A DNA stretch of 32,000 nucleotides from Acholeplasma laidlawii PG-8A. GTDB lineage: Bacteria; Bacillota_I; Bacilli_A; Acholeplasmatales; Acholeplasmataceae. Shown piece after piece: positions 1 to 32,000 of the stretch. Under the pieces are notes generated by a model, which ran no database searches, was not told the origin of the DNA, and worked only from the letters and a program-made list of their open reading frames with translations. Each line of letters begins with the position of its first letter. Position 1 is the first letter of the stretch. The DNA lies in assembly GCF_000018785.1 (NCBI RefSeq), contig NC_010163.1:1020001-1052000 (forward strand). The letters run 5' to 3'. The translations under genes were made by a program, and so were the position numbers.

Positions 1-876
1 AAGTACCCTTCGTTAAAAAAGGTAATTGGTGAAGATATTATTGTCACTGACGGTAACACTTTATTAGGTGCCGATGATAAAGCAGGTGTTGCAGAAATTA
101 TGGAACTACTTCATAGAATCGCTGATGATAAGTCTATCAAACATGGTGACATCTATATTTGTTTCACACCGGATGAAGAAATCGGACAAGGTGCTGATAG
201 ATTTGATTATGAATGGTTCAAAGCTGATTTTGCATATACTTTAGATGGTAGCGAAGTTGGTGGTATTGAATACGAAAACTTTAACGCTGCAAGTGCAGAC
301 GTTAAATTTATCGGTAACTCCATACACCCAGGTAGTGCTAAAAATAAAATGATTAACGCACTTCACCTACAAATGGAGTTCCATAGTATGTTACCTAAGT
401 TTCTAGATCCAGCAATTACTGAAGGTTATGAAGGTTTTAACCACTTATCGAATGTAACTGGTCAAGTTGAAGAGGCTTCTGCACACTATATTATTAGAAA
501 TCACCATATGGCTAAGTTTTTAGAACAACAAAAAACTTTTGAAGCGATTAAAAACTATATGAATGAAAAGTATGGTTATGAAGCTGTTGTATTACATATT
601 AAAGAATCTTACTTAAATATGTATGAAATTATTAAAGATCACATGTACGTGATTGATTATGCAGTCAATGCAACCAAAGCTGCAGGCTTAACGCCTAAAT
701 TTGAAGCAATTCGTGGCGGTACAGATGGCGCTAGATTAACTTATGGTGGACTTATTTGTCCAAACCTCGGTACAGGTGCATATCACTTCCATGGACGTTT
801 AGAGTTTGCAAGTATTAACCAAATGGAAAAAGCTGTTGAAGTTATGTTTAATATCATAAAGGAAGTACAAAAATAA
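1..876 (+). CDS. pepT: Peptidase T (tripeptide aminopeptidase, M20B), 5'-truncated by the window edge
   Basis: Frame 1 is open from base 1 (KYPSLKKVIGEDIIVTDGNTLLGADDKAGVAEIMELL...), so the listed Met at 100 is internal. The GADDKAG and FTPDEEIG metal-binding motifs and the C-terminal GGTDGA are typical of PepT. Confidence 0.9.
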   Translation, partial: KYPSLKKVIGEDIIVTDGNTLLGADDKAGVAEIMELLHRIADDKSIKHGDIYICFTPDEEIGQGADRFDYEWFKADFAYTLDGSEVGGIEYENFNAASADVKFIGNSIHPGSAKNKMINALHLQMEFHSMLPKFLDPAITEGYEGFNHLSNVTGQVEEASAHYIIRNHHMAKFLEQQKTFEAIKNYMNEKYGYEAVVLHIKESYLNMYEIIKDHMYVIDYAVNATKAAGLTPKFEAIRGGTDGARLTYGGLICPNLGTGAYHFHGRLEFASINQMEKAVEVMFNIIKEVQK

Positions 877-892
877 AAGGAGGTTTTATTTT

Positions 893-1888
893 ATGTATGT
901 AGCAAACCCAGATAGATATCAAAAGATGCAGTATCGTAGATTGGGTAACAGTGGTTTAGTGTTACCTGTGCTATCTTTTGGTATGTGGTATAACTTTGGT
1001 GAGCATAATGATTATGATACATCCAAAGCAATGATTTTAAAAGCATTTGATCACGGTATCACACACTTTGATCTTGCGAATAATTATGGTCCACCTCCCG
1101 GACATGCAGAGACTGTAATGGGTCGCATTTTAAACGACGGTCTTATAGCTTATAGAGATGAAATCATTATTTCTACTAAAGCAGGATTTAGAATGCATGA
1201 TGGTCCTTATCAAGATGGCGGTTCAAGAAAGTACTTAATGTCTTCGCTTGATCAATCACTAAAAAGATTAGGTATCCCATATGTTGATATCTTCTACCAT
1301 CATAGATATGATAGTCAAACATCTTTAAGAGAGACAATGATTGCATTAAGGGATATTGTTTTAAGCGGTAAAGCATTATATGTAGGTTTATCAAACTATA
1401 ATGCAGAACAACTAAAAACAGCGCATAAAATACTTAATGAACTCAATGTTCCATATGTCATTACTCAGCCAAGCTATTCCATGTTAAATCGCTGGATTGA
1501 AAAAGATAATTTATTAGAAACTCAAAAAAACCTAGGTGGTGGCGTTATTTGTTATTCAGCACTCGCACAAGGTTTACTCACTAATAAGTATATTACAGGC
1601 ATTCCAAGTGATTCACGTGCCAAAAACCCTGACGCACTTTGGTTTAAAGAAAAAGATGTCACACCTGAAGTTGTTGAAAAGTTAAAAAAACTGGACTTGA
1701 TCGCATCCAAACGCGGTCAAACAATTGCACAAATGGCACTTGTTTGGACCTTAAGAGATGAAAAGATGACTTCTACTTTAATTTCTACATCAAAACCTAA
1801 ACAACTAGAAGAGAACCTAGCTGCATTAGATAATATGAATTTTACAGAAGATGAATTACTACAAATCGATCACATTTTAAATAGTTAG
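893..1888 (+). CDS. Aldo/keto reductase (YghZ/Kv-beta-like subfamily)
   Basis: AAGGAGG RBS lies 7 nt upstream. N-terminal YRRLGNSGLVLPVLSFGMW, DLANNYG, and full AKR length (331 aa). Confidence 0.85.
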   Translation: MYVANPDRYQKMQYRRLGNSGLVLPVLSFGMWYNFGEHNDYDTSKAMILKAFDHGITHFDLANNYGPPPGHAETVMGRILNDGLIAYRDEIIISTKAGFRMHDGPYQDGGSRKYLMSSLDQSLKRLGIPYVDIFYHHRYDSQTSLRETMIALRDIVLSGKALYVGLSNYNAEQLKTAHKILNELNVPYVITQPSYSMLNRWIEKDNLLETQKNLGGGVICYSALAQGLLTNKYITGIPSDSRAKNPDALWFKEKDVTPEVVEKLKKLDLIASKRGQTIAQMALVWTLRDEKMTSTLISTSKPKQLEENLAALDNMNFTEDELLQIDHILNS

Positions 1889-1895
1889 TATAGTT

Positions 1896-1919
1896 AAAGG
1901 CACCTTTAAAGGTGCCTTT
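1896..1919. terminator. Bidirectional intrinsic terminator between convergent genes
   Basis: Perfect palindrome AAAGGCACCTTT/AAAGGTGCCTTT (GGCACC stem) with A/T runs on both sides. It lies between the AKR stop (1888) and the minus-strand ATPase stop (1924). Confidence 0.7.
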
Positions 1920-1923
1920 ATTT

Positions 1924-3141
1924 TTATAATTTATCAAAATAACCTTCTAAATATAAATTAAGTATTTTTTTATCTTTCCTAATGCCTAATGCACTTAAGT
2001 AGTTTAACTTAGAAAACGGATTTTTTGAAACATAAATCATTTCCTTAAAGTCAAAGTGACTACTATCAAATAATAACATATCATGTGTTGTACAGTTTAA
2101 CTTTATATGTTTTAGACTTAAGATAGGTCGCACCTTTTTTAACCATCTAGTAAATGATGCATGATCGATATGACTTGTCACATCCTCAATAAAGATTGCG
2201 TCATAAACTTTAGCGTTTGAAATCATCATACTTAAAACAAGAATCGCTTTTTCACCTTTGGATAAGTCGCTAAAGTTTAGTATCTTTCCATCATTGTAAT
2301 GAACATCAATTGCATGTATAGACAATTCGTTTAGATTGCGACCACTTAATTTGTAAAACTCATCATATACTTCAATAAAAAAGTTTGATGTATTAAACTT
2401 CGTGACATGATTTCTAAACTCATCTAATAGATGATCATAACGGTGTCTATTTAAGCGATACCTCAAATCATCTAAGGTTACTTCTTTATATTGAAGCGAA
2501 TGTATTTGAGGTAGTACAGATTGTACCAATTTTAATACACTCACATAATGACTCTCATCCATATCTGTATAGAAGTTGATATGATTATCCGGTCTTAGAA
2601 ATTTTAGTTTATGGATATAGTCTGCTAGTTTTGAAAGTATGAGTGCACCCTTACTTTCAGAAAAGTCTTTTAATCTTAAGTGATTTAATATAAACTCACG
2701 TTTATCAAATCTTAAATCATATAGATAGGTTTTAAATCTTTCAAAATCAAATGGCGTAAATATTCTTTCTAATTTATCACCAATCGTAATATCATATCCA
2801 TCTCTTATAAAATACACATACTTGGATGTTTTAGTGACTTGTTCTAATGCCTCATAAAGTATTTCACTTTTATCATAATTAAGTGTTGTATGATAATGAA
2901 TCATCTGATTATCTATCATGAATTCAATGGTGTAGGTGGTCTTTATTTCATCAGGTATACGTTCAACTGATCGCATACCATATAAAAACACTTCTTTAAA
3001 CTGTTTTATAGCTTCAAACACTAGTGATTTACCAGAACCTACTTTACCAAATAACATATTAAAGATAAGCTGATCATCAAAGTTTAGAGTAACCTCATTA
3101 TGTATTGATTTGAAATTTGATATTTTTATACTATTTATCAT
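1924..3141 (-). CDS. Stand-alone ABC/SMC-like AAA ATPase (AAA_15/AAA_21-type)
   Basis: N-terminal IKISNFKSI...FGKVGSGKS Walker A. C-terminal LSKGEKA signature-like motif, AIFIEDV Walker B and TTHD H-loop. No adjacent partner gene. Confidence 0.6.
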   Translation of the reverse strand: MINSIKISNFKSIHNEVTLNFDDQLIFNMLFGKVGSGKSLVFEAIKQFKEVFLYGMRSVERIPDEIKTTYTIEFMIDNQMIHYHTTLNYDKSEILYEALEQVTKTSKYVYFIRDGYDITIGDKLERIFTPFDFERFKTYLYDLRFDKREFILNHLRLKDFSESKGALILSKLADYIHKLKFLRPDNHINFYTDMDESHYVSVLKLVQSVLPQIHSLQYKEVTLDDLRYRLNRHRYDHLLDEFRNHVTKFNTSNFFIEVYDEFYKLSGRNLNELSIHAIDVHYNDGKILNFSDLSKGEKAILVLSMMISNAKVYDAIFIEDVTSHIDHASFTRWLKKVRPILSLKHIKLNCTTHDMLLFDSSHFDFKEMIYVSKNPFSKLNYLSALGIRKDKKILNLYLEGYFDKL

Positions 3142-3280
3142 ATTATTCGTAATTCCTTATCTATATTTTATATATTAAGATGTCTATATAATCTATCTTA
3201 CGATTATTTCGTTTATATTGCAAGAAGTTAGTAAAAGAAGATGTCTCTATATATAATATACAAGAATTAGAAAAAGGATA

Positions 3281-4021
3281 ATGATATATATGATTAAATT
3301 AGAACATATAAGTAAATCATTTAAGACAAAAAATAACAGTGTTTGTGCACTCGATGATATTTCACTTGAAATCCATGATGGTGAGATATTTGGCATCATT
3401 GGAAAAAGTGGTGTTGGTAAATCCACGCTACTAAAGATACTATCTTTATCAATGATGTATGATACCGGCACATACACATTAATGGATATAGATGTTAAAA
3501 CGTTAACTCATAAAGATAAGGTTAAACTTCTACAAAACACTTCGTTTATTTATCAAAACTTTTCCTTACTATATAACTTAAATGTTTTAGATAATGTCAG
3601 TTTACCTTTAAAGTTACGTGGTGTCGATAAACTAACCCGTCATCAAAAGGCTAGAGAGATGTTAGCCTTTGTCGGCCTAGATTCTAAAGCACTAGATTAT
3701 CCAATCACCTTATCTGGTGGCGAGGCACAGCGTATCAGTATTGCTAGAGCGTTAATTACAGATCCTAAACTACTTTTTTTAGATGAACCCACTTCAGCAC
3801 TTGATGAAGAAACTGCCTATGATATTTTAAAGCTTATTAGAAAACTACATGAAACCTTCAAACCTACGATTGTATTTGTCTCACACCAAATACAATCCAT
3901 CAAGTATCTATGTGACCGAGTGATGATGCTTGGAGATAATAAGATTAAACATATTGGAAAAATTGATAAATTAAGTACACTCTCCACCACTTATGATGCA
4001 ATCTGGGGTGACAGACTATGA
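3281..4021 (+). CDS. metN: Methionine-type ABC transporter ATP-binding protein (short form without C-terminal NIL domain)
   Basis: Walker A GKSGVGKST, signature LSGGEAQR, Walker B LLFLDEPTSALD. ATGA overlap with the downstream permease, and a MetQ lipoprotein gene follows. The true start may be the Met at 3290. Confidence 0.85.
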   Translation: MIYMIKLEHISKSFKTKNNSVCALDDISLEIHDGEIFGIIGKSGVGKSTLLKILSLSMMYDTGTYTLMDIDVKTLTHKDKVKLLQNTSFIYQNFSLLYNLNVLDNVSLPLKLRGVDKLTRHQKAREMLAFVGLDSKALDYPITLSGGEAQRISIARALITDPKLLFLDEPTSALDEETAYDILKLIRKLHETFKPTIVFVSHQIQSIKYLCDRVMMLGDNKIKHIGKIDKLSTLSTTYDAIWGDRL

Positions 4022-4697
4022 TCATGTTTATCAGTCAAATAGATCAATTAAAACTCATAGATGCTGCACTTGAAACATTCAATCTATTATTGGTAAGTAC
4101 ATTAATATCCTTACCAATTGGTACATTACTTGGTATGATGTTTGCACTTTATGAAAAGAAAGTATTTCATCAGTTTAAATCTCTTGTACATATACTTTCT
4201 ATTTTAGTAAGTATCATACGTTCCATTCCATTTGTTTTATTGATGGTTATCATCATACCAACATCATTTGATCTATTTGGTACAAGTATTGGTTTCATAC
4301 CTTCTATTATGGCATTAAGCCTGATTGGAATAGCTACATTAGCTAGACTCGTGGAACAAGCTATCATAGATATGAATCCAATGATAATTGATATTGCACA
4401 CACAATGGGTGCATCTAAATATCAATTATTTAAAGAGTTTATCTTTGTAGAAGCAAGATCATCCATAATCTTAGCGTTTACTTCGTTTTTGGTAAGTCTA
4501 CTTGCTTATTCTTCTGTGGTTTATATTATCGGTGGTGGAGGATTAGGCTATACTGCGATTCAATAGGTTATTACTCACCTGTTGGTAAAACCTTAATGTG
4601 GGCTTCAACCATTATTATGATTCTAATTGTACAAGTAGTTCAACTACTTGGAAATATACTTGCAAATTATTTAAACAAAAAGAAAAGAGGTCATTAA
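4018..4697 (+). pseudogene. metI: Methionine ABC transporter permease interrupted by a 1-nt frameshift
   Basis: Frame 1 ends ...GGGGLGYTAIQ-TAG at 4564-4566. Frame 3 continues from 4566 as GYYSPVGKTLMWASTIIMILIVQVVQLLGNILANYLNKKKRGH-TAA (4695-4697). This is the conserved last helix of MetI (compare E. coli GYQYGYIGYNATVM...). One base appears to be missing from a Tyr codon. Confidence 0.75.
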
Positions 4698-4698
4698 C

Positions 4699-5502
4699 AT
4701 GAAAAAATTATTACTTATCACAACTACCATACTTTTAGGCTTATTAACTGCTTGTACATCTTCTGATGATGTATTAAAAATTGGCGTAAACTTTTATCCG
4801 ATGCCTGAGTTACTTGATTTAATTGAAGCGGATTTATTAGAAAAAGGTATTAAAATTGAACAAGTTCAAATGGATTACAACGTATTAAACACGCCACTAA
4901 ATAACGGTGAAATTGATGGAAACATGGTACAACATCAATACTTTATGGAATTCTTTAATAAGGCTAATAACGCAGAACTTGTCATTGCACAACCAATTTA
5001 TCATTCTTACTTTGCATTATATTCAGGTGTTTATGATACGTTAGAAGATATTCCAAATGGTACAACAATTTATGTACCTGAAGATGTCGTCAATCTACCT
5101 AGAGCTTTAATCTTACTAGATAGTTTAGGATTAATCACTTTAAAAGAAGGCATTGATGTCACAGCTACATTAGATGATATTGAATCAAACCCTAAATCCC
5201 TTGTATTTGAAACAAGATCCCTTGGTACAACATCAAGTGCATACCATTCAGATGGTTCTAAACTAGCGATTATGTATCCGACTTATGCAAGAGATACAAA
5301 TAATCAATTAATGGATGATAGTCAAGTTTTAGAATATGAAGAATTAAATGATTTAACTAAGACCTATGCGATTAGTTTTGTAACTAGAAAAGATAATTTA
5401 AATGATCCTAGAATTCAAACATTTATCGAGATTCTTACATCCGGTAAAGTAAGAACTTGGTTAGAAACGAATTACGGTTGGGCTGCTACACCTGCATTCT
5501 AA
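4699..5502 (+). CDS. metQ: Methionine-binding lipoprotein (NlpA/MetQ family)
   Basis: Lipobox LLTAC after a hydrophobic signal. NlpA-family length. Sits in the metN-metI-metQ gene order. Confidence 0.85.
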   Translation: MKKLLLITTTILLGLLTACTSSDDVLKIGVNFYPMPELLDLIEADLLEKGIKIEQVQMDYNVLNTPLNNGEIDGNMVQHQYFMEFFNKANNAELVIAQPIYHSYFALYSGVYDTLEDIPNGTTIYVPEDVVNLPRALILLDSLGLITLKEGIDVTATLDDIESNPKSLVFETRSLGTTSSAYHSDGSKLAIMYPTYARDTNNQLMDDSQVLEYEELNDLTKTYAISFVTRKDNLNDPRIQTFIEILTSGKVRTWLETNYGWAATPAF

Positions 5503-5515
5503 GACTTTAAAAAAA

Positions 5516-5556
5516 ACCTCATTTGTGATATATTAAATACAAGTGAGGTATTTTTT
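5516..5556 (+). terminator. Intrinsic terminator after metQ
   Basis: Stem ACCTCATTTGT (5516-5526) pairs with ACAAGTGAGGT (5539-5549) with one G-U pair, followed by ATTTTTTT. Confidence 0.6.
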
Positions 5557-5557
5557 T

Positions 5558-6376
5558 ATGGACATTTTAAAAACATTTTTAACTGAGTGGTTAACAGGTC
5601 TAGCATTTGACCCTGTATTAGTTAGTTTAATCGTTACTGTTGCTTCAATTTTTGGTTGGATACTTATTGGTTCTGTCTTTCATATGGTCATTAAATTGGT
5701 CATTTCAAGACTTAAAGCTAAAGAAAAACGTATGGTGAGACGTCAACGTACTGTTGCAGCACTCATATTGGCCCTTATTAAGTATTTGTTCTGGTTTGTT
5801 ATGGCCATGATGGTCTTAAAAGAATTTGGCCTTGATTTAGCCCCAATCCTTGCAAGTGCCGGTATCTTAGGTTTTGCTGTTGGCTTTGGTGCACAAGAAC
5901 TTATTAAAGACATGATAGCTGGATTCTTTATTATTTTTGAAGGTGCGATGAGTGTAGGAGATTTTGTTGAAGTTGGTAATTTTTCCGGTACCGTTCAAGA
6001 AGTAGGTATTAGACGTACCAAAATCTTAAATTGGAAGAATGAATTGAGATTAGTGAATAATGGTGATATTAAATCACTAACCAATTTTGCAGGTAGAGAT
6101 TCAGTGGGTGTTGTAGAGTTTTTCGTATCTGCTCAGTTTGATATAAATCATTTTACAAGTGATTCATTTAATGAGCTACTAGCTAGTTATAAAAAGTATG
6201 ACGCTATTACTGAACTTCCAAGTTATCAAGGGGTAGTGGATACACAGTTACATAATTTAAAACTAAGAGTTATTTTTAAGACTCAAAATCAAAAGCATTA
6301 CAGTATCGAAAGAGATTTAAGACGCGATATTCAAGTGTTTATTCAAAGCATTCGAGAAGAAACTAAAGTGTTTTAG
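5558..6376 (+). CDS. mscS: Small-conductance mechanosensitive channel (MscS family)
   Basis: TM helices followed by GAQELIKDMIAGFFIIFEGAMSVGDFVEVG..GTVQEVGIRRTKI, the MscS TM3/beta-domain signature. I prefer the ATG at 5558 over the listed GTG at 5543, because GTGAGG looks like the RBS. Confidence 0.85.
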   Translation: MDILKTFLTEWLTGLAFDPVLVSLIVTVASIFGWILIGSVFHMVIKLVISRLKAKEKRMVRRQRTVAALILALIKYLFWFVMAMMVLKEFGLDLAPILASAGILGFAVGFGAQELIKDMIAGFFIIFEGAMSVGDFVEVGNFSGTVQEVGIRRTKILNWKNELRLVNNGDIKSLTNFAGRDSVGVVEFFVSAQFDINHFTSDSFNELLASYKKYDAITELPSYQGVVDTQLHNLKLRVIFKTQNQKHYSIERDLRRDIQVFIQSIREETKVF

Positions 6377-6383
6377 AAAAAAG

Positions 6384-6430
6384 CCGACTAGGTAAGAATG
6401 GGAGACATTCTAGTACCTAGTCGGTTTTTA
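6384..6430. terminator. Bidirectional intrinsic terminator (end of mscS and end of the minus-strand fibre operon)
   Basis: Long hairpin CCGACTAGGTA (6384-6394) / TACCTAGTCGG (6414-6424) with inner AGAATG/CATTCT pairing. Flanked by AAAAAA upstream and TTTTTATTTTT downstream. Confidence 0.75.
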
Positions 6431-6443
6431 TTTTTATATATGA

Positions 6444-8681
6444 TTAATTTCTATTTGGATTCCATTCAATAGGGTGTTCTTTCCATACTGTGAAATCTAT
6501 ACCTGGTACATTTGTTTGATCTGTTGGGTTTGTAGGTAATAATAACTCCCAAAAAGACCCGTCGTATATAACAAAATCACCTTGTAGATATCTATTTGTT
6601 GATACCCAAACATCAGTTAACTCGTTCCAACCATTTCTACTAGTACCTGGCTCTGAAGTATTAGTTGTATCATGATTACCATACCATACATAATATTTAC
6701 CTTCATGTTCTACGATGCTCACTTTAGAACCTGAGCGATAATACATCGCTGTAGGGCTCCATTTTAATGATAATGGTTGCCACGCTCCAGAAACACCTGG
6801 TATTTGATTTTGTGAAGTCCCACTTCTTAGAATGTAGAGATCATTATTATAACTAACGATTGAATCTTGAACGTATGTATTTTTAAAGTCCCAATTTTCT
6901 TCTAATGACCACCAACCTGATGTTGTCTCTGGATTGGTGTTTATTGTTGCTGTTGGGTTATTCCAAAAGTATCTTTTACCATTGTAGATTATACTATCAT
7001 AACGGTTATAAGTTGTTGTAGATAGATAATTTCCACGATGATTGAGTAATCTCCAGTTTGCACTTGAACCCGGTGTATTACCAGTACTTACAGCATTAAC
7101 TGCAATGTAGTATTGATTATTATAAGAGACAATACTTTGAACTGGATATGCTCTATTAACATATTCTATGCCAAGTCGTTGATATCCATAAGCACCTAGT
7201 GCAGGTACACTCCAGTTTTCAGCTACCGTTACTTTATAATAATATCCCTCATGATATACATACTCGCCTGACTGATATTTACCCTTATTATGCTCACTGT
7301 AATTGATACTCATGTATTTTAAATTGTAGTGTTGTTCAATAATTTCACTATGTGCGGTAAAACTACCGTAAGACACATACCATGACTTAATATCATTAGA
7401 TAGTGTATAAGTTACATCGCCAGGAGTATATACTTTACCTGTTTCATGTTCTAAACCTAAGAGTTCCCATGCCCATGCTAGTGGTGGAGGATTTCCAGCC
7501 CATACATTAGCTTTTGCACGATAAAATTTATTATTATAGTAAATAATTTCACCAGCTAAGTAAGCTCTTGTATCAGAGTAGTATACAGAAATAGTTTGCC
7601 ATGCCCAAGGAGATGCATCTGGTTCTGCACCTGTAGATGCTTGTCTAGCTTTATAATAACCAGCGTTAACCCCATTACCACTTAAGTCATCATAGTAGAC
7701 CATATCACCAGATTTATACGTAACATTTGGTTGCCAAGTTGGCACCATGGAAGGTGCATACAACACATCTTCTAATCCCCAACTTGTAATTGGCCCATAA
7801 GTTATTTGAATTTCAATTGTATTTCCATTTCTTGAGACTGTGAAATTAAGATGGTTTACTAAATTAATTCTAACATCATAAGTACCCGCAGGAAGTGTTA
7901 AACGGTTAGATAGTGCAGATCTTGTATGCCAAATATAACTAAAGTTATTTGTACCTGATTTAAACTCCACATACACACCACGCGTATATTGAGGATTAGA
8001 TACTCCATTAAAAATAACATTTAATGATTGACCTGAGATATTGGAAGGTACATTAAATTGCTTAATTACGTGATTAGAAGCTGCTAGATTCCAATTTGAA
8101 GATCGATTAGTTTGAACAGCTGATACTACTAAACTTAGTTTTAAAACGGCATTATTTGATAAGTCGTTTAATACACTTGTATTCACAGATGCATTAGTGA
8201 TAAATCCAACATCAAATGGTGTTAAGCCTTTTGATAAGACTTGATCATGCATATAGTATCCTGAATTATCGATACGGTTTGATTGTGCATAATTCCATGT
8301 AAACACATTAGGTTTATTTTGTACAACGTTGTTTACAGTCCATACTTCGACTAATTTAAATCGAACATTAACCGTTTTTAATGCAGTGATTAAAACATTT
8401 ATTGAAAGCGGAAAAGTTGAACCACTTAAATTATTTGAGATTTGTGATTTAGTAAATTGAATTGCATATTCTGTTTGATTATAATAACTACTGTTATAGT
8501 CTAGTGGTTGAGAACCTAATTGTACTCTTGCACTTGATGATATAAGTTCTGTACTACGTGCATTAAGGTCAAGTGCCTCAGTTGAAGGTTGTAGTGTAAA
8601 CCATGCATAAGCACCTACTATTGTTGATAGGAAAACGGTTGTCATAAGAAATAATATAATGATTTTTTTTATTTTTCTCAT
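6444..8681 (-). CDS. Large secreted fibre-associated adhesin: SipW-type signal peptide, N-terminal beta-rich domains and about nine CBM5/12-like carbohydrate-binding repeats
   Basis: The N-terminus TIVGAYAWFTLQPS matches the SipW-cognate signal class (TasA GGTWAAFND, CalY GGTFAYFSD). Residues about 314-735 (nt 6477-7742) contain about nine repeats of 40-48 aa with the pattern W..n.Y..GD.V.Y.n..Y.a...t...P......W. An example is YLAGEIIYYNNKFYRAKANVWAGNPPPLAWAWE, which matches the chitin-binding type 3 / CBM5_12 consensus. Confidence 0.7.
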   Translation of the reverse strand: MRKIKKIIILFLMTTVFLSTIVGAYAWFTLQPSTEALDLNARSTELISSSARVQLGSQPLDYNSSYYNQTEYAIQFTKSQISNNLSGSTFPLSINVLITALKTVNVRFKLVEVWTVNNVVQNKPNVFTWNYAQSNRIDNSGYYMHDQVLSKGLTPFDVGFITNASVNTSVLNDLSNNAVLKLSLVVSAVQTNRSSNWNLAASNHVIKQFNVPSNISGQSLNVIFNGVSNPQYTRGVYVEFKSGTNNFSYIWHTRSALSNRLTLPAGTYDVRINLVNHLNFTVSRNGNTIEIQITYGPITSWGLEDVLYAPSMVPTWQPNVTYKSGDMVYYDDLSGNGVNAGYYKARQASTGAEPDASPWAWQTISVYYSDTRAYLAGEIIYYNNKFYRAKANVWAGNPPPLAWAWELLGLEHETGKVYTPGDVTYTLSNDIKSWYVSYGSFTAHSEIIEQHYNLKYMSINYSEHNKGKYQSGEYVYHEGYYYKVTVAENWSVPALGAYGYQRLGIEYVNRAYPVQSIVSYNNQYYIAVNAVSTGNTPGSSANWRLLNHRGNYLSTTTYNRYDSIIYNGKRYFWNNPTATINTNPETTSGWWSLEENWDFKNTYVQDSIVSYNNDLYILRSGTSQNQIPGVSGAWQPLSLKWSPTAMYYRSGSKVSIVEHEGKYYVWYGNHDTTNTSEPGTSRNGWNELTDVWVSTNRYLQGDFVIYDGSFWELLLPTNPTDQTNVPGIDFTVWKEHPIEWNPNRN

Positions 8682-8685
8682 AGTA

Positions 8686-9318
8686 TTACACCATAACCTT
8701 TACACGGTATACGAGTGCATGATACACAGACTTTTGAGCCGTTGTAAGACCATCATAAGCGCCCCAAACATAAATGTATACACGTATAGATGATTCACCT
8801 TGAAGTGAAAATCCTGCTAAATTATGTTGATTCATCGCTGTAAACACACTACCAGTTGATTGGAAATATTGAAATCTATTTGCCATGTATACAGTTTGTG
8901 TTAATGTAGGATGTTCTTCTAGCACAAGATATTTTAAACCAGCTTGATTACCAGCATACACACCAAATTCAGGTGCTGCTACAACATTAAGTTGTAGATT
9001 CACATTCACTGATGTTAATCCTGGATTAGTAATAACAATTTCAAGTACTGATGCATATCCATAAAAGTTAAAACTTGTATCATTAAAATCACTATCATTT
9101 AAGTAAACTAAGTCTCTTATGCGATCTCCTAAAAAGATACCTTCAGTTTCAGCATCAATTTCTAAGACATCCTCATTACCCATTAATGAACCTTCAAAGT
9201 AATCTACATTTGCACGATTGCCATAGTCAATAAACCAAGCAAAAACGCCAGTTGCCATGGAAGCCACTGATACAAGTAAGAATATGATTAAGATAACTGA
9301 TCTTCTTAATGATTTCAT
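8686..9318 (-). CDS. SipW-dependent-type signal peptide protein (TasA/camelysin-like, small paralogue)
   Basis: N-terminus SMATGVFAWFIDYGNRANVDYFEGS. C-terminal VYIYVWGAYDG motif is shared in degenerate form with three paralogues upstream. GAAAGG RBS lies 5 nt from the ATG. Confidence 0.6.
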   Translation of the reverse strand: MKSLRRSVILIIFLLVSVASMATGVFAWFIDYGNRANVDYFEGSLMGNEDVLEIDAETEGIFLGDRIRDLVYLNDSDFNDTSFNFYGYASVLEIVITNPGLTSVNVNLQLNVVAAPEFGVYAGNQAGLKYLVLEEHPTLTQTVYMANRFQYFQSTGSVFTAMNQHNLAGFSLQGESSIRVYIYVWGAYDGLTTAQKSVYHALVYRVKVMV

Positions 9319-9333
9319 ACGTACCTTTCCGAT

Positions 9334-9399
9334 GCAACTGGCTGTCTATTACTAATTAGACCCTTTAGTTTTGCGTCCTTAAGTTACCTTAAGTTTGCC
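9334..9399 (-). promoter_or_regulatory. c-di-GMP-I (GEMM-I) riboswitch aptamer, intra-operon copy
   Basis: Minus strand reads GGCAAA-CUUAAG-GUAA-CUUAAG-GACGCAAAACUAAAGG-GUCUA-AUUAGUAA-UAGAC-AGCCAGUUGC. It has the GGCAAA, GNRA-capped P1 hairpin, GACGCAAA and CAGCC.GUUGC hallmarks of GEMM-I. It starts 3 nt after the sipW stop and ends about 6 nt before the RBS of the next gene. Confidence 0.75.
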
Positions 9400-9401
9400 T
9401 T

Positions 9402-9995
9402 TTAATCTTGACGTTTGTCGTTTTTTTGTTTTAATTCTTGTTTATATTTTTCTAAGTCTGTTTTATATTTATATTTTTGACGCTCAGTAATTTGATAAAT
9501 TACTATGAGTAGTTGAAAAATAAATATAAGTGCAATAATTAATATGATGATACCAATGACTAAGAGTCGTTCATTTACTAAATACCTTCCAATAAAACTA
9601 CCACCACTCCATACTACTTTAGATAAGTACTTTTCTTTGGTAATATAACCTTCAGTATCAAAATCACTTTCATCATTATTGACACCTTTTGTAATATAAC
9701 CTTCTGGGTTTTCAGAGATAATTTCATGGATTATAACTCGGTTATCCATAGATGTGAACGCAATGACATCTCCAATTTTCAAGTTATCAAATGCTACATC
9801 ATTCATAATAACAAAGTCCCCAACAAGGATTTCGGGTTCCATAGATGGTGTAAGTACTAAACCGTAACTAACACCTAAAATTGAAAATGGCTTTTTAGTT
9901 ATTTGACTTAATAAGGACATTGTAACAAATATGAGTGTGAAGAATATGATGATTGTTACAATAATCTTTTTAGTATGATTAATTGTCTTTTTCAT
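9402..9995 (-). CDS. sipW: Signal peptidase I, SipW (ER/archaeal S26B) type, paralogue 2
   Basis: N-terminal TM, LTPSMEPEILVGDFVIM (catalytic Ser box as in B. subtilis SipW SGSMEP), IIHEI (His box), KGVNNDESD, a C-terminal TM and a K/E-rich tail. ATGA overlap with the upstream gene. Confidence 0.8.
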   Translation of the reverse strand: MKKTINHTKKIIVTIIIFFTLIFVTMSLLSQITKKPFSILGVSYGLVLTPSMEPEILVGDFVIMNDVAFDNLKIGDVIAFTSMDNRVIIHEIISENPEGYITKGVNNDESDFDTEGYITKEKYLSKVVWSGGSFIGRYLVNERLLVIGIIILIIALIFIFQLLIVIYQITERQKYKYKTDLEKYKQELKQKNDKRQD

Positions 9996-11773
9996 TTACC
10001 TTTTTTTAAAGCAGCCATTGCTTTATCATGAGATGCTTTAATTTTCTCTTTTTGTTTATCAATGTATTGTTTTTGTTTTAACTTTTGCTTTTCTTTAGAA
10101 ATTCTAAGTTTTTCTTGAGCTTTTTCTTTACGTTTTCTTAGTCTTTCTAGTTCACGCTCAGCCTTACGTTTTTGAATATCTGCAATACGTTTAGCTTCTT
10201 TTTTGTATCTTTCACGATACTGTGTTTTTAATTCAAGCAACATTTCATTATCTTTTGCAACTTGAACCTTTTGTTCATCAAGCATTTCAACACGCTGTAA
10301 TTTTATGTACTCTTCATTTAGTTCACTAACTCTTTTAGCTTCTTTTTTAAGCTTTTCATCACTGTCTAGTTTAACAGACTTGAAGAATCTTTTTTGATAT
10401 CTAAGTGTTGTTTGATACCATTTTTTCTCTAGTGCGATTGCTTTTTTGTAATCAGCTTCTTTTAGTTGTCTTACGATAGATGCAATTTTAAATTTTTCAT
10501 CTGCACTATCTAAGTCATCTTTAGGGTTAGTTTCTTGAACTAATCTATCGAAGACATCATCGTCTTGATTGATTTCAAAATAAGATGCATAAAGACTGTT
10601 TGTTATTTCTATCGTATCTTTTAAAGCTTTTCTTAATGCGACTTCATATTTAGGTTCTGTCTGCATGTACTGATCAATAGTTTTCTTAAACATCTGTTTT
10701 GTCTTGTTTAAGTAAAATTCATTCATCAAAGTATCTTCAATTTTATAGCTTTCAGGATCGATTTTAAGTTCATCCGCAGTAAGTTTTATTTCTTCTGCTT
10801 TTTTCACCTTAAAACTTTTGGTTAATAACTTTTGGTCTTTTTCTCTTACAACATCATGAAACATCATGGTTGAGAATGCAAATAATGCATTTTGACTTAA
10901 GTGTTTACGATATGTTTCATTAAATCTTTTTTGTTTTACATCACGAATAAGTTCAAACCCTAAACTATTGTACTGGTCTAAGTATTGCCAGAGTAGGTAA
11001 CAATTTCGGTAGTTCGTATTTTTTAAGATGATTTGTGTTTTCATGATTGGGGCTTTTACCTTTCGGTAATTGCGCATCGTCTTCATGAATTCAGTATTTA
11101 AAGCATTTGCTAACTTTTTGTGAAGTTCTTGTGCACGTGCTAATAACTTTTGATTATCTTCTTCAATTTTACCTTGATCGATAGTTTGAACTTCTCTTAA
11201 ATCTATATTAATTTCATATTTTGAATTATCTATGGATAACTCAATGGTATTATTTAACTCTTTAATCTTTTTAGTATTAACGTCTTCTTCAAGTATTCTC
11301 ATACGTCTTGAGACAAAATCTACTAAACGTTGAATCAGAGTTGCAACAAATCTATTTTCATAAATACCAAACTCATCTTCTGAAAATTCAACTAAAAGCT
11401 TTTTAGGCATAACCTCAGTTGTTGGTTGATCTTTGTCTGGTAGTTTGAGTAAGTGTGTATTTGCAGCTAAGTGTCTAACAGTTCTAGATGTAGTTTTCTT
11501 TGCTTTTTCAACAATTACGACTTCCTCTTCAACTCTTAAGGCTGATTTGTAGTTTCGTAATATTTTATCTACATAAGGATAGTATGATTCAATAGCAAAT
11601 ATCCAGTGATCATCGAACTTTTTTGTTTCTGTTGTCTCTACTTGCTTAAGTTTATTTACGCCATCATATAAACCTTGATAAAAGTAAACAGGAAAGTCAG
11701 TATCTTCTTCGAGTTCATCAAGTCTTGAGATTAACATGGTGTAGAATAAATCTAAATCATAGCTATTTTTCAA
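9992..11773 (-). CDS. Cytoplasmic 593-aa partner protein: McrC/DUF2357-like N-terminal region, no recognisable nuclease motif, long K/E-rich coiled-coil C-terminus
   Basis: TTG start with a GAAAGG RBS, 15 nt after the ATPase stop. The FGIYENRFVATLIQRLVDF and NYRNCYLLWQYL motifs resemble the ENRF.. and Y..l..lW..L motifs that I recall from McrC/DUF2357 proteins. I see no PD-(D/E)xK-like D...(D/E)xK block. The last 130 aa or so are a K/E/R-rich heptad-like sequence (KRKAERELERLRKRKEKAQEKL...). Confidence 0.45.
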   Translation of the reverse strand: MKNSYDLDLFYTMLISRLDELEEDTDFPVYFYQGLYDGVNKLKQVETTETKKFDDHWIFAIESYYPYVDKILRNYKSALRVEEEVVIVEKAKKTTSRTVRHLAANTHLLKLPDKDQPTTEVMPKKLLVEFSEDEFGIYENRFVATLIQRLVDFVSRRMRILEEDVNTKKIKELNNTIELSIDNSKYEINIDLREVQTIDQGKIEEDNQKLLARAQELHKKLANALNTEFMKTMRNYRKVKAPIMKTQIILKNTNYRNCYLLWQYLDQYNSLGFELIRDVKQKRFNETYRKHLSQNALFAFSTMMFHDVVREKDQKLLTKSFKVKKAEEIKLTADELKIDPESYKIEDTLMNEFYLNKTKQMFKKTIDQYMQTEPKYEVALRKALKDTIEITNSLYASYFEINQDDDVFDRLVQETNPKDDLDSADEKFKIASIVRQLKEADYKKAIALEKKWYQTTLRYQKRFFKSVKLDSDEKLKKEAKRVSELNEEYIKLQRVEMLDEQKVQVAKDNEMLLELKTQYRERYKKEAKRIADIQKRKAERELERLRKRKEKAQEKLRISKEKQKLKQKQYIDKQKEKIKASHDKAMAALKKGK

Positions 11774-11788
11774 ATAGAGTCAACCTTT

Positions 11789-13339
11789 CTACATTTGTTT
11801 CTTATAGTTGTTAATCATATTACGTGCTTCAGTAAATGATTGTTTACCAAATAGTTTATCAATTAAAGCAATAAGCTCATCTAATTCTTTTCTTAAGAAT
11901 GGTAAGTTTAAGAACTCAAATTTACGTAATACTTTTCTAGTTATAATATAATCAAGACCATCTACCTCAGATTGTCCACAAGCAACGAATATTGGCACAA
12001 ATGTATTGATTTGTTTCATAATACGGTTACCAAATGTAATTTGGAAATTTTGCGTAATGAACTCATCTATTTTTTTAAGATTTTCTAATGATTTTTGAGA
12101 AATCGGGTTCATTTTTACTGCTTCTTTAAATAATGCATCCATGTAATCATGTGTGACATGAATTGAATCTGTGAATGGTGCATCAATGTAATCTGCTCTT
12201 ACAGATAATTCAATAGATGCAGCACGGTCATATACTTTATCTGTGATTGCAAATGTTGAGTCATCACGGTTAGCTGTACCTATGAACCAAATATTTGGTG
12301 GTAACAGTAGTTTTCCTTCTTTTAAGTGTATTGGATCACCTGGAACAGTATCTGATGTAATATCAATTTCCCATTCACTTGTATTTGGCATTTCCAATAT
12401 AGATAAGAAGTCAGCAAAGTAGTATTCAACACGCGCTAAGTTCATCTCATCTAATACAATAAAGTTTAGGTCAGTACGGTAAGTGGCTTCATAAATAGAT
12501 TTTAAGAAGTCAGTCTCATTAAATTTTTTGGTAAATTCATTTAGATATCCAATCATTTCTGCGCGATCACGCCATGATGGCTGCACAGAAATGATTGAAG
12601 TATCGTTATTAAAGAATTTCCCCATAGAATAAGGTAGAGACGTTTTACCAGTACCTGAGATCCCTTCTAAGATAATAATCTTTGAAGACCCCATACCTGC
12701 AAAAAATATTGAAACAATTTTTGGCGAATAAAATAATTTTAATTGTGATGCTGCAAAGTTAATAAATCTATCAACAAGTTGATTTAAGTTAAGCATATCT
12801 GACTCTGTCATGTTGGTTTGAAGTACTTGCATATGGTAAGTTTCATCCACTGCAATAAGCTTTGTAAAACGTGAAGTTTGTTCTTCTAACTTTTCATCCT
12901 CTTCCTCGTTTAACTTAGCTAATGTACCGGTTACACTACGACGATTCATAGGTAATCCTAGGTCACTTGATTTAAGTGTTAATATTGCATTTTTTTCATC
13001 AGTTACATCAATCAGTTTTTGATTAAGTTCTGTGATTTCAATTAAAAGATCGTCTTTAGAAACTTCCTTTTTCACGAATCTAAAATATCTACGCAATAGT
13101 ACGATGATAAAGTAAGCTAGTGATACAATAAATATGAAATTGATGATTAGTATTAATATACCAATGATCCAGTCCAAAGCGTTAAAGTTCATGCTTGCAT
13201 TTACAAATGAATCTAACATGTTCGATGGATTTACCCATAAAGCATAGTAGAATGCATTAAATATGGTTGCAAAGAATGATGCTACATACTCAAAAACAGT
13301 TTGGATGAATTCTATGTACCAAGTTGCAAACTCACTCAT
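11789..13339 (-). CDS. Membrane-anchored McrB-like AAA+ (AAA_5) NTPase
   Basis: Two N-terminal hydrophobic helices (about aa 15-35 and 57-82), then a coiled-coil linker. Walker A IILEGISGTGKTS (nt 12641-12664), SVQPSWRDRAEMIGYL, Walker B/McrB-type FIVLDEMNLARVEYYFADFLSILE, and LLLPPNIWFIGTANRDDSTFAITDKVYDRA (compare McrB iP.N.yiiGTMNtaDrs...D.AlrRRF). Confidence 0.7.
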   Translation of the reverse strand: MSEFATWYIEFIQTVFEYVASFFATIFNAFYYALWVNPSNMLDSFVNASMNFNALDWIIGILILIINFIFIVSLAYFIIVLLRRYFRFVKKEVSKDDLLIEITELNQKLIDVTDEKNAILTLKSSDLGLPMNRRSVTGTLAKLNEEEDEKLEEQTSRFTKLIAVDETYHMQVLQTNMTESDMLNLNQLVDRFINFAASQLKLFYSPKIVSIFFAGMGSSKIIILEGISGTGKTSLPYSMGKFFNNDTSIISVQPSWRDRAEMIGYLNEFTKKFNETDFLKSIYEATYRTDLNFIVLDEMNLARVEYYFADFLSILEMPNTSEWEIDITSDTVPGDPIHLKEGKLLLPPNIWFIGTANRDDSTFAITDKVYDRAASIELSVRADYIDAPFTDSIHVTHDYMDALFKEAVKMNPISQKSLENLKKIDEFITQNFQITFGNRIMKQINTFVPIFVACGQSEVDGLDYIITRKVLRKFEFLNLPFLRKELDELIALIDKLFGKQSFTEARNMINNYKKQM

Positions 13340-13368
13340 AATTGACCTTCTTATTTTATGTTAATAGT

Positions 13369-14058
13369 TTATTTTTTGTTGCTGTGTTTTTCTAATAATT
13401 CTTTTTCTAATTCTAAACGAAGTGCTTCTTTTTCAAGAGCATATTTTAATTCTAACTTTTCTTTGTTGCGTCTTAATATATATCTAATTAAGATAACAGC
13501 TTCAAATGTAAATAGAATAAACAGTGGTAAGATGACATAGAATACTAATCCGTTTGGCGTACGTATTTCTTGAATTGCACTACCAACACCAGACCAATGT
13601 CCTGTATATCTTCCTATAACATCATCTAGACTAGATGCTTCTAATTGCATATTAGGATCAAAGTTTGTACCATCAAATGAGCCGTACATACGTGCATTGA
13701 CATCACCTTGAGTTACTACTGTGTCTCCTGTAATAGTTTTGATTCTATGGATGATATGTATACGTTGAACGTTATCATAAAATACAATGATTTGACCAAC
13801 TTCTAAGTTTTGTTTTTGACTATCACTTAGAATATCTATAAATACTAGGGAGCCTGTATCAAAGTTGTCTTTCTCTTCACCTTCCATCGATCCAGATAGA
13901 ATAGAAACGAAGCCTTTACCAAAAATATTCGGTAAATCTTTTTCGGTTCTAACTGTTAGGTTGGATATTGAAAAGAGTAATAACATTAAGAGTAATAGAT
14001 AAAATACAACATTACCCACAATCCCTAAATACTTAAAGACTCGTTGTTTACTTGACAT
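13369..14058 (-). CDS. sipW: Signal peptidase I, SipW type, paralogue 1
   Basis: ILSGSMEGEE (Ser box), IHIIHRIKT (His box), TQGDVN and VIGRY all parallel B. subtilis SipW. C-terminal TM followed by a K/E-rich tail (LELKYALEKEALRLELEKELLEK). Confidence 0.85.
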   Translation of the reverse strand: MSSKQRVFKYLGIVGNVVFYLLLLMLLLFSISNLTVRTEKDLPNIFGKGFVSILSGSMEGEEKDNFDTGSLVFIDILSDSQKQNLEVGQIIVFYDNVQRIHIIHRIKTITGDTVVTQGDVNARMYGSFDGTNFDPNMQLEASSLDDVIGRYTGHWSGVGSAIQEIRTPNGLVFYVILPLFILFTFEAVILIRYILRRNKEKLELKYALEKEALRLELEKELLEKHSNKK

Positions 14059-14115
14059 GTGATATACCTCGTTTTAATTTTATGATTATATCATACCACT
14101 TTTAATTTAATTTAT

Positions 14116-14149
14116 GAAGAAAACCTTAATTGATTTCAAGGTTTTCTTC
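14116..14149 (-). terminator. Strong hairpin after the putative major subunit gene (partial terminator/attenuator)
   Basis: Perfect 12-bp inverted repeat GAAGAAAACCTT (14116-14127) / AAGGTTTTCTTC (14138-14149), 17 nt beyond the stop at 14166. The trailing U-tract on the minus strand is weak (AUAAAUUAAAUU). Confidence 0.5.
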
Positions 14150-14165
14150 AATATAATCAATAATA

Positions 14166-15077
14166 TTAAGCTGTTGCAGTAAAATTAAAGTTAACTGTTA
14201 AAACACCAGAAAGAATCGCGTTAAATGCTTCTTGATCCCAACCTTCAACCCAAACTCTAACTGTAATAGCTCCAACTTTTGCACTTGAACCACCAATTGC
14301 AGTTAATGATGATGTATCATAAGTATATCCTGAAATTACAGTTCCGTTCGGATTTAGTGCAGCAACAACTACAGTAAGTCCATTACCAGCTTGTTCTGTT
14401 GGTTTAAGAGCTAATGCAGCAGCAGCTGTATCAAAGTCGTTTTCAACAAGATCAGTATCCATGATAGCGTTATAGAATAAGATAGCTTCATTTGTAGCAT
14501 AAGTTCCAAAACCTAGACTATTTGTGTCAGTACCAACACTTTGCTCAAAAATTGTTGATGTTGTAGTAGTAATCATATCTTGGAAACTTACTCTTGCTGC
14601 ATTTGACACATAATCAAGGATTGGTGTATTTGCATCTGGAGCACCTGTTTGTCTAGTACCTGGTACATATATACCTGGAATCCAAGAAGTTTGTGTACCA
14701 CTAAGTGTTAATGAATCTATAATGATATTATTTAGGTTTGCAGAACCTGCAAACAATAAGTCAAATTCAATGAATCCAGCAGTTGCAGCTGTACTAGATC
14801 CTAGATCATATAAAGCTATACCATCTTGTGATGTTAATGGAACAAATGTTACAGCACCTGCAGCTGTTTGCATTTCAGTAGTTGTTAAAGTGTTTTTCCA
14901 AGTAGTTCCATCAAGTGAAACATAGAAACCTTCTCCGGTTTGAACTGTACCTGTGAAAGCTTCAATAGTCGCTCTATTATTAATTGTGAACCATGCTAAT
15001 ACCCCTACGGATAAAGCCACGCCTGTTAGTACTAATGCTAGTACCGACATAACTAATTTATTTGTTAATGATTTCAT
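14166..15077 (-). CDS. TasA-like fibre protein, probable major subunit (SipW-dependent signal peptide)
   Basis: Strongest RBS in the locus (TAAGGAGAGGAAAAAA-ATG). LSVGVLAWFTINNRATIEAFTGTVQTG parallels TasA GGTWAAFNDIKSKDATFASGTLDL. The mature part is T/A/G-rich with few charged residues. It ends VRVWVEGWDQEAFNAILSGVLTVNFNFTATA (compare the TasA C-terminal strand IKLQFSFEATQ). Confidence 0.7.
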   Translation of the reverse strand: MKSLTNKLVMSVLALVLTGVALSVGVLAWFTINNRATIEAFTGTVQTGEGFYVSLDGTTWKNTLTTTEMQTAAGAVTFVPLTSQDGIALYDLGSSTAATAGFIEFDLLFAGSANLNNIIIDSLTLSGTQTSWIPGIYVPGTRQTGAPDANTPILDYVSNAARVSFQDMITTTTSTIFEQSVGTDTNSLGFGTYATNEAILFYNAIMDTDLVENDFDTAAAALALKPTEQAGNGLTVVVAALNPNGTVISGYTYDTSSLTAIGGSSAKVGAITVRVWVEGWDQEAFNAILSGVLTVNFNFTATA

Positions 15078-15157
15078 TTTTTTCCTCTCCTTATTTAGGG
15101 AATTTTTTATTATTTATTTTTGTTACTTGGCTTTTAACCATTTATAACCTTATATTT

Positions 15158-16105
15158 TTATGATGCTTCAACATATCTGGCTGATCTTATATTTAAACTA
15201 ATAAGTAGTTTATCATCTAGTATCGGATCAAATGCATCTGCATCCCATCCTTCTAGCCAAATATTAATTGTTGTCATACCTTGATAAATGTAAGTTCCAT
15301 TATCTTCTGATATGAGTTGTAACTCTGCAAGTAAGCTTGTTTTATCTAGTGCTATATCATCTTGCAGTGGTGAAAATTTTGATAATTCATAGATTTCATT
15401 CGTTGGTGCTGGTGGTATTTGTAATTCAATACCTAAGCGCTTCATGAAATAATCATATGCTCCAAATACTTTTCCAAATCCTCGGTATCTATCTTCAGAT
15501 ACATCATATATGAATGATATATCAGGGTTTGGACTATCACTTGAAATTCTAACAGCATTTTTAGCATAATACAAACGATTTGTACCTGCAGGTATGATAC
15601 CCATACCATCATGAAATGCGATTGGGTTGGTCCATCTATTACCTTTAGATGTAACATATGTACCTTTTAGAGTAGATGCTTCATCATATACAGGATCAAT
15701 TTTATTTGATAGGTATATGAATTTTTGGTGTGCTCTTACATTTGGATTATCACTTGTTAATCTAAAATATAGATCAAAGGATATATAATCATCATTCTTA
15801 GTTGCCCTTTTAGTTAATTCATAAGGACCTTTGAAGAAGTTTTTACCATCTTGTGAAGTAATTGATGATAATACTGGGTTTTTACCAATAACATCCGATA
15901 ACATCTTATTATCTATAGTTTTATGATAAGTAATACCATCTAGTGACAGTTGAATGTTATCGTCTAATGAAATACCTATTTCAATAGCCTCAATCATATT
16001 TGTCTTAGATATTGAAAACCATGCATATACTGTAGTAGATAGTGTAATTGTTACACACATAAACGATATAATGAGTAAATAAAATTTCTTATGCATTTTA
16101 TTCAC
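15158..16105 (-). CDS. TasA-like fibre protein paralogue (SipW-dependent signal peptide)
   Basis: N-terminus LSTTVYAWFSISKTNMIEAIEIG. C-terminal INIWLEGWDADAFDPI motif is shared with the major subunit. 8-nt overlap with the upstream gene. Confidence 0.65.
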   Translation of the reverse strand: MNKMHKKFYLLIISFMCVTITLSTTVYAWFSISKTNMIEAIEIGISLDDNIQLSLDGITYHKTIDNKMLSDVIGKNPVLSSITSQDGKNFFKGPYELTKRATKNDDYISFDLYFRLTSDNPNVRAHQKFIYLSNKIDPVYDEASTLKGTYVTSKGNRWTNPIAFHDGMGIIPAGTNRLYYAKNAVRISSDSPNPDISFIYDVSEDRYRGFGKVFGAYDYFMKRLGIELQIPPAPTNEIYELSKFSPLQDDIALDKTSLLAELQLISEDNGTYIYQGMTTINIWLEGWDADAFDPILDDKLLISLNIRSARYVEAS

Positions 16106-16841
16106 CTGTTACACTTAAGATCATATTTAACTTTAATGATCCTCCAAGTAACTCTTCTTCAGTATATTTACCTATTTTTGATGTTAAATATTCTTCCAAA
16201 TATCCATCAATCCAAATAAATACTGTAACCTTTGAAACATCGCCTGCTTTGAGTTCAAATATATTTGAATCCACTGCAACCGAATTACTTCTAAACCTTA
16301 AGGATGAAACGTCATCTATTCTAAATGGTTGGAATTCATAGACATCTCTTACATCATCAACTACGACCATAATTCTTAAGTGTTCTTCAATATGATTATT
16401 TAATTCTTCAAACACTATTTTGTAGTTAATACGGTTTATTGTAGCTGTTTGATTCATGTTTTTAACATAAAATGTAAATGCTACAACTTCTCTATCTTTA
16501 TCTAAAACATTTTTTAGATAATATCCATTTGTATTTAGCGCTTCTTGATAGTGAAATGCCATAATACCCGAATAAGATGCTTGATTGACAAACGCAGTAC
16601 CTGGATACCTTAACACAGTTCTTGTATCTTTAAAATCTTCTGTTTCAGAGATTCTAATTGAGTGTCCACTAAAGTCATCAATCCTAACTGAGTAGTCTCC
16701 GGTATTTTGCCCATAAAACGATACAACACCTAATGTTAAGGATAGAAATCCAAATAACGGTATGAGCAGGAATATGAATTTAGATGTTCTGGTTGATCTT
16801 CTAATAGTGCTATTGATCCCCCAAAATTTAGTTGTCCTCAT
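16098..16841 (-). CDS. Divergent TasA-like paralogue with an atypical, possibly uncleaved, signal anchor
   Basis: Basic N-terminus plus TM (FIFLLIPLFGFLSLTLGVVSFYGQNTGD), with SFYGQ where the paralogues have AWF(T/S). C-terminal VTVFIWIDGYLEEY matches the family motif. First gene after the riboswitches (GAGGA RBS). Confidence 0.5.
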   Translation of the reverse strand: MRTTKFWGINSTIRRSTRTSKFIFLLIPLFGFLSLTLGVVSFYGQNTGDYSVRIDDFSGHSIRISETEDFKDTRTVLRYPGTAFVNQASYSGIMAFHYQEALNTNGYYLKNVLDKDREVVAFTFYVKNMNQTATINRINYKIVFEELNNHIEEHLRIMVVVDDVRDVYEFQPFRIDDVSSLRFRSNSVAVDSNIFELKAGDVSKVTVFIWIDGYLEEYLTSKIGKYTEEELLGGSLKLNMILSVTGE

Positions 16842-16861
16842 ATACGCATCCTCGTTTTATT

Positions 16862-16957
16862 AAAACAAAAACCAATTGCTTACCCTAGATAAGTGCAACT
16901 GGCTGCCTAATATATAGGCCCTATAGTTTTGCGTCATTAGGTTACCCTAATTTTGCC
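16862..16957 (-). promoter_or_regulatory. c-di-GMP-I (GEMM-I) riboswitch, proximal copy, with its own intrinsic terminator
   Basis: Minus strand reads GGCAAAAUUAGG-GUAA-CCUAAU-GACGCAAAACUAUAGG-GCCUA-UAUAU-UAGGC-AGCCAGUUGC. The terminator stem is CCAGUUGC (16895-16902) / GCAAUUGG (16872-16879), followed by UUUUUGUUUU. The terminator 5' arm overlaps the aptamer P2 3' strand. Confidence 0.8.
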
Positions 16958-16976
16958 AAAAACTTTACACATGCTT

Positions 16977-17004
16977 ATTTTAGCATATAGATTAAATTTG
17001 TCAA
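16977..17004 (-). promoter_or_regulatory. Sigma-A-type promoter driving the proximal riboswitch
   Basis: Minus strand has TTGACA (16999-17004), a 16-nt spacer and TAAAAT (16977-16982), about 20 nt upstream of the GGCAAA of the proximal aptamer. Confidence 0.5.
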
Positions 17005-17034
17005 CAAATTGTACTTAAAACGTCTTATAAAGCA

Positions 17035-17117
17035 ATAAAAACCAATTGCTATATAGCAACTGGCTATCCTAATTTGGACCCTGTAGTTTTGCGTCATTAA
17101 GTTACCCTAATTTTGCC
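17035..17117 (-). promoter_or_regulatory. c-di-GMP-I (GEMM-I) riboswitch, distal copy, with its own intrinsic terminator
   Basis: Minus strand reads GGCAAAAUUAGG-GUAA-CUUAAU-GACGCAAAACUACAGG-GUCC-AAAUUA-GGAU-AGCCAGUUGC. The terminator is CCAGUUGC (17056-17063) / loop UAUAUA / GCAAUUGG (17042-17049), followed by UUUUUAU. Confidence 0.8.
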
Positions 17118-17136
17118 TTTTTTATGATACGCTCAT

Positions 17137-17165
17137 ATTCTATCAAGTAATTTATTGCTTGTCAA
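17137..17165 (-). promoter_or_regulatory. Sigma-A-type promoter driving the distal riboswitch
   Basis: Minus strand has TTGACA (17160-17165), a 17-nt spacer and TAGAAT (17137-17142), about 20 nt upstream of the distal GGCAAA and just downstream of the stop of the GGDEF-EAL gene. Confidence 0.6.
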
Positions 17166-17184
17166 TAACTTTACATCATTATAT

Positions 17185-18585
17185 TTATTTTTCTAATTCT
17201 TTTCTAGCTTTTAAAAATTGGGTAGTATCAACAACATTCATTGGTTTAGTTAAATGATACCCTTGACCATAGTCTACACCTTTTAGAGTTAACATCTCTA
17301 CCATGGCTTGATCTTCAATACCTTCTGCAACAAGCATTAAAGACTTTTTCTTTACAAACTCAATAATCATATCTAAATACTTTCTAAAATTATAATTTTG
17401 TTCTAGTTTGAAGAAATCTTTGTTGAATTTAATCATGTCAATTTGGAATCTTTCAACCAAATCCATGACATCATAGTCAGTTGTAGATATATCTATAGCC
17501 AGTTTAAATCCCAGAGTTTTAATCTTTATTAGATTTCTTCTAAATACTTGATTATTCTTGTAAAGTGTAAAGTCAGGAATTTCTATTGCAATGTTTGATG
17601 CATCTTGACGATACTTTTCAACTAGTCGTTGAAAAATTGTAAATGTCATCTCATTTAAAATTTGTCTAGGTGAAACGTTAATATTAATTACAACATCATT
17701 AAGTCTTTGTTGACTTAAATCTACTAAGAGTTCAAGTGCTTGTTCAACTGCAATATTACCAATATCATCAAGTTCTCCTGTTTGCTCTGCAAGATGCAGG
17801 AACTTAGAAGGTGCTAATATCCCTTTTTTAGGATGATTCCATCGAAGTAATGCTTCTAGTCCATAAACTTTATTCATATCTTTTAAGTTGATGATAGGTT
17901 GATAATAATAAATGAACTCTTTATTATTTTTAGCATTTTTAAGTTCGTGAAATAAGTCTAAACTTTCTTTAGTTTGACTTAACTCCTCTGAATAATACTT
18001 AATGTCATTACCACCACTTCTTTTGACCATATAAAGAGCAATCTCAAGTGATTGGTATAATAAATCTAGATTTTCACCATGAAGCGGATAAGTAGCTATC
18101 GACATAGACACAGTTTTCTTTATTGTAACTTTGTCAAGAATTTGAATTTTCTTTTCTGCTTCTATCTTAATACTTTTTGCTAAATTATATATATTAGAGT
18201 GATCAAATGAAGCAGGTATATATAAATAGAAACGGTCAGGTTTTTCACCTCTAGCAATAACTGATTCTTCGGGTAGTGCACTATTAATGTGTTTTGAAAT
18301 ATAAGAAACGATAAATGTCTCTTCTTCTTTATTAAAAGTATCTACAATTTCTTGAAACTCATCTAAATCAACTAGCATTAAGGTAAAAGGATCATCTTTT
18401 TTCTTACGACGCTTAATAGCACGGTTAATCAATTGATTAAATACATCTATTGAAACAACCTCTTCAGATAATAGAAGTTTTTCATCTTTATATTTTCTAA
18501 TCTCAATTTTAAGTAAAAAGAATAAACCTATAATAAGGCCTATAATAACAACTACTATACCGAACATCAAAAGTATATCGGTCAT
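17185..18585 (-). CDS. Membrane-anchored GGDEF-EAL protein with degenerate GGDEF and partly degenerate EAL (possible c-di-GMP receptor)
   Basis: One N-terminal TM. The GGDEF position reads ARGEKPDRFYLYI. The EAL domain keeps EALLRW, NINVSPRQ, AEGIED and GQGYH, but has IAIEIPD and LAIDISTT where the metal-binding ELTE and DDFGTG motifs are expected. Confidence 0.8.
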   Translation of the reverse strand: MTDILLMFGIVVVIIGLIIGLFFLLKIEIRKYKDEKLLLSEEVVSIDVFNQLINRAIKRRKKKDDPFTLMLVDLDEFQEIVDTFNKEEETFIVSYISKHINSALPEESVIARGEKPDRFYLYIPASFDHSNIYNLAKSIKIEAEKKIQILDKVTIKKTVSMSIATYPLHGENLDLLYQSLEIALYMVKRSGGNDIKYYSEELSQTKESLDLFHELKNAKNNKEFIYYYQPIINLKDMNKVYGLEALLRWNHPKKGILAPSKFLHLAEQTGELDDIGNIAVEQALELLVDLSQQRLNDVVININVSPRQILNEMTFTIFQRLVEKYRQDASNIAIEIPDFTLYKNNQVFRRNLIKIKTLGFKLAIDISTTDYDVMDLVERFQIDMIKFNKDFFKLEQNYNFRKYLDMIIEFVKKKSLMLVAEGIEDQAMVEMLTLKGVDYGQGYHLTKPMNVVDTTQFLKARKELEK

Positions 18586-20987
18586 AAATTCACCTTCTTT
18601 TTTATAAACTCAAATGCTTCTTTTTCAGGAAGTGCTTGTGAAACATAAAAACCTTGAATAATAGCAGTTGATTCTTTCCTGATTTGTTCTACTTGTTTAT
18701 CAGTTTCTACCCCTTCAATAATAACACCCATTTTAAGATTCTTACCTAAAGCAATCATTGTTTTTAAAATTTGTCTTGCTTTACTAGATGTTTCAATTTC
18801 ATCAACAAATAATTTATCAATTTTTATGTTATCAATCGGTAGACGTTTAAGGTAGTTTAATGAAGAGTAGCCCGTACCAAAGTCATCAAGTTGGATTTTA
18901 AAATTAAGTTCTTTTAGTGCATTAAATTTTTCTACAATAACATCCATTTGTAAAATAAGTAGTGTTTCAGTAAGCTCAATTGCAATCCGACCTGGATCTA
19001 CTTGGTACTTATCTTTTAAAGCAATCAGTTCATTAATAAAACCAGGTTGAAGTAATTGTCTTGGTGAAATATTAAATGAAACATCAATATCCATACCTTC
19101 TAAAGACTTCGCTATTCTAAAGACCTTATCATTAATCACTCGCCCTAAGTCGATGATTAAATTAGATTTTTCTGCTTGTCTAATATAGGTTGCAGGAGAT
19201 TCTTTTATATATTTTGGATTATGCCAACGAAGCAGTAATTCAAAACCAACTACACGTTTTTCATGCAAGTCATATTGTGGTTGCATATACATTTGAAACT
19301 CATCGTTTTCTATACCTTTTCTAATATCTATTTCTAATTGGTTTGCTCTATTTCTTAAATCCAGATAGCGTTCTGTATATATCATTAAGTTATTTGTAGT
19401 AGATACGATTGCACGTTCATAAGTTACATCAACAGCATCTAGTATTTCTTTAGTTGATGCGTTAGTGATGGTACCTTTATTATGTACTATACCAATTAAT
19501 AGTTCTAACTTTACTGGTAAATCGGGTAATAAAATCTTTGTATCAACTAACTCCATCATTTGTTTTGCCCAACCAACGGTTACATCATAATTAACATCTT
19601 TTTGTTGAAGTATGACAAACTCATGTTTTTCGATATGGAATAAATACATATTTGGATACATCTTAGACTGAAATAATTCAATTAATACTTTATTTACTTC
19701 TTGTGACTTTTGACGTCCAATGGATTTAGAAATTTCATCAAAAGACTTAATACCTATGACAATCAAACTAAAGCGATCTTTTCTATTAAGCGTTTCTATC
19801 ATCTCTTCTAGTGCTAATTTATTTTTTAGTCCGCTATCTGGATGTGTTAAAGCTAAATCTTTATATTTATCTAATACATTTGAAGTACTATCAATAATTT
19901 CTCCTATGAGTTGATAGTTTCTTGCATACTTATTAACTAAAAATCTAACTCTTATTTTAGGGTCCAACTTATCACAATCCATATAAAATGGTTTATTTGT
20001 TTTCAATATGGTTGGCATATCTAACTTTTCACTGGTTAGATCAGTTAATAACTTAATTTCATGATGTTTTATTAGATTTAGAAATAATTTATTCATCTTA
20101 CGTATTTGACCTAAACCACCAGCTTCTATCATGATAAGATCAGATCTTAGTGTTTTAGTAATCTTTTCAAACACAATATCATCATCAAAACGTCTTTTGA
20201 CAACCATCAAACTAAATACTACAAAACTTGCAAGGATTAGTAGTCCTAGTGCTAGATAACTCCAAATAACTGGTACAAAAAGTACTAAATAGTCATATTG
20301 ATCATCAACACTTAAGTAAATATAATCACTATCTATTTTAGAATAAGATAATACATATGTTTTAGAATCAAGCGTATAATTTAAAAATCCAAACTCGTTT
20401 TGGCTTAACTTGGTATCTAAGTTGCTATAAACTGATGTCGGAAAATAGTTTGAGCCAAATAGGTTTGTGTTATTTACTGCATCATTCGAATGGTATTTAA
20501 CAATACCGTTAGAATTTAATACAAAACCTGTGTCACCAAAACTTAAACCCACCATTGCTAGCACTTCACTAAATGGTTTGTATGTTACTTGATTAAGTGT
20601 AGGATGCTTTAAGATTAGATAGGTTAGATTTGATGTTTCATCACTAAAGATATCAGATAATCGATTAATTTCATAATTGGATAGTTCACTTACAATTAAA
20701 GTGGATGGATCATAATCTTTTGTAGGCCATGTAAGCGTACCTGCACTATAACTTTCTGTTAACACATCGATTCTTGTGCTAAGTATGTCATATTCTATTT
20801 GGTGTGTTTCAAAAGAGATTCGATTAGCTTCATTTTTAAGGGTTGTGTCTAAGATGAAAATATAAAACAGGCTATATACAACAAGTAAAAAGCCTAAAAT
20901 GATAAATAATCTTAACATGAAGTTTTTAGTTGATTTCGTCAATTTATTCTCCCACCAGTTAAAAATAAATACTAATTTTATATTCAT
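18582..20987 (-). CDS. Sensor c-di-GMP phosphodiesterase: TM, extracytoplasmic domain of about 190 aa, TM, linker, degenerate GGDEF, intact EAL
   Basis: The EAL motifs are all present (FELLLRW, FNISPRQ, IAIELTET, QLDDFGTGYSSL, IKIDKLF, IIEGVET, IQGFY). The GGDEF position reads FHIEKHEFVIL. ATGA overlap with the downstream GGDEF-EAL gene. The start codon is uncertain because there is no clear RBS; Met24 is an alternative. Confidence 0.85.
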   Translation of the reverse strand: MNIKLVFIFNWWENKLTKSTKNFMLRLFIILGFLLVVYSLFYIFILDTTLKNEANRISFETHQIEYDILSTRIDVLTESYSAGTLTWPTKDYDPSTLIVSELSNYEINRLSDIFSDETSNLTYLILKHPTLNQVTYKPFSEVLAMVGLSFGDTGFVLNSNGIVKYHSNDAVNNTNLFGSNYFPTSVYSNLDTKLSQNEFGFLNYTLDSKTYVLSYSKIDSDYIYLSVDDQYDYLVLFVPVIWSYLALGLLILASFVVFSLMVVKRRFDDDIVFEKITKTLRSDLIMIEAGGLGQIRKMNKLFLNLIKHHEIKLLTDLTSEKLDMPTILKTNKPFYMDCDKLDPKIRVRFLVNKYARNYQLIGEIIDSTSNVLDKYKDLALTHPDSGLKNKLALEEMIETLNRKDRFSLIVIGIKSFDEISKSIGRQKSQEVNKVLIELFQSKMYPNMYLFHIEKHEFVILQQKDVNYDVTVGWAKQMMELVDTKILLPDLPVKLELLIGIVHNKGTITNASTKEILDAVDVTYERAIVSTTNNLMIYTERYLDLRNRANQLEIDIRKGIENDEFQMYMQPQYDLHEKRVVGFELLLRWHNPKYIKESPATYIRQAEKSNLIIDLGRVINDKVFRIAKSLEGMDIDVSFNISPRQLLQPGFINELIALKDKYQVDPGRIAIELTETLLILQMDVIVEKFNALKELNFKIQLDDFGTGYSSLNYLKRLPIDNIKIDKLFVDEIETSSKARQILKTMIALGKNLKMGVIIEGVETDKQVEQIRKESTAIIQGFYVSQALPEKEAFEFIKKKVNL

Positions 20988-21026
20988 TATACATGATTTT
21001 TGAAAAATCTTGATACACCCAATTAA

Positions 21027-21058
21027 AAACCATCTAAAATTATGATTTTAGATGGTTT
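21027..21058 (-). terminator. Intrinsic terminator after the NYN-domain gene
   Basis: Stem AAACCATCTAAAAT (21027-21040) / ATTTTAGATGGTTT (21045-21058) with a 4-nt loop. On the minus strand it is followed by UUUUAAUU. It lies 3 nt past the stop at 21062. Confidence 0.65.
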
Positions 21059-21061
21059 AAT

Positions 21062-21790
21062 TTACGAATGTTTAATTCGAATATATGCTACCTTATCTTC
21101 ATTCTTAACTTCGAAGTCTTTAAATGTTTTAAAGAAGTTTAAAGCTTTTAGTTTAGAACCATAGTTTACAGGGTCAAAACCAGGGCTTTTCTTTCTTAGT
21201 TGGTCAGCGACTATACTCCAGTACGCCCAACCATCGTCTTCTAAGTTATCTTCAATAATTTTTTTAACTTCTTTAATAATTGTTTCCTTCTTAGGGATTA
21301 AAGAATTGCCATTTTTGTCTTTACGTTCTTTTTTAGGTTCTAACGCTTCTAGAATTTGGTCGATGTAGTAAAAACGCTCATAAGAATTAACTAATACTTC
21401 TGGAGTTTTTGACTCACCCATACCAATTAGATACATATTATCTTCTTTTAATCTAATAATTAATTTCGTAAAGTCAGAATCACTTGAGACGATACAAAAT
21501 GCATTCACCTTATTAGAATAGAGAAGATCCATAGCATCAATAACTAACGTAAAGTCTGTAGCATTACCTTTGTTTGATAGGTTTGCATATTGTTGGACGA
21601 AGGTAAGGCTGAATTTTTCAGCCTTACTACGCCATGTTTTTAATCTTTCTTGACTCCAATCCCCATAAACTCGGGCATTGGTGATTTTTCCATGTTTGTT
21701 AGCTTCATTTATAATAATATCTAAATAAATTGGTGAGATATTATCTGCATCAATTAAGAGTGCAATCGTATAATCTCTATCTGTCCTCAT
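21062..21790 (-). CDS. NYN (LabA-like PIN-fold) domain protein with C-terminal OST-HTH/LOTUS-like domain
   Basis: IALLIDADNISPIYLD...ARVYGDW...FCIVSSDSDFTKLIIRLKE is the LabA/NYN signature. The C-terminal region of about 80 aa (GWAYWSIVADQLRKKSPGFDPVNYG) resembles OST-HTH. Confidence 0.75.
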   Translation of the reverse strand: MRTDRDYTIALLIDADNISPIYLDIIINEANKHGKITNARVYGDWSQERLKTWRSKAEKFSLTFVQQYANLSNKGNATDFTLVIDAMDLLYSNKVNAFCIVSSDSDFTKLIIRLKEDNMYLIGMGESKTPEVLVNSYERFYYIDQILEALEPKKERKDKNGNSLIPKKETIIKEVKKIIEDNLEDDGWAYWSIVADQLRKKSPGFDPVNYGSKLKALNFFKTFKDFEVKNEDKVAYIRIKHS

Positions 21791-22659
21791 CTATTTTGAC
21801 CTATAAAGAACAGTGCAAGTGTACCATGTCCTGCATGAGCACCAATAACTGGTCCTAATGTATTAATTAAAAGAAACTCAACATCAAAGTGTTCTTTTAT
21901 CATTTCAGCTAACTTATTTGCATCTTCAAGTGCATTTGCATGAGAGATGAATACTGTTTGTTTACCTGGTTTAGCAGTTTTTTGCATTTCCTCAAATAAG
22001 CCTTTAACTGCACGTTTACGTCCAATGGCTTTATGACGTGAGATGAGTTTCCCTTCATCTGAAACGTGTAGGATAGGTTTAATGTTTGCAACCGTTGCAA
22101 TAAAACCTGCAACTTTTGAAACACGCCCACCTCGTACTAAATGAGATATATCATCTACTGTAAACCAATGAGCAACCGTAGGTGCTAACTTACTTGCGAA
22201 TTCATAAGTTTCTTCAATGGTTAGTTTTTTATCCATCGACTCTTTTGCAGTTAAATAGACAATTAATCCTTCACCTAGTGAAGCTGCTTTAGTATCAAGT
22301 AGCATAATTTTTCTATCTTTAAATGTTTCTCTTAGTTCTTCTGCAGCAATTCTTGCGCTATTAAATGTACCTGATAATGCGGATGAGAATGCTAGAATTA
22401 AAACATCTTGTCCCGACTTTAAGATGGGTGTTAATTTTTCAACATACTCTTCAGGGTTTACCTGGGAAGTTGTTGGTTTTGCTCCATTTTTAAGTTTTTC
22501 AAAAAACTCTGTAGGGTCAAGTTCTCTATTATCTAAGTAGTTCATGTACTCTTTACCATCTAAATTAAATTTTAGCGGCATTACATGTAATTTTAGTTCT
22601 TGTGCGATATGTTCAGGTAAATCTGTTGTAGAGTCTGTTAAAATTATAAATTTTGACAT
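21787..22659 (-). CDS. degV: DegV family fatty-acid-binding protein
   Basis: IILTDSTTDLP start, PTTSQVNP, SSALSGTFNSA and GPVIGAHAGHG are canonical DegV motifs. Confidence 0.9.
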   Translation of the reverse strand: MSKFIILTDSTTDLPEHIAQELKLHVMPLKFNLDGKEYMNYLDNRELDPTEFFEKLKNGAKPTTSQVNPEEYVEKLTPILKSGQDVLILAFSSALSGTFNSARIAAEELRETFKDRKIMLLDTKAASLGEGLIVYLTAKESMDKKLTIEETYEFASKLAPTVAHWFTVDDISHLVRGGRVSKVAGFIATVANIKPILHVSDEGKLISRHKAIGRKRAVKGLFEEMQKTAKPGKQTVFISHANALEDANKLAEMIKEHFDVEFLLINTLGPVIGAHAGHGTLALFFIGQNR

Positions 22660-22661
22660 TT

Positions 22662-23321
22662 TTATACCTCTAATACTTTCATTTTAAAATCTTTCGGAAC
22701 TTTTTTTAAGGCTTCCATCAAATTGGGTTTTCTACAATCTAGATTATGACAATCACTAGCGACGATATCAACTAAACCCTTTTTGAAGTATTTTTGAGCT
22801 TGTTTTTTAAATTGTTTTCCATCTAAACCTAATATTGCTCCACTATTAACTTGAGTGATTGCCCCTAGTGATCTTATACGTTCTACATCAAACATATCTA
22901 GATATAAGTAGCGCTCAATGTGCGCTATAATTGGCGTAAATCCTTTTGCCACTAAGTTGTAAACAATATCGTGAATTGGTTCTTTATTTTGAACAGAAAA
23001 TTCTATTAATAGATATTTTTCTTTGAAACCTTGAAAAACAAAGTTATGATACTCTTTTGATTTTTCTTGATTAAATTTAACTTCATATCCTAAGTAAAGC
23101 GTCATTTCTGGTAAATCTACTTCAACACGTTTTTTCAAATCAGCAAATAGTTTAACATATTCTTTTGACGAAACTTTTTGGCTACTATTATGTACATGTG
23201 GTGTAATAATAACCTTATTAACACCACTTTGTAGTTGATGTTTTAATACTGCAAGTGCTTCTTCATATGTTTGTACACCATCATCTACACCAGGTAAAAT
23301 GTGTGTATGTATGTCCATCAT
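22662..23321 (-). CDS. ywqE: Manganese-dependent protein-tyrosine phosphatase (PHP family, CpsB/YwqE-like)
   Basis: MMDIHTHILPGVDDG start motif. SDCHN near the C-terminus. I trimmed the listed ORF (to 23420) to the ATG at 23319-23321, which lies 4 nt after the kinase stop and has an AAGGA RBS. Confidence 0.85.
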   Translation of the reverse strand: MMDIHTHILPGVDDGVQTYEEALAVLKHQLQSGVNKVIITPHVHNSSQKVSSKEYVKLFADLKKRVEVDLPEMTLYLGYEVKFNQEKSKEYHNFVFQGFKEKYLLIEFSVQNKEPIHDIVYNLVAKGFTPIIAHIERYLYLDMFDVERIRSLGAITQVNSGAILGLDGKQFKKQAQKYFKKGLVDIVASDCHNLDCRKPNLMEALKKVPKDFKMKVLEV

Positions 23322-23325
23322 ATGC

Positions 23326-24081
23326 TTATGATTTTTCCTTATCAAGATCATCTTGTAGTGATGAATTATATCCATAACCATAGCCATATGTATAAGATAA
23401 TAAATCACTATTTTTAACATCTACTTGTGTAAATGCTATCCCGATGATATTCACTTTGTTTTGTTTTAGAGTTTGGATTGCTTCATTAATTACTGTACGT
23501 TTCGTCTCGTTTTGAGCAACTATAAATAATACACCATCTGCTAATCTTGAAATATATAAGGCATCAGAAACTGCCATAGTTGGAGGTGAATCAAGTAAAA
23601 CGTAATCAAATTCCGTTCTTAATCTAGCAATTAAATCCTTTAATTTTTGTGCTTCTAAGACGTTTACAACTGCAGTTGTACGTTCACCAGCAACAATATA
23701 GTGAACACTAAACTTCTCAGAATAGTTTATTAATGTCTTGTAGTCGATTTTACCAGTTAAGTAGTCTGTTACACCATTTTCATTAGGTGATCTAAAAATT
23801 CTATTAATCTTAGGTTTTCTTAAATCTAAATCTACAATAACAACTTTTTTTCCTTTTTTACCAATTAAATGGGCAACGTTAGAAATAAATGTGGTTTTAC
23901 CAGCACCAGCTAGCGTTGAAGTAAATTGGACGACCTTAAAATTACCATCAACGTTGATATACTCTAAATTCACTAATGCCTTTTGGAAAGCTTCTGCAGT
24001 ATAAGACATAGGTGATTCATACGTTACTAAGTGATCATATTCAGCAATACGCTCTTTTTGAAATAATTTACGTCTTCTCAT
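23326..24081 (-). CDS. ywqD: Bacterial tyrosine kinase catalytic subunit (CpsD/YwqD-like BY-kinase)
   Basis: Walker A LAGAGKTT, A' VIVDLDLRKP, Walker B VLLDSPP, and a C-terminal tyrosine cluster YTYGYGYGYNSS. Confidence 0.9.
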   Translation of the reverse strand: MRRRKLFQKERIAEYDHLVTYESPMSYTAEAFQKALVNLEYINVDGNFKVVQFTSTLAGAGKTTFISNVAHLIGKKGKKVVIVDLDLRKPKINRIFRSPNENGVTDYLTGKIDYKTLINYSEKFSVHYIVAGERTTAVVNVLEAQKLKDLIARLRTEFDYVLLDSPPTMAVSDALYISRLADGVLFIVAQNETKRTVINEAIQTLKQNKVNIIGIAFTQVDVKNSDLLSYTYGYGYGYNSSLQDDLDKEKS

Positions 24082-24821
24082 TTTTTCTTCCCCTCTTTAA
24101 TAAAAAACTCAGGAATAACACCAATGACTTGAATACCAGTACCTTGTTCAAGTTGCTCTTTGGTCATATAAGAGTTATTAAATAGGTGTTTTATAAATGC
24201 TAAGCCGATACCAATAATTGCACCACCCATTAAACCTACGATAATATATAATATTCTATTTGGTGAATCATCAACCGGATCACTTGCTGGTGATAACTCT
24301 ATAAATGAGTCTTCAAACATTAAAATGTCATTTTCTATTAAAATTGTAGTTAATACTGACGTAATCACTTGTGTAAAATCAGCATTAGAGTGGCTATAAC
24401 TAAATTTGATAATAAAAGATGTACTTGATGAAGCAACCGAAATATTACTAATAATGTCACGGTCTGACATCGAATCAAGTAGACTTTGATGTTCTACATT
24501 TGTGATTAAACTACGATATTCCTCAGTTCTTAGTTTTCTTACTATATGAGGACTTCTTGCAAATTCTGCTGCGGTATCAAGTAATCTTTGTGAATTGATT
24601 AAAGTATTAGAATCAACTCTTTCACTTGATACTGGTACTTGAACCAGTATTTCAGAAGTTGATTTATACCTATCTTCTACAAAACGACTTACATAAGCGA
24701 ATGTAAGTACACCCAATAATAATGTGAAAAATGTAATCATGATCCAGTTTAATTTAATAATAGATATAATATCCATTAAACTTAGCCCAGACTCCTGATT
24801 TTCTTTATTTTCTAAATCCAT
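24078..24821 (-). CDS. ywqC: BY-kinase transmembrane modulator / Wzz-like chain-length determinant (CpsC/YwqC-like)
   Basis: Two TM helices flank an extracytoplasmic Wzz-type domain. ATGA overlap with the kinase gene. AAAGGGAGA RBS. Confidence 0.8.
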   Translation of the reverse strand: MDLENKENQESGLSLMDIISIIKLNWIMITFFTLLLGVLTFAYVSRFVEDRYKSTSEILVQVPVSSERVDSNTLINSQRLLDTAAEFARSPHIVRKLRTEEYRSLITNVEHQSLLDSMSDRDIISNISVASSSTSFIIKFSYSHSNADFTQVITSVLTTILIENDILMFEDSFIELSPASDPVDDSPNRILYIIVGLMGGAIIGIGLAFIKHLFNNSYMTKEQLEQGTGIQVIGVIPEFFIKEGKKK

Positions 24822-24872
24822 ATAAAAATCTCCCTTTTAAATTGCTCTATATAGTTAATTTATTATAGCACA

Positions 24873-26630
24873 TTAGCTTAATTTTTTAAACAAATCAATT
24901 ACTTGGTCAATATTTTGTTCAATCATTTTTAGTGAATCTACCCAGAATGATTTCTCTGTAATATCAATACCCATAGATGCTGCTACATCTTCTGCATCTG
25001 CCATTGTTGTTAATTTTAATAATTTATCATAGTTTTTAATGAATGCTTCTTTATCTTTTAAGTACTGAGCATATAAGCCTTTTCCGAATAAAAGGCCAAA
25101 TGCATAAGGGAAGTTATAGAAGTTTAAACCTGCACTATAATAGTGTCCTTTAACTAACCACATGTATGGATGTAGGTTTTGATGATCTAAGCCATCTTGA
25201 TATGCTTCTTTTTGAGCTTCTAACATCCAAGTTTTCATTTCATGTTTAGAAATTGGGCGGTTTGCACTTTCAAATACTTTTGATTCAAATAGGAAACGAG
25301 AAAGAATATCAATAATAACTTGTGTATCTCCTTGTAAGCCCATTTCTAAAATAGATAATTTTTCACTATCATCTTTCACACCTGAAAGTAGGAAATCATT
25401 CATAATAGCTTCACAGAAAATTGATGCAGTTTCTGCTAAAGGCATAGAGTAACTCCAATGAAGTGGTGCGTTATCAGAAATAATTTCACCGTGATAAGCA
25501 TGTCCTAATTCATGAGCAAGTGTAGATACATTATCTAGTGCACCAGTAAAGTTTAATAATATTCTTGATTGACCAATTTGTGGTTGATTTGAACAAAATG
25601 CACCACCACGTTTACCCTTTTTAGGGTATACGTCAATCCAGTTTTTATCAAATGTTTTTTGTGCAAAGTTACCAAGTTTTGGTGAGAATGATGTAAATGC
25701 ATTAAACACTAATGATTTAGCCTCATCATAGGTATATGTTTTATTTAAGTTGCCGACAGGAGCAAACATATCATACCAAGGTAGGCTACCTTTATGTCCT
25801 AGGTATTTTGATTTTGCTTTTAAGTAGTTTGCAAATCGAGGTCTAAAGTCCTTCATTGCAGATATCATTGCATCCAGTGTTTCTTTTTTCATGTTGGATT
25901 GATCAAGGGTCTTTTCTAAAGCAGATTCATAACCTCTTAATTCATTCATGGTATTTACTTCACGTTTGATGTTTGTTAATGCAAGTGCTACATAGTCATC
26001 TACTTTTTCGTAAGCCTCTAATTCTTTTTCATAGGCAAGTTTACGTAATTTTTGATCACTGTCATAAGCCATATTTCTAACGTCTGAAAAGGTTTTTTCT
26101 TCACCGTTAATTTCAATCATCATATTAGAAGTTGCAAGTGTTTGAATTTGACTCCAAGAACGAGAACTTAGTTCACTTAGTTTTGCATATAGTGATTCTT
26201 CTGCTTCACTTAATAAATGTTTAGCGCCGTCTTGGTCTTTCTTCAGGTTATATAAGTATTTATTAATAAGTTCAGACTTCGTTGCTAGTTCATCTAAATT
26301 GACAGTTGTTAAATATCTACTAAAGACAACACTTGGTTTTGTTAAACCTCTGTAAATTTGGCTTAATTTAGATAAATAGCCTAGTGCTTCATTATTAGAT
26401 ACATCCGTAGATGATGTAAGGGAAGCAAAACTTCCAATCGTACAACCTAATACAGTGATCTTTTCATCAAATTTAAGTGCTTCTTCAATATATTTAACAT
26501 CATCTTTTACTTCACTTGTTAAATGTGCTGCCATCGCTTGAACTAAGTTGTCTAACTTAGTTAAATCATTTTTGAAGGTTTCATCAAAACCTTTATATAA
26601 ATCGTTTAAATCCCAGTTGATTGCTTTCAT
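24873..26630 (-). CDS. pepF: Oligoendopeptidase F family (M3B)
   Basis: HELGHAYH zinc motif, length of about 585 aa, and the LAETASIF downstream Glu region typical of M3B. Confidence 0.9.
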   Translation of the reverse strand: MKAINWDLNDLYKGFDETFKNDLTKLDNLVQAMAAHLTSEVKDDVKYIEEALKFDEKITVLGCTIGSFASLTSSTDVSNNEALGYLSKLSQIYRGLTKPSVVFSRYLTTVNLDELATKSELINKYLYNLKKDQDGAKHLLSEAEESLYAKLSELSSRSWSQIQTLATSNMMIEINGEEKTFSDVRNMAYDSDQKLRKLAYEKELEAYEKVDDYVALALTNIKREVNTMNELRGYESALEKTLDQSNMKKETLDAMISAMKDFRPRFANYLKAKSKYLGHKGSLPWYDMFAPVGNLNKTYTYDEAKSLVFNAFTSFSPKLGNFAQKTFDKNWIDVYPKKGKRGGAFCSNQPQIGQSRILLNFTGALDNVSTLAHELGHAYHGEIISDNAPLHWSYSMPLAETASIFCEAIMNDFLLSGVKDDSEKLSILEMGLQGDTQVIIDILSRFLFESKVFESANRPISKHEMKTWMLEAQKEAYQDGLDHQNLHPYMWLVKGHYYSAGLNFYNFPYAFGLLFGKGLYAQYLKDKEAFIKNYDKLLKLTTMADAEDVAASMGIDITEKSFWVDSLKMIEQNIDQVIDLFKKLS

Positions 26631-26649
26631 GTTTTTTGTCCTTTTTATT

Positions 26650-26937
26650 TTATGGTGTTTGAATATTTAAATATGTAATACGCTCTTTTGACATGATGAC
26701 ATTATGACTATGTGTTAGTAGATTGTTTTGATCTTTTGTATAGATTTCTATCATACCATCTTCATAATCTTTCCATCGTTCGATTTCAACTTCTACATAG
26801 AGTCCATCACTAATTTCTATGTATGCGTAGTTATAGGTGTAATTTCCCCATCCCATATCTTGGTTACCACAAGCAACCAATAGAAATACAGATGTTAGTA
26901 CTATAATAAGTGCTATTATTTTCTTCATTTTATTCAT
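26650..26937 (-). CDS. Small lipoprotein of unknown function
   Basis: Signal peptide with lipobox LLVAC. 8-nt overlap with the uvrB 3' end. Confidence 0.6.
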
Positions 26938-28894
26938 CCGCCTTTAATTCAAATATTAAATCTCTTATTTCCATTGCTTTTTCAAAGTCTAGATCTTTAG
27001 CTGCTTGACGCATTAAGGTATCTAGGCGTTTAAGTTCTTTTTCTTTTTGTTTCTTATCTAGTTTGAGGTTATCTAGATCTTTATCTGTGATAACACCTTT
27101 AATAGATATATCATCACGAATGTCTTTGACTACTTGAGTTGGTGTAACATGGTGCGTCTCATTATATTTTGTTTGAATACTACGACGACGATTCGTTTCA
27201 TCAATTGCTTTTTGCATCGATTCTGAAATAGTATCTGCATACATAATGACTGTCCCATCAATGTTTCTAGCAGCTCTACCAATGGTTTGAATTAAGGAAC
27301 GTTCACTACGTAAAAACCCTTGCTTATCAGCATCTAATATAGCAACTAAACCTACCTCAGGTAAGTCTAGACCTTCTCTTAAGAGGTTAATACCAATTAA
27401 GACATCATATTTACCAAGTCTTAGTGCTCTTAAGATAGTCGTTCTTTCTAACGATTTTACTTCACTATGTAGATAAGCTACTTTTAAGCCCAACTCTTTA
27501 AAGTGTCTTGTTAAGTCTTCACTCATCTTAATCGTTAAGGTTGTAACAAGTACGCGCTGATTTTTTTCAATTCTCTTTTTGATTTCAAAGTATAAATCAT
27601 CAATTTGACCAACAGTAGGTTTAATTGTTATTTCAGGGTCAAGTAAGTAGGTAGGTCTAATAATTTGTTCTACAATCGGTAGATTTCTTTCTAACTCATA
27701 TGGCCCTGGTGTTGCAGATAGGTAAATCACTTTATCTTGACGTGCTTGGAACTCATCAAATTGAAGCGGTCTATTATCAAGTGCCGAAGGTAATCTAAAC
27801 CCAAAGTTCACTAGGTTTTCTTTACGACTTCTATCACCAAAGTACATACCTCTTACCTGAGGGATTGTAACGTGCGATTCATCAATGACCATTAAGTAGT
27901 CATCCCCGAAAAAATCTATGAGTGTAGCAGGCGTTTCACCTGCTTCACGTAATGCAATATGTCTTGAGTAGTTTTCAATACCGGATGTGAATCCAATTTC
28001 TTCAAGCATTTCAATATCGTATTTGGTACGCATTTCAATACGTTGAGCTTCTAGTAGTTGGTTATTACCTTGGAAGAAATGTATTTGATCAGCTAATTCA
28101 TTTTTAATACGACGAATACTTTCCTTCATTTTATCTTTATTCGCCATAAAGAGTGTTGCAGGGAATATCGTTACAAACGTCGTGCGTTCTTTTGACACAC
28201 CTGTTAAAGGATCAAATAGAATAATATCATCGATTTCATCACCAAAGAATGATACTCGAATACCTTGGCTAGCTTCATTAGCTAGTATGATTTCAATGGC
28301 ATCTCCTCTAACTCTAAAGCTACCTCGCTTAAAGTCAATATCATTTCGTTCATAGGTTAATTCAATCAGTTTATTTAATAAATTATTACGACCATATTCT
28401 TCGCCTACTCTTAAAAAGATAGTAGCTTTTTTATAGTCATCAGGATCCCCAATACCGTAGATACAAGAAACGGATGCTACAACAATGACGTCTTCTCTAG
28501 TTAGTAAAGATGCCACTGCAGAGTGGCGTAATTCATCGATTTCATCGTTAATGGATGAGTCTTTTTCAATATAAGTATCACTAGATACTACATAAGCTTC
28601 TGGTTGAAAGTAATCATAATATGAAATAAAGTATTCTACTCTGTTTTCAGGAAATAGTGATTTTAACTCACCATAAAGTTGACCTGCTAATGTTTTATTA
28701 TGAGCAAGTACTAAGGTTTTCTTCCCCATCTTTTCAATAATATTAGCAATCGTAAATGTTTTACCTGTACCTGTAGCACCCAAAAGAATTTGTTCTTTTG
28801 TTCCAGATTCAAAATTAGATATTAATTTATCTATAGCTTCTGGTTGGTCTCCACTTGGTTTATAGGGTGATTTTAGTTTAAACAATGCTGTCAC
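26930..28894 (-). CDS. uvrB: Excinuclease ABC subunit B
   Basis: [11 protein letters not shown], Walker [11 protein letters not shown], the beta-hairpin region [14 protein letters not shown], helicase motifs and a C-terminal UVR domain ([16 protein letters not shown]). Non-ATG start: GTG at 28894, or TTG at 28885, which is better spaced from AAGGAAG. Confidence 0.95.
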
Positions 28895-29071
28895 TTCCTT
28901 TGATGATTTATGATACTTTAAATATATATCTATATTTAGTCAATTTTAACATTTTTATGCATAAATAACAAGTGTAACTATTGACCACCCGTTATAAAAT
29001 ACACATGTTGTTTTTGATAATTTAATGTGGGTGTTTAGGTCTAGCCTAGTTCTTTATGAACTAGTTTATCC

Positions 29072-30289
29072 TTATTTTATTTTAGAAATAATATCATGTG
29101 AAGAAAGATATCCTGTCGAGAGCGCAATTGTAATGTTATATCCACCAATGGGCCCATGTAAGTCTGTTGTTTCACCTATGAAGTATAGATTTGGATGCGT
29201 TTTAACTTCCATAGACTTTGGATCTAGTACTTTAAGATCAATACCGCCTTTATTCACATAAGCTCTTAGTTTATCTTCTACACTGTCAATAACAAACTCA
29301 TACTTAGTAAATGAGTTACTAATATACATTAAATCCTTCTTCTTCATTTCTGCAATTTTAATAGAGATAATATTTTTTAGTGCTAATACAACTTCAACAA
29401 TTCTTTTACTTGTATAGTCTTCTAACACTTTATGTAATAGCTTATTTTTGTTTTCTATTAAGATGTTATATAATTCTTCTTCAGTTTTATTGATGAACCC
29501 AAAGGTTATAGTAGATTTTCCAATCTCCACAATATCTTCATAAATAAACTCAGAAAGATGCATAATAACTGGTCCACTTAAACCCACATGGGTAAATAAC
29601 AGATCACCTACATAGGCTATTTTAGTGTTCTTAATCGCGACACGCACTTGGGTAATTGATGTGCCACGTAAGAGTTTAAAATCCTCTACAACTTGTTTAG
29701 AGTAGATAGATGTTTCAGCTGGTGTAAATGCTTTATAAGGTATCCCTAAATGTTCAGCAAATTTAAGTCCATCACCACTGCTACCTACTTGTGGATAACT
29801 ATTTGATCCAGTAGCAACTATGACAAACTTCCCATGAAATACAGTATGGTTTGTAGTGATCTCATAGTAGTCTTCTAACTTTTCTATTTTTTTAACTGAT
29901 TGACCAAACTTAATATGATCTTTATGAATGGTATGTGTTAATACTTCTAAAACATCTGAACTCTTTCCTGTTTCTGGAAAATACTTAAAGTTATTTTCTA
30001 GAATTAATTCCAAGCCATTTTCTTTAAAAAAAGCTAAAATTTCTAGTGGCCCGAATTGTTTTAATGCTGGATAAATAAACTTTTTATTTTGGATTGTTAG
30101 GGTATCGATAAAATCTCTAATATTTAAATTATTGGTTACATTACAACGCTTACCACCAGTTAATAAAACCTTTTTACCCACTTGTTCATTTTTTTCTAGT
30201 AAGACGTAGTTTATTTTTGCTTTTTCTAATTGGTTTGCGGCCATTAATCCTGCTGGTCCACCACCAATAATGATTACATCATATGTCAT
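29072..30289 (-). CDS. NAD(P)/FAD-dependent oxidoreductase, HI0933/BaiN-like flavoprotein
   Basis: YDVIIIGGGPAGLMAA dinucleotide fold, TGGKRCNVTN, and C-terminal FIGETTDLHGPIGGYN, all typical of the HI0933 family. Confidence 0.85.
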   Translation of the reverse strand: MTYDVIIIGGGPAGLMAANQLEKAKINYVLLEKNEQVGKKVLLTGGKRCNVTNNLNIRDFIDTLTIQNKKFIYPALKQFGPLEILAFFKENGLELILENNFKYFPETGKSSDVLEVLTHTIHKDHIKFGQSVKKIEKLEDYYEITTNHTVFHGKFVIVATGSNSYPQVGSSGDGLKFAEHLGIPYKAFTPAETSIYSKQVVEDFKLLRGTSITQVRVAIKNTKIAYVGDLLFTHVGLSGPVIMHLSEFIYEDIVEIGKSTITFGFINKTEEELYNILIENKNKLLHKVLEDYTSKRIVEVVLALKNIISIKIAEMKKKDLMYISNSFTKYEFVIDSVEDKLRAYVNKGGIDLKVLDPKSMEVKTHPNLYFIGETTDLHGPIGGYNITIALSTGYLSSHDIISKIK

Positions 30290-30346
30290 ATATTTTGTTT
30301 CCTTAATCTATCATTTAATATGTCTATTATACACTATAGCTGTAAG

Positions 30347-30377
30347 TAAAAAGTGCATCAGCGGAAACTGATGCACT
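30347..30377 (-). terminator. Intrinsic terminator after ktrA
   Basis: Stem AGTGCATCAG (30352-30361) / CTGATGCACT (30368-30377) with a 6-nt loop. It is followed by TTTTT on the minus strand (30347-30351). Confidence 0.7.
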
Positions 30378-30386
30378 TATTTAAAA

Positions 30387-31055
30387 TTACTTATTAAATA
30401 TGCTAATTACTTTTGGTAAGTCTTTTTTTCTACCAAATATAAAGATTTCATCTAATGGTCTTAAAATAGAATCTTTATTAGGAACTAATATTTTGTTATT
30501 ACGTTCTATAAGTAAAATGTTACTGCCATACATACTTCTTAAATCAAGTTCTGTAATCGGTGTTGGTTCAAAATCTTCTGGGATATTTATCTCAAAAACA
30601 TCAAAATCATTTTTGATGTTAAAATAATCAACCACATTACCAAGGGCTATACGGTTTGCTACTCGTTCACTTGCAATACCTAGTGGACTTACAACATCTG
30701 TAGCTCCAACAAGTTTTAAGATAGATGCATAATCTTCTTCATCTGCTCTTGCTGTGATTTGCTTTACACCTAGTTCTTTTAGCTTGATGATTGTAATAAT
30801 ACTTGCAGTTAAGTTATTTCTTTCGTTTTGTCCAAAAGCAACAATTGCATGGTCCACATTAGAAATACCACTTGCTTTAAGTGCTTCTTCGTCTGTGGAA
30901 TCACAAACAAAAACATTTGAAATGACTTCACTTGCCTTTTTAACTGAGTCTTTGTTATTATCAATTGCTATGAGTTCAACATTCAGTTTACTAAAACTAT
31001 CTACTAGGTTTAAGCCAAATCGGCTTAAACCAATGATACCTATTATTTTTTTCAT
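30387..31055 (-). CDS. ktrA: Potassium uptake system peripheral subunit (RCK/TrkA-N + TrkA-C)
   Basis: IGIIGLSRFGLNL Rossmann start, 222 aa, located immediately downstream of a TrkH/KtrB-type membrane gene. Confidence 0.9.
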   Translation of the reverse strand: MKKIIGIIGLSRFGLNLVDSFSKLNVELIAIDNNKDSVKKASEVISNVFVCDSTDEEALKASGISNVDHAIVAFGQNERNNLTASIITIIKLKELGVKQITARADEEDYASILKLVGATDVVSPLGIASERVANRIALGNVVDYFNIKNDFDVFEINIPEDFEPTPITELDLRSMYGSNILLIERNNKILVPNKDSILRPLDEIFIFGRKKDLPKVISIFNK

Positions 31056-31062
31056 AAATTTG

Positions 31063-32000
31063 TCATCCTATCATCATTTTTTCTTCAATATATTCGATAC
31101 TGTCCATACCTTTTTTATACCATTGGGTATTAAAAATGCTAATGATTGTTATCGGTCCAACTCTACCTATAAACATGACTATACTCAAGACTATTTTAGA
31201 AGCATTTGACAATGTAGGTGTTAGATTCATGGATAACCCGACGTTAGCGAATGCTGATATGACTTCAAATATTGCTTTTTCTAAATCAATATTTTCCATC
31301 ATTATTATCAGTGATGTAGCTACCAAAACAATCATAATCGCAGTAGTTAATAAAATGCTAGCTTTATGCCTAGTTTCATCAGTAATTAAACGGTTATGTG
31401 TCGTCGTAGTTTTTCCTTTAGCATAACTTGTCGTACTTTTAAACAGTGCATATAGTGTCGTAGTCTTAATCCCACCACCTGTGGAGGATGGAGATGCTCC
31501 GATAAACATTAAAACCATTAGAATAAGTGCTGTTAAGGAAGATATGGTACCCATATTGATTGTTGTAAAACCTGCAGTTCTAGCTGTTACACTTAAGAAA
31601 AAGGCTTCTAATACATTTAAGTTTTTACCATCTACTTTACTTAGTAGGAAAAACCCAAAACCTAAACTCCATAACACTAAATTGACCTTAAGTACAATTT
31701 TTGAGTGTATCATCAATTTCTTATACGATTTCTTAGTTAATATATCATTTAACACAATAAACCCTAGACCACCAAGCATAATTAAGATTGCAGTACTTAA
31801 ATTAAGCAATACATGTCCATTATAACCTTGAAGACTTTGATCACCTAAAATATCAAACCCAGCATTATTAAAACTTGATACCGCATGAAATAAACTGAGT
31901 CCTATTGCATCAACAAGCTCATATTGTGGAACAAAGACAATCATATTGGCTATAAAGCCAAAACTTTCAATGACGAGTGTAAAGATAATAATCTTTTTAA
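31063..32000 (-). CDS. ktrB: Potassium transporter membrane subunit (TrkH/KtrB family), 5' end beyond the window
   Basis: Multi-TM protein with the NAGF and SSTGGGIKTTT selectivity-filter-like motifs. The reading frame stays open upstream of the listed Met (31944) through to base 32000. Confidence 0.85.
   Translation of the reverse strand, partial: KKIIIFTLVIESFGFIANMIVFVPQYELVDAIGLSLFHAVSSFNNAGFDILGDQSLQGYNGHVLLNLSTAILIMLGGLGFIVLNDILTKKSYKKLMIHSKIVLKVNLVLWSLGFGFFLLSKVDGKNLNVLEAFFLSVTARTAGFTTINMGTISSLTALILMVLMFIGASPSSTGGGIKTTTLYALFKSTTSYAKGKTTTTHNRLITDETRHKASILLTTAIMIVLVATSLIIMMENIDLEKAIFEVISAFANVGLSMNLTPTLSNASKIVLSIVMFIGRVGPITIISIFNTQWYKKGMDSIEYIEEKMMIG

Follow-up and report, generated by a model that had tools for sequence, protein, structure and literature searches.

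TasA-type fibres and sortase pili are, to our knowledge, assembled without need of a cytoplasmic NTPase. Multiple subunits with a common N-terminus, a hairpin and an adhesin module, taken together, typically point to a heteropolymeric filament. TasA carries the cleavage motif T-W-A↓A-F, and SipW tolerates an aromatic residue at P2' (PMC10269814). A gene set comprising an ATPase, a partner and signal peptidases has been named CoCoPALM (Bell et al. 2024, PMC11090510); the authors of this McrBC census treat the clade separately, as one with a link to pilus assembly. The operon described here belongs to the CoCoPALM class, which was named in passing in 2024 and is itself uncharacterised. An earlier note on this DNA had reckoned with the same gene set being characterised under another name: the name exists, the characterisation does not. 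The reading favoured here, with moderate confidence, is that the operon encodes a c-di-GMP-induced, pilus-like surface filament.

Organization of the operon

The whole stretch of DNA analysed (the window) comprises 32,000 nucleotides of Acholeplasma laidlawii, a wall-less host. Nine minus-strand open reading frames extend from 16841 to 6444, and all features located below lie on this strand. In order, they encode proteins of 247, 315 and 303 aa, a SipW-type signal peptidase (SipW-1, 229 aa), the ATPase (516 aa), its partner (593 aa), a second peptidase (SipW-2, 197 aa) and proteins of 210 and 745 aa. Neighbouring genes overlap at two junctions, by 8 and 4 nt, and are otherwise 4–107 nt apart. 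A scan of 11.6 kb (6000–17600) for sigma-70-like promoters ranks two sites highest: P1 (17137..17165; TTGACA-17-TAGAAT), the joint best site, and P2 (16977..17004; TTGACA-16-TAAAAT). Both have a TG extension and match at 11/12 positions. The string ends in a terminator shared with a convergent gene (about 6378..6430; −24.7 kcal/mol), in which the stem CCGACTAGGTA...TACCTAGTCGG is followed by T6. An automated terminator scan missed this hairpin because its loop is long. The earlier description of one minus-strand gene string between two promoters and a strong terminator is thereby borne out, and both promoters are strong.

A strong stem-loop with a 14-bp stem separates the subunit genes from sipW-1 (14116..14149). 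Hairpins of −20 kcal/mol or below follow the gene of the 303 aa type in 28 of the 40 loci listed, against 6% of random windows. The element probably acts in transcription attenuation or mRNA stabilisation.

c-di-GMP riboswitches

Three aptamers of the c-di-GMP-I class, all above the Rfam gathering score, are present in the window, in agreement with the claim that c-di-GMP riboswitches gate the operon. Two of them form a tandem at the 5' end, and each of these has a promoter and a terminator to itself. Aptamer rs1 (17052..17127) matches RF01051 with 62.1 bits (E 4.8e-10; gathering score, 35), and rs2 (16891..16967) matches the same model with 58.7 bits (E 3.2e-09). The rs1 expression platform is an intrinsic terminator (17032..17065; 11-bp stem then U-run, −13.7 kcal/mol), the 5' arm of which, AGCCAGUUGC, is the aptamer 3' strand and competes with the aptamer closing helix. 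The rs2 terminator (16862..16904; −13.4 kcal/mol) has the same design, AGCCAGUUGC...GCAAUUGGUU then a U-run. In the ligand-free minimum-energy folds of both units the terminator is built with the aptamer 3' strand. This competition therefore suggests the logic of an ON switch, and the operon would respond to c-di-GMP.

The third aptamer, rs3, was absent from the earlier note. Its place (9329..9408) is in front of the two final genes: the aptamer begins at the stop codon of sipW-2, and a ribosome-binding site and an ATG come immediately after it. It is matched by RF03167, which belongs to one clan with RF01051, at 59.4 bits against a gathering score of 59. Folding of the region in the window revealed neither a terminator nor a recognisable expression platform for rs3. 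Equivalent aptamers in other genomes score as RF01051, most of them with terminators. All 105 aptamers found in related loci share the strand of the operon and occupy one of two fixed positions, and 80 of them are followed by the aptamer-terminator design of rs1 and rs2. The 5' end of the operon carries one to three aptamers in 36 of 49 evaluable loci, and aptamers follow sipW-2 in 27/58. Rfam confirmed all 22 of the aptamer hits re-checked in six loci.

Secreted subunits and signal peptidases

The first gene encodes a 247 aa protein (16098..16841) in which a transmembrane segment is followed by V-S↓F-Y-G-Q. Its family keeps the motif TFYGQ(N/D)xGNF across species, and the protein has no match in Pfam or NCBIfam. 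Next come the 315 aa protein (15158..16105; V-Y-A↓W-F-S; profile E 6e-62) and the candidate major subunit of 303 aa (14166..15077; V-L-A↓W-F-T), which has the conserved hairpin 3' of its gene. The family of the latter comprises 2543 clusters at 50% identity, and its AF2 model (pLDDT 86) is a beta-rich domain with a few helices. The two tail genes encode a small subunit of 210 aa (8686..9318; V-F-A↓W-F-I) and a candidate adhesin of 745 aa (6444..8681; A-Y-A↓W-F-T). The candidate adhesin matches PF02839 (CBM_5_12) with 31.2 bits (cut-off 26.2), and five stretches form a repeat array in the C-terminal half; both this array and the common signal class had been recognised from the letters.

Five window proteins have a common signal peptide end, T-(Y/F)-A↓W-F, which in the first gene reads V-S↓F-Y. 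They resemble SipW substrates in this respect, whose pattern is T-aromatic-A↓x-F with an aromatic residue at P2'. A transmembrane segment followed by A-W-F is found in the 315, 303, 210 and 745 aa proteins, the first three of which had been described as such. Across 67 loci, 216 of 803 operon-strand reading frames combine a transmembrane segment with A↓W-F, and the site is conserved: P3 is T/V in 83%, P2 Y/F in 97%, P1 A in 95% and P2' F in 68%. The C-terminal motifs listed earlier (WVEGWD, WLEGWD, WIDGY and VWGAYDG) are all present, and in the 119-member family alignment the W, E, G and D of WxEGWD are invariant or nearly so.

Four of the proteins had been called paralogues. To judge from sequence comparison, the 247, 315 and 303 aa proteins are true paralogues and the paralogy of the whole set is graded. 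The 303 and 315 aa proteins align over their full length (BLASTP E 1e-13 to 1e-15), and the 247 aa family aligns with the fibre family over 212 columns (hhalign 97.7%, E 1.9e-12). The fourth does not hold to the same extent: the tail family of the 210 aa protein shares with the fibre family about 47 N-terminal residues only (hhalign 97%). In the 745 aa protein, similarity to the fibre profile is confined to the N-terminal region, up to about residue 86. Several subunit-like genes are present per locus, most often two to four, and one conserved mature N-terminus is common to proteins with otherwise unrelated domains.

Both signal peptidases are of the SipW type (archaeal/ER-type, S26B), as had been proposed, and both pass the TIGR02228 cut-off of 51.85 bits. 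SipW-1 (13369..14058) does so at 52.5 bits and scores 59 bits with NF046067 (cut-off 190); it contains SGSME, IHRI and QGD, and ends in a transmembrane segment and a K/E-rich tail. SipW-2 (9402..9995) reaches 77 bits, contains PSMEP, IHEI and NNDESD, and has a charged tail as well as a C-terminal transmembrane segment; the start of its gene overlaps the partner stop by 4 nt. These two enzymes in particular would be expected to cleave the subunits.

The GTPase and its partner

The predicted AAA+ ATPase and its partner are present, and can be defined further as an McrB-like and an McrC-like protein, a relationship unseen by the earlier note. The 516 aa protein (11789..13339) is a membrane-anchored McrB-family AAA+ GTPase with Walker A GISGTGKTS, Walker B LDEMN and N357-R-D359-D360. 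McrB is the only match in a PDB profile search; hhalign with E. coli McrB gives 94.8% (E 5e-8), and the top Foldseek matches of a moderately confident model (pLDDT 67) are McrB (probability 0.97–1.0). At the N-terminus, sequence and model place hydrophobic helices and a coiled coil, a membrane anchor in place of the DNA-binding domain. The 593 aa partner (9992..11773) has a DUF2357-type N-domain and a K/E-rich C-terminal coiled coil. DUF2357 is detected in 9 of 20 partner orthologues (best E 6.9e-12, residues 25–161). The window partner itself has no Pfam family above threshold and no hhalign match with E. coli McrC, and a Pfam scan of the 20 orthologues found no PDDEXK or other nuclease family. 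Coiled-coil tails are common to the GTPase, the partner and both peptidases. The pair matches the published CoCoPALM description (PMC11090510).

Conservation and neighbouring genes

A genome scan matched at least 600 stretches, and 578 of the 600 listed encode an ATPase relative. In a synteny sample of 80 retrieved stretches, the genes repeatedly stand in the order EAL, GGDEF-EAL, three subunit genes, sipW, ATPase, partner, sipW, with ATPase identities of 51–91%. The gene order is found repeatedly among Acholeplasmatales, as are riboswitches at both positions and the hairpin behind the gene of the putative major subunit, and the position of the ATPase and partner between two sipW genes is kept across dozens of genera-level lineages. 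Two c-di-GMP genes adjoin the operon in the window (17185..20987; Pfam) and hold the same place in other species (synteny in 31–37 loci). They encode an 801 aa protein with an EAL domain, intact-looking by eye, and a transmembrane GGDEF-EAL protein of 466 aa; in the latter the motifs of both domains seem degenerate, again by eye. Related loci place the same GTPase pair and a transmembrane GGDEF-EAL protein beside a protein of 2857 aa that has 22 cadherin-like repeats, without peptidase and subunit genes; the GTPase module thus also occurs apart from subunits of this kind.

Alternative explanations

The earlier note saw an expanded TasA-type fibre, the extra components of which might make up for the lack of a wall. 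On such a view, diverged subunits of the TasA/camelysin jelly-roll fold would polymerise outside the cell by energy-free donor-strand exchange and the GTPase pair would be accessory, for example in anchoring. The cleavage motif does parallel that of TasA (PMC10269814), with an aromatic residue at P2'; SipW-type peptidase genes adjoin the subunit genes, and the beta-rich model with a few helices would fit. PF12389 is the commonest Pfam match among the 119 fibre-family relatives (16, best E 0.0076; the next family has 4), and TIGR04088 is joint commonest in NCBIfam with a PhrK-family model (4/119), but these matches are weak, none attains a curated threshold, and the window proteins match neither PF12389 nor TIGR04088. 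The mature domains do not bear the claim out. Profile-profile alignment with the TasA family (hhalign E 1.8e-4, 48%) covers about the first 50 residues only and falls to about 1% without signal peptides. Foldseek of the 303 aa model against the PDB gave no significant match: TasA (8AUR, 5OF1) is absent from the best 50 hits listed, which include donor-strand pilins and an archaeal bundling pilus at E 0.5–3 and probability at most 0.08. TasA loci, moreover, are not known to contain an NTPase. A TasA-type fibre appears unlikely. Against the favoured reading it can be said that TasA fibres and sortase pili manage without a cytoplasmic NTPase, so that the GTPase could serve something besides assembly.

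It is equally doubtful that no filament is made, and that the products are monomeric or membrane-associated surface proteins (adhesins or a coat) released or matured by dedicated peptidases, with the McrBC-like module and the degenerate GGDEF-EAL protein controlling display or retention in response to c-di-GMP, loosely as in LapD. The cadherin-repeat loci, the degenerate look of the 466 aa protein and the want of a pilin structural match in the PDB speak for it; the several subunit-like genes per locus with one mature N-terminus on otherwise unrelated domains, the hairpin behind the putative major subunit gene and an adhesin with the same N-terminal module speak against it. Least probable by far is a McrBC-type defence system caught by chance in a surface-protein operon. 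The GTPase matches the PADLOC candidate defence family PDC-M26A (E 6e-40), and McrB restriction subunits are the only relatives for which a structure has been solved. However, the pair keeps its place between sipW genes, with overlapping start and stop codons, and is transcribed behind c-di-GMP riboswitches. A membrane anchor replaces the DNA-binding domain, Pfam detects no nuclease domain in the partner, and the census authors single the clade out for its link with pilus assembly (PMC11090510).

A proposed model for filament production

For the favoured reading, a c-di-GMP-induced filament of the CoCoPALM class, the following steps are proposed. (i) When c-di-GMP rises, ligand binding would keep AGCCAGUUGC inside the aptamer, so that the terminator cannot form; both 5' riboswitch units would stop terminating and the operon would be transcribed. 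(ii) The hairpin 3' of the third gene likely keeps expression of the three subunit genes above that of the machinery genes, and rs3 may gate or tune the two tail genes. (iii) Subunits would be exported by Sec, with their signal peptides retaining them in the membrane until the two SipW-type peptidases cut at T/V-(Y/F)-A↓W-F. (iv) The exposed, strongly conserved N-terminal segment would be the polymerisation module, found in every type of subunit irrespective of the globular domain. The stalk would consist of 303 and 315 aa subunits, minor subunits and the CBM5/12 adhesin would be joined by the same module, and the F-Y-G-Q protein (247 aa) is a candidate base or initiator. (v) On the cytoplasmic side, a membrane-tethered, McrB-derived GTPase ring would be activated by the nuclease-free McrC-like partner, and the coiled-coil tails of GTPase, partner and both peptidases may link GTP hydrolysis to the processing, assembly or anchoring of subunits.

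Organization of the operon

The locus is a string of nine minus-strand ORFs that runs from 16841 to 6444. Two of the junctions overlap, and the other gaps measure 4-107 nt. In order, the genes encode proteins of 247, 315 and 303 aa, a signal peptidase (SipW-1), an ATPase of 516 aa, its 593 aa partner, a second signal peptidase (SipW-2), and two tail proteins of 210 and 745 aa. Upstream lie the two top-scoring promoter-like sites of the region, at 17165-17137 and 17004-16977 on the minus strand, each matching at 11 of 12 positions and carrying a TG extension. A strong minus-strand terminator at approximately 6378-6430 closes the string. The earlier note, which had read one minus-strand gene string, two promoters and a strong terminator from the sequence, was thus correct in its description. 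A 14 bp stem-loop (14116-14149, minus strand) separates the 303 aa gene from sipW-1. The position of this hairpin is conserved and its sequence is not: a hairpin of -20 kcal/mol or lower follows the 303 aa gene in 28 of the 40 loci listed, versus 6% of random windows. The host is a wall-less mollicute.

c-di-GMP riboswitches

Control by c-di-GMP riboswitches, which had been proposed on inspection, is supported by Rfam covariance models: three aptamers of the c-di-GMP-I clan (CL00126, to which the c-di-GMP-I riboswitch RF01051 belongs) exceed the gathering score, all on the operon strand. The tandem 5' aptamers rs1 (17127-17052) and rs2 (16967-16891) match RF01051 with 62.1 and 58.7 bits, respectively (gathering score 35). 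The internal aptamer rs3 (9408-9329) matches RF03167 with 59.4 bits (gathering score 59). Each of rs1 and rs2 is a complete unit of promoter, aptamer and terminator. The 5' arm of the terminator is in both cases AGCCAGUUGC, which in the ligand-bound aptamer is the closing strand of the second helix, and the expression platform competes with the aptamer. Since the minimum-energy fold of the ligand-free RNA is the terminator, formed from this aptamer strand, rs1 and rs2 are predicted to be ON switches.

The internal aptamer is placed differently. It starts at the sipW-2 stop codon and leads directly into GGAAAGG and the ATG of the 210 aa gene. Folding and inspection of rs3 in the window found no terminator and no obvious pairing to the ribosome-binding site; most of its equivalents in more distant relatives have terminators. 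Rfam assigns rs3 to the c-di-GMP-I-GGC variant by a margin of 0.4 bit. This label was rejected: the defining nucleotide is A rather than G (ACGC-A-AA), as in the canonical class. In six other genomes, the aptamers found at the equivalent position are scored as ordinary RF01051.

A covariance model made from the three window aptamers was run on related loci, namely the best 80 of at least 600 matching stretches. It identified 105 aptamers, every one on the operon strand, and 80 of these are followed by a terminator designed like those of rs1 and rs2. Between one and three aptamers precede the first gene in 36 of the 49 evaluable loci, and one to three follow sipW-2 in 27 of 58. Tandem class I ON units upstream of a surface-protein operon have a precedent in Bc3-5 of Bacillus thuringiensis, a triple-tandem c-di-GMP-I riboswitch upstream of cspABCDE (PMC4759541). 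Complete units stand in tandem in both systems, with two in the window and up to three in its relatives. Here, however, every unit in the window is preceded by a promoter of its own, the operon contains an additional internal set of aptamers, and the downstream genes are unrelated to the cell-wall-anchored proteins of the Bc3-5 operon (PMC4759541).

Signal peptidases and secreted subunits

The two peptidases had been described as SipW-type. Both pass TIGR02228, the model for archaeal/ER-type signal peptidase I (S26B), with 77.0 bits for SipW-2 and 52.5 bits for SipW-1 (cut-off 51.85), but both fail the Bacillus SipW equivalog NF046067, with 59.1 bits for SipW-1 and 48.1 bits for SipW-2, far under the cut-off of 190. 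On these scores they are SipW-like enzymes, not SipW orthologues. The Ser, His and Asp motifs can be seen by eye in both sequences, as can a second, C-terminal transmembrane segment and a K/E-rich tail, which should be cytoplasmic. Among 83 sequences searched, including a second copy of the window, sipW-1 is present in 75 and sipW-2 in 48.

Five operon products open with a transmembrane segment, as read from the sequence. These segments end in V-L-A↓W-F, V-Y-A↓W-F, V-F-A↓W-F and A-Y-A↓W-F, and in V-V-S↓F-Y for the first gene. The same motif occurs in 216 of 803 operon-strand ORFs from 82 related loci, most often in two to four genes per locus. Over these 216 ORFs, A occupies P1 in 95%, Y or F occupies P2 in 97%, T or V occupies P3 in 83%, and F occupies P2' in 68%. 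By eye and by these position statistics, the motif follows the pattern T-aromatic-A↓x-F with an aromatic P2', so that the signal peptides may be of the SipW-cognate class; its HMM, TIGR04088, has no match among the window proteins.

Relationships among the mature proteins differ. The 303 aa protein, the candidate major subunit of a fibre, is paralogous to the 315 aa protein over the full length. The family of the 247 aa first-gene product aligns with this fibre family over 212 columns (hhalign 97.7%, E 1.9e-12), and the profiles make it a distant but clear paralogue; the two families have in common a C-terminal signature, TV-x-x-W-x-EG-x-D...ILGG. For the tail family that includes the 210 aa protein, hhalign aligns only the first 47 residues with the fibre family, a stretch made up of the signal peptide and approximately 20 mature residues. 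The 745 aa protein likewise aligns with the fibre profile at its N-terminus only, to about residue 86. Its C-terminal half contains the array of CBM5/12 repeats noticed previously: PF02839 scores 31.2 bits against a cut-off of 26.2, in five stretches. The combination of one N-terminal module with several unrelated globular domains, including that of the candidate adhesin, and a conserved hairpin after the last 'stalk' gene suggests the layout typical of an operon for a heteropolymeric pilus.

At 50% identity, the 303 aa family comprises 2543 clusters. Neither Pfam nor NCBIfam has a model for it, and the alignments built here could provide a definition. Searches of PDB chains with the 303 aa sequence and with the family profile returned noise only. 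The AF2 model of this protein (pLDDT 86) is beta-rich with five helices. A Foldseek search of the PDB with this model gave nothing significant; jelly-roll capsids, donor-strand pilins and the archaeal bundling pilus are among the 50 hits listed, whose E values are 0.05-3.

Relationship to TasA

The operon had been interpreted as an expanded TasA fibre. What stands of this proposal is the peptidase type and, probably, the signal-peptide class; neither profiles nor Foldseek demonstrated that the subunits are homologous. The five secreted proteins of the window have no match to PF12389 (Peptidase_M73) at E <= 0.1, nor do the window proteins match the TIGR04088 HMM, so the searches for these two families, suggested in the earlier note, came back empty. 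Among 119 members of the fibre family, PF12389 gives weak matches in 16 (best E 0.0076, all below threshold) and is the Pfam family matched most frequently. TIGR04088 gives weak sub-threshold matches in four of these relatives, tied as the most-matched NCBIfam model. Against a 30-member TasA alignment, hhalign finds the fibre family at E 1.8e-4 and 48%, over the first 50 residues only. With signal peptides removed, the comparison of the two families falls to approximately 1% probability (E 0.04-0.06), and hhalign of the fibre family with one TasA sequence yields nothing. The TasA query itself was sound, matching the mature chain of PDB 8AUR (residues 28-261) from end to end except for the last residue. 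The fibre profile did not recover TasA from the PDB. The structural comparison that had been recommended, a Foldseek search of the PDB with the 303 aa AF2 model, did not show the TasA fold either: TasA is absent from the 50 hits listed.

Resemblance to the tapA-sipW-tasA operon of Bacillus subtilis is otherwise one of organization. Both encode a dedicated archaeal-type signal peptidase beside its substrates, several related secreted subunits, and signal peptides ending in T-aromatic-A↓x-F, and both accompany a biofilm or adhesion lifestyle. In contrast to tapA-sipW-tasA, this locus has mature domains with no detectable homology to those of the Bacillus system, two peptidases, at least five putative substrates and a cytoplasmic GTPase pair, and it is under c-di-GMP riboswitch control in a host that lacks a cell wall.

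The McrB-like GTPase and its partner

The gene annotated as an AAA+ ATPase does encode an AAA+ core, and profile search, hhalign and Foldseek all place it in the McrB family. In the 516 aa protein, hydrophobic helices extend to approximately residue 85; a helix at residues 95-126 comes next, and then the core. McrB proteins are its sole relatives in a PDB profile search. It aligns with Escherichia coli McrB at 94.8% (hhalign, E 5e-8), and the top Foldseek hits of its model, which is of moderate confidence, are McrB of E. coli and Thermococcus (probability 0.97-1.0). Among 20 homologues there is no variation in Walker A, Walker B or N357-R-D359-D360. The last of these aligns with N-T-A-D of McrB; N357-R-D359(-D360) represents an N-x-D signature and also fits N-x-x-D. 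A Pfam scan did not find the DivIC/FtsB family in the N-terminus, so that a published FtsB homology was not reproduced. Over its AAA+ core, the ATPase (11789-13339) also matches the PADLOC candidate defence family PDC-M26A (E 6e-40), which is probably another McrB-like NxD branch or may include proteins of the class discussed below.

DUF2357 is the N-domain of McrC and activates the McrB ring. It is detected in nine of 20 orthologues of the partner, at residues 25-161, with a best score of 45.6 bits against a cut-off of 23.3. The window partner is orthologous, with approximately 35% identity over the full length, and its own DUF2357 score is below threshold; the window protein has no Pfam match of its own, and PADLOC reports nothing for it. 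A PDB profile search with the partner gave coiled-coil noise only, and hhalign against E. coli McrC found nothing. Pfam detects no nuclease family in the 20 partner orthologues, where a degenerate nuclease fold is possible. The C-terminal 150 residues are visibly K/E-rich. The pair is therefore like E. coli McrBC in its AAA+ GTPase core and in a partner with a DUF2357-type domain. It is unlike McrBC in that a membrane anchor takes the place of the DNA-binding domain, no PD-(D/E)xK nuclease is detected, and the anchored protein is encoded in a secretion-related operon.

This architecture has a name. CoCoPALM systems were defined by an McrB-like GTPase with an N-x-D motif and a fused N-terminal transmembrane and coiled-coil region, an McrC (DUF2357) homologue with coiled coils, and an association with genes of the signal-peptidase family (Bell et al., eLife 2024, PMC11090510). 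The locus has the same N-x-D McrB-family GTPase, DUF2357 partner and flanking signal-peptidase genes, with an N-terminus of apparently matching transmembrane and coiled-coil architecture, and is a member of this class. The published description comprises two sentences and is free of substrates, regulation, host range and experiments (PMC11090510). In the literature searched, the name is confined to the two versions of Bell et al. and is absent from their text supplements. To the question of whether the gene set had already been characterized, the answer is that it had been named but described only by domain architecture. According to the literature searched, the features first described here are the families of subunits with the motif at their cleavage site, riboswitch arrays in two places, GGDEF/EAL genes as linked neighbours, a hairpin at a conserved position, and a distribution centred on lineages without a cell wall, with Acholeplasmatales dominant.

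Conservation and linked genes

A scan of GTDB species genomes with the ATPase matched at least 600 stretches, of which at least 578 encode a relative of it. The best 80 come nearly all from Acholeplasmataceae, Anaeroplasmataceae, Izemoplasmatales and unnamed Bacilli/Tenericutes metagenome-assembled genomes. In these best 80 of at least 600 stretches, the gene neighbourhood is conserved: the order EAL, GGDEF-EAL, three subunit genes, sipW, ATPase, partner, sipW recurs at ATPase identities of 51-91%. The tail genes vary. Very close ATPase homologues (L010, L013, L078, L083 and protein P0109) also appear in bins that bear the labels Omnitrophota, Bacteroidales and Parabacteroides distasonis and in a transcriptome of the protist Anaeramoba ignava; most likely these are mis-binned or contaminant Mollicutes sequences.

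Two GGDEF/EAL genes adjoin the operon in the window, at 17185-18585 (a transmembrane GGDEF-EAL protein of 466 aa) and 18582-20987 (801 aa), and hold the same position across species. The 466 aa protein has RGEKPDRF for GGDEF, IDISTTDY for DDFGTGY and KFN for KxD by eye. Degenerate-looking in both domains, it could act by sensing c-di-GMP as a receptor and not as an enzyme. In the 801 aa protein, the EAL catalytic motifs appear by eye to be kept and the GGDEF domain to be degenerate. Upstream of these genes, 21062-24821 encodes Wzz-like, CpsD/ParA-like tyrosine-kinase-type, CpsB-type phosphatase, DegV and NYN proteins, a capsule/exopolysaccharide regulator set beside an adhesion operon in a wall-less host.

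Variant arrangements occur. In three loci (L044:9-13546, L066:302-13467 and L064:14-5593), an McrB-like/McrC-like pair follows a 461 aa transmembrane GGDEF-EAL protein and a giant protein, which in L044 has 2857 aa and 22 cadherin-like repeats. These loci have neither signal peptidase nor subunit genes, so that the GTPase pair and the GGDEF-EAL protein may form a portable core. Tandem clusters were also observed, as in L031 with L034 (PGXL01000003.1) and L015 with L043 (DIER01000016.1), and further in L039, L042, L052, L055, L056, L058 and L072. The upstream copy has subunit genes, sipW and ATPase; the partner was not detected in it, and it has no 5' riboswitch.

Proposed mechanism and alternatives

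Regulatory logic and the family assignments of the components are strongly supported, and the following model is proposed around them. (i) High c-di-GMP would block termination and allow transcription of the operon. (ii) The hairpin after the third gene would leave subunits in excess over machinery. (iii) Sec would export the subunits, which their signal peptides would hold in the membrane. (iv) The SipW-type peptidases would cleave before W-F. (v) The new, conserved N-terminus would link subunits into a filament with minor subunits and a carbohydrate-binding adhesin. (vi) A membrane-tethered McrB-like GTPase ring and its McrC-like activator would act from the cytoplasmic side, possibly by way of the coiled-coil tails on all four machinery proteins. 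Cleavage, polymerization and the role of the GTPase are the inferred parts of the model. The filament reading as a whole is somewhat favoured. An active GTPase role in assembly or dynamics is more doubtful, although plausible. A bolder reading would make the locus an example of a previously uncharacterized class of surface filament, common in wall-less Acholeplasmatales, in which pilin-like subunits are cut by archaeal-type peptidases, an McrBC-derived GTPase ring helps to assemble, anchor or retract them, and c-di-GMP riboswitch arrays govern expression; as a complete description this falls a little short of an even chance.

Other explanations were weighed against this one. A true TasA homologue that assembles passively by donor-strand exchange of the TasA kind would account for the signal-peptide similarity, but the negative domain comparisons make it unlikely. 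It is also improbable that the products are surface proteins that form no filament and whose display is controlled by a c-di-GMP-responsive device, although two observations speak for this reading: the variant loci pair the GTPase and GGDEF-EAL protein with a 2857 aa cadherin-repeat protein and no peptidase, and the window's own 466 aa GGDEF-EAL protein looks degenerate. Synteny, the anchoring in the membrane, the lack of a nuclease and the control by riboswitches all contradict the idea that the ATPase and its partner are a stray defence system, which merits very little credence.

Among known pili, the sortase type is rejected, as the operon has neither an LPXTG motif nor a sortase, and the type IV pilus is rejected as it has no class III signal peptide, prepilin peptidase or PilB/C. 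The proposed filament class nonetheless parallels type IV pili as these are generally understood, with major and minor pilin-like proteins that combine a conserved N-terminal module with variable globular domains, a dedicated peptidase, a cytoplasmic hexameric NTPase at the membrane, and c-di-GMP as the ON signal. The pilA1 gene for type IV pili of Clostridioides difficile is reportedly controlled by a c-di-GMP riboswitch. In contrast to type IV pili, the cleavage site is not of the class III type G↓F-T-L-I-E, a PilB/PilT-type ATPase and a PilC platform are absent along with the prepilin peptidase, and the operon has peptidases of the signal peptidase I type and an McrB-like NTPase. We know of no characterized pilus pathway (chaperone-usher, type IV, sortase, curli or TasA) with such an engine.

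Significance

Acholeplasma laidlawii encodes 14 GGDEF/EAL proteins (PMC2408644). The literature searched gives no account of what its c-di-GMP signalling controls, and includes no paper that ties Acholeplasma to c-di-GMP riboswitches, SipW/TasA or pili. With three aptamers and two adjoining GGDEF/EAL genes, the operon is a concrete, testable candidate output of this signalling. The organism is culturable, so the predictions can be checked directly: induction by c-di-GMP, cutting before W-F, filaments, a requirement for the GTPase, and binding of chitin or another polysaccharide by the 745 aa protein. If the model is true, McrB/McrC, the machinery of a restriction enzyme, has been recruited as a component of a pilus or adhesin apparatus. 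If the filament-class reading is true, the operon would be the main c-di-GMP output of these organisms and would encode their first described pili.

Follow-up and report, generated by a model that had tools for sequence, protein, structure and literature searches.

Introduction

Among the systems related to McrBC, the CoCoPALM class was named by Bell et al. (eLife 2024, PMC11090510) in one paragraph, with its analysis deferred to a future paper. In this class an NxD McrB GTPase bears a fused module of transmembrane and coiled-coil segments, its gene is associated with signal-peptidase genes, and McrB and McrC homologues alike contain coiled coils; the peptidases were called 'likely pilus assembly factors', a link to pilus assembly was predicted, and GTPases of the NxD clade were stated never to have been biochemically characterised (PMC11090510). 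Our literature search found neither an experimental study of this class nor a paper on the loci described below. CoCoNuT (CnuB/CnuC), a sister NxD McrBC branch, has GTPases with long soluble coiled coils and occurs with HEPN or other nucleases, helicases and RNA-binding domains in defence contexts. In classical McrBC (E. coli, Thermococcus gammatolerans; PDB 6hz4, 6ut3-6ut8, 7vsr), a restriction system, a motor with an N-terminal DNA-binding domain works with an activator that carries a PD-(D/E)xK nuclease. SipW-type signal peptidases are encoded with their exported substrates in the operons tapA-sipW-tasA (B. subtilis), sipW-calY/tasA (B. cereus) and sipW-bsaABC (C. perfringens); to our knowledge these operons contain no NTPase and only one sipW.

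Here we analysed a stretch of 32,000 nucleotides from Acholeplasma laidlawii PG-8A (hereafter the window), in which an McrB-like gene and its neighbour are enclosed by two sipW genes.

Results

The NTPase and its McrC-like partner

The central genes of the locus are the following (coordinates of the window; the basis of each assignment in brackets):

13369..14058, minus strand: SipW-type (archaeal/ER-type) signal peptidase I, paralogue 1, 229 aa (catalytic residues, transmembrane helix and tail)
11789..13339, minus strand: McrB-family NTPase of the NxD clade (CoCoPALM type), 516 aa (motifs, profiles, PADLOC)
9992..11773, minus strand: McrC-like partner, 593 aa (DUF2357 profile, AlphaFold model, homologue alignment)
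9402..9995, minus strand: SipW-type signal peptidase I, paralogue 2, 197 aa (catalytic residues, transmembrane helix and tail)

The junctions are tight, as originally described: 29 nt separate sipW-1 from the NTPase gene and 15 nt the NTPase gene from the partner gene, whose stop overlaps the start of sipW-2 (ATGA). The partner starts with TTG, with AAAGG upstream; the public annotation ACL_1008 has 581 aa, 12 residues fewer, which would fit an in-frame ATG 12 codons downstream.

The NTPase carries all the McrB-type motifs that had been noted in it: Walker A (GISGTGKT, residue 226), VQPSW (252), Walker B (VLDEMN, 295), NRDD (357; signature N357-R-D359-D) and DRAAS (371). In an alignment of 40 diverse relatives G226, G229, G231, K232, D297, N300, N357, D359 and R372 were invariant, and E298 was kept in at least 90%. 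The nearest solved relative is McrB, at E about 0.01 in a single-sequence search; when the family profile was compared with structures McrB again came first (6hz4, E=2.4e-6). Matches to Pfam AAA_5 and AAA_22 were sub-threshold only, and the PADLOC defence-candidate model PDC-M26A matched with E=6e-40. The N-terminus had been described as two hydrophobic helices followed by a coiled coil. One strong transmembrane helix (residues ~57-82, Kyte-Doolittle 2.96) and a short coiled coil (~93-120) are indeed predicted, but residues ~9-35 form a weaker aromatic helix whose Kyte-Doolittle maximum of 1.34 lies under the usual transmembrane threshold; several relatives clearly possess two transmembrane helices. 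The transmembrane helix is followed by a positively charged stretch (RRYFRFVKK), which puts the NTPase domain on the cytoplasmic side. Judged from its sequence, the protein thus belongs to the NxD clade of McrB-family AAA+ NTPases, retains every catalytic motif and has a membrane tether in its N-terminal helix.

For the partner, the ENRF and Y..LLW motifs had been likened to McrC/DUF2357, which proved correct. With the tail removed, residues 1-320 matched DUF2357 (McrC N-terminal) with E=3.1e-11 (43.4 bits, cutoff 23.3) over residues 66-193, and within YENRF (residue 138) and YLLW (259) the residues Y138, E139, N140, R141, Y259 and W262 were invariant in 42 homologues. The AlphaFold model (pLDDT 78.9) has a structured N-terminal region (1-313) with a long beta-hairpin (167-198), and past residue 313 consists of helices or disorder only: a disordered linker (319-348) and, at 417-592, a single predicted K/E-rich helix of ~176 residues (31% K+R, 19% D+E), longer than the coiled-coil tail of about 130 aa first reported. 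As had been suspected, neither profiles nor the model revealed a PD-(D/E)xK domain or nuclease fold in the partner. Among 63 partner orthologues, 41 matched DUF2357 and none had a significant match to a nuclease family or a toxic effector domain of another kind. Foldseek did not recover McrC with the partner model, so the case for an McrC relationship is made by the DUF2357 profile and the McrB-like gene next door. The partner has an McrC N-terminal (DUF2357) domain, with the nuclease replaced by a long charged helix, and this domain, together with the McrB-type Nx(x)D signature of the NTPase, upholds the McrBC origin proposed for the pair.

The SipW peptidases and their coupling to the partner

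The sipW-1 product has catalytic Ser57 (SGSMEG) and His104 (IHRI); in the sipW-2 product the Ser (PSMEP) and His are kept and the GD aspartate is replaced by Val. Each ends in a C-terminal transmembrane helix and a charged tail. Across related loci the catalytic Ser is present in 56/57 upstream and 37/37 downstream copies, the His in 57/57 and 37/37, respectively. The charged cytoplasmic C-tails are likewise conserved on both paralogues (median ~50 aa). Furthermore, in five genomes of the Ruminococcus flavefaciens lineage, isolate MC2020 included, the partner is fused in frame to SipW2 (984-998 aa, TGSMEP and VTHRI intact). This fusion, which is confined to one lineage and may be a single event, argues for physical coupling of the two proteins; together with the conserved tails it lends support to the earlier idea that SipW docks to the coiled-coil machinery.

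Exported proteins of the operon

The four genes lie within a larger operon on the same strand, which includes or adjoins these features:

17185..20987, minus strand: two membrane proteins carrying an EAL domain and a degenerate GGDEF domain (c-di-GMP turnover or sensing), immediately upstream of the operon
17065-17040, minus strand: terminator-like hairpin ahead of the operon's first gene (consensus match only)
17004-16977, minus strand: promoter-like TTGACA-16-TAAAAT with TG, ahead of the operon's first gene (consensus match only)
16098..16841, minus strand: membrane-anchored protein, 247 aa, the operon's first gene (variant motif VVSFYGQ)
15158..16105, minus strand: exported protein, 315 aa, candidate second fibre subunit (signal motif VYA-WFS)
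14166..15077, minus strand: exported beta-sandwich protein, 303 aa, candidate fibre subunit (signal-anchor ends VLA-WFT)
8686..9318, minus strand: exported protein, 210 aa, candidate minor subunit (signal motif VFA-WFI)
6444..8681, minus strand: exported protein, 745 aa, candidate adhesin (signal motif AYA-WFT, CBM_5_12 carbohydrate-binding repeats)

Several of the encoded proteins have unusually long hydrophobic signal-anchors. Neighbouring exported proteins have in common a signal motif ...[S/T]FA-WF[S/T] ('TFA-WF'). AWF-type motifs occur on same-strand neighbours in 45/84 sequences (83 loci and the window), and AWF itself was counted 45 times among the signal-motif matches. If these signals are cut after Ala, Phe would be at P2', the feature that makes TasA SipW-dependent according to PMC10269814.

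The operon had been taken to encode TasA-type fibres, a label that is not established by our data. The candidate subunits have no Pfam match to Peptidase_M73/TasA, and the operon subunits score 7.1 bits against a cutoff of 19 with TIGR04088, the curated model of SipW-cognate signals. Foldseek found no significant PDB match, TasA included, for the confident model of the 303-aa subunit, its best pilin-like matches being non-significant (7ueg, E=0.47; chaperone-usher pilins, E about 1). We know of no fibre demonstrated so far in Acholeplasma.

Conservation across Bacillota

Of at least 578 related loci, we examined the 80 or so closest to the query, which come from Acholeplasmatales, Izemoplasmatales, Anaeroplasma, Erysipelotrichaceae, Ruminococcus, Christensenellaceae, Oscillospiraceae and Lachnospiraceae. 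Of 82 loci, 78 contain the partner; a sipW gene lies directly upstream in 57 of the 69 loci with room for it and directly downstream in 37/63. Intergenic gaps are short or overlapping, with a median of 2 nt between partner and sipW2. Dozens of genomes from two classes of Bacillota share the order sipW–NTPase–partner–sipW, which puts the arrangement far beyond chance. Among loci of at least 15 kb, sipW and partner are both present in 41/41, a counterpart of the 247-aa first gene in 30/41 and GGDEF/EAL genes in 26/41. The co-occurrence with sipW that had been proposed as a check is thus complete in these large loci, and the pair is, as had been suggested, integral to a conserved sipW surface-protein operon and not a defence islet. 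Nearly every named Acholeplasmatales species recovered has the system. No plasmid or phage record covers at least 80% of the NTPase; plasmids often carry paralogues of its GTPase domain, with 286 such records, many of them from Klebsiella.

Comparison with described systems

In Acholeplasma laidlawii the CoCoPALM class is represented by this locus. It has an NxD McrB-like GTPase with an N-terminal transmembrane helix and coiled coil, adjacent signal-peptidase genes, and coiled coils in the McrB homologue as well as in the McrC homologue, and nothing contradicts membership. CoCoNuT likewise has an NxD[D/E] signature and coiled-coil fusions, its McrC homologues are frequently without an active PD-(D/E)xK domain, and its GTPase domains are ~35-45% identical to that of the NTPase; its GTPases, unlike the NTPase here, have no transmembrane helix, and none of its associated nuclease, helicase or RNA-binding domains is found at this locus. 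Classical McrBC also combines a two-gene motor and activator with an AAA+ GTPase core, Walker A/B motifs and an Asn-Asp signature. The signature is NxD here versus NxxD there, a membrane anchor replaces the DNA-binding domain, the partner is without the nuclease, and the context is surface-protein export, not restriction. With the sipW fibre operons the locus shares dedicated SipW-type peptidases encoded beside their putative exported substrates, signals that close with small-x-Ala, an aromatic residue coming next and Phe occupying P2', as well as several paralogous beta-sandwich subunits, and a link to biofilm or adhesion is plausible; unlike theirs, its subunits match neither TasA/Peptidase_M73 nor TIGR04088.

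Discussion

The best explanation, to which we assign a probability of roughly 0.65, is that an McrBC-derived NTPase module is built into an operon for SipW-processed surface fibres or adhesins and coupled to it via coiled coils. The NTPase would form a hexameric ring into which the partner N-domain inserts to stimulate GTP hydrolysis; for the hexamer, the nucleotide specificity and the stimulation alike we extrapolate from McrBC. The long helix of the partner, the motor stalk and the SipW tails may come together as coiled coils on the inner side of the membrane. Nucleotide-driven movement would be passed on to the SipW peptidases, where it would gate or power the cleavage of membrane-anchored pre-subunits and their transfer to a growing fibre, with the 745-aa protein and its CBM5/12 repeats as putative adhesin and the c-di-GMP enzymes encoded upstream as possible regulators. 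Such a pilus-machine core, with NTPase, platform and peptidase, would be analogous to PilB, PilC and PilD but made of unrelated parts. Type IV pili and archaella, an analogy only, also couple a cytoplasmic hexameric NTPase to a dedicated signal peptidase and hold subunits in the membrane by an N-terminal hydrophobic segment, but their protein families are unrelated, they are cut before that segment and not after it (class I, SipW-like) as here, and no homologue of the platform protein was found.

Alternatively, ring and partner could perform no mechanical work and act as a GTP-dependent, possibly c-di-GMP-dependent checkpoint on the SipW peptidases or the output of the operon, a reading suggested by the degenerate-GGDEF and EAL genes linked to many of the large loci. 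Terra et al. in 2012 reportedly found the C-terminal tail of B. subtilis SipW to be regulatory and peptidase-independent. McrC controls the GTPase activity of McrB (PMC11090510), and donor-strand fibres such as TasA need no NTPase, according to PMC9674648. We nevertheless regard a pure switch as unlikely, given that the hydrolysing AAA+ motifs are all strictly conserved, beyond the needs of a binding switch, that neither NTPase nor partner has a DNA-binding or output domain, and that no known c-di-GMP-binding motif was identified.

AAA+ rings are commonly unfoldases or extractors. A tethered ring without a role in assembly might remove signal-anchor peptides, retract or disassemble fibres, or quality-control stalled pre-subunits, and the long signal-anchors would suit such a task, as would the many membrane-embedded remnants that two peptidases would leave. 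This is improbable, about one chance in ten, because the central pore of McrBC is filled by McrC and not used for substrate threading, the DUF2357 domain and long hairpin of the partner are conserved, and no protease domain is associated with the pair. A membrane-associated anti-phage module, CoCoNuT-like or type IV restriction-like, whose link to sipW stems from a secreted or membrane effector or from mere hitch-hiking, is very improbable: the closest sister clades are defence systems (PMC11090510), PDC-M26A matches the motor and GTPase-domain paralogues occur on plasmids, but the PADLOC partner models do not match the second gene, the orthologous partners are free of nuclease and toxic effector domains, the full-length architecture was seen in no plasmid or phage record, the fixed order across two classes and near-universal presence in Acholeplasmatales are the opposite of a patchy, island-borne pattern, and one lineage has the partner joined to an intact signal peptidase.

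The repurposing of an McrBC-type motor from restriction to a surface-fibre operon, as our preferred reading has it, is well supported by comparative evidence and probably correct. The novelty once claimed for it, as a new function and a new fibre component, does not stand, since the CoCoPALM class and its predicted pilus link were already in print (PMC11090510). To the description of that class the present analysis adds that both peptidases are SipW-type with catalytic Ser and His kept, that they are accompanied by putative substrates with a common TFA-WF signal motif and by linked GGDEF/EAL genes, that the system is present in the wall-less Acholeplasmatales, and that partner-SipW fusions exist.

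The NTPase and its partner lie inside an operon with two SipW-type peptidases

The 516-aa NTPase and its 593-aa McrC-like partner are embedded in a run of minus-strand genes. Each of the two has 100% identical database entries from A. laidlawii, among them ACL_1008 of strain PG-8A. The run is headed by two EAL membrane proteins and continues, after a 343-nt spacer, in the order listed below.

Genes and sites of the minus-strand run, from upstream to downstream
17185..20987 (-): two EAL membrane proteins with degenerate GGDEF, head of the run
16977-17065 (-): terminator-like hairpin (11-bp stem), then promoter-like site TTGACA-16-TG-TAAAAT, in the 343-nt spacer before the first operon gene
16098..16841 (-): membrane protein, 247 aa
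15158..16105 (-): exported protein of about 300 aa (315 aa)
14166..15077 (-): exported protein of about 300 aa (303 aa)
13369..14058 (-): SipW1, the upstream SipW paralogue
11789..13339 (-): NTPase, 516 aa
9992..11773 (-): McrC-like partner, 593 aa
9402..9995 (-): SipW2, the downstream SipW paralogue
8686..9318 (-): exported protein, 210 aa
6444..8681 (-): exported protein with CBM_5_12, 745 aa

The close spacing reported in the original prediction was confirmed throughout: 29 nt separate sipW-1 from the NTPase gene, the partner starts 15 nt past the NTPase stop, at a TTG codon, and the partner stop overlaps the start of sipW-2 (ATGA). The public annotation of the partner in strain PG-8A (ACL_1008) is 581 aa long, 12 residues shorter than the TTG-start ORF, and would correspond to an in-frame ATG 12 codons downstream of the TTG. 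The promoter-like site in the 343-nt spacer is near-consensus with an extended -10; together with the terminator-like hairpin it suggests that the fibre operon may have its own promoter. In the two proteins at the head of the run the EAL domains are strong and the GGDEF domains weak and devoid of the GGDEF motif. Of the 41 related loci of at least 15 kb, 26 contain GGDEF/EAL genes, which suggests control by c-di-GMP. The 745-aa product of the last operon gene carries an AWF-signal and CBM_5_12 (chitin/carbohydrate-binding) repeats, and in a Mycoplasmatota genome one relative is more than 2,400 aa long (L003:16294-21545).

Several other genes of the window were recorded on the same strand. A NYN ribonuclease plus OST-HTH/LOTUS protein is encoded at 21062-21790 (-), with the EAL genes on one side and a DegV gene on the other. 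Capsule-type genes occur in this wall-less organism at 22662-24821 (-) and comprise a Wzz-like protein, a tyrosine-kinase-like ParA/AAA_31 ATPase and a CpsB phosphatase; mechanical calling made the ORFs 22662..23420 and 23326..24081 overlap by 95 nt, so the true start probably lies further downstream. A lone AAA_21 (AbiEii/OLD-like) ATPase gene at 1924-3141 (-) (E=7e-39) is possibly defence-related and is unconnected to the operon.

The NTPase is assigned by its motifs to the NxD clade of the McrB family

All McrB-type motifs that had been claimed for the NTPase are present, namely GISGTGKT at residue 226, VQPSW at 252, VLDEMN at 295, NRDD at 357 and DRA at 371. In an alignment of 40 diverse relatives, G226, G229, G231, K232 and D297 never vary, E298 is kept in at least 90%, and R372 is invariant or nearly so. 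N357 and D359 are likewise invariant and form part of the local sequence GTAN357-R-D359-D at the sensor-1 position; GT.N.D[DE] is found in most of the top 150 representatives listed. A shortened NxD signature defines the branch of McrB homologues that holds CoCoNuT and its sister class CoCoPALM (Bell et al., eLife 2024, PMC11090510), and N357-x-D359 followed by Asp is exactly this signature. None of the enzymes of the NxD clade has so far been characterised (PMC11090510).

McrB was also the best solved relative, as anticipated: a profile of the 40 relatives returned 6hz4, 6ut6 and 7vsr as top PDB matches (E=2.4e-6 to 5e-6). A single-sequence search against solved structures reached McrB at E about 0.01, and the curated models AAA_22 and AAA_5 matched weakly, below their cutoffs. 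Judged from these motifs and profile matches, the NTPase belongs to the NxD clade of the McrB family.

Of the two hydrophobic N-terminal helices originally described, the one at about residues 57-82 is clearly transmembrane (TM; Kyte-Doolittle 2.96), while the aromatic one at about residues 9-35 remains below threshold. Two clear TM helices are found in several relatives, and one or two in the closest representatives. The positively charged segment RRYFRFVKK directly follows the TM helix, and a charged heptad-like stretch lies behind it (about residues 93-120); by the positive-inside rule applied to RRYFRFVKK, the NTPase domain would face the cytoplasm.

An exhaustive search for relatives yielded 8,169 representative clusters at E<=1e-3, 739 of them at E<=1e-30. 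The top 150 representatives display three N-terminal architectures: one or two TM helices, as in the NTPase studied here; four or five TM helices; or no TM helix and a long soluble extension. NxD McrB-like NTPases with four or five predicted N-terminal TM helices include P0274, P0276, P0289-P0291, P0303, P0324 and others. One full-length copy, 56% identical, is filed under the transcriptome of the eukaryote Anaeramoba ignava (P0066) and most likely derives from an associated bacterium.

The partner is derived from McrC and has no detectable nuclease domain

The full-length partner matched no family in Pfam or NCBIfam. When the K/E-rich tail was removed, DUF2357 (PF09823, the N-terminal domain of McrC) was detected in residues 1-320 (E=3.1e-11; 43.4 bits, cutoff 23.3), as the original prediction had proposed. 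The tail thus probably masks the match in the full-length protein, and because it hides the partner from Pfam, automatic annotation will often miss the relationship to McrC. The domain was further detected in 26 of the 42 homologues from databases and 41 of the 63 orthologues from related loci.

The apparent absence of a nuclease, noted originally, held on three counts. Scans of the 63 orthologous partners for nuclease families gave nothing bar one weak isolated match (E=0.0017). In the AlphaFold model of the partner (mean pLDDT 78.9), the N-terminal region up to residue 313 is mixed alpha/beta and includes a long hairpin (167-198), and past that residue there are only helices or disorder, with no beta-sheet domain at the place of PD-(D/E)xK. 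The homologue alignment has no conserved acidic or Lys columns past residue 200; the last conserved columns are W262 and Y288, and none is an acidic or Lys pair. With no PD-(D/E)xK endonuclease domain found, the partner is McrC-derived but not a canonical McrC. Foldseek of the partner model against the PDB gave neither McrC nor any other significant match, and a profile of partner homologues matched PDB sequences only as coiled-coil noise (apolipoproteins, ATP synthase b).

In the model, a disordered linker beyond residue 313 is followed by helices and then by one helix spanning residues 417-592, 50% of which is charged; over this stretch the homologue profile matched only coiled-coil proteins. 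The K/E-rich helical tail is therefore present as predicted, with a modelled length of about 176 residues rather than about 130.

Gene order is conserved across related genomes

One genome per species was scanned, and at least 578 loci were found to encode a relative of the NTPase. The best 80 of these were retained and, with two direct look-ups, formed a comparison set of 82. The 80 loci come from Acholeplasmatales, Izemoplasmatales, Anaeroplasma, Erysipelotrichaceae, Ruminococcus (including R. flavefaciens isolates), Christensenellaceae, Oscillospiraceae, Lachnospiraceae and Eubacterium ruminantium.

Within this set of 82 (the best 80 of at least 578, plus two), sipW-NTPase-partner-sipW is a nearly universal gene order. 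The partner occurs in 78/82 loci, a sipW gene lies immediately upstream in 57 of the 69 loci with room for it and immediately downstream in 37 of 63, and 72/82 loci have a sipW gene at most 6 kb away. Among the 41 loci of at least 15 kb, sipW and the partner are present in 41/41 and the 247-aa protein in 30/41. Almost every named Acholeplasmatales species recovered has the system, suggesting a core trait that is inherited vertically.

Plasmid and phage records matched the GTPase domain only, through sister-clade paralogues, and no such record covered at least 80% of the NTPase. One GTPase-domain relative, with 34% identity over residues 184-495, is encoded on MT835511.1 (H13), a human faecal contig of 46 kb labelled as bacteriophage.

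Both flanking peptidases appear active, and one is fused to the partner in the Ruminococcus flavefaciens lineage

Both peptidases match TIGR02228 (archaeal/SipW-type signal peptidase I; cutoff 51.85), SipW2 with 77.0 bits and SipW1 with 52.5 bits. They are not orthologues of Bacillus SipW, as the Bacillus-specific equivalog NF046067 remained below cutoff for both (59 and 48 bits vs 190). In the related loci the catalytic Ser is kept in 56/57 upstream and 37/37 downstream copies and the catalytic His in 57/57 and 37/37, respectively. The GD-motif Asp is less constant among downstream copies, being present in 26/37 and replaced by Val in SipW2 of the window. On catalytic-residue conservation both flanking peptidases look active, and the possibility that they are inactive SipA-like "assembly-factor" pseudo-peptidases was rejected because Ser and His are conserved. 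Both SipW proteins end in a C-terminal TM helix and a cytoplasmic tail; the tails have a median of about 50 residues, and close to half of these carry a charge.

The R. flavefaciens lineage has five loci, one of them in isolate MC2020, where the partner continues in frame into the downstream SipW to give a single ORF of 984-998 aa.

Partner-SipW fusions
L052:11709-14681: Ruminococcus flavefaciens MC2020
L031:7353-10307: partner-SipW fusion
L041:11787-14765: partner-SipW fusion
L044:9828-12824: partner-SipW fusion
L058:11595-14564: partner-SipW fusion

From N- to C-terminus, the fusions consist of DUF2357 (YENKF), about 450 residues of E/R/K-rich coiled coil, a TM helix, the S26 peptidase domain, a second TM helix and a charged tail, with the catalytic motifs TGSMEP and VTHRI intact. 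This topology is consistent, since the N-terminus of SipW is cytoplasmic. The median gap between partner and sipW-2 genes in the related loci is 2 nt. Taken with this median gap and with the ATGA overlap in A. laidlawii, such a "Rosetta-stone" fusion argues that partner and SipW2 act as a single physical unit. The natural fusion makes the interaction testable at once and offers a direct handle on the class.

The exported neighbours carry a SipW-type signal and lack detectable TasA homology

In four of the neighbours encoded in the window, the N-terminal hydrophobic segment ends in xxA-WF[T/S/I]; in the 247-aa protein this motif takes a variant form. Signals from other genomes share the consensus [S/T][S/T]TFAWF[S/T]. 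Predicted cleavage after Ala fits the -3/-1 rule and places Phe at P2', the property reported to make TasA dependent on SipW (PMC10269814).

The fibres had been called TasA-type, a label that we do not retain. None of the five neighbours matched Peptidase_M73 (TasA/camelysin) in Pfam. In scans of the N-terminal 50-60 residues, TIGR04088 (SipW-cognate signal; cutoff 19 bits) gave a score for the 303-aa protein only, of 7.1 bits (E=6.4), and the family profile of this protein retrieved no TasA or CalY chain from the PDB. The protein was modelled (pLDDT 86.2) as a beta-sandwich that includes an N-terminal strand, for which Foldseek found nothing significant in the PDB; the best pilin-like matches, none of them significant, were the archaeal bundling pilin 7ueg (E=0.47), EcpA and CfaB, with chaperone-usher pilins at E about 1. 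We consider the neighbours to be surface proteins with a SipW-type signal, probably fibre subunits plus an adhesin.

The predicted features of the locus are those of the CoCoPALM class

Bell et al. described a GTPase fused to an FtsB-like TM and coiled-coil domain, named the clade CoCoPALM and deferred its analysis to a future paper (PMC11090510). At the level of sequence and structural models, the A. laidlawii locus has the CoCoPALM features examined: a TM plus coiled-coil module, here the N-terminal TM helix and coiled-coil-like stretch of the NTPase; an association with signal-peptidase-family genes in the operon, here the two SipW-type genes flanking the pair; and a coiled coil on the McrC homologue too, here helix 417-592. 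Pfam and NCBIfam scans of the window proteins gave no FtsB family match.

The original prediction had spoken of a brand-new function and a new fibre component. Its core, an McrBC-derived pair within a sipW operon, stands; its newness does not, any more than the TasA-type label, as the class already bears a name (PMC11090510). It is an independent rediscovery of a named, computationally defined class. Literature searches found no later paper naming CoCoPALM or tying DUF2357/McrB to SipW/TasA, and searches on Acholeplasma SipW, ACL_1007 to ACL_1012, PDC-M26 and McrB with SipW returned only the CoCoNuT paper and its preprint. A C. perfringens BsaA paper considered as an McrB-SipW link appears unrelated, since the passages retrieved mention McrB in no context beyond a table of strains and plasmids.

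A possible cytoplasmic engine for surface fibre assembly

By analogy with McrBC, the NTPase could form an McrB-like cytoplasmic hexamer tethered to the membrane, into which the DUF2357 domain of the partner would insert and which it would thereby activate. The long helix of the partner, the stalk of the motor and the charged SipW tails may build a coiled-coil assembly coupling nucleotide hydrolysis to the peptidases. Such coupling would let hydrolysis gate or drive two steps, the cleavage of signal-anchored pre-subunits and their assembly into a surface fibre, and c-di-GMP would control the process. The most far-reaching interpretation, to which we assign a probability of about 0.45, somewhat short of an even chance, is that CoCoPALM is the first known nucleotide-powered assembly machine for SipW-processed fibres. 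An McrB ring and a nuclease-less McrC would have been exapted as a cytoplasmic engine, physically coupled to the peptidase and driving or gating the cleavage and polymerisation of TFA-WF subunits.

Two rival explanations assign the pair another task, either as a non-mechanical nucleotide switch or in extraction or turnover. A defence function is least compatible with the data: although the PADLOC model PDC-M26A matches the NTPase (E=6e-40; best-scoring stretch 151-320, three stretches in all), PDC-M26 needs both components and the partner has no PADLOC match at E<=1, nor is there any effector domain, and the synteny is fixed and the partner fused to SipW. A defence islet inserted between two sipW genes was rejected on the same synteny, conserved across classes, and on the fusion, in agreement with the original view that the pair is integral to the fibre operon. 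Defence-system annotators (PADLOC PDC-M26A) are likely to mislabel such genes.

McrBC is the textbook GTP-driven restriction motor. If fibre assembly by an McrB-like engine is the correct reading, a restriction motor that has shed its DNA-binding and nuclease parts, gained a membrane anchor and settled permanently in an operon for surface fibres would be a clear case of recruitment from defence to envelope biogenesis. The SipW-dependent fibres TasA, CalY and BsaA are thought to assemble outside the cell without an energy source; with an obligatory cytoplasmic NTPase, this energy-free picture would have to be revised for a large group of Bacillota, among them the rumen fibre-degrader Ruminococcus flavefaciens and Christensenellaceae and Oscillospiraceae of the gut. 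The same reading would mean that an unrecognised, widespread pilus/adhesin system under c-di-GMP control exists in gut and rumen Clostridia and in the wall-less Acholeplasmatales, and would give wall-less Acholeplasma an unexpected surface appendage.

Follow-up and report, generated by a model that had tools for sequence, protein, structure and literature searches.

The window analysed here is a stretch of 32,000 nucleotides of Acholeplasma laidlawii PG-8A (contig NC_010163.1, positions 1,020,001 to 1,052,000 of the forward strand), and the locus of interest is transcribed from its minus strand. Adding 1,020,000 to a window position gives the PG-8A position (within 1 nt), as checked on five transcription start sites (TSSs), all of which fall 5-7 nt after a -10 box. 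In the order in which RNA polymerase would meet them, the features are as follows.

17185..20987, minus strand: two GGDEF-EAL genes directly upstream of the leader (Pfam EAL, 6.8e-53 and 8.3e-60, plus GGDEF).
17137..17165, minus strand: distal promoter P1, with -35 TTGACA (17165-17160), a 17-nt spacer, a TG extension and -10 TAGAAT (17142-17137); 11/12 consensus positions in the promoter scan.
17130..17131, minus strand: transcription start of the operon, PG-8A position 1037131 (5'-ERS table of Fisunov 2016).
17052..17127, minus strand: c-di-GMP-I aptamer 1 (distal); RF01051, 62.1 bits, E 4.8e-10; helices backed by covariation.
17036..17065, minus strand: intrinsic terminator T1, AGCCAGUUGCU, an AUAU loop and AGCAAUUGGUU followed by a U-run, 11 pairs; found by the terminator scan at 17065..17040, -13.3 kcal/mol alone, and present in the minimum free energy (MFE) fold of the full unit.
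16977..17004, minus strand: proximal promoter-like site P2, with -35 TTGACA (17004-16999), a 16-nt spacer, a TG extension and -10 TAAAAT (16982-16977); 11/12 consensus positions in the promoter scan.
16891..16967, minus strand: c-di-GMP-I aptamer 2 (proximal, putatively ancestral); RF01051, 58.7 bits, E 3.2e-9; helices backed by covariation.
16862..16904, minus strand: intrinsic terminator T2, AGCCAGUUGC, a 15-nt loop with a mini-hairpin, and GCAAUUGGUU followed by UUUUUGUUUU; -12.9 kcal/mol in ViennaRNA, and present in the MFE fold of the full unit.
16098..16853, minus strand: first gene, ACL_1013 (247 aa), with the Shine-Dalgarno sequence GAGGA (16853-16849), from the ORF list.
9402..16105, minus strand: rest of the operon, from the ORFs: 315-aa and 303-aa secreted proteins, a SipW-like peptidase (229 aa), a 516-aa P-loop protein, a 593-aa protein and a second SipW-type peptidase (197 aa).

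A first, sequence-only reading had described the leader as two complete promoter-GEMM-I-terminator units in tandem, and all of these elements were recovered on the minus strand. The gene order of the operon is the same in four other lineages, and its first gene encodes a protein with 15 homologues, all of them in Acholeplasma, and with no Pfam or NCBIfam match. The 315-aa and 303-aa proteins carry an N-terminal hydrophobic segment and AWF[ST], and they are paralogues of each other (E 5e-15). The two peptidases both exceed the cut-off of TIGR02228 (51.85 bits), the 197-aa protein with 77.0 bits and the 229-aa protein with 52.5 bits, and the Bacillus SipW equivalog model was matched below its own cut-off. 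It is probable that the secreted proteins are substrates of these SipW-type peptidases. Of the earlier designation as a SipW/TasA-type operon, the SipW half thus stands, with two peptidase genes of this type, and the TasA half is weakly supported: searched one by one or as a family of 33 members, the secreted proteins have no Pfam or NCBIfam match, sequence and profile searches against the PDB yielded no meaningful match, and their top Foldseek match, the TasA fibre, is a weak one (E 4e-3, TM 0.26-0.33). A search of the literature by locus tag found nothing on ACL_1005 to ACL_1014.

The GGDEF-EAL neighbour is present in all lineages compared, and A. laidlawii encodes 14 GGDEF/EAL proteins. The terminator scan was negative for the stretch from the stop codon (17185) to P1. 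A third aptamer (9329-9408) lies inside the operon; its assignment as a c-di-GMP-I-GGC variant was rejected as unproven, since it scores only 0.4 bits above the family threshold and, at the CGC[G]AA position that separates the two consensus sequences, carries A in place of G.

The identification of the aptamers is straightforward. Both matches to RF01051 (c-di-GMP-I, GEMM-I) run the full length of the model (positions 1-87), and they exceed the gathering score of 35 bits by 24-27 bits; the spacing between the two aptamers is 160 nt. The c-di-GMP-II model (RF01786), used as a control, had no match at its gathering score anywhere in the window. Related loci contain one or two RF01051 matches each, always upstream of the same gene as in the window. 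In 10 related units, 98.8% of the cells of the aptamer helices are paired over 17 pairs, four of which show double changes, and none of 500 shuffles reached the observed pairing or covariation score. These units have the two adjacent hairpins, the first of them GNRA-capped, that characterise the class, and the tetraloop of the first hairpin stays GNRA while varying among GUAA, GGAA, GCAA and GAAA. Within the window itself the evidence from covariation is smaller than had been proposed. Compensatory changes had been claimed for several stems, and copy 1 and copy 2 differ by a true double change only once, in the second hairpin, where a C-G pair of the inner stem stands against U-A; no other difference between the copies is compensatory, and AUUAGG/CCUAAU versus AUUAGG/CUUAAU, which had been given as an example, is a one-sided change from G-C to G-U.

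The conserved junction residues are those that contact c-di-GMP in published structures. The junction nucleotides (the G before GCAAA; GACGCAAA; AGCC) agree with the consensus in both window copies. GACGCAAA and AGCC are invariant in 10/10 related units, GGCAAA is identical in nine of the ten, with GGUAAA in the single unit of lineage UBA4853 (L011), and the consensus core positions are all kept across nine lineages. A G rather than an A at the first position has been linked to selectivity for c-di-GMP rather than cGAMP (Sherlock et al. 2022, PMC9481103), and both window aptamers have this G. Judged by score, covariation and conserved core, both elements are bona fide c-di-GMP-I aptamers, and they would be expected to bind this ligand.

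Each aptamer had been said to be followed by its own terminator. This is confirmed, for T1 by the terminator scan and for T2 by ViennaRNA folding, the scan having missed T2 because its loop is 15 nt long. The 5' arm of T1 overlaps the 3' strand of aptamer 1, and that of T2 overlaps the 3' strand of aptamer 2. As had been noticed from the sequence, the terminator 5' arm AGCCAGUUGC doubles in both units as the 3' strand of the second aptamer hairpin (helix P2), with its CC and AGUU pairing with GG and AACU, so that 6 nt are common to the terminator arm and the aptamer helix. The two structures compete unequally. In thermodynamic folds, which leave co-transcriptional kinetics aside, the terminator state has -23.5 kcal/mol in unit 1 and -31.9 kcal/mol in unit 2, and the best state in which the aptamer is enforced has -13.7 and -20.8 kcal/mol, respectively; forcing the aptamer fold thus abolishes the terminator at a cost of 9.8-11.1 kcal/mol. 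The terminator is the default fold in every unit examined (14), and in 10/10 full-length units the MFE fold contains the terminator, while the second hairpin is open at its base. Pairing of the terminator helix is 100% across 10 units; its substitutions are one-sided only, and the terminator therefore has no independent support from covariation. Loop length distinguishes the two positions: proximal-unit terminators all have a long loop of 12-16 nt, and distal-unit terminators have a short loop of 4-7 nt in all lineages (-13.3 to -21.1 kcal/mol).

Because the terminator is the default fold and has an arm in common with the aptamer, the ligand should switch expression ON, and each cassette is predicted to be a transcriptional ON switch, as the sequence-only reading had it. 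Such an overlap of terminator and helix P2 with ON logic has been proposed for 78 of 322 GEMM RNAs (Weinberg et al. 2007, PMC1950547). In vivo, ON polarity and read-through would follow from this arrangement. It is very unlikely that the elements work instead as OFF switches, or that their aptamers have decayed and lost regulation, leaving constitutive terminators beside them. The OFF-switch reading is rejected because the aptamer helix itself includes the terminator arm, with 6 nt common to both, and no separate anti-terminator is present in either unit. Decay is hard to reconcile with aptamers that score 24-27 bits over the gathering threshold and whose core is kept in nine lineages. We found no positive evidence for either possibility; the point in their favour is that ON polarity is deduced from folding.

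A near-consensus promoter motif had been noted before each aptamer (TTGACA-17-TAGAAT and TTGACA-16-TAAAAT), and the scan, with 11/12 consensus positions for each, agrees. The promoter comparison covered nine Acholeplasma lineages with 14 units in total, tandem in five lineages and single in four; the A. laidlawii strains came in through an exact-protein look-up, without being returned by the genome-contig scan. The TTGACA -35 box is invariant in all 14 units, the spacer is 16-17 nt, the -10 box (TAnAAT) matches at 5/6 positions, and the TG extension is present in 12/14 units; unlike these hexamers, the sequence of the spacer drifts between units. The distance from the -10 box to the aptamer core is a constant 16-22 nt in 12/14 units, and in the remaining two the automated distance was misplaced by an earlier GGCAAA/GGTAAA match. 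The distal units of the five tandem lineages likewise have an invariant -35 box and a conserved -10 box. P2 is kept in every lineage, whether tandem or single-unit; in the single-unit species, which retain only the P2-type promoter, its orthologue is the sole promoter.

The same comparison bears on the origin of the tandem. Distal units cluster together (64-72% identity), as do proximal units (70-76%), and the two units of one genome are 63-71% identical. The single unit of A. oculi (L009) is 66-73% identical to proximal and 66-68% to distal units, which is a small margin, and that of UBA4853 is not clearly closer to either set. The proximal cassette, promoter included, would be the ancestral one, and the distal cassette would be a duplicate of the whole unit of ~160 nt that is older than the divergence of the laidlawii/granularum group.

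Experimental evidence on the promoters comes from the PG-8A 5'-ERS map (Fisunov 2016), in which the ACL_1013 operon has a single TSS, upstream of both aptamers, at 1037131(-). It sits 5-6 nt past the -10 box of P1, its coverage (627/251/562/569) is among the strongest in the table, and it is the second highest among the rows listed in that part. One mapped TSS (17130/17131) thus precedes two aptamers of the same class and strand, each with its own expression platform, which is the arrangement of a tandem riboswitch. For P2, with a predicted start at G16970, the table has no TSS, and no entry begins with 1036, in either exponential growth or heat shock. A mapped start therefore exists at P1 only, across two growth conditions. 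The sequence-only reading had proposed two start sites and had held that the finding of only one would count against it, and one is indeed what the published map gives for this operon. P2 agrees with the promoter consensus of the species no less well than P1 does, and TSSs with a coverage down to ~0.3, i.e. ~1000-fold below P1, are included in the table, which allows several TSSs per gene; P2 therefore appears to be silent under both conditions, exponential growth and heat shock. The combination of strong conservation and no detected TSS makes P2 a puzzle. Predicted A. laidlawii transcription-factor motifs showed no match to the P2 region in a comparison that was made by eye and was not systematic.

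Thus, the proposal of two active promoters is half supported: the conservation of both motifs across lineages backs it, and the published TSS map does not. If both promoters fire, distal transcripts would pass two checkpoints and proximal transcripts one, so that a first-order and a second-order response would add up in the output. We consider this model possible though rather doubtful. It draws on the near-consensus hexamers and TG extensions of both P1 and P2, on their conservation in five tandem lineages while the spacers drift, and on the fixed position of the -10 box relative to the aptamer core; moreover, since P2 is orthologous to the sole promoter of the single-unit species, a P2-type promoter must function there. 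The single TSS at P1 speaks against the model, and all the more so in a table that would have room for a much weaker second start.

The strength of P1 also bears on a quite different proposal. Because the distal promoter is among the strongest mapped in the genome, the earlier suggestion that the distal unit yields a short terminated RNA is plausible, and the default fold does terminate at T1. It could be taken further, with the distal cassette acting mainly as an autonomous small-RNA gene, whose RNA of ~95 nt, consisting of aptamer and terminator, acts in trans or buffers c-di-GMP, and with P2 driving the operon. The distinctive short-loop terminators that distal units keep in all lineages would be in line with this. 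We nevertheless regard it as unlikely: with no TSS seen at P2 the operon would be left without a detected promoter, the distal aptamer and terminator still overlap exactly as they would in a cis-acting ON switch, and neither a trans target nor a sponge stoichiometry is known. In its strongest form, in which the cassette is a free-standing, highly expressed riboswitch RNA gene whose product buffers or reports c-di-GMP or acts in trans, and P2 is a separately regulated entry to the operon, the idea is likewise improbable. If it were true, a few hundred RNA copies could, in so small a cell, rival the c-di-GMP pool.

The reading that we prefer, with a probability of roughly 0.7, is that two complete c-di-GMP class I cassettes, each consisting of promoter, aptamer and terminator and each an ON switch, stand in series at the head of a conserved Acholeplasma operon, that the proximal cassette is ancestral, that the distal promoter fires, and that the proximal one probably adds transcripts with one checkpoint. 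Without ligand, the far more stable terminator would form and transcription would stop; when c-di-GMP is bound during transcription, the aptamer would hold the shared strand, no terminator would form, and RNA polymerase would read on. In PG-8A, operon mRNA initiated at P1 would pass two c-di-GMP-gated terminators in turn, and a low leak and a steeper, pseudo-cooperative response would therefore be expected. At low c-di-GMP, the main product would be an abundant RNA of ~95 nt ending at T1. P2 appears to be under selection, and its one-checkpoint transcripts would arise in conditions not yet sampled. It should be noted that strong activity of P2 would leave the double checkpoint with little importance.

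On this reading, A. laidlawii has a compact c-di-GMP circuit within ~14 kb, comprising two GGDEF-EAL genes, two serial ON riboswitches, a third aptamer and a lineage-specific secretion/surface operon. To our knowledge, mollicutes are otherwise almost devoid of second-messenger signalling. The genus also offers a natural comparison of one checkpoint with two, as sister species have one cassette and the laidlawii/granularum group has two, and this contrast allows a direct test of what the second checkpoint and the second promoter contribute to the response.

A full-text literature search found no paper on Acholeplasma c-di-GMP riboswitches. Still, the novelty claimed for the duplicated cassette was overstated. 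Tandem arrangements of GEMM RNAs were noted already by Weinberg et al. (2007, PMC1950547), 347 c-di-GMP-I doublets and 12 triplets have been catalogued (Sherlock et al. 2022, PMC9481103), and a promoter inside a riboswitch tandem has been described before, as discussed below. The Acholeplasma leader resembles the catalogued doublets and Bc3-5 of Bacillus thuringiensis (Zhou et al. 2016, PMC4759541) in that it combines two same-class aptamers, both of them complete riboswitches with an intrinsic terminator of their own; it should likewise respond in a pseudo-cooperative, more digital ON fashion, and its downstream genes also code for surface or adhesion-type proteins. Unlike in Bc3-5, the host is a wall-less mollicute and the target an Acholeplasma-specific operon with SipW-type peptidases. 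Each Acholeplasma unit has a conserved sigma-70-type promoter, and the duplicated module is therefore promoter plus aptamer plus terminator. In mechanism, the locus is one more instance of the GEMM RNAs whose terminator overlaps helix P2 (Weinberg et al. 2007, PMC1950547).

Two further tandems are instructive. For the tandem TPP riboswitches of Bacillus anthracis, we know of no internal promoter that has been reported. They consist of two complete, independent riboswitches for one ligand and give a steeper response, as described in papers that cite Welz and Breaker (2007). The Acholeplasma tandem is like them in placing two complete switches for one ligand in series, and unlike them in that theirs are OFF switches for a metabolite. 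[quoted passage not shown] 2022, PMC9481103), and the choice of promoter there therefore sets one or two checkpoints. That tandem works as a logic gate for two distinct ligands, whereas in Acholeplasma homologous, duplicated promoter-switch modules respond to one. The locus leaves the general picture of riboswitch biology unchanged; the arrangement that it exemplifies so cleanly is a common one.

The sequence-only reading placed two complete promoter-aptamer-terminator units in tandem at 16862-17165, and these coordinates proved exact: the -35 box of the first unit opens the stretch and the U-run of the second closes it, with all features on the minus strand. Scanning of the whole window with cmscan against Rfam 15, using gathering thresholds, gave three matches in total. 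Two of them are full-length c-di-GMP-I (RF01051) aptamers in the cassette, both exceeding the gathering score of this family (35), which bears out their assignment; c-di-GMP-II, which had been suggested as a negative control, gave no match in the same scan. Both promoters and the distal terminator were detected by consensus scans; the proximal terminator was missed by the scan and was identified by folding with ViennaRNA. The elements of the distal (P1, aptamer 1, T1) and proximal (P2, aptamer 2, T2) units are:

17165..17137, minus strand: promoter P1, TTGACA-17-TAGAAT, 11/12 consensus positions, TG extension
17127-17052, minus strand: aptamer 1, c-di-GMP-I, 62.1 bits, E 4.8e-10
17065..17040, minus strand: terminator T1, 11 pairs
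17004..16977, minus strand: promoter P2, TTGACA-16-TAAAAT, 11/12 consensus positions, TG extension
16967-16891, minus strand: aptamer 2, c-di-GMP-I, 58.7 bits, E 3.2e-9
16904..16862, minus strand: terminator T2, 15-nt loop, -12.9 kcal/mol

According to the Rfam alignment, the second hairpin of the aptamer is closed by AACU/AGUU and GG/CC. The stretch AGCCAGUUGC holds the CC and AGUU of this hairpin, and doubles as the 5' arm of the terminator. When 10 units from six genomes were folded from the predicted start to the U-run, every one of them had a minimum free energy structure in which the terminator is formed and the second hairpin is opened at its base. For units 1 and 2 of the window, the terminator state has -23.5 and -31.9 kcal/mol, respectively, and the best folds keeping the Rfam aptamer pairs, which are without the terminator, have -13.7 and -20.8 kcal/mol. 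Since the terminator is favored in every unit, termination is the predicted default state, and capture of the shared strand by the ligand should permit read-through. Hence, each unit would be an ON switch, as had been claimed from the sequence; the modeled folds agree with this claim in that the terminator is the default, its 5' arm is shared with the aptamer and the aptamer fold excludes it; ligand binding and in vivo polarity are predictions. Such an overlap between the terminator and helix P2, with ON logic, has been proposed for 78 of 322 GEMM RNAs, and tandem GEMMs were noted in the same study (Weinberg et al. 2007, PMC1950547).

The 247-aa protein encoded first downstream is present unchanged on complete A. 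laidlawii chromosomes. Five A. laidlawii assemblies carry the leader either without change or with a single base difference, and we gathered it from eight further Acholeplasma lineages. Upstream of the orthologous gene, Rfam detects a pair of aptamers in A. laidlawii, A. granularum (L008) and the uncultured lineages L007, L010 and L015, and a single one in A. oculi (L009, L013), Acholeplasmataceae UBA4853 (L011) and L014. When 10 units are aligned, pairing over the 17 aptamer pairs is 98.8%, and four of these pairs have changed on both sides; neither the observed pairing nor the covariation score was reached in any of 500 shuffles, and pairing dropped to 9-42% in slid controls. The difference AUUAGG/CCUAAU versus AUUAGG/CUUAAU, previously called compensatory, is really one-sided, from G-C to G-U. 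In the terminator helix, all 10 pairs are kept throughout the 10 units (100% paired) and variation is only one-sided, because the aptamer freezes the 5' arm of the helix. Distal units are closest to one another (64-72% identity), and proximal units show 70-76% mutual identity, whereas the distal and proximal units inside one genome share just 63-71%. The duplication is therefore old, and the comparison gave no sign of recent homogenization between the two units. The single unit of A. oculi shares 66-73% identity with the proximal set and 66-68% with the distal set, and so lies closer to the former by a small margin; that of UBA4853 is not clearly nearer to either. Judged by position, by shared promoter-region sequence and, weakly, by identity, the proximal unit is the ancestral one. 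The terminator loops are short in distal units (4-7 nt) and longer in proximal units (12-16 nt, with a small internal hairpin), which suggests that the two checkpoints may differ in kinetics.

The promoters are conserved as well. In 14/14 units the -35 box TTGACA is invariant, with a spacer of 16 or 17 nt, and the -10 box matches TATAAT at 5/6 positions; the TG extension is present in 12 of them, and in units with a clean measurement the -10 box precedes the GGCAAA core by 16-22 nt. Between the 14 units the spacers have essentially nothing in common in sequence, and retention of the motif while they drift is the mark of selection on promoter function at both positions. The experimental A. laidlawii promoter consensus (-35 TTGACA, EXT TRTG, -10 TAWAAT; Fisunov et al. 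2016, PMC5138195) agrees with the P1 and P2 motifs.

The sequence-only reading had further assumed that both promoters are active. In PG-8A, 607 primary 5' ends have been mapped by 5'-ERS (PMC5138195), and PG-8A positions equal window positions + 1,020,000 within 1 nt. The published starts 1023265(+), 1025542(+), 1037131(-), 1040980(-) and 1044855(-) each lie 5-7 nt downstream of a -10 box in the window. By gene counting, the first gene of the operon, encoding a 247-aa protein, is ACL_1013, and the sole start assigned to it is 1037131(-), i.e. window position 17131/17130, which corresponds to the distal promoter. Its coverage in the four libraries (627, 251, 562 and 569) is exceeded by just one other row in that part of the table. 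The distal promoter is confirmed and very strong. However, the table has no entry beginning with 1036, where the proximal start is expected (~1,036,970), although it includes starts with coverage near 0.3 and often two starts per gene. Mis-mapping is unlikely, since the two predicted transcripts have different bases at many of their first 27 nt. Although its sequence is near-perfect, the proximal promoter thus appears to be silent during exponential growth and under heat shock. The sequence-only reading had named a single start as a refuting result, and by that measure the table speaks against activity of both promoters, though only for one strain under two conditions, and both motifs are conserved. 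The inverted repeat ATGCT-AAAATA-AGCAT flanks the P2 -10 box (16970-16990, minus strand); it reads ATGCTA-AAATA-TAGCAT in L010 and L015, whereas L007 and L008 do not clearly retain it. The repeat may serve as an operator keeping P2 silent, or may be due to chance in AT-rich DNA. Two other genes are touched by the published starts. For the 801-aa GGDEF-EAL gene, the mechanical ORF begins at 20987 (minus strand) and includes the transcription start 20980/20979 (region concerned, 20942-20987), so that translation probably begins further downstream, in keeping with the 786-aa product in other assemblies. The start of ACL_1004 lies 1-2 nt before its GTG (5541-5543, plus strand), and therefore either the mRNA is leaderless or the start codon is mis-set.

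We propose that transcripts from the strong distal promoter would reach the operon only after clearing two antitermination checkpoints, both dependent on c-di-GMP. Two checkpoints multiply two occupancy terms, and a lower leak and sharper response would be expected, as demonstrated experimentally for the triple tandem of Bacillus thuringiensis (Zhou et al. 2016, PMC4759541) and generally expected of tandem riboswitches with separate expression platforms (PMC9481103). At low c-di-GMP, the main product would be an RNA of ~95 nt ending at T1. The scan found no terminator between the upstream GGDEF-EAL gene and P1, so T1 would also end any transcription arriving from the GGDEF-EAL genes. The conserved P2 probably provides single-checkpoint transcripts under a condition outside those sampled, or a regulator keeps it off. 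This wall-less host also has, a few kb further upstream than the GGDEF-EAL genes, a capsule/exopolysaccharide chain-length module (22662-24821, minus strand) comprising a CpsB/CapC phosphatase, a P-loop tyrosine-kinase-like protein and a Wzz-domain protein.

The gene order of the operon is common to A. laidlawii and four other lineages:

16841-16098, minus strand: gene 1, 247-aa protein, homologues restricted to Acholeplasma
14166-16105, minus strand: genes 2-3, 315-aa and 303-aa proteins, paralogues (E 5e-15 to each other)
gene 4: SipW-like peptidase, 229 aa, TIGR02228 52.5 bits (cut-off 51.85)
11789-13339, minus strand: gene 5, P-loop protein, 516 aa
9992-11773, minus strand: gene 6, lysine- and glutamate-rich protein, 593 aa, no family match
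gene 7: second SipW-type peptidase, 197 aa, TIGR02228 77 bits (cut-off 51.85)

The operon had been described as being of the SipW/TasA type. The SipW part stands, with two TIGR02228 matches above the cut-off, but the evidence for TasA is weak: no relatives of the secreted proteins turned up in Pfam, NCBIfam or PDB sequences, and when the 303-aa protein was modeled with AlphaFold (pLDDT 85.7, mostly beta), its best, though weak, Foldseek PDB match was the TasA fiber (8aur; E 4.2e-3, probability 0.80, TM 0.26/0.33), followed by donor-strand pilins. In the 315-aa and 303-aa proteins, AWF[ST] comes after a hydrophobic segment at the N terminus, and the C-terminal part has the motif W-EGWD. A hydrophobic segment ending in A-W-F is common to four proteins of the locus (315, 303, 210 and 745 aa; 6444-9318 and 14166-16105, minus strand), the largest of which also has a CBM5/12 carbohydrate-binding module. 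Together with the two peptidases, these four look like an Acholeplasma-specific family of SipW-processed surface proteins. The 516-aa protein matches the PADLOC candidate defense protein PDC-M26A (E 6e-40) and is encoded by the most conserved gene of the operon (82-91% identity across lineages versus 51-77% for the 303-aa protein).

The third Rfam match lies inside the operon (9408-9329, minus strand), beginning 7 nt inside the end of the second SipW gene and stopping 10 nt short of the ATG that opens the 210-aa gene. It was reported as the c-di-GMP-I-GGC variant with 59.4 bits, just above the gathering score of 59. It has A instead of G at CGC[G]AA, the position where the consensus of that model differs, and hence resembles a standard aptamer. 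It is not followed by a terminator, and a promoter for it was found neither in our analysis nor in the published table (PMC5138195); regulation of translation, Rho or RNA stability are possibilities.

Overall, the original interpretation is partly supported: the ON switch and the tandem arrangement hold, the second promoter is conserved in sequence but has no mapped start, and the TasA link is weak. Tandem ON c-di-GMP-I switches are of a known kind: c-di-GMP-I is the most common tandem riboswitch class, with 347 doublets and 12 triplets catalogued (Sherlock et al. 2022, PMC9481103), and is statistically enriched as complete tandem units; the overlap of terminator and helix P2 with ON logic was already present in the GEMM discovery paper (PMC1950547); and the adenine/T-box(Tyr) pair of Clostridium botulinum also has promoters before and between its two elements (PMC9481103). 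The conserved, putative internal promoter would be a minor variation. What is particular here is that the duplicated module takes in the promoter, with both promoters conserved over five lineages, that sister species keep the single-cassette state, and that the host is a mollicute, where c-di-GMP signaling is exceptional: A. laidlawii has 14 GGDEF/EAL proteins, which are absent from the other mycoplasmas sequenced by 2008. In the literature searched, we found no discussion of c-di-GMP riboswitches in Acholeplasma. The significance is moderate to low for the wider field, and higher for mollicute biology and as a natural comparison of one versus two checkpoints.
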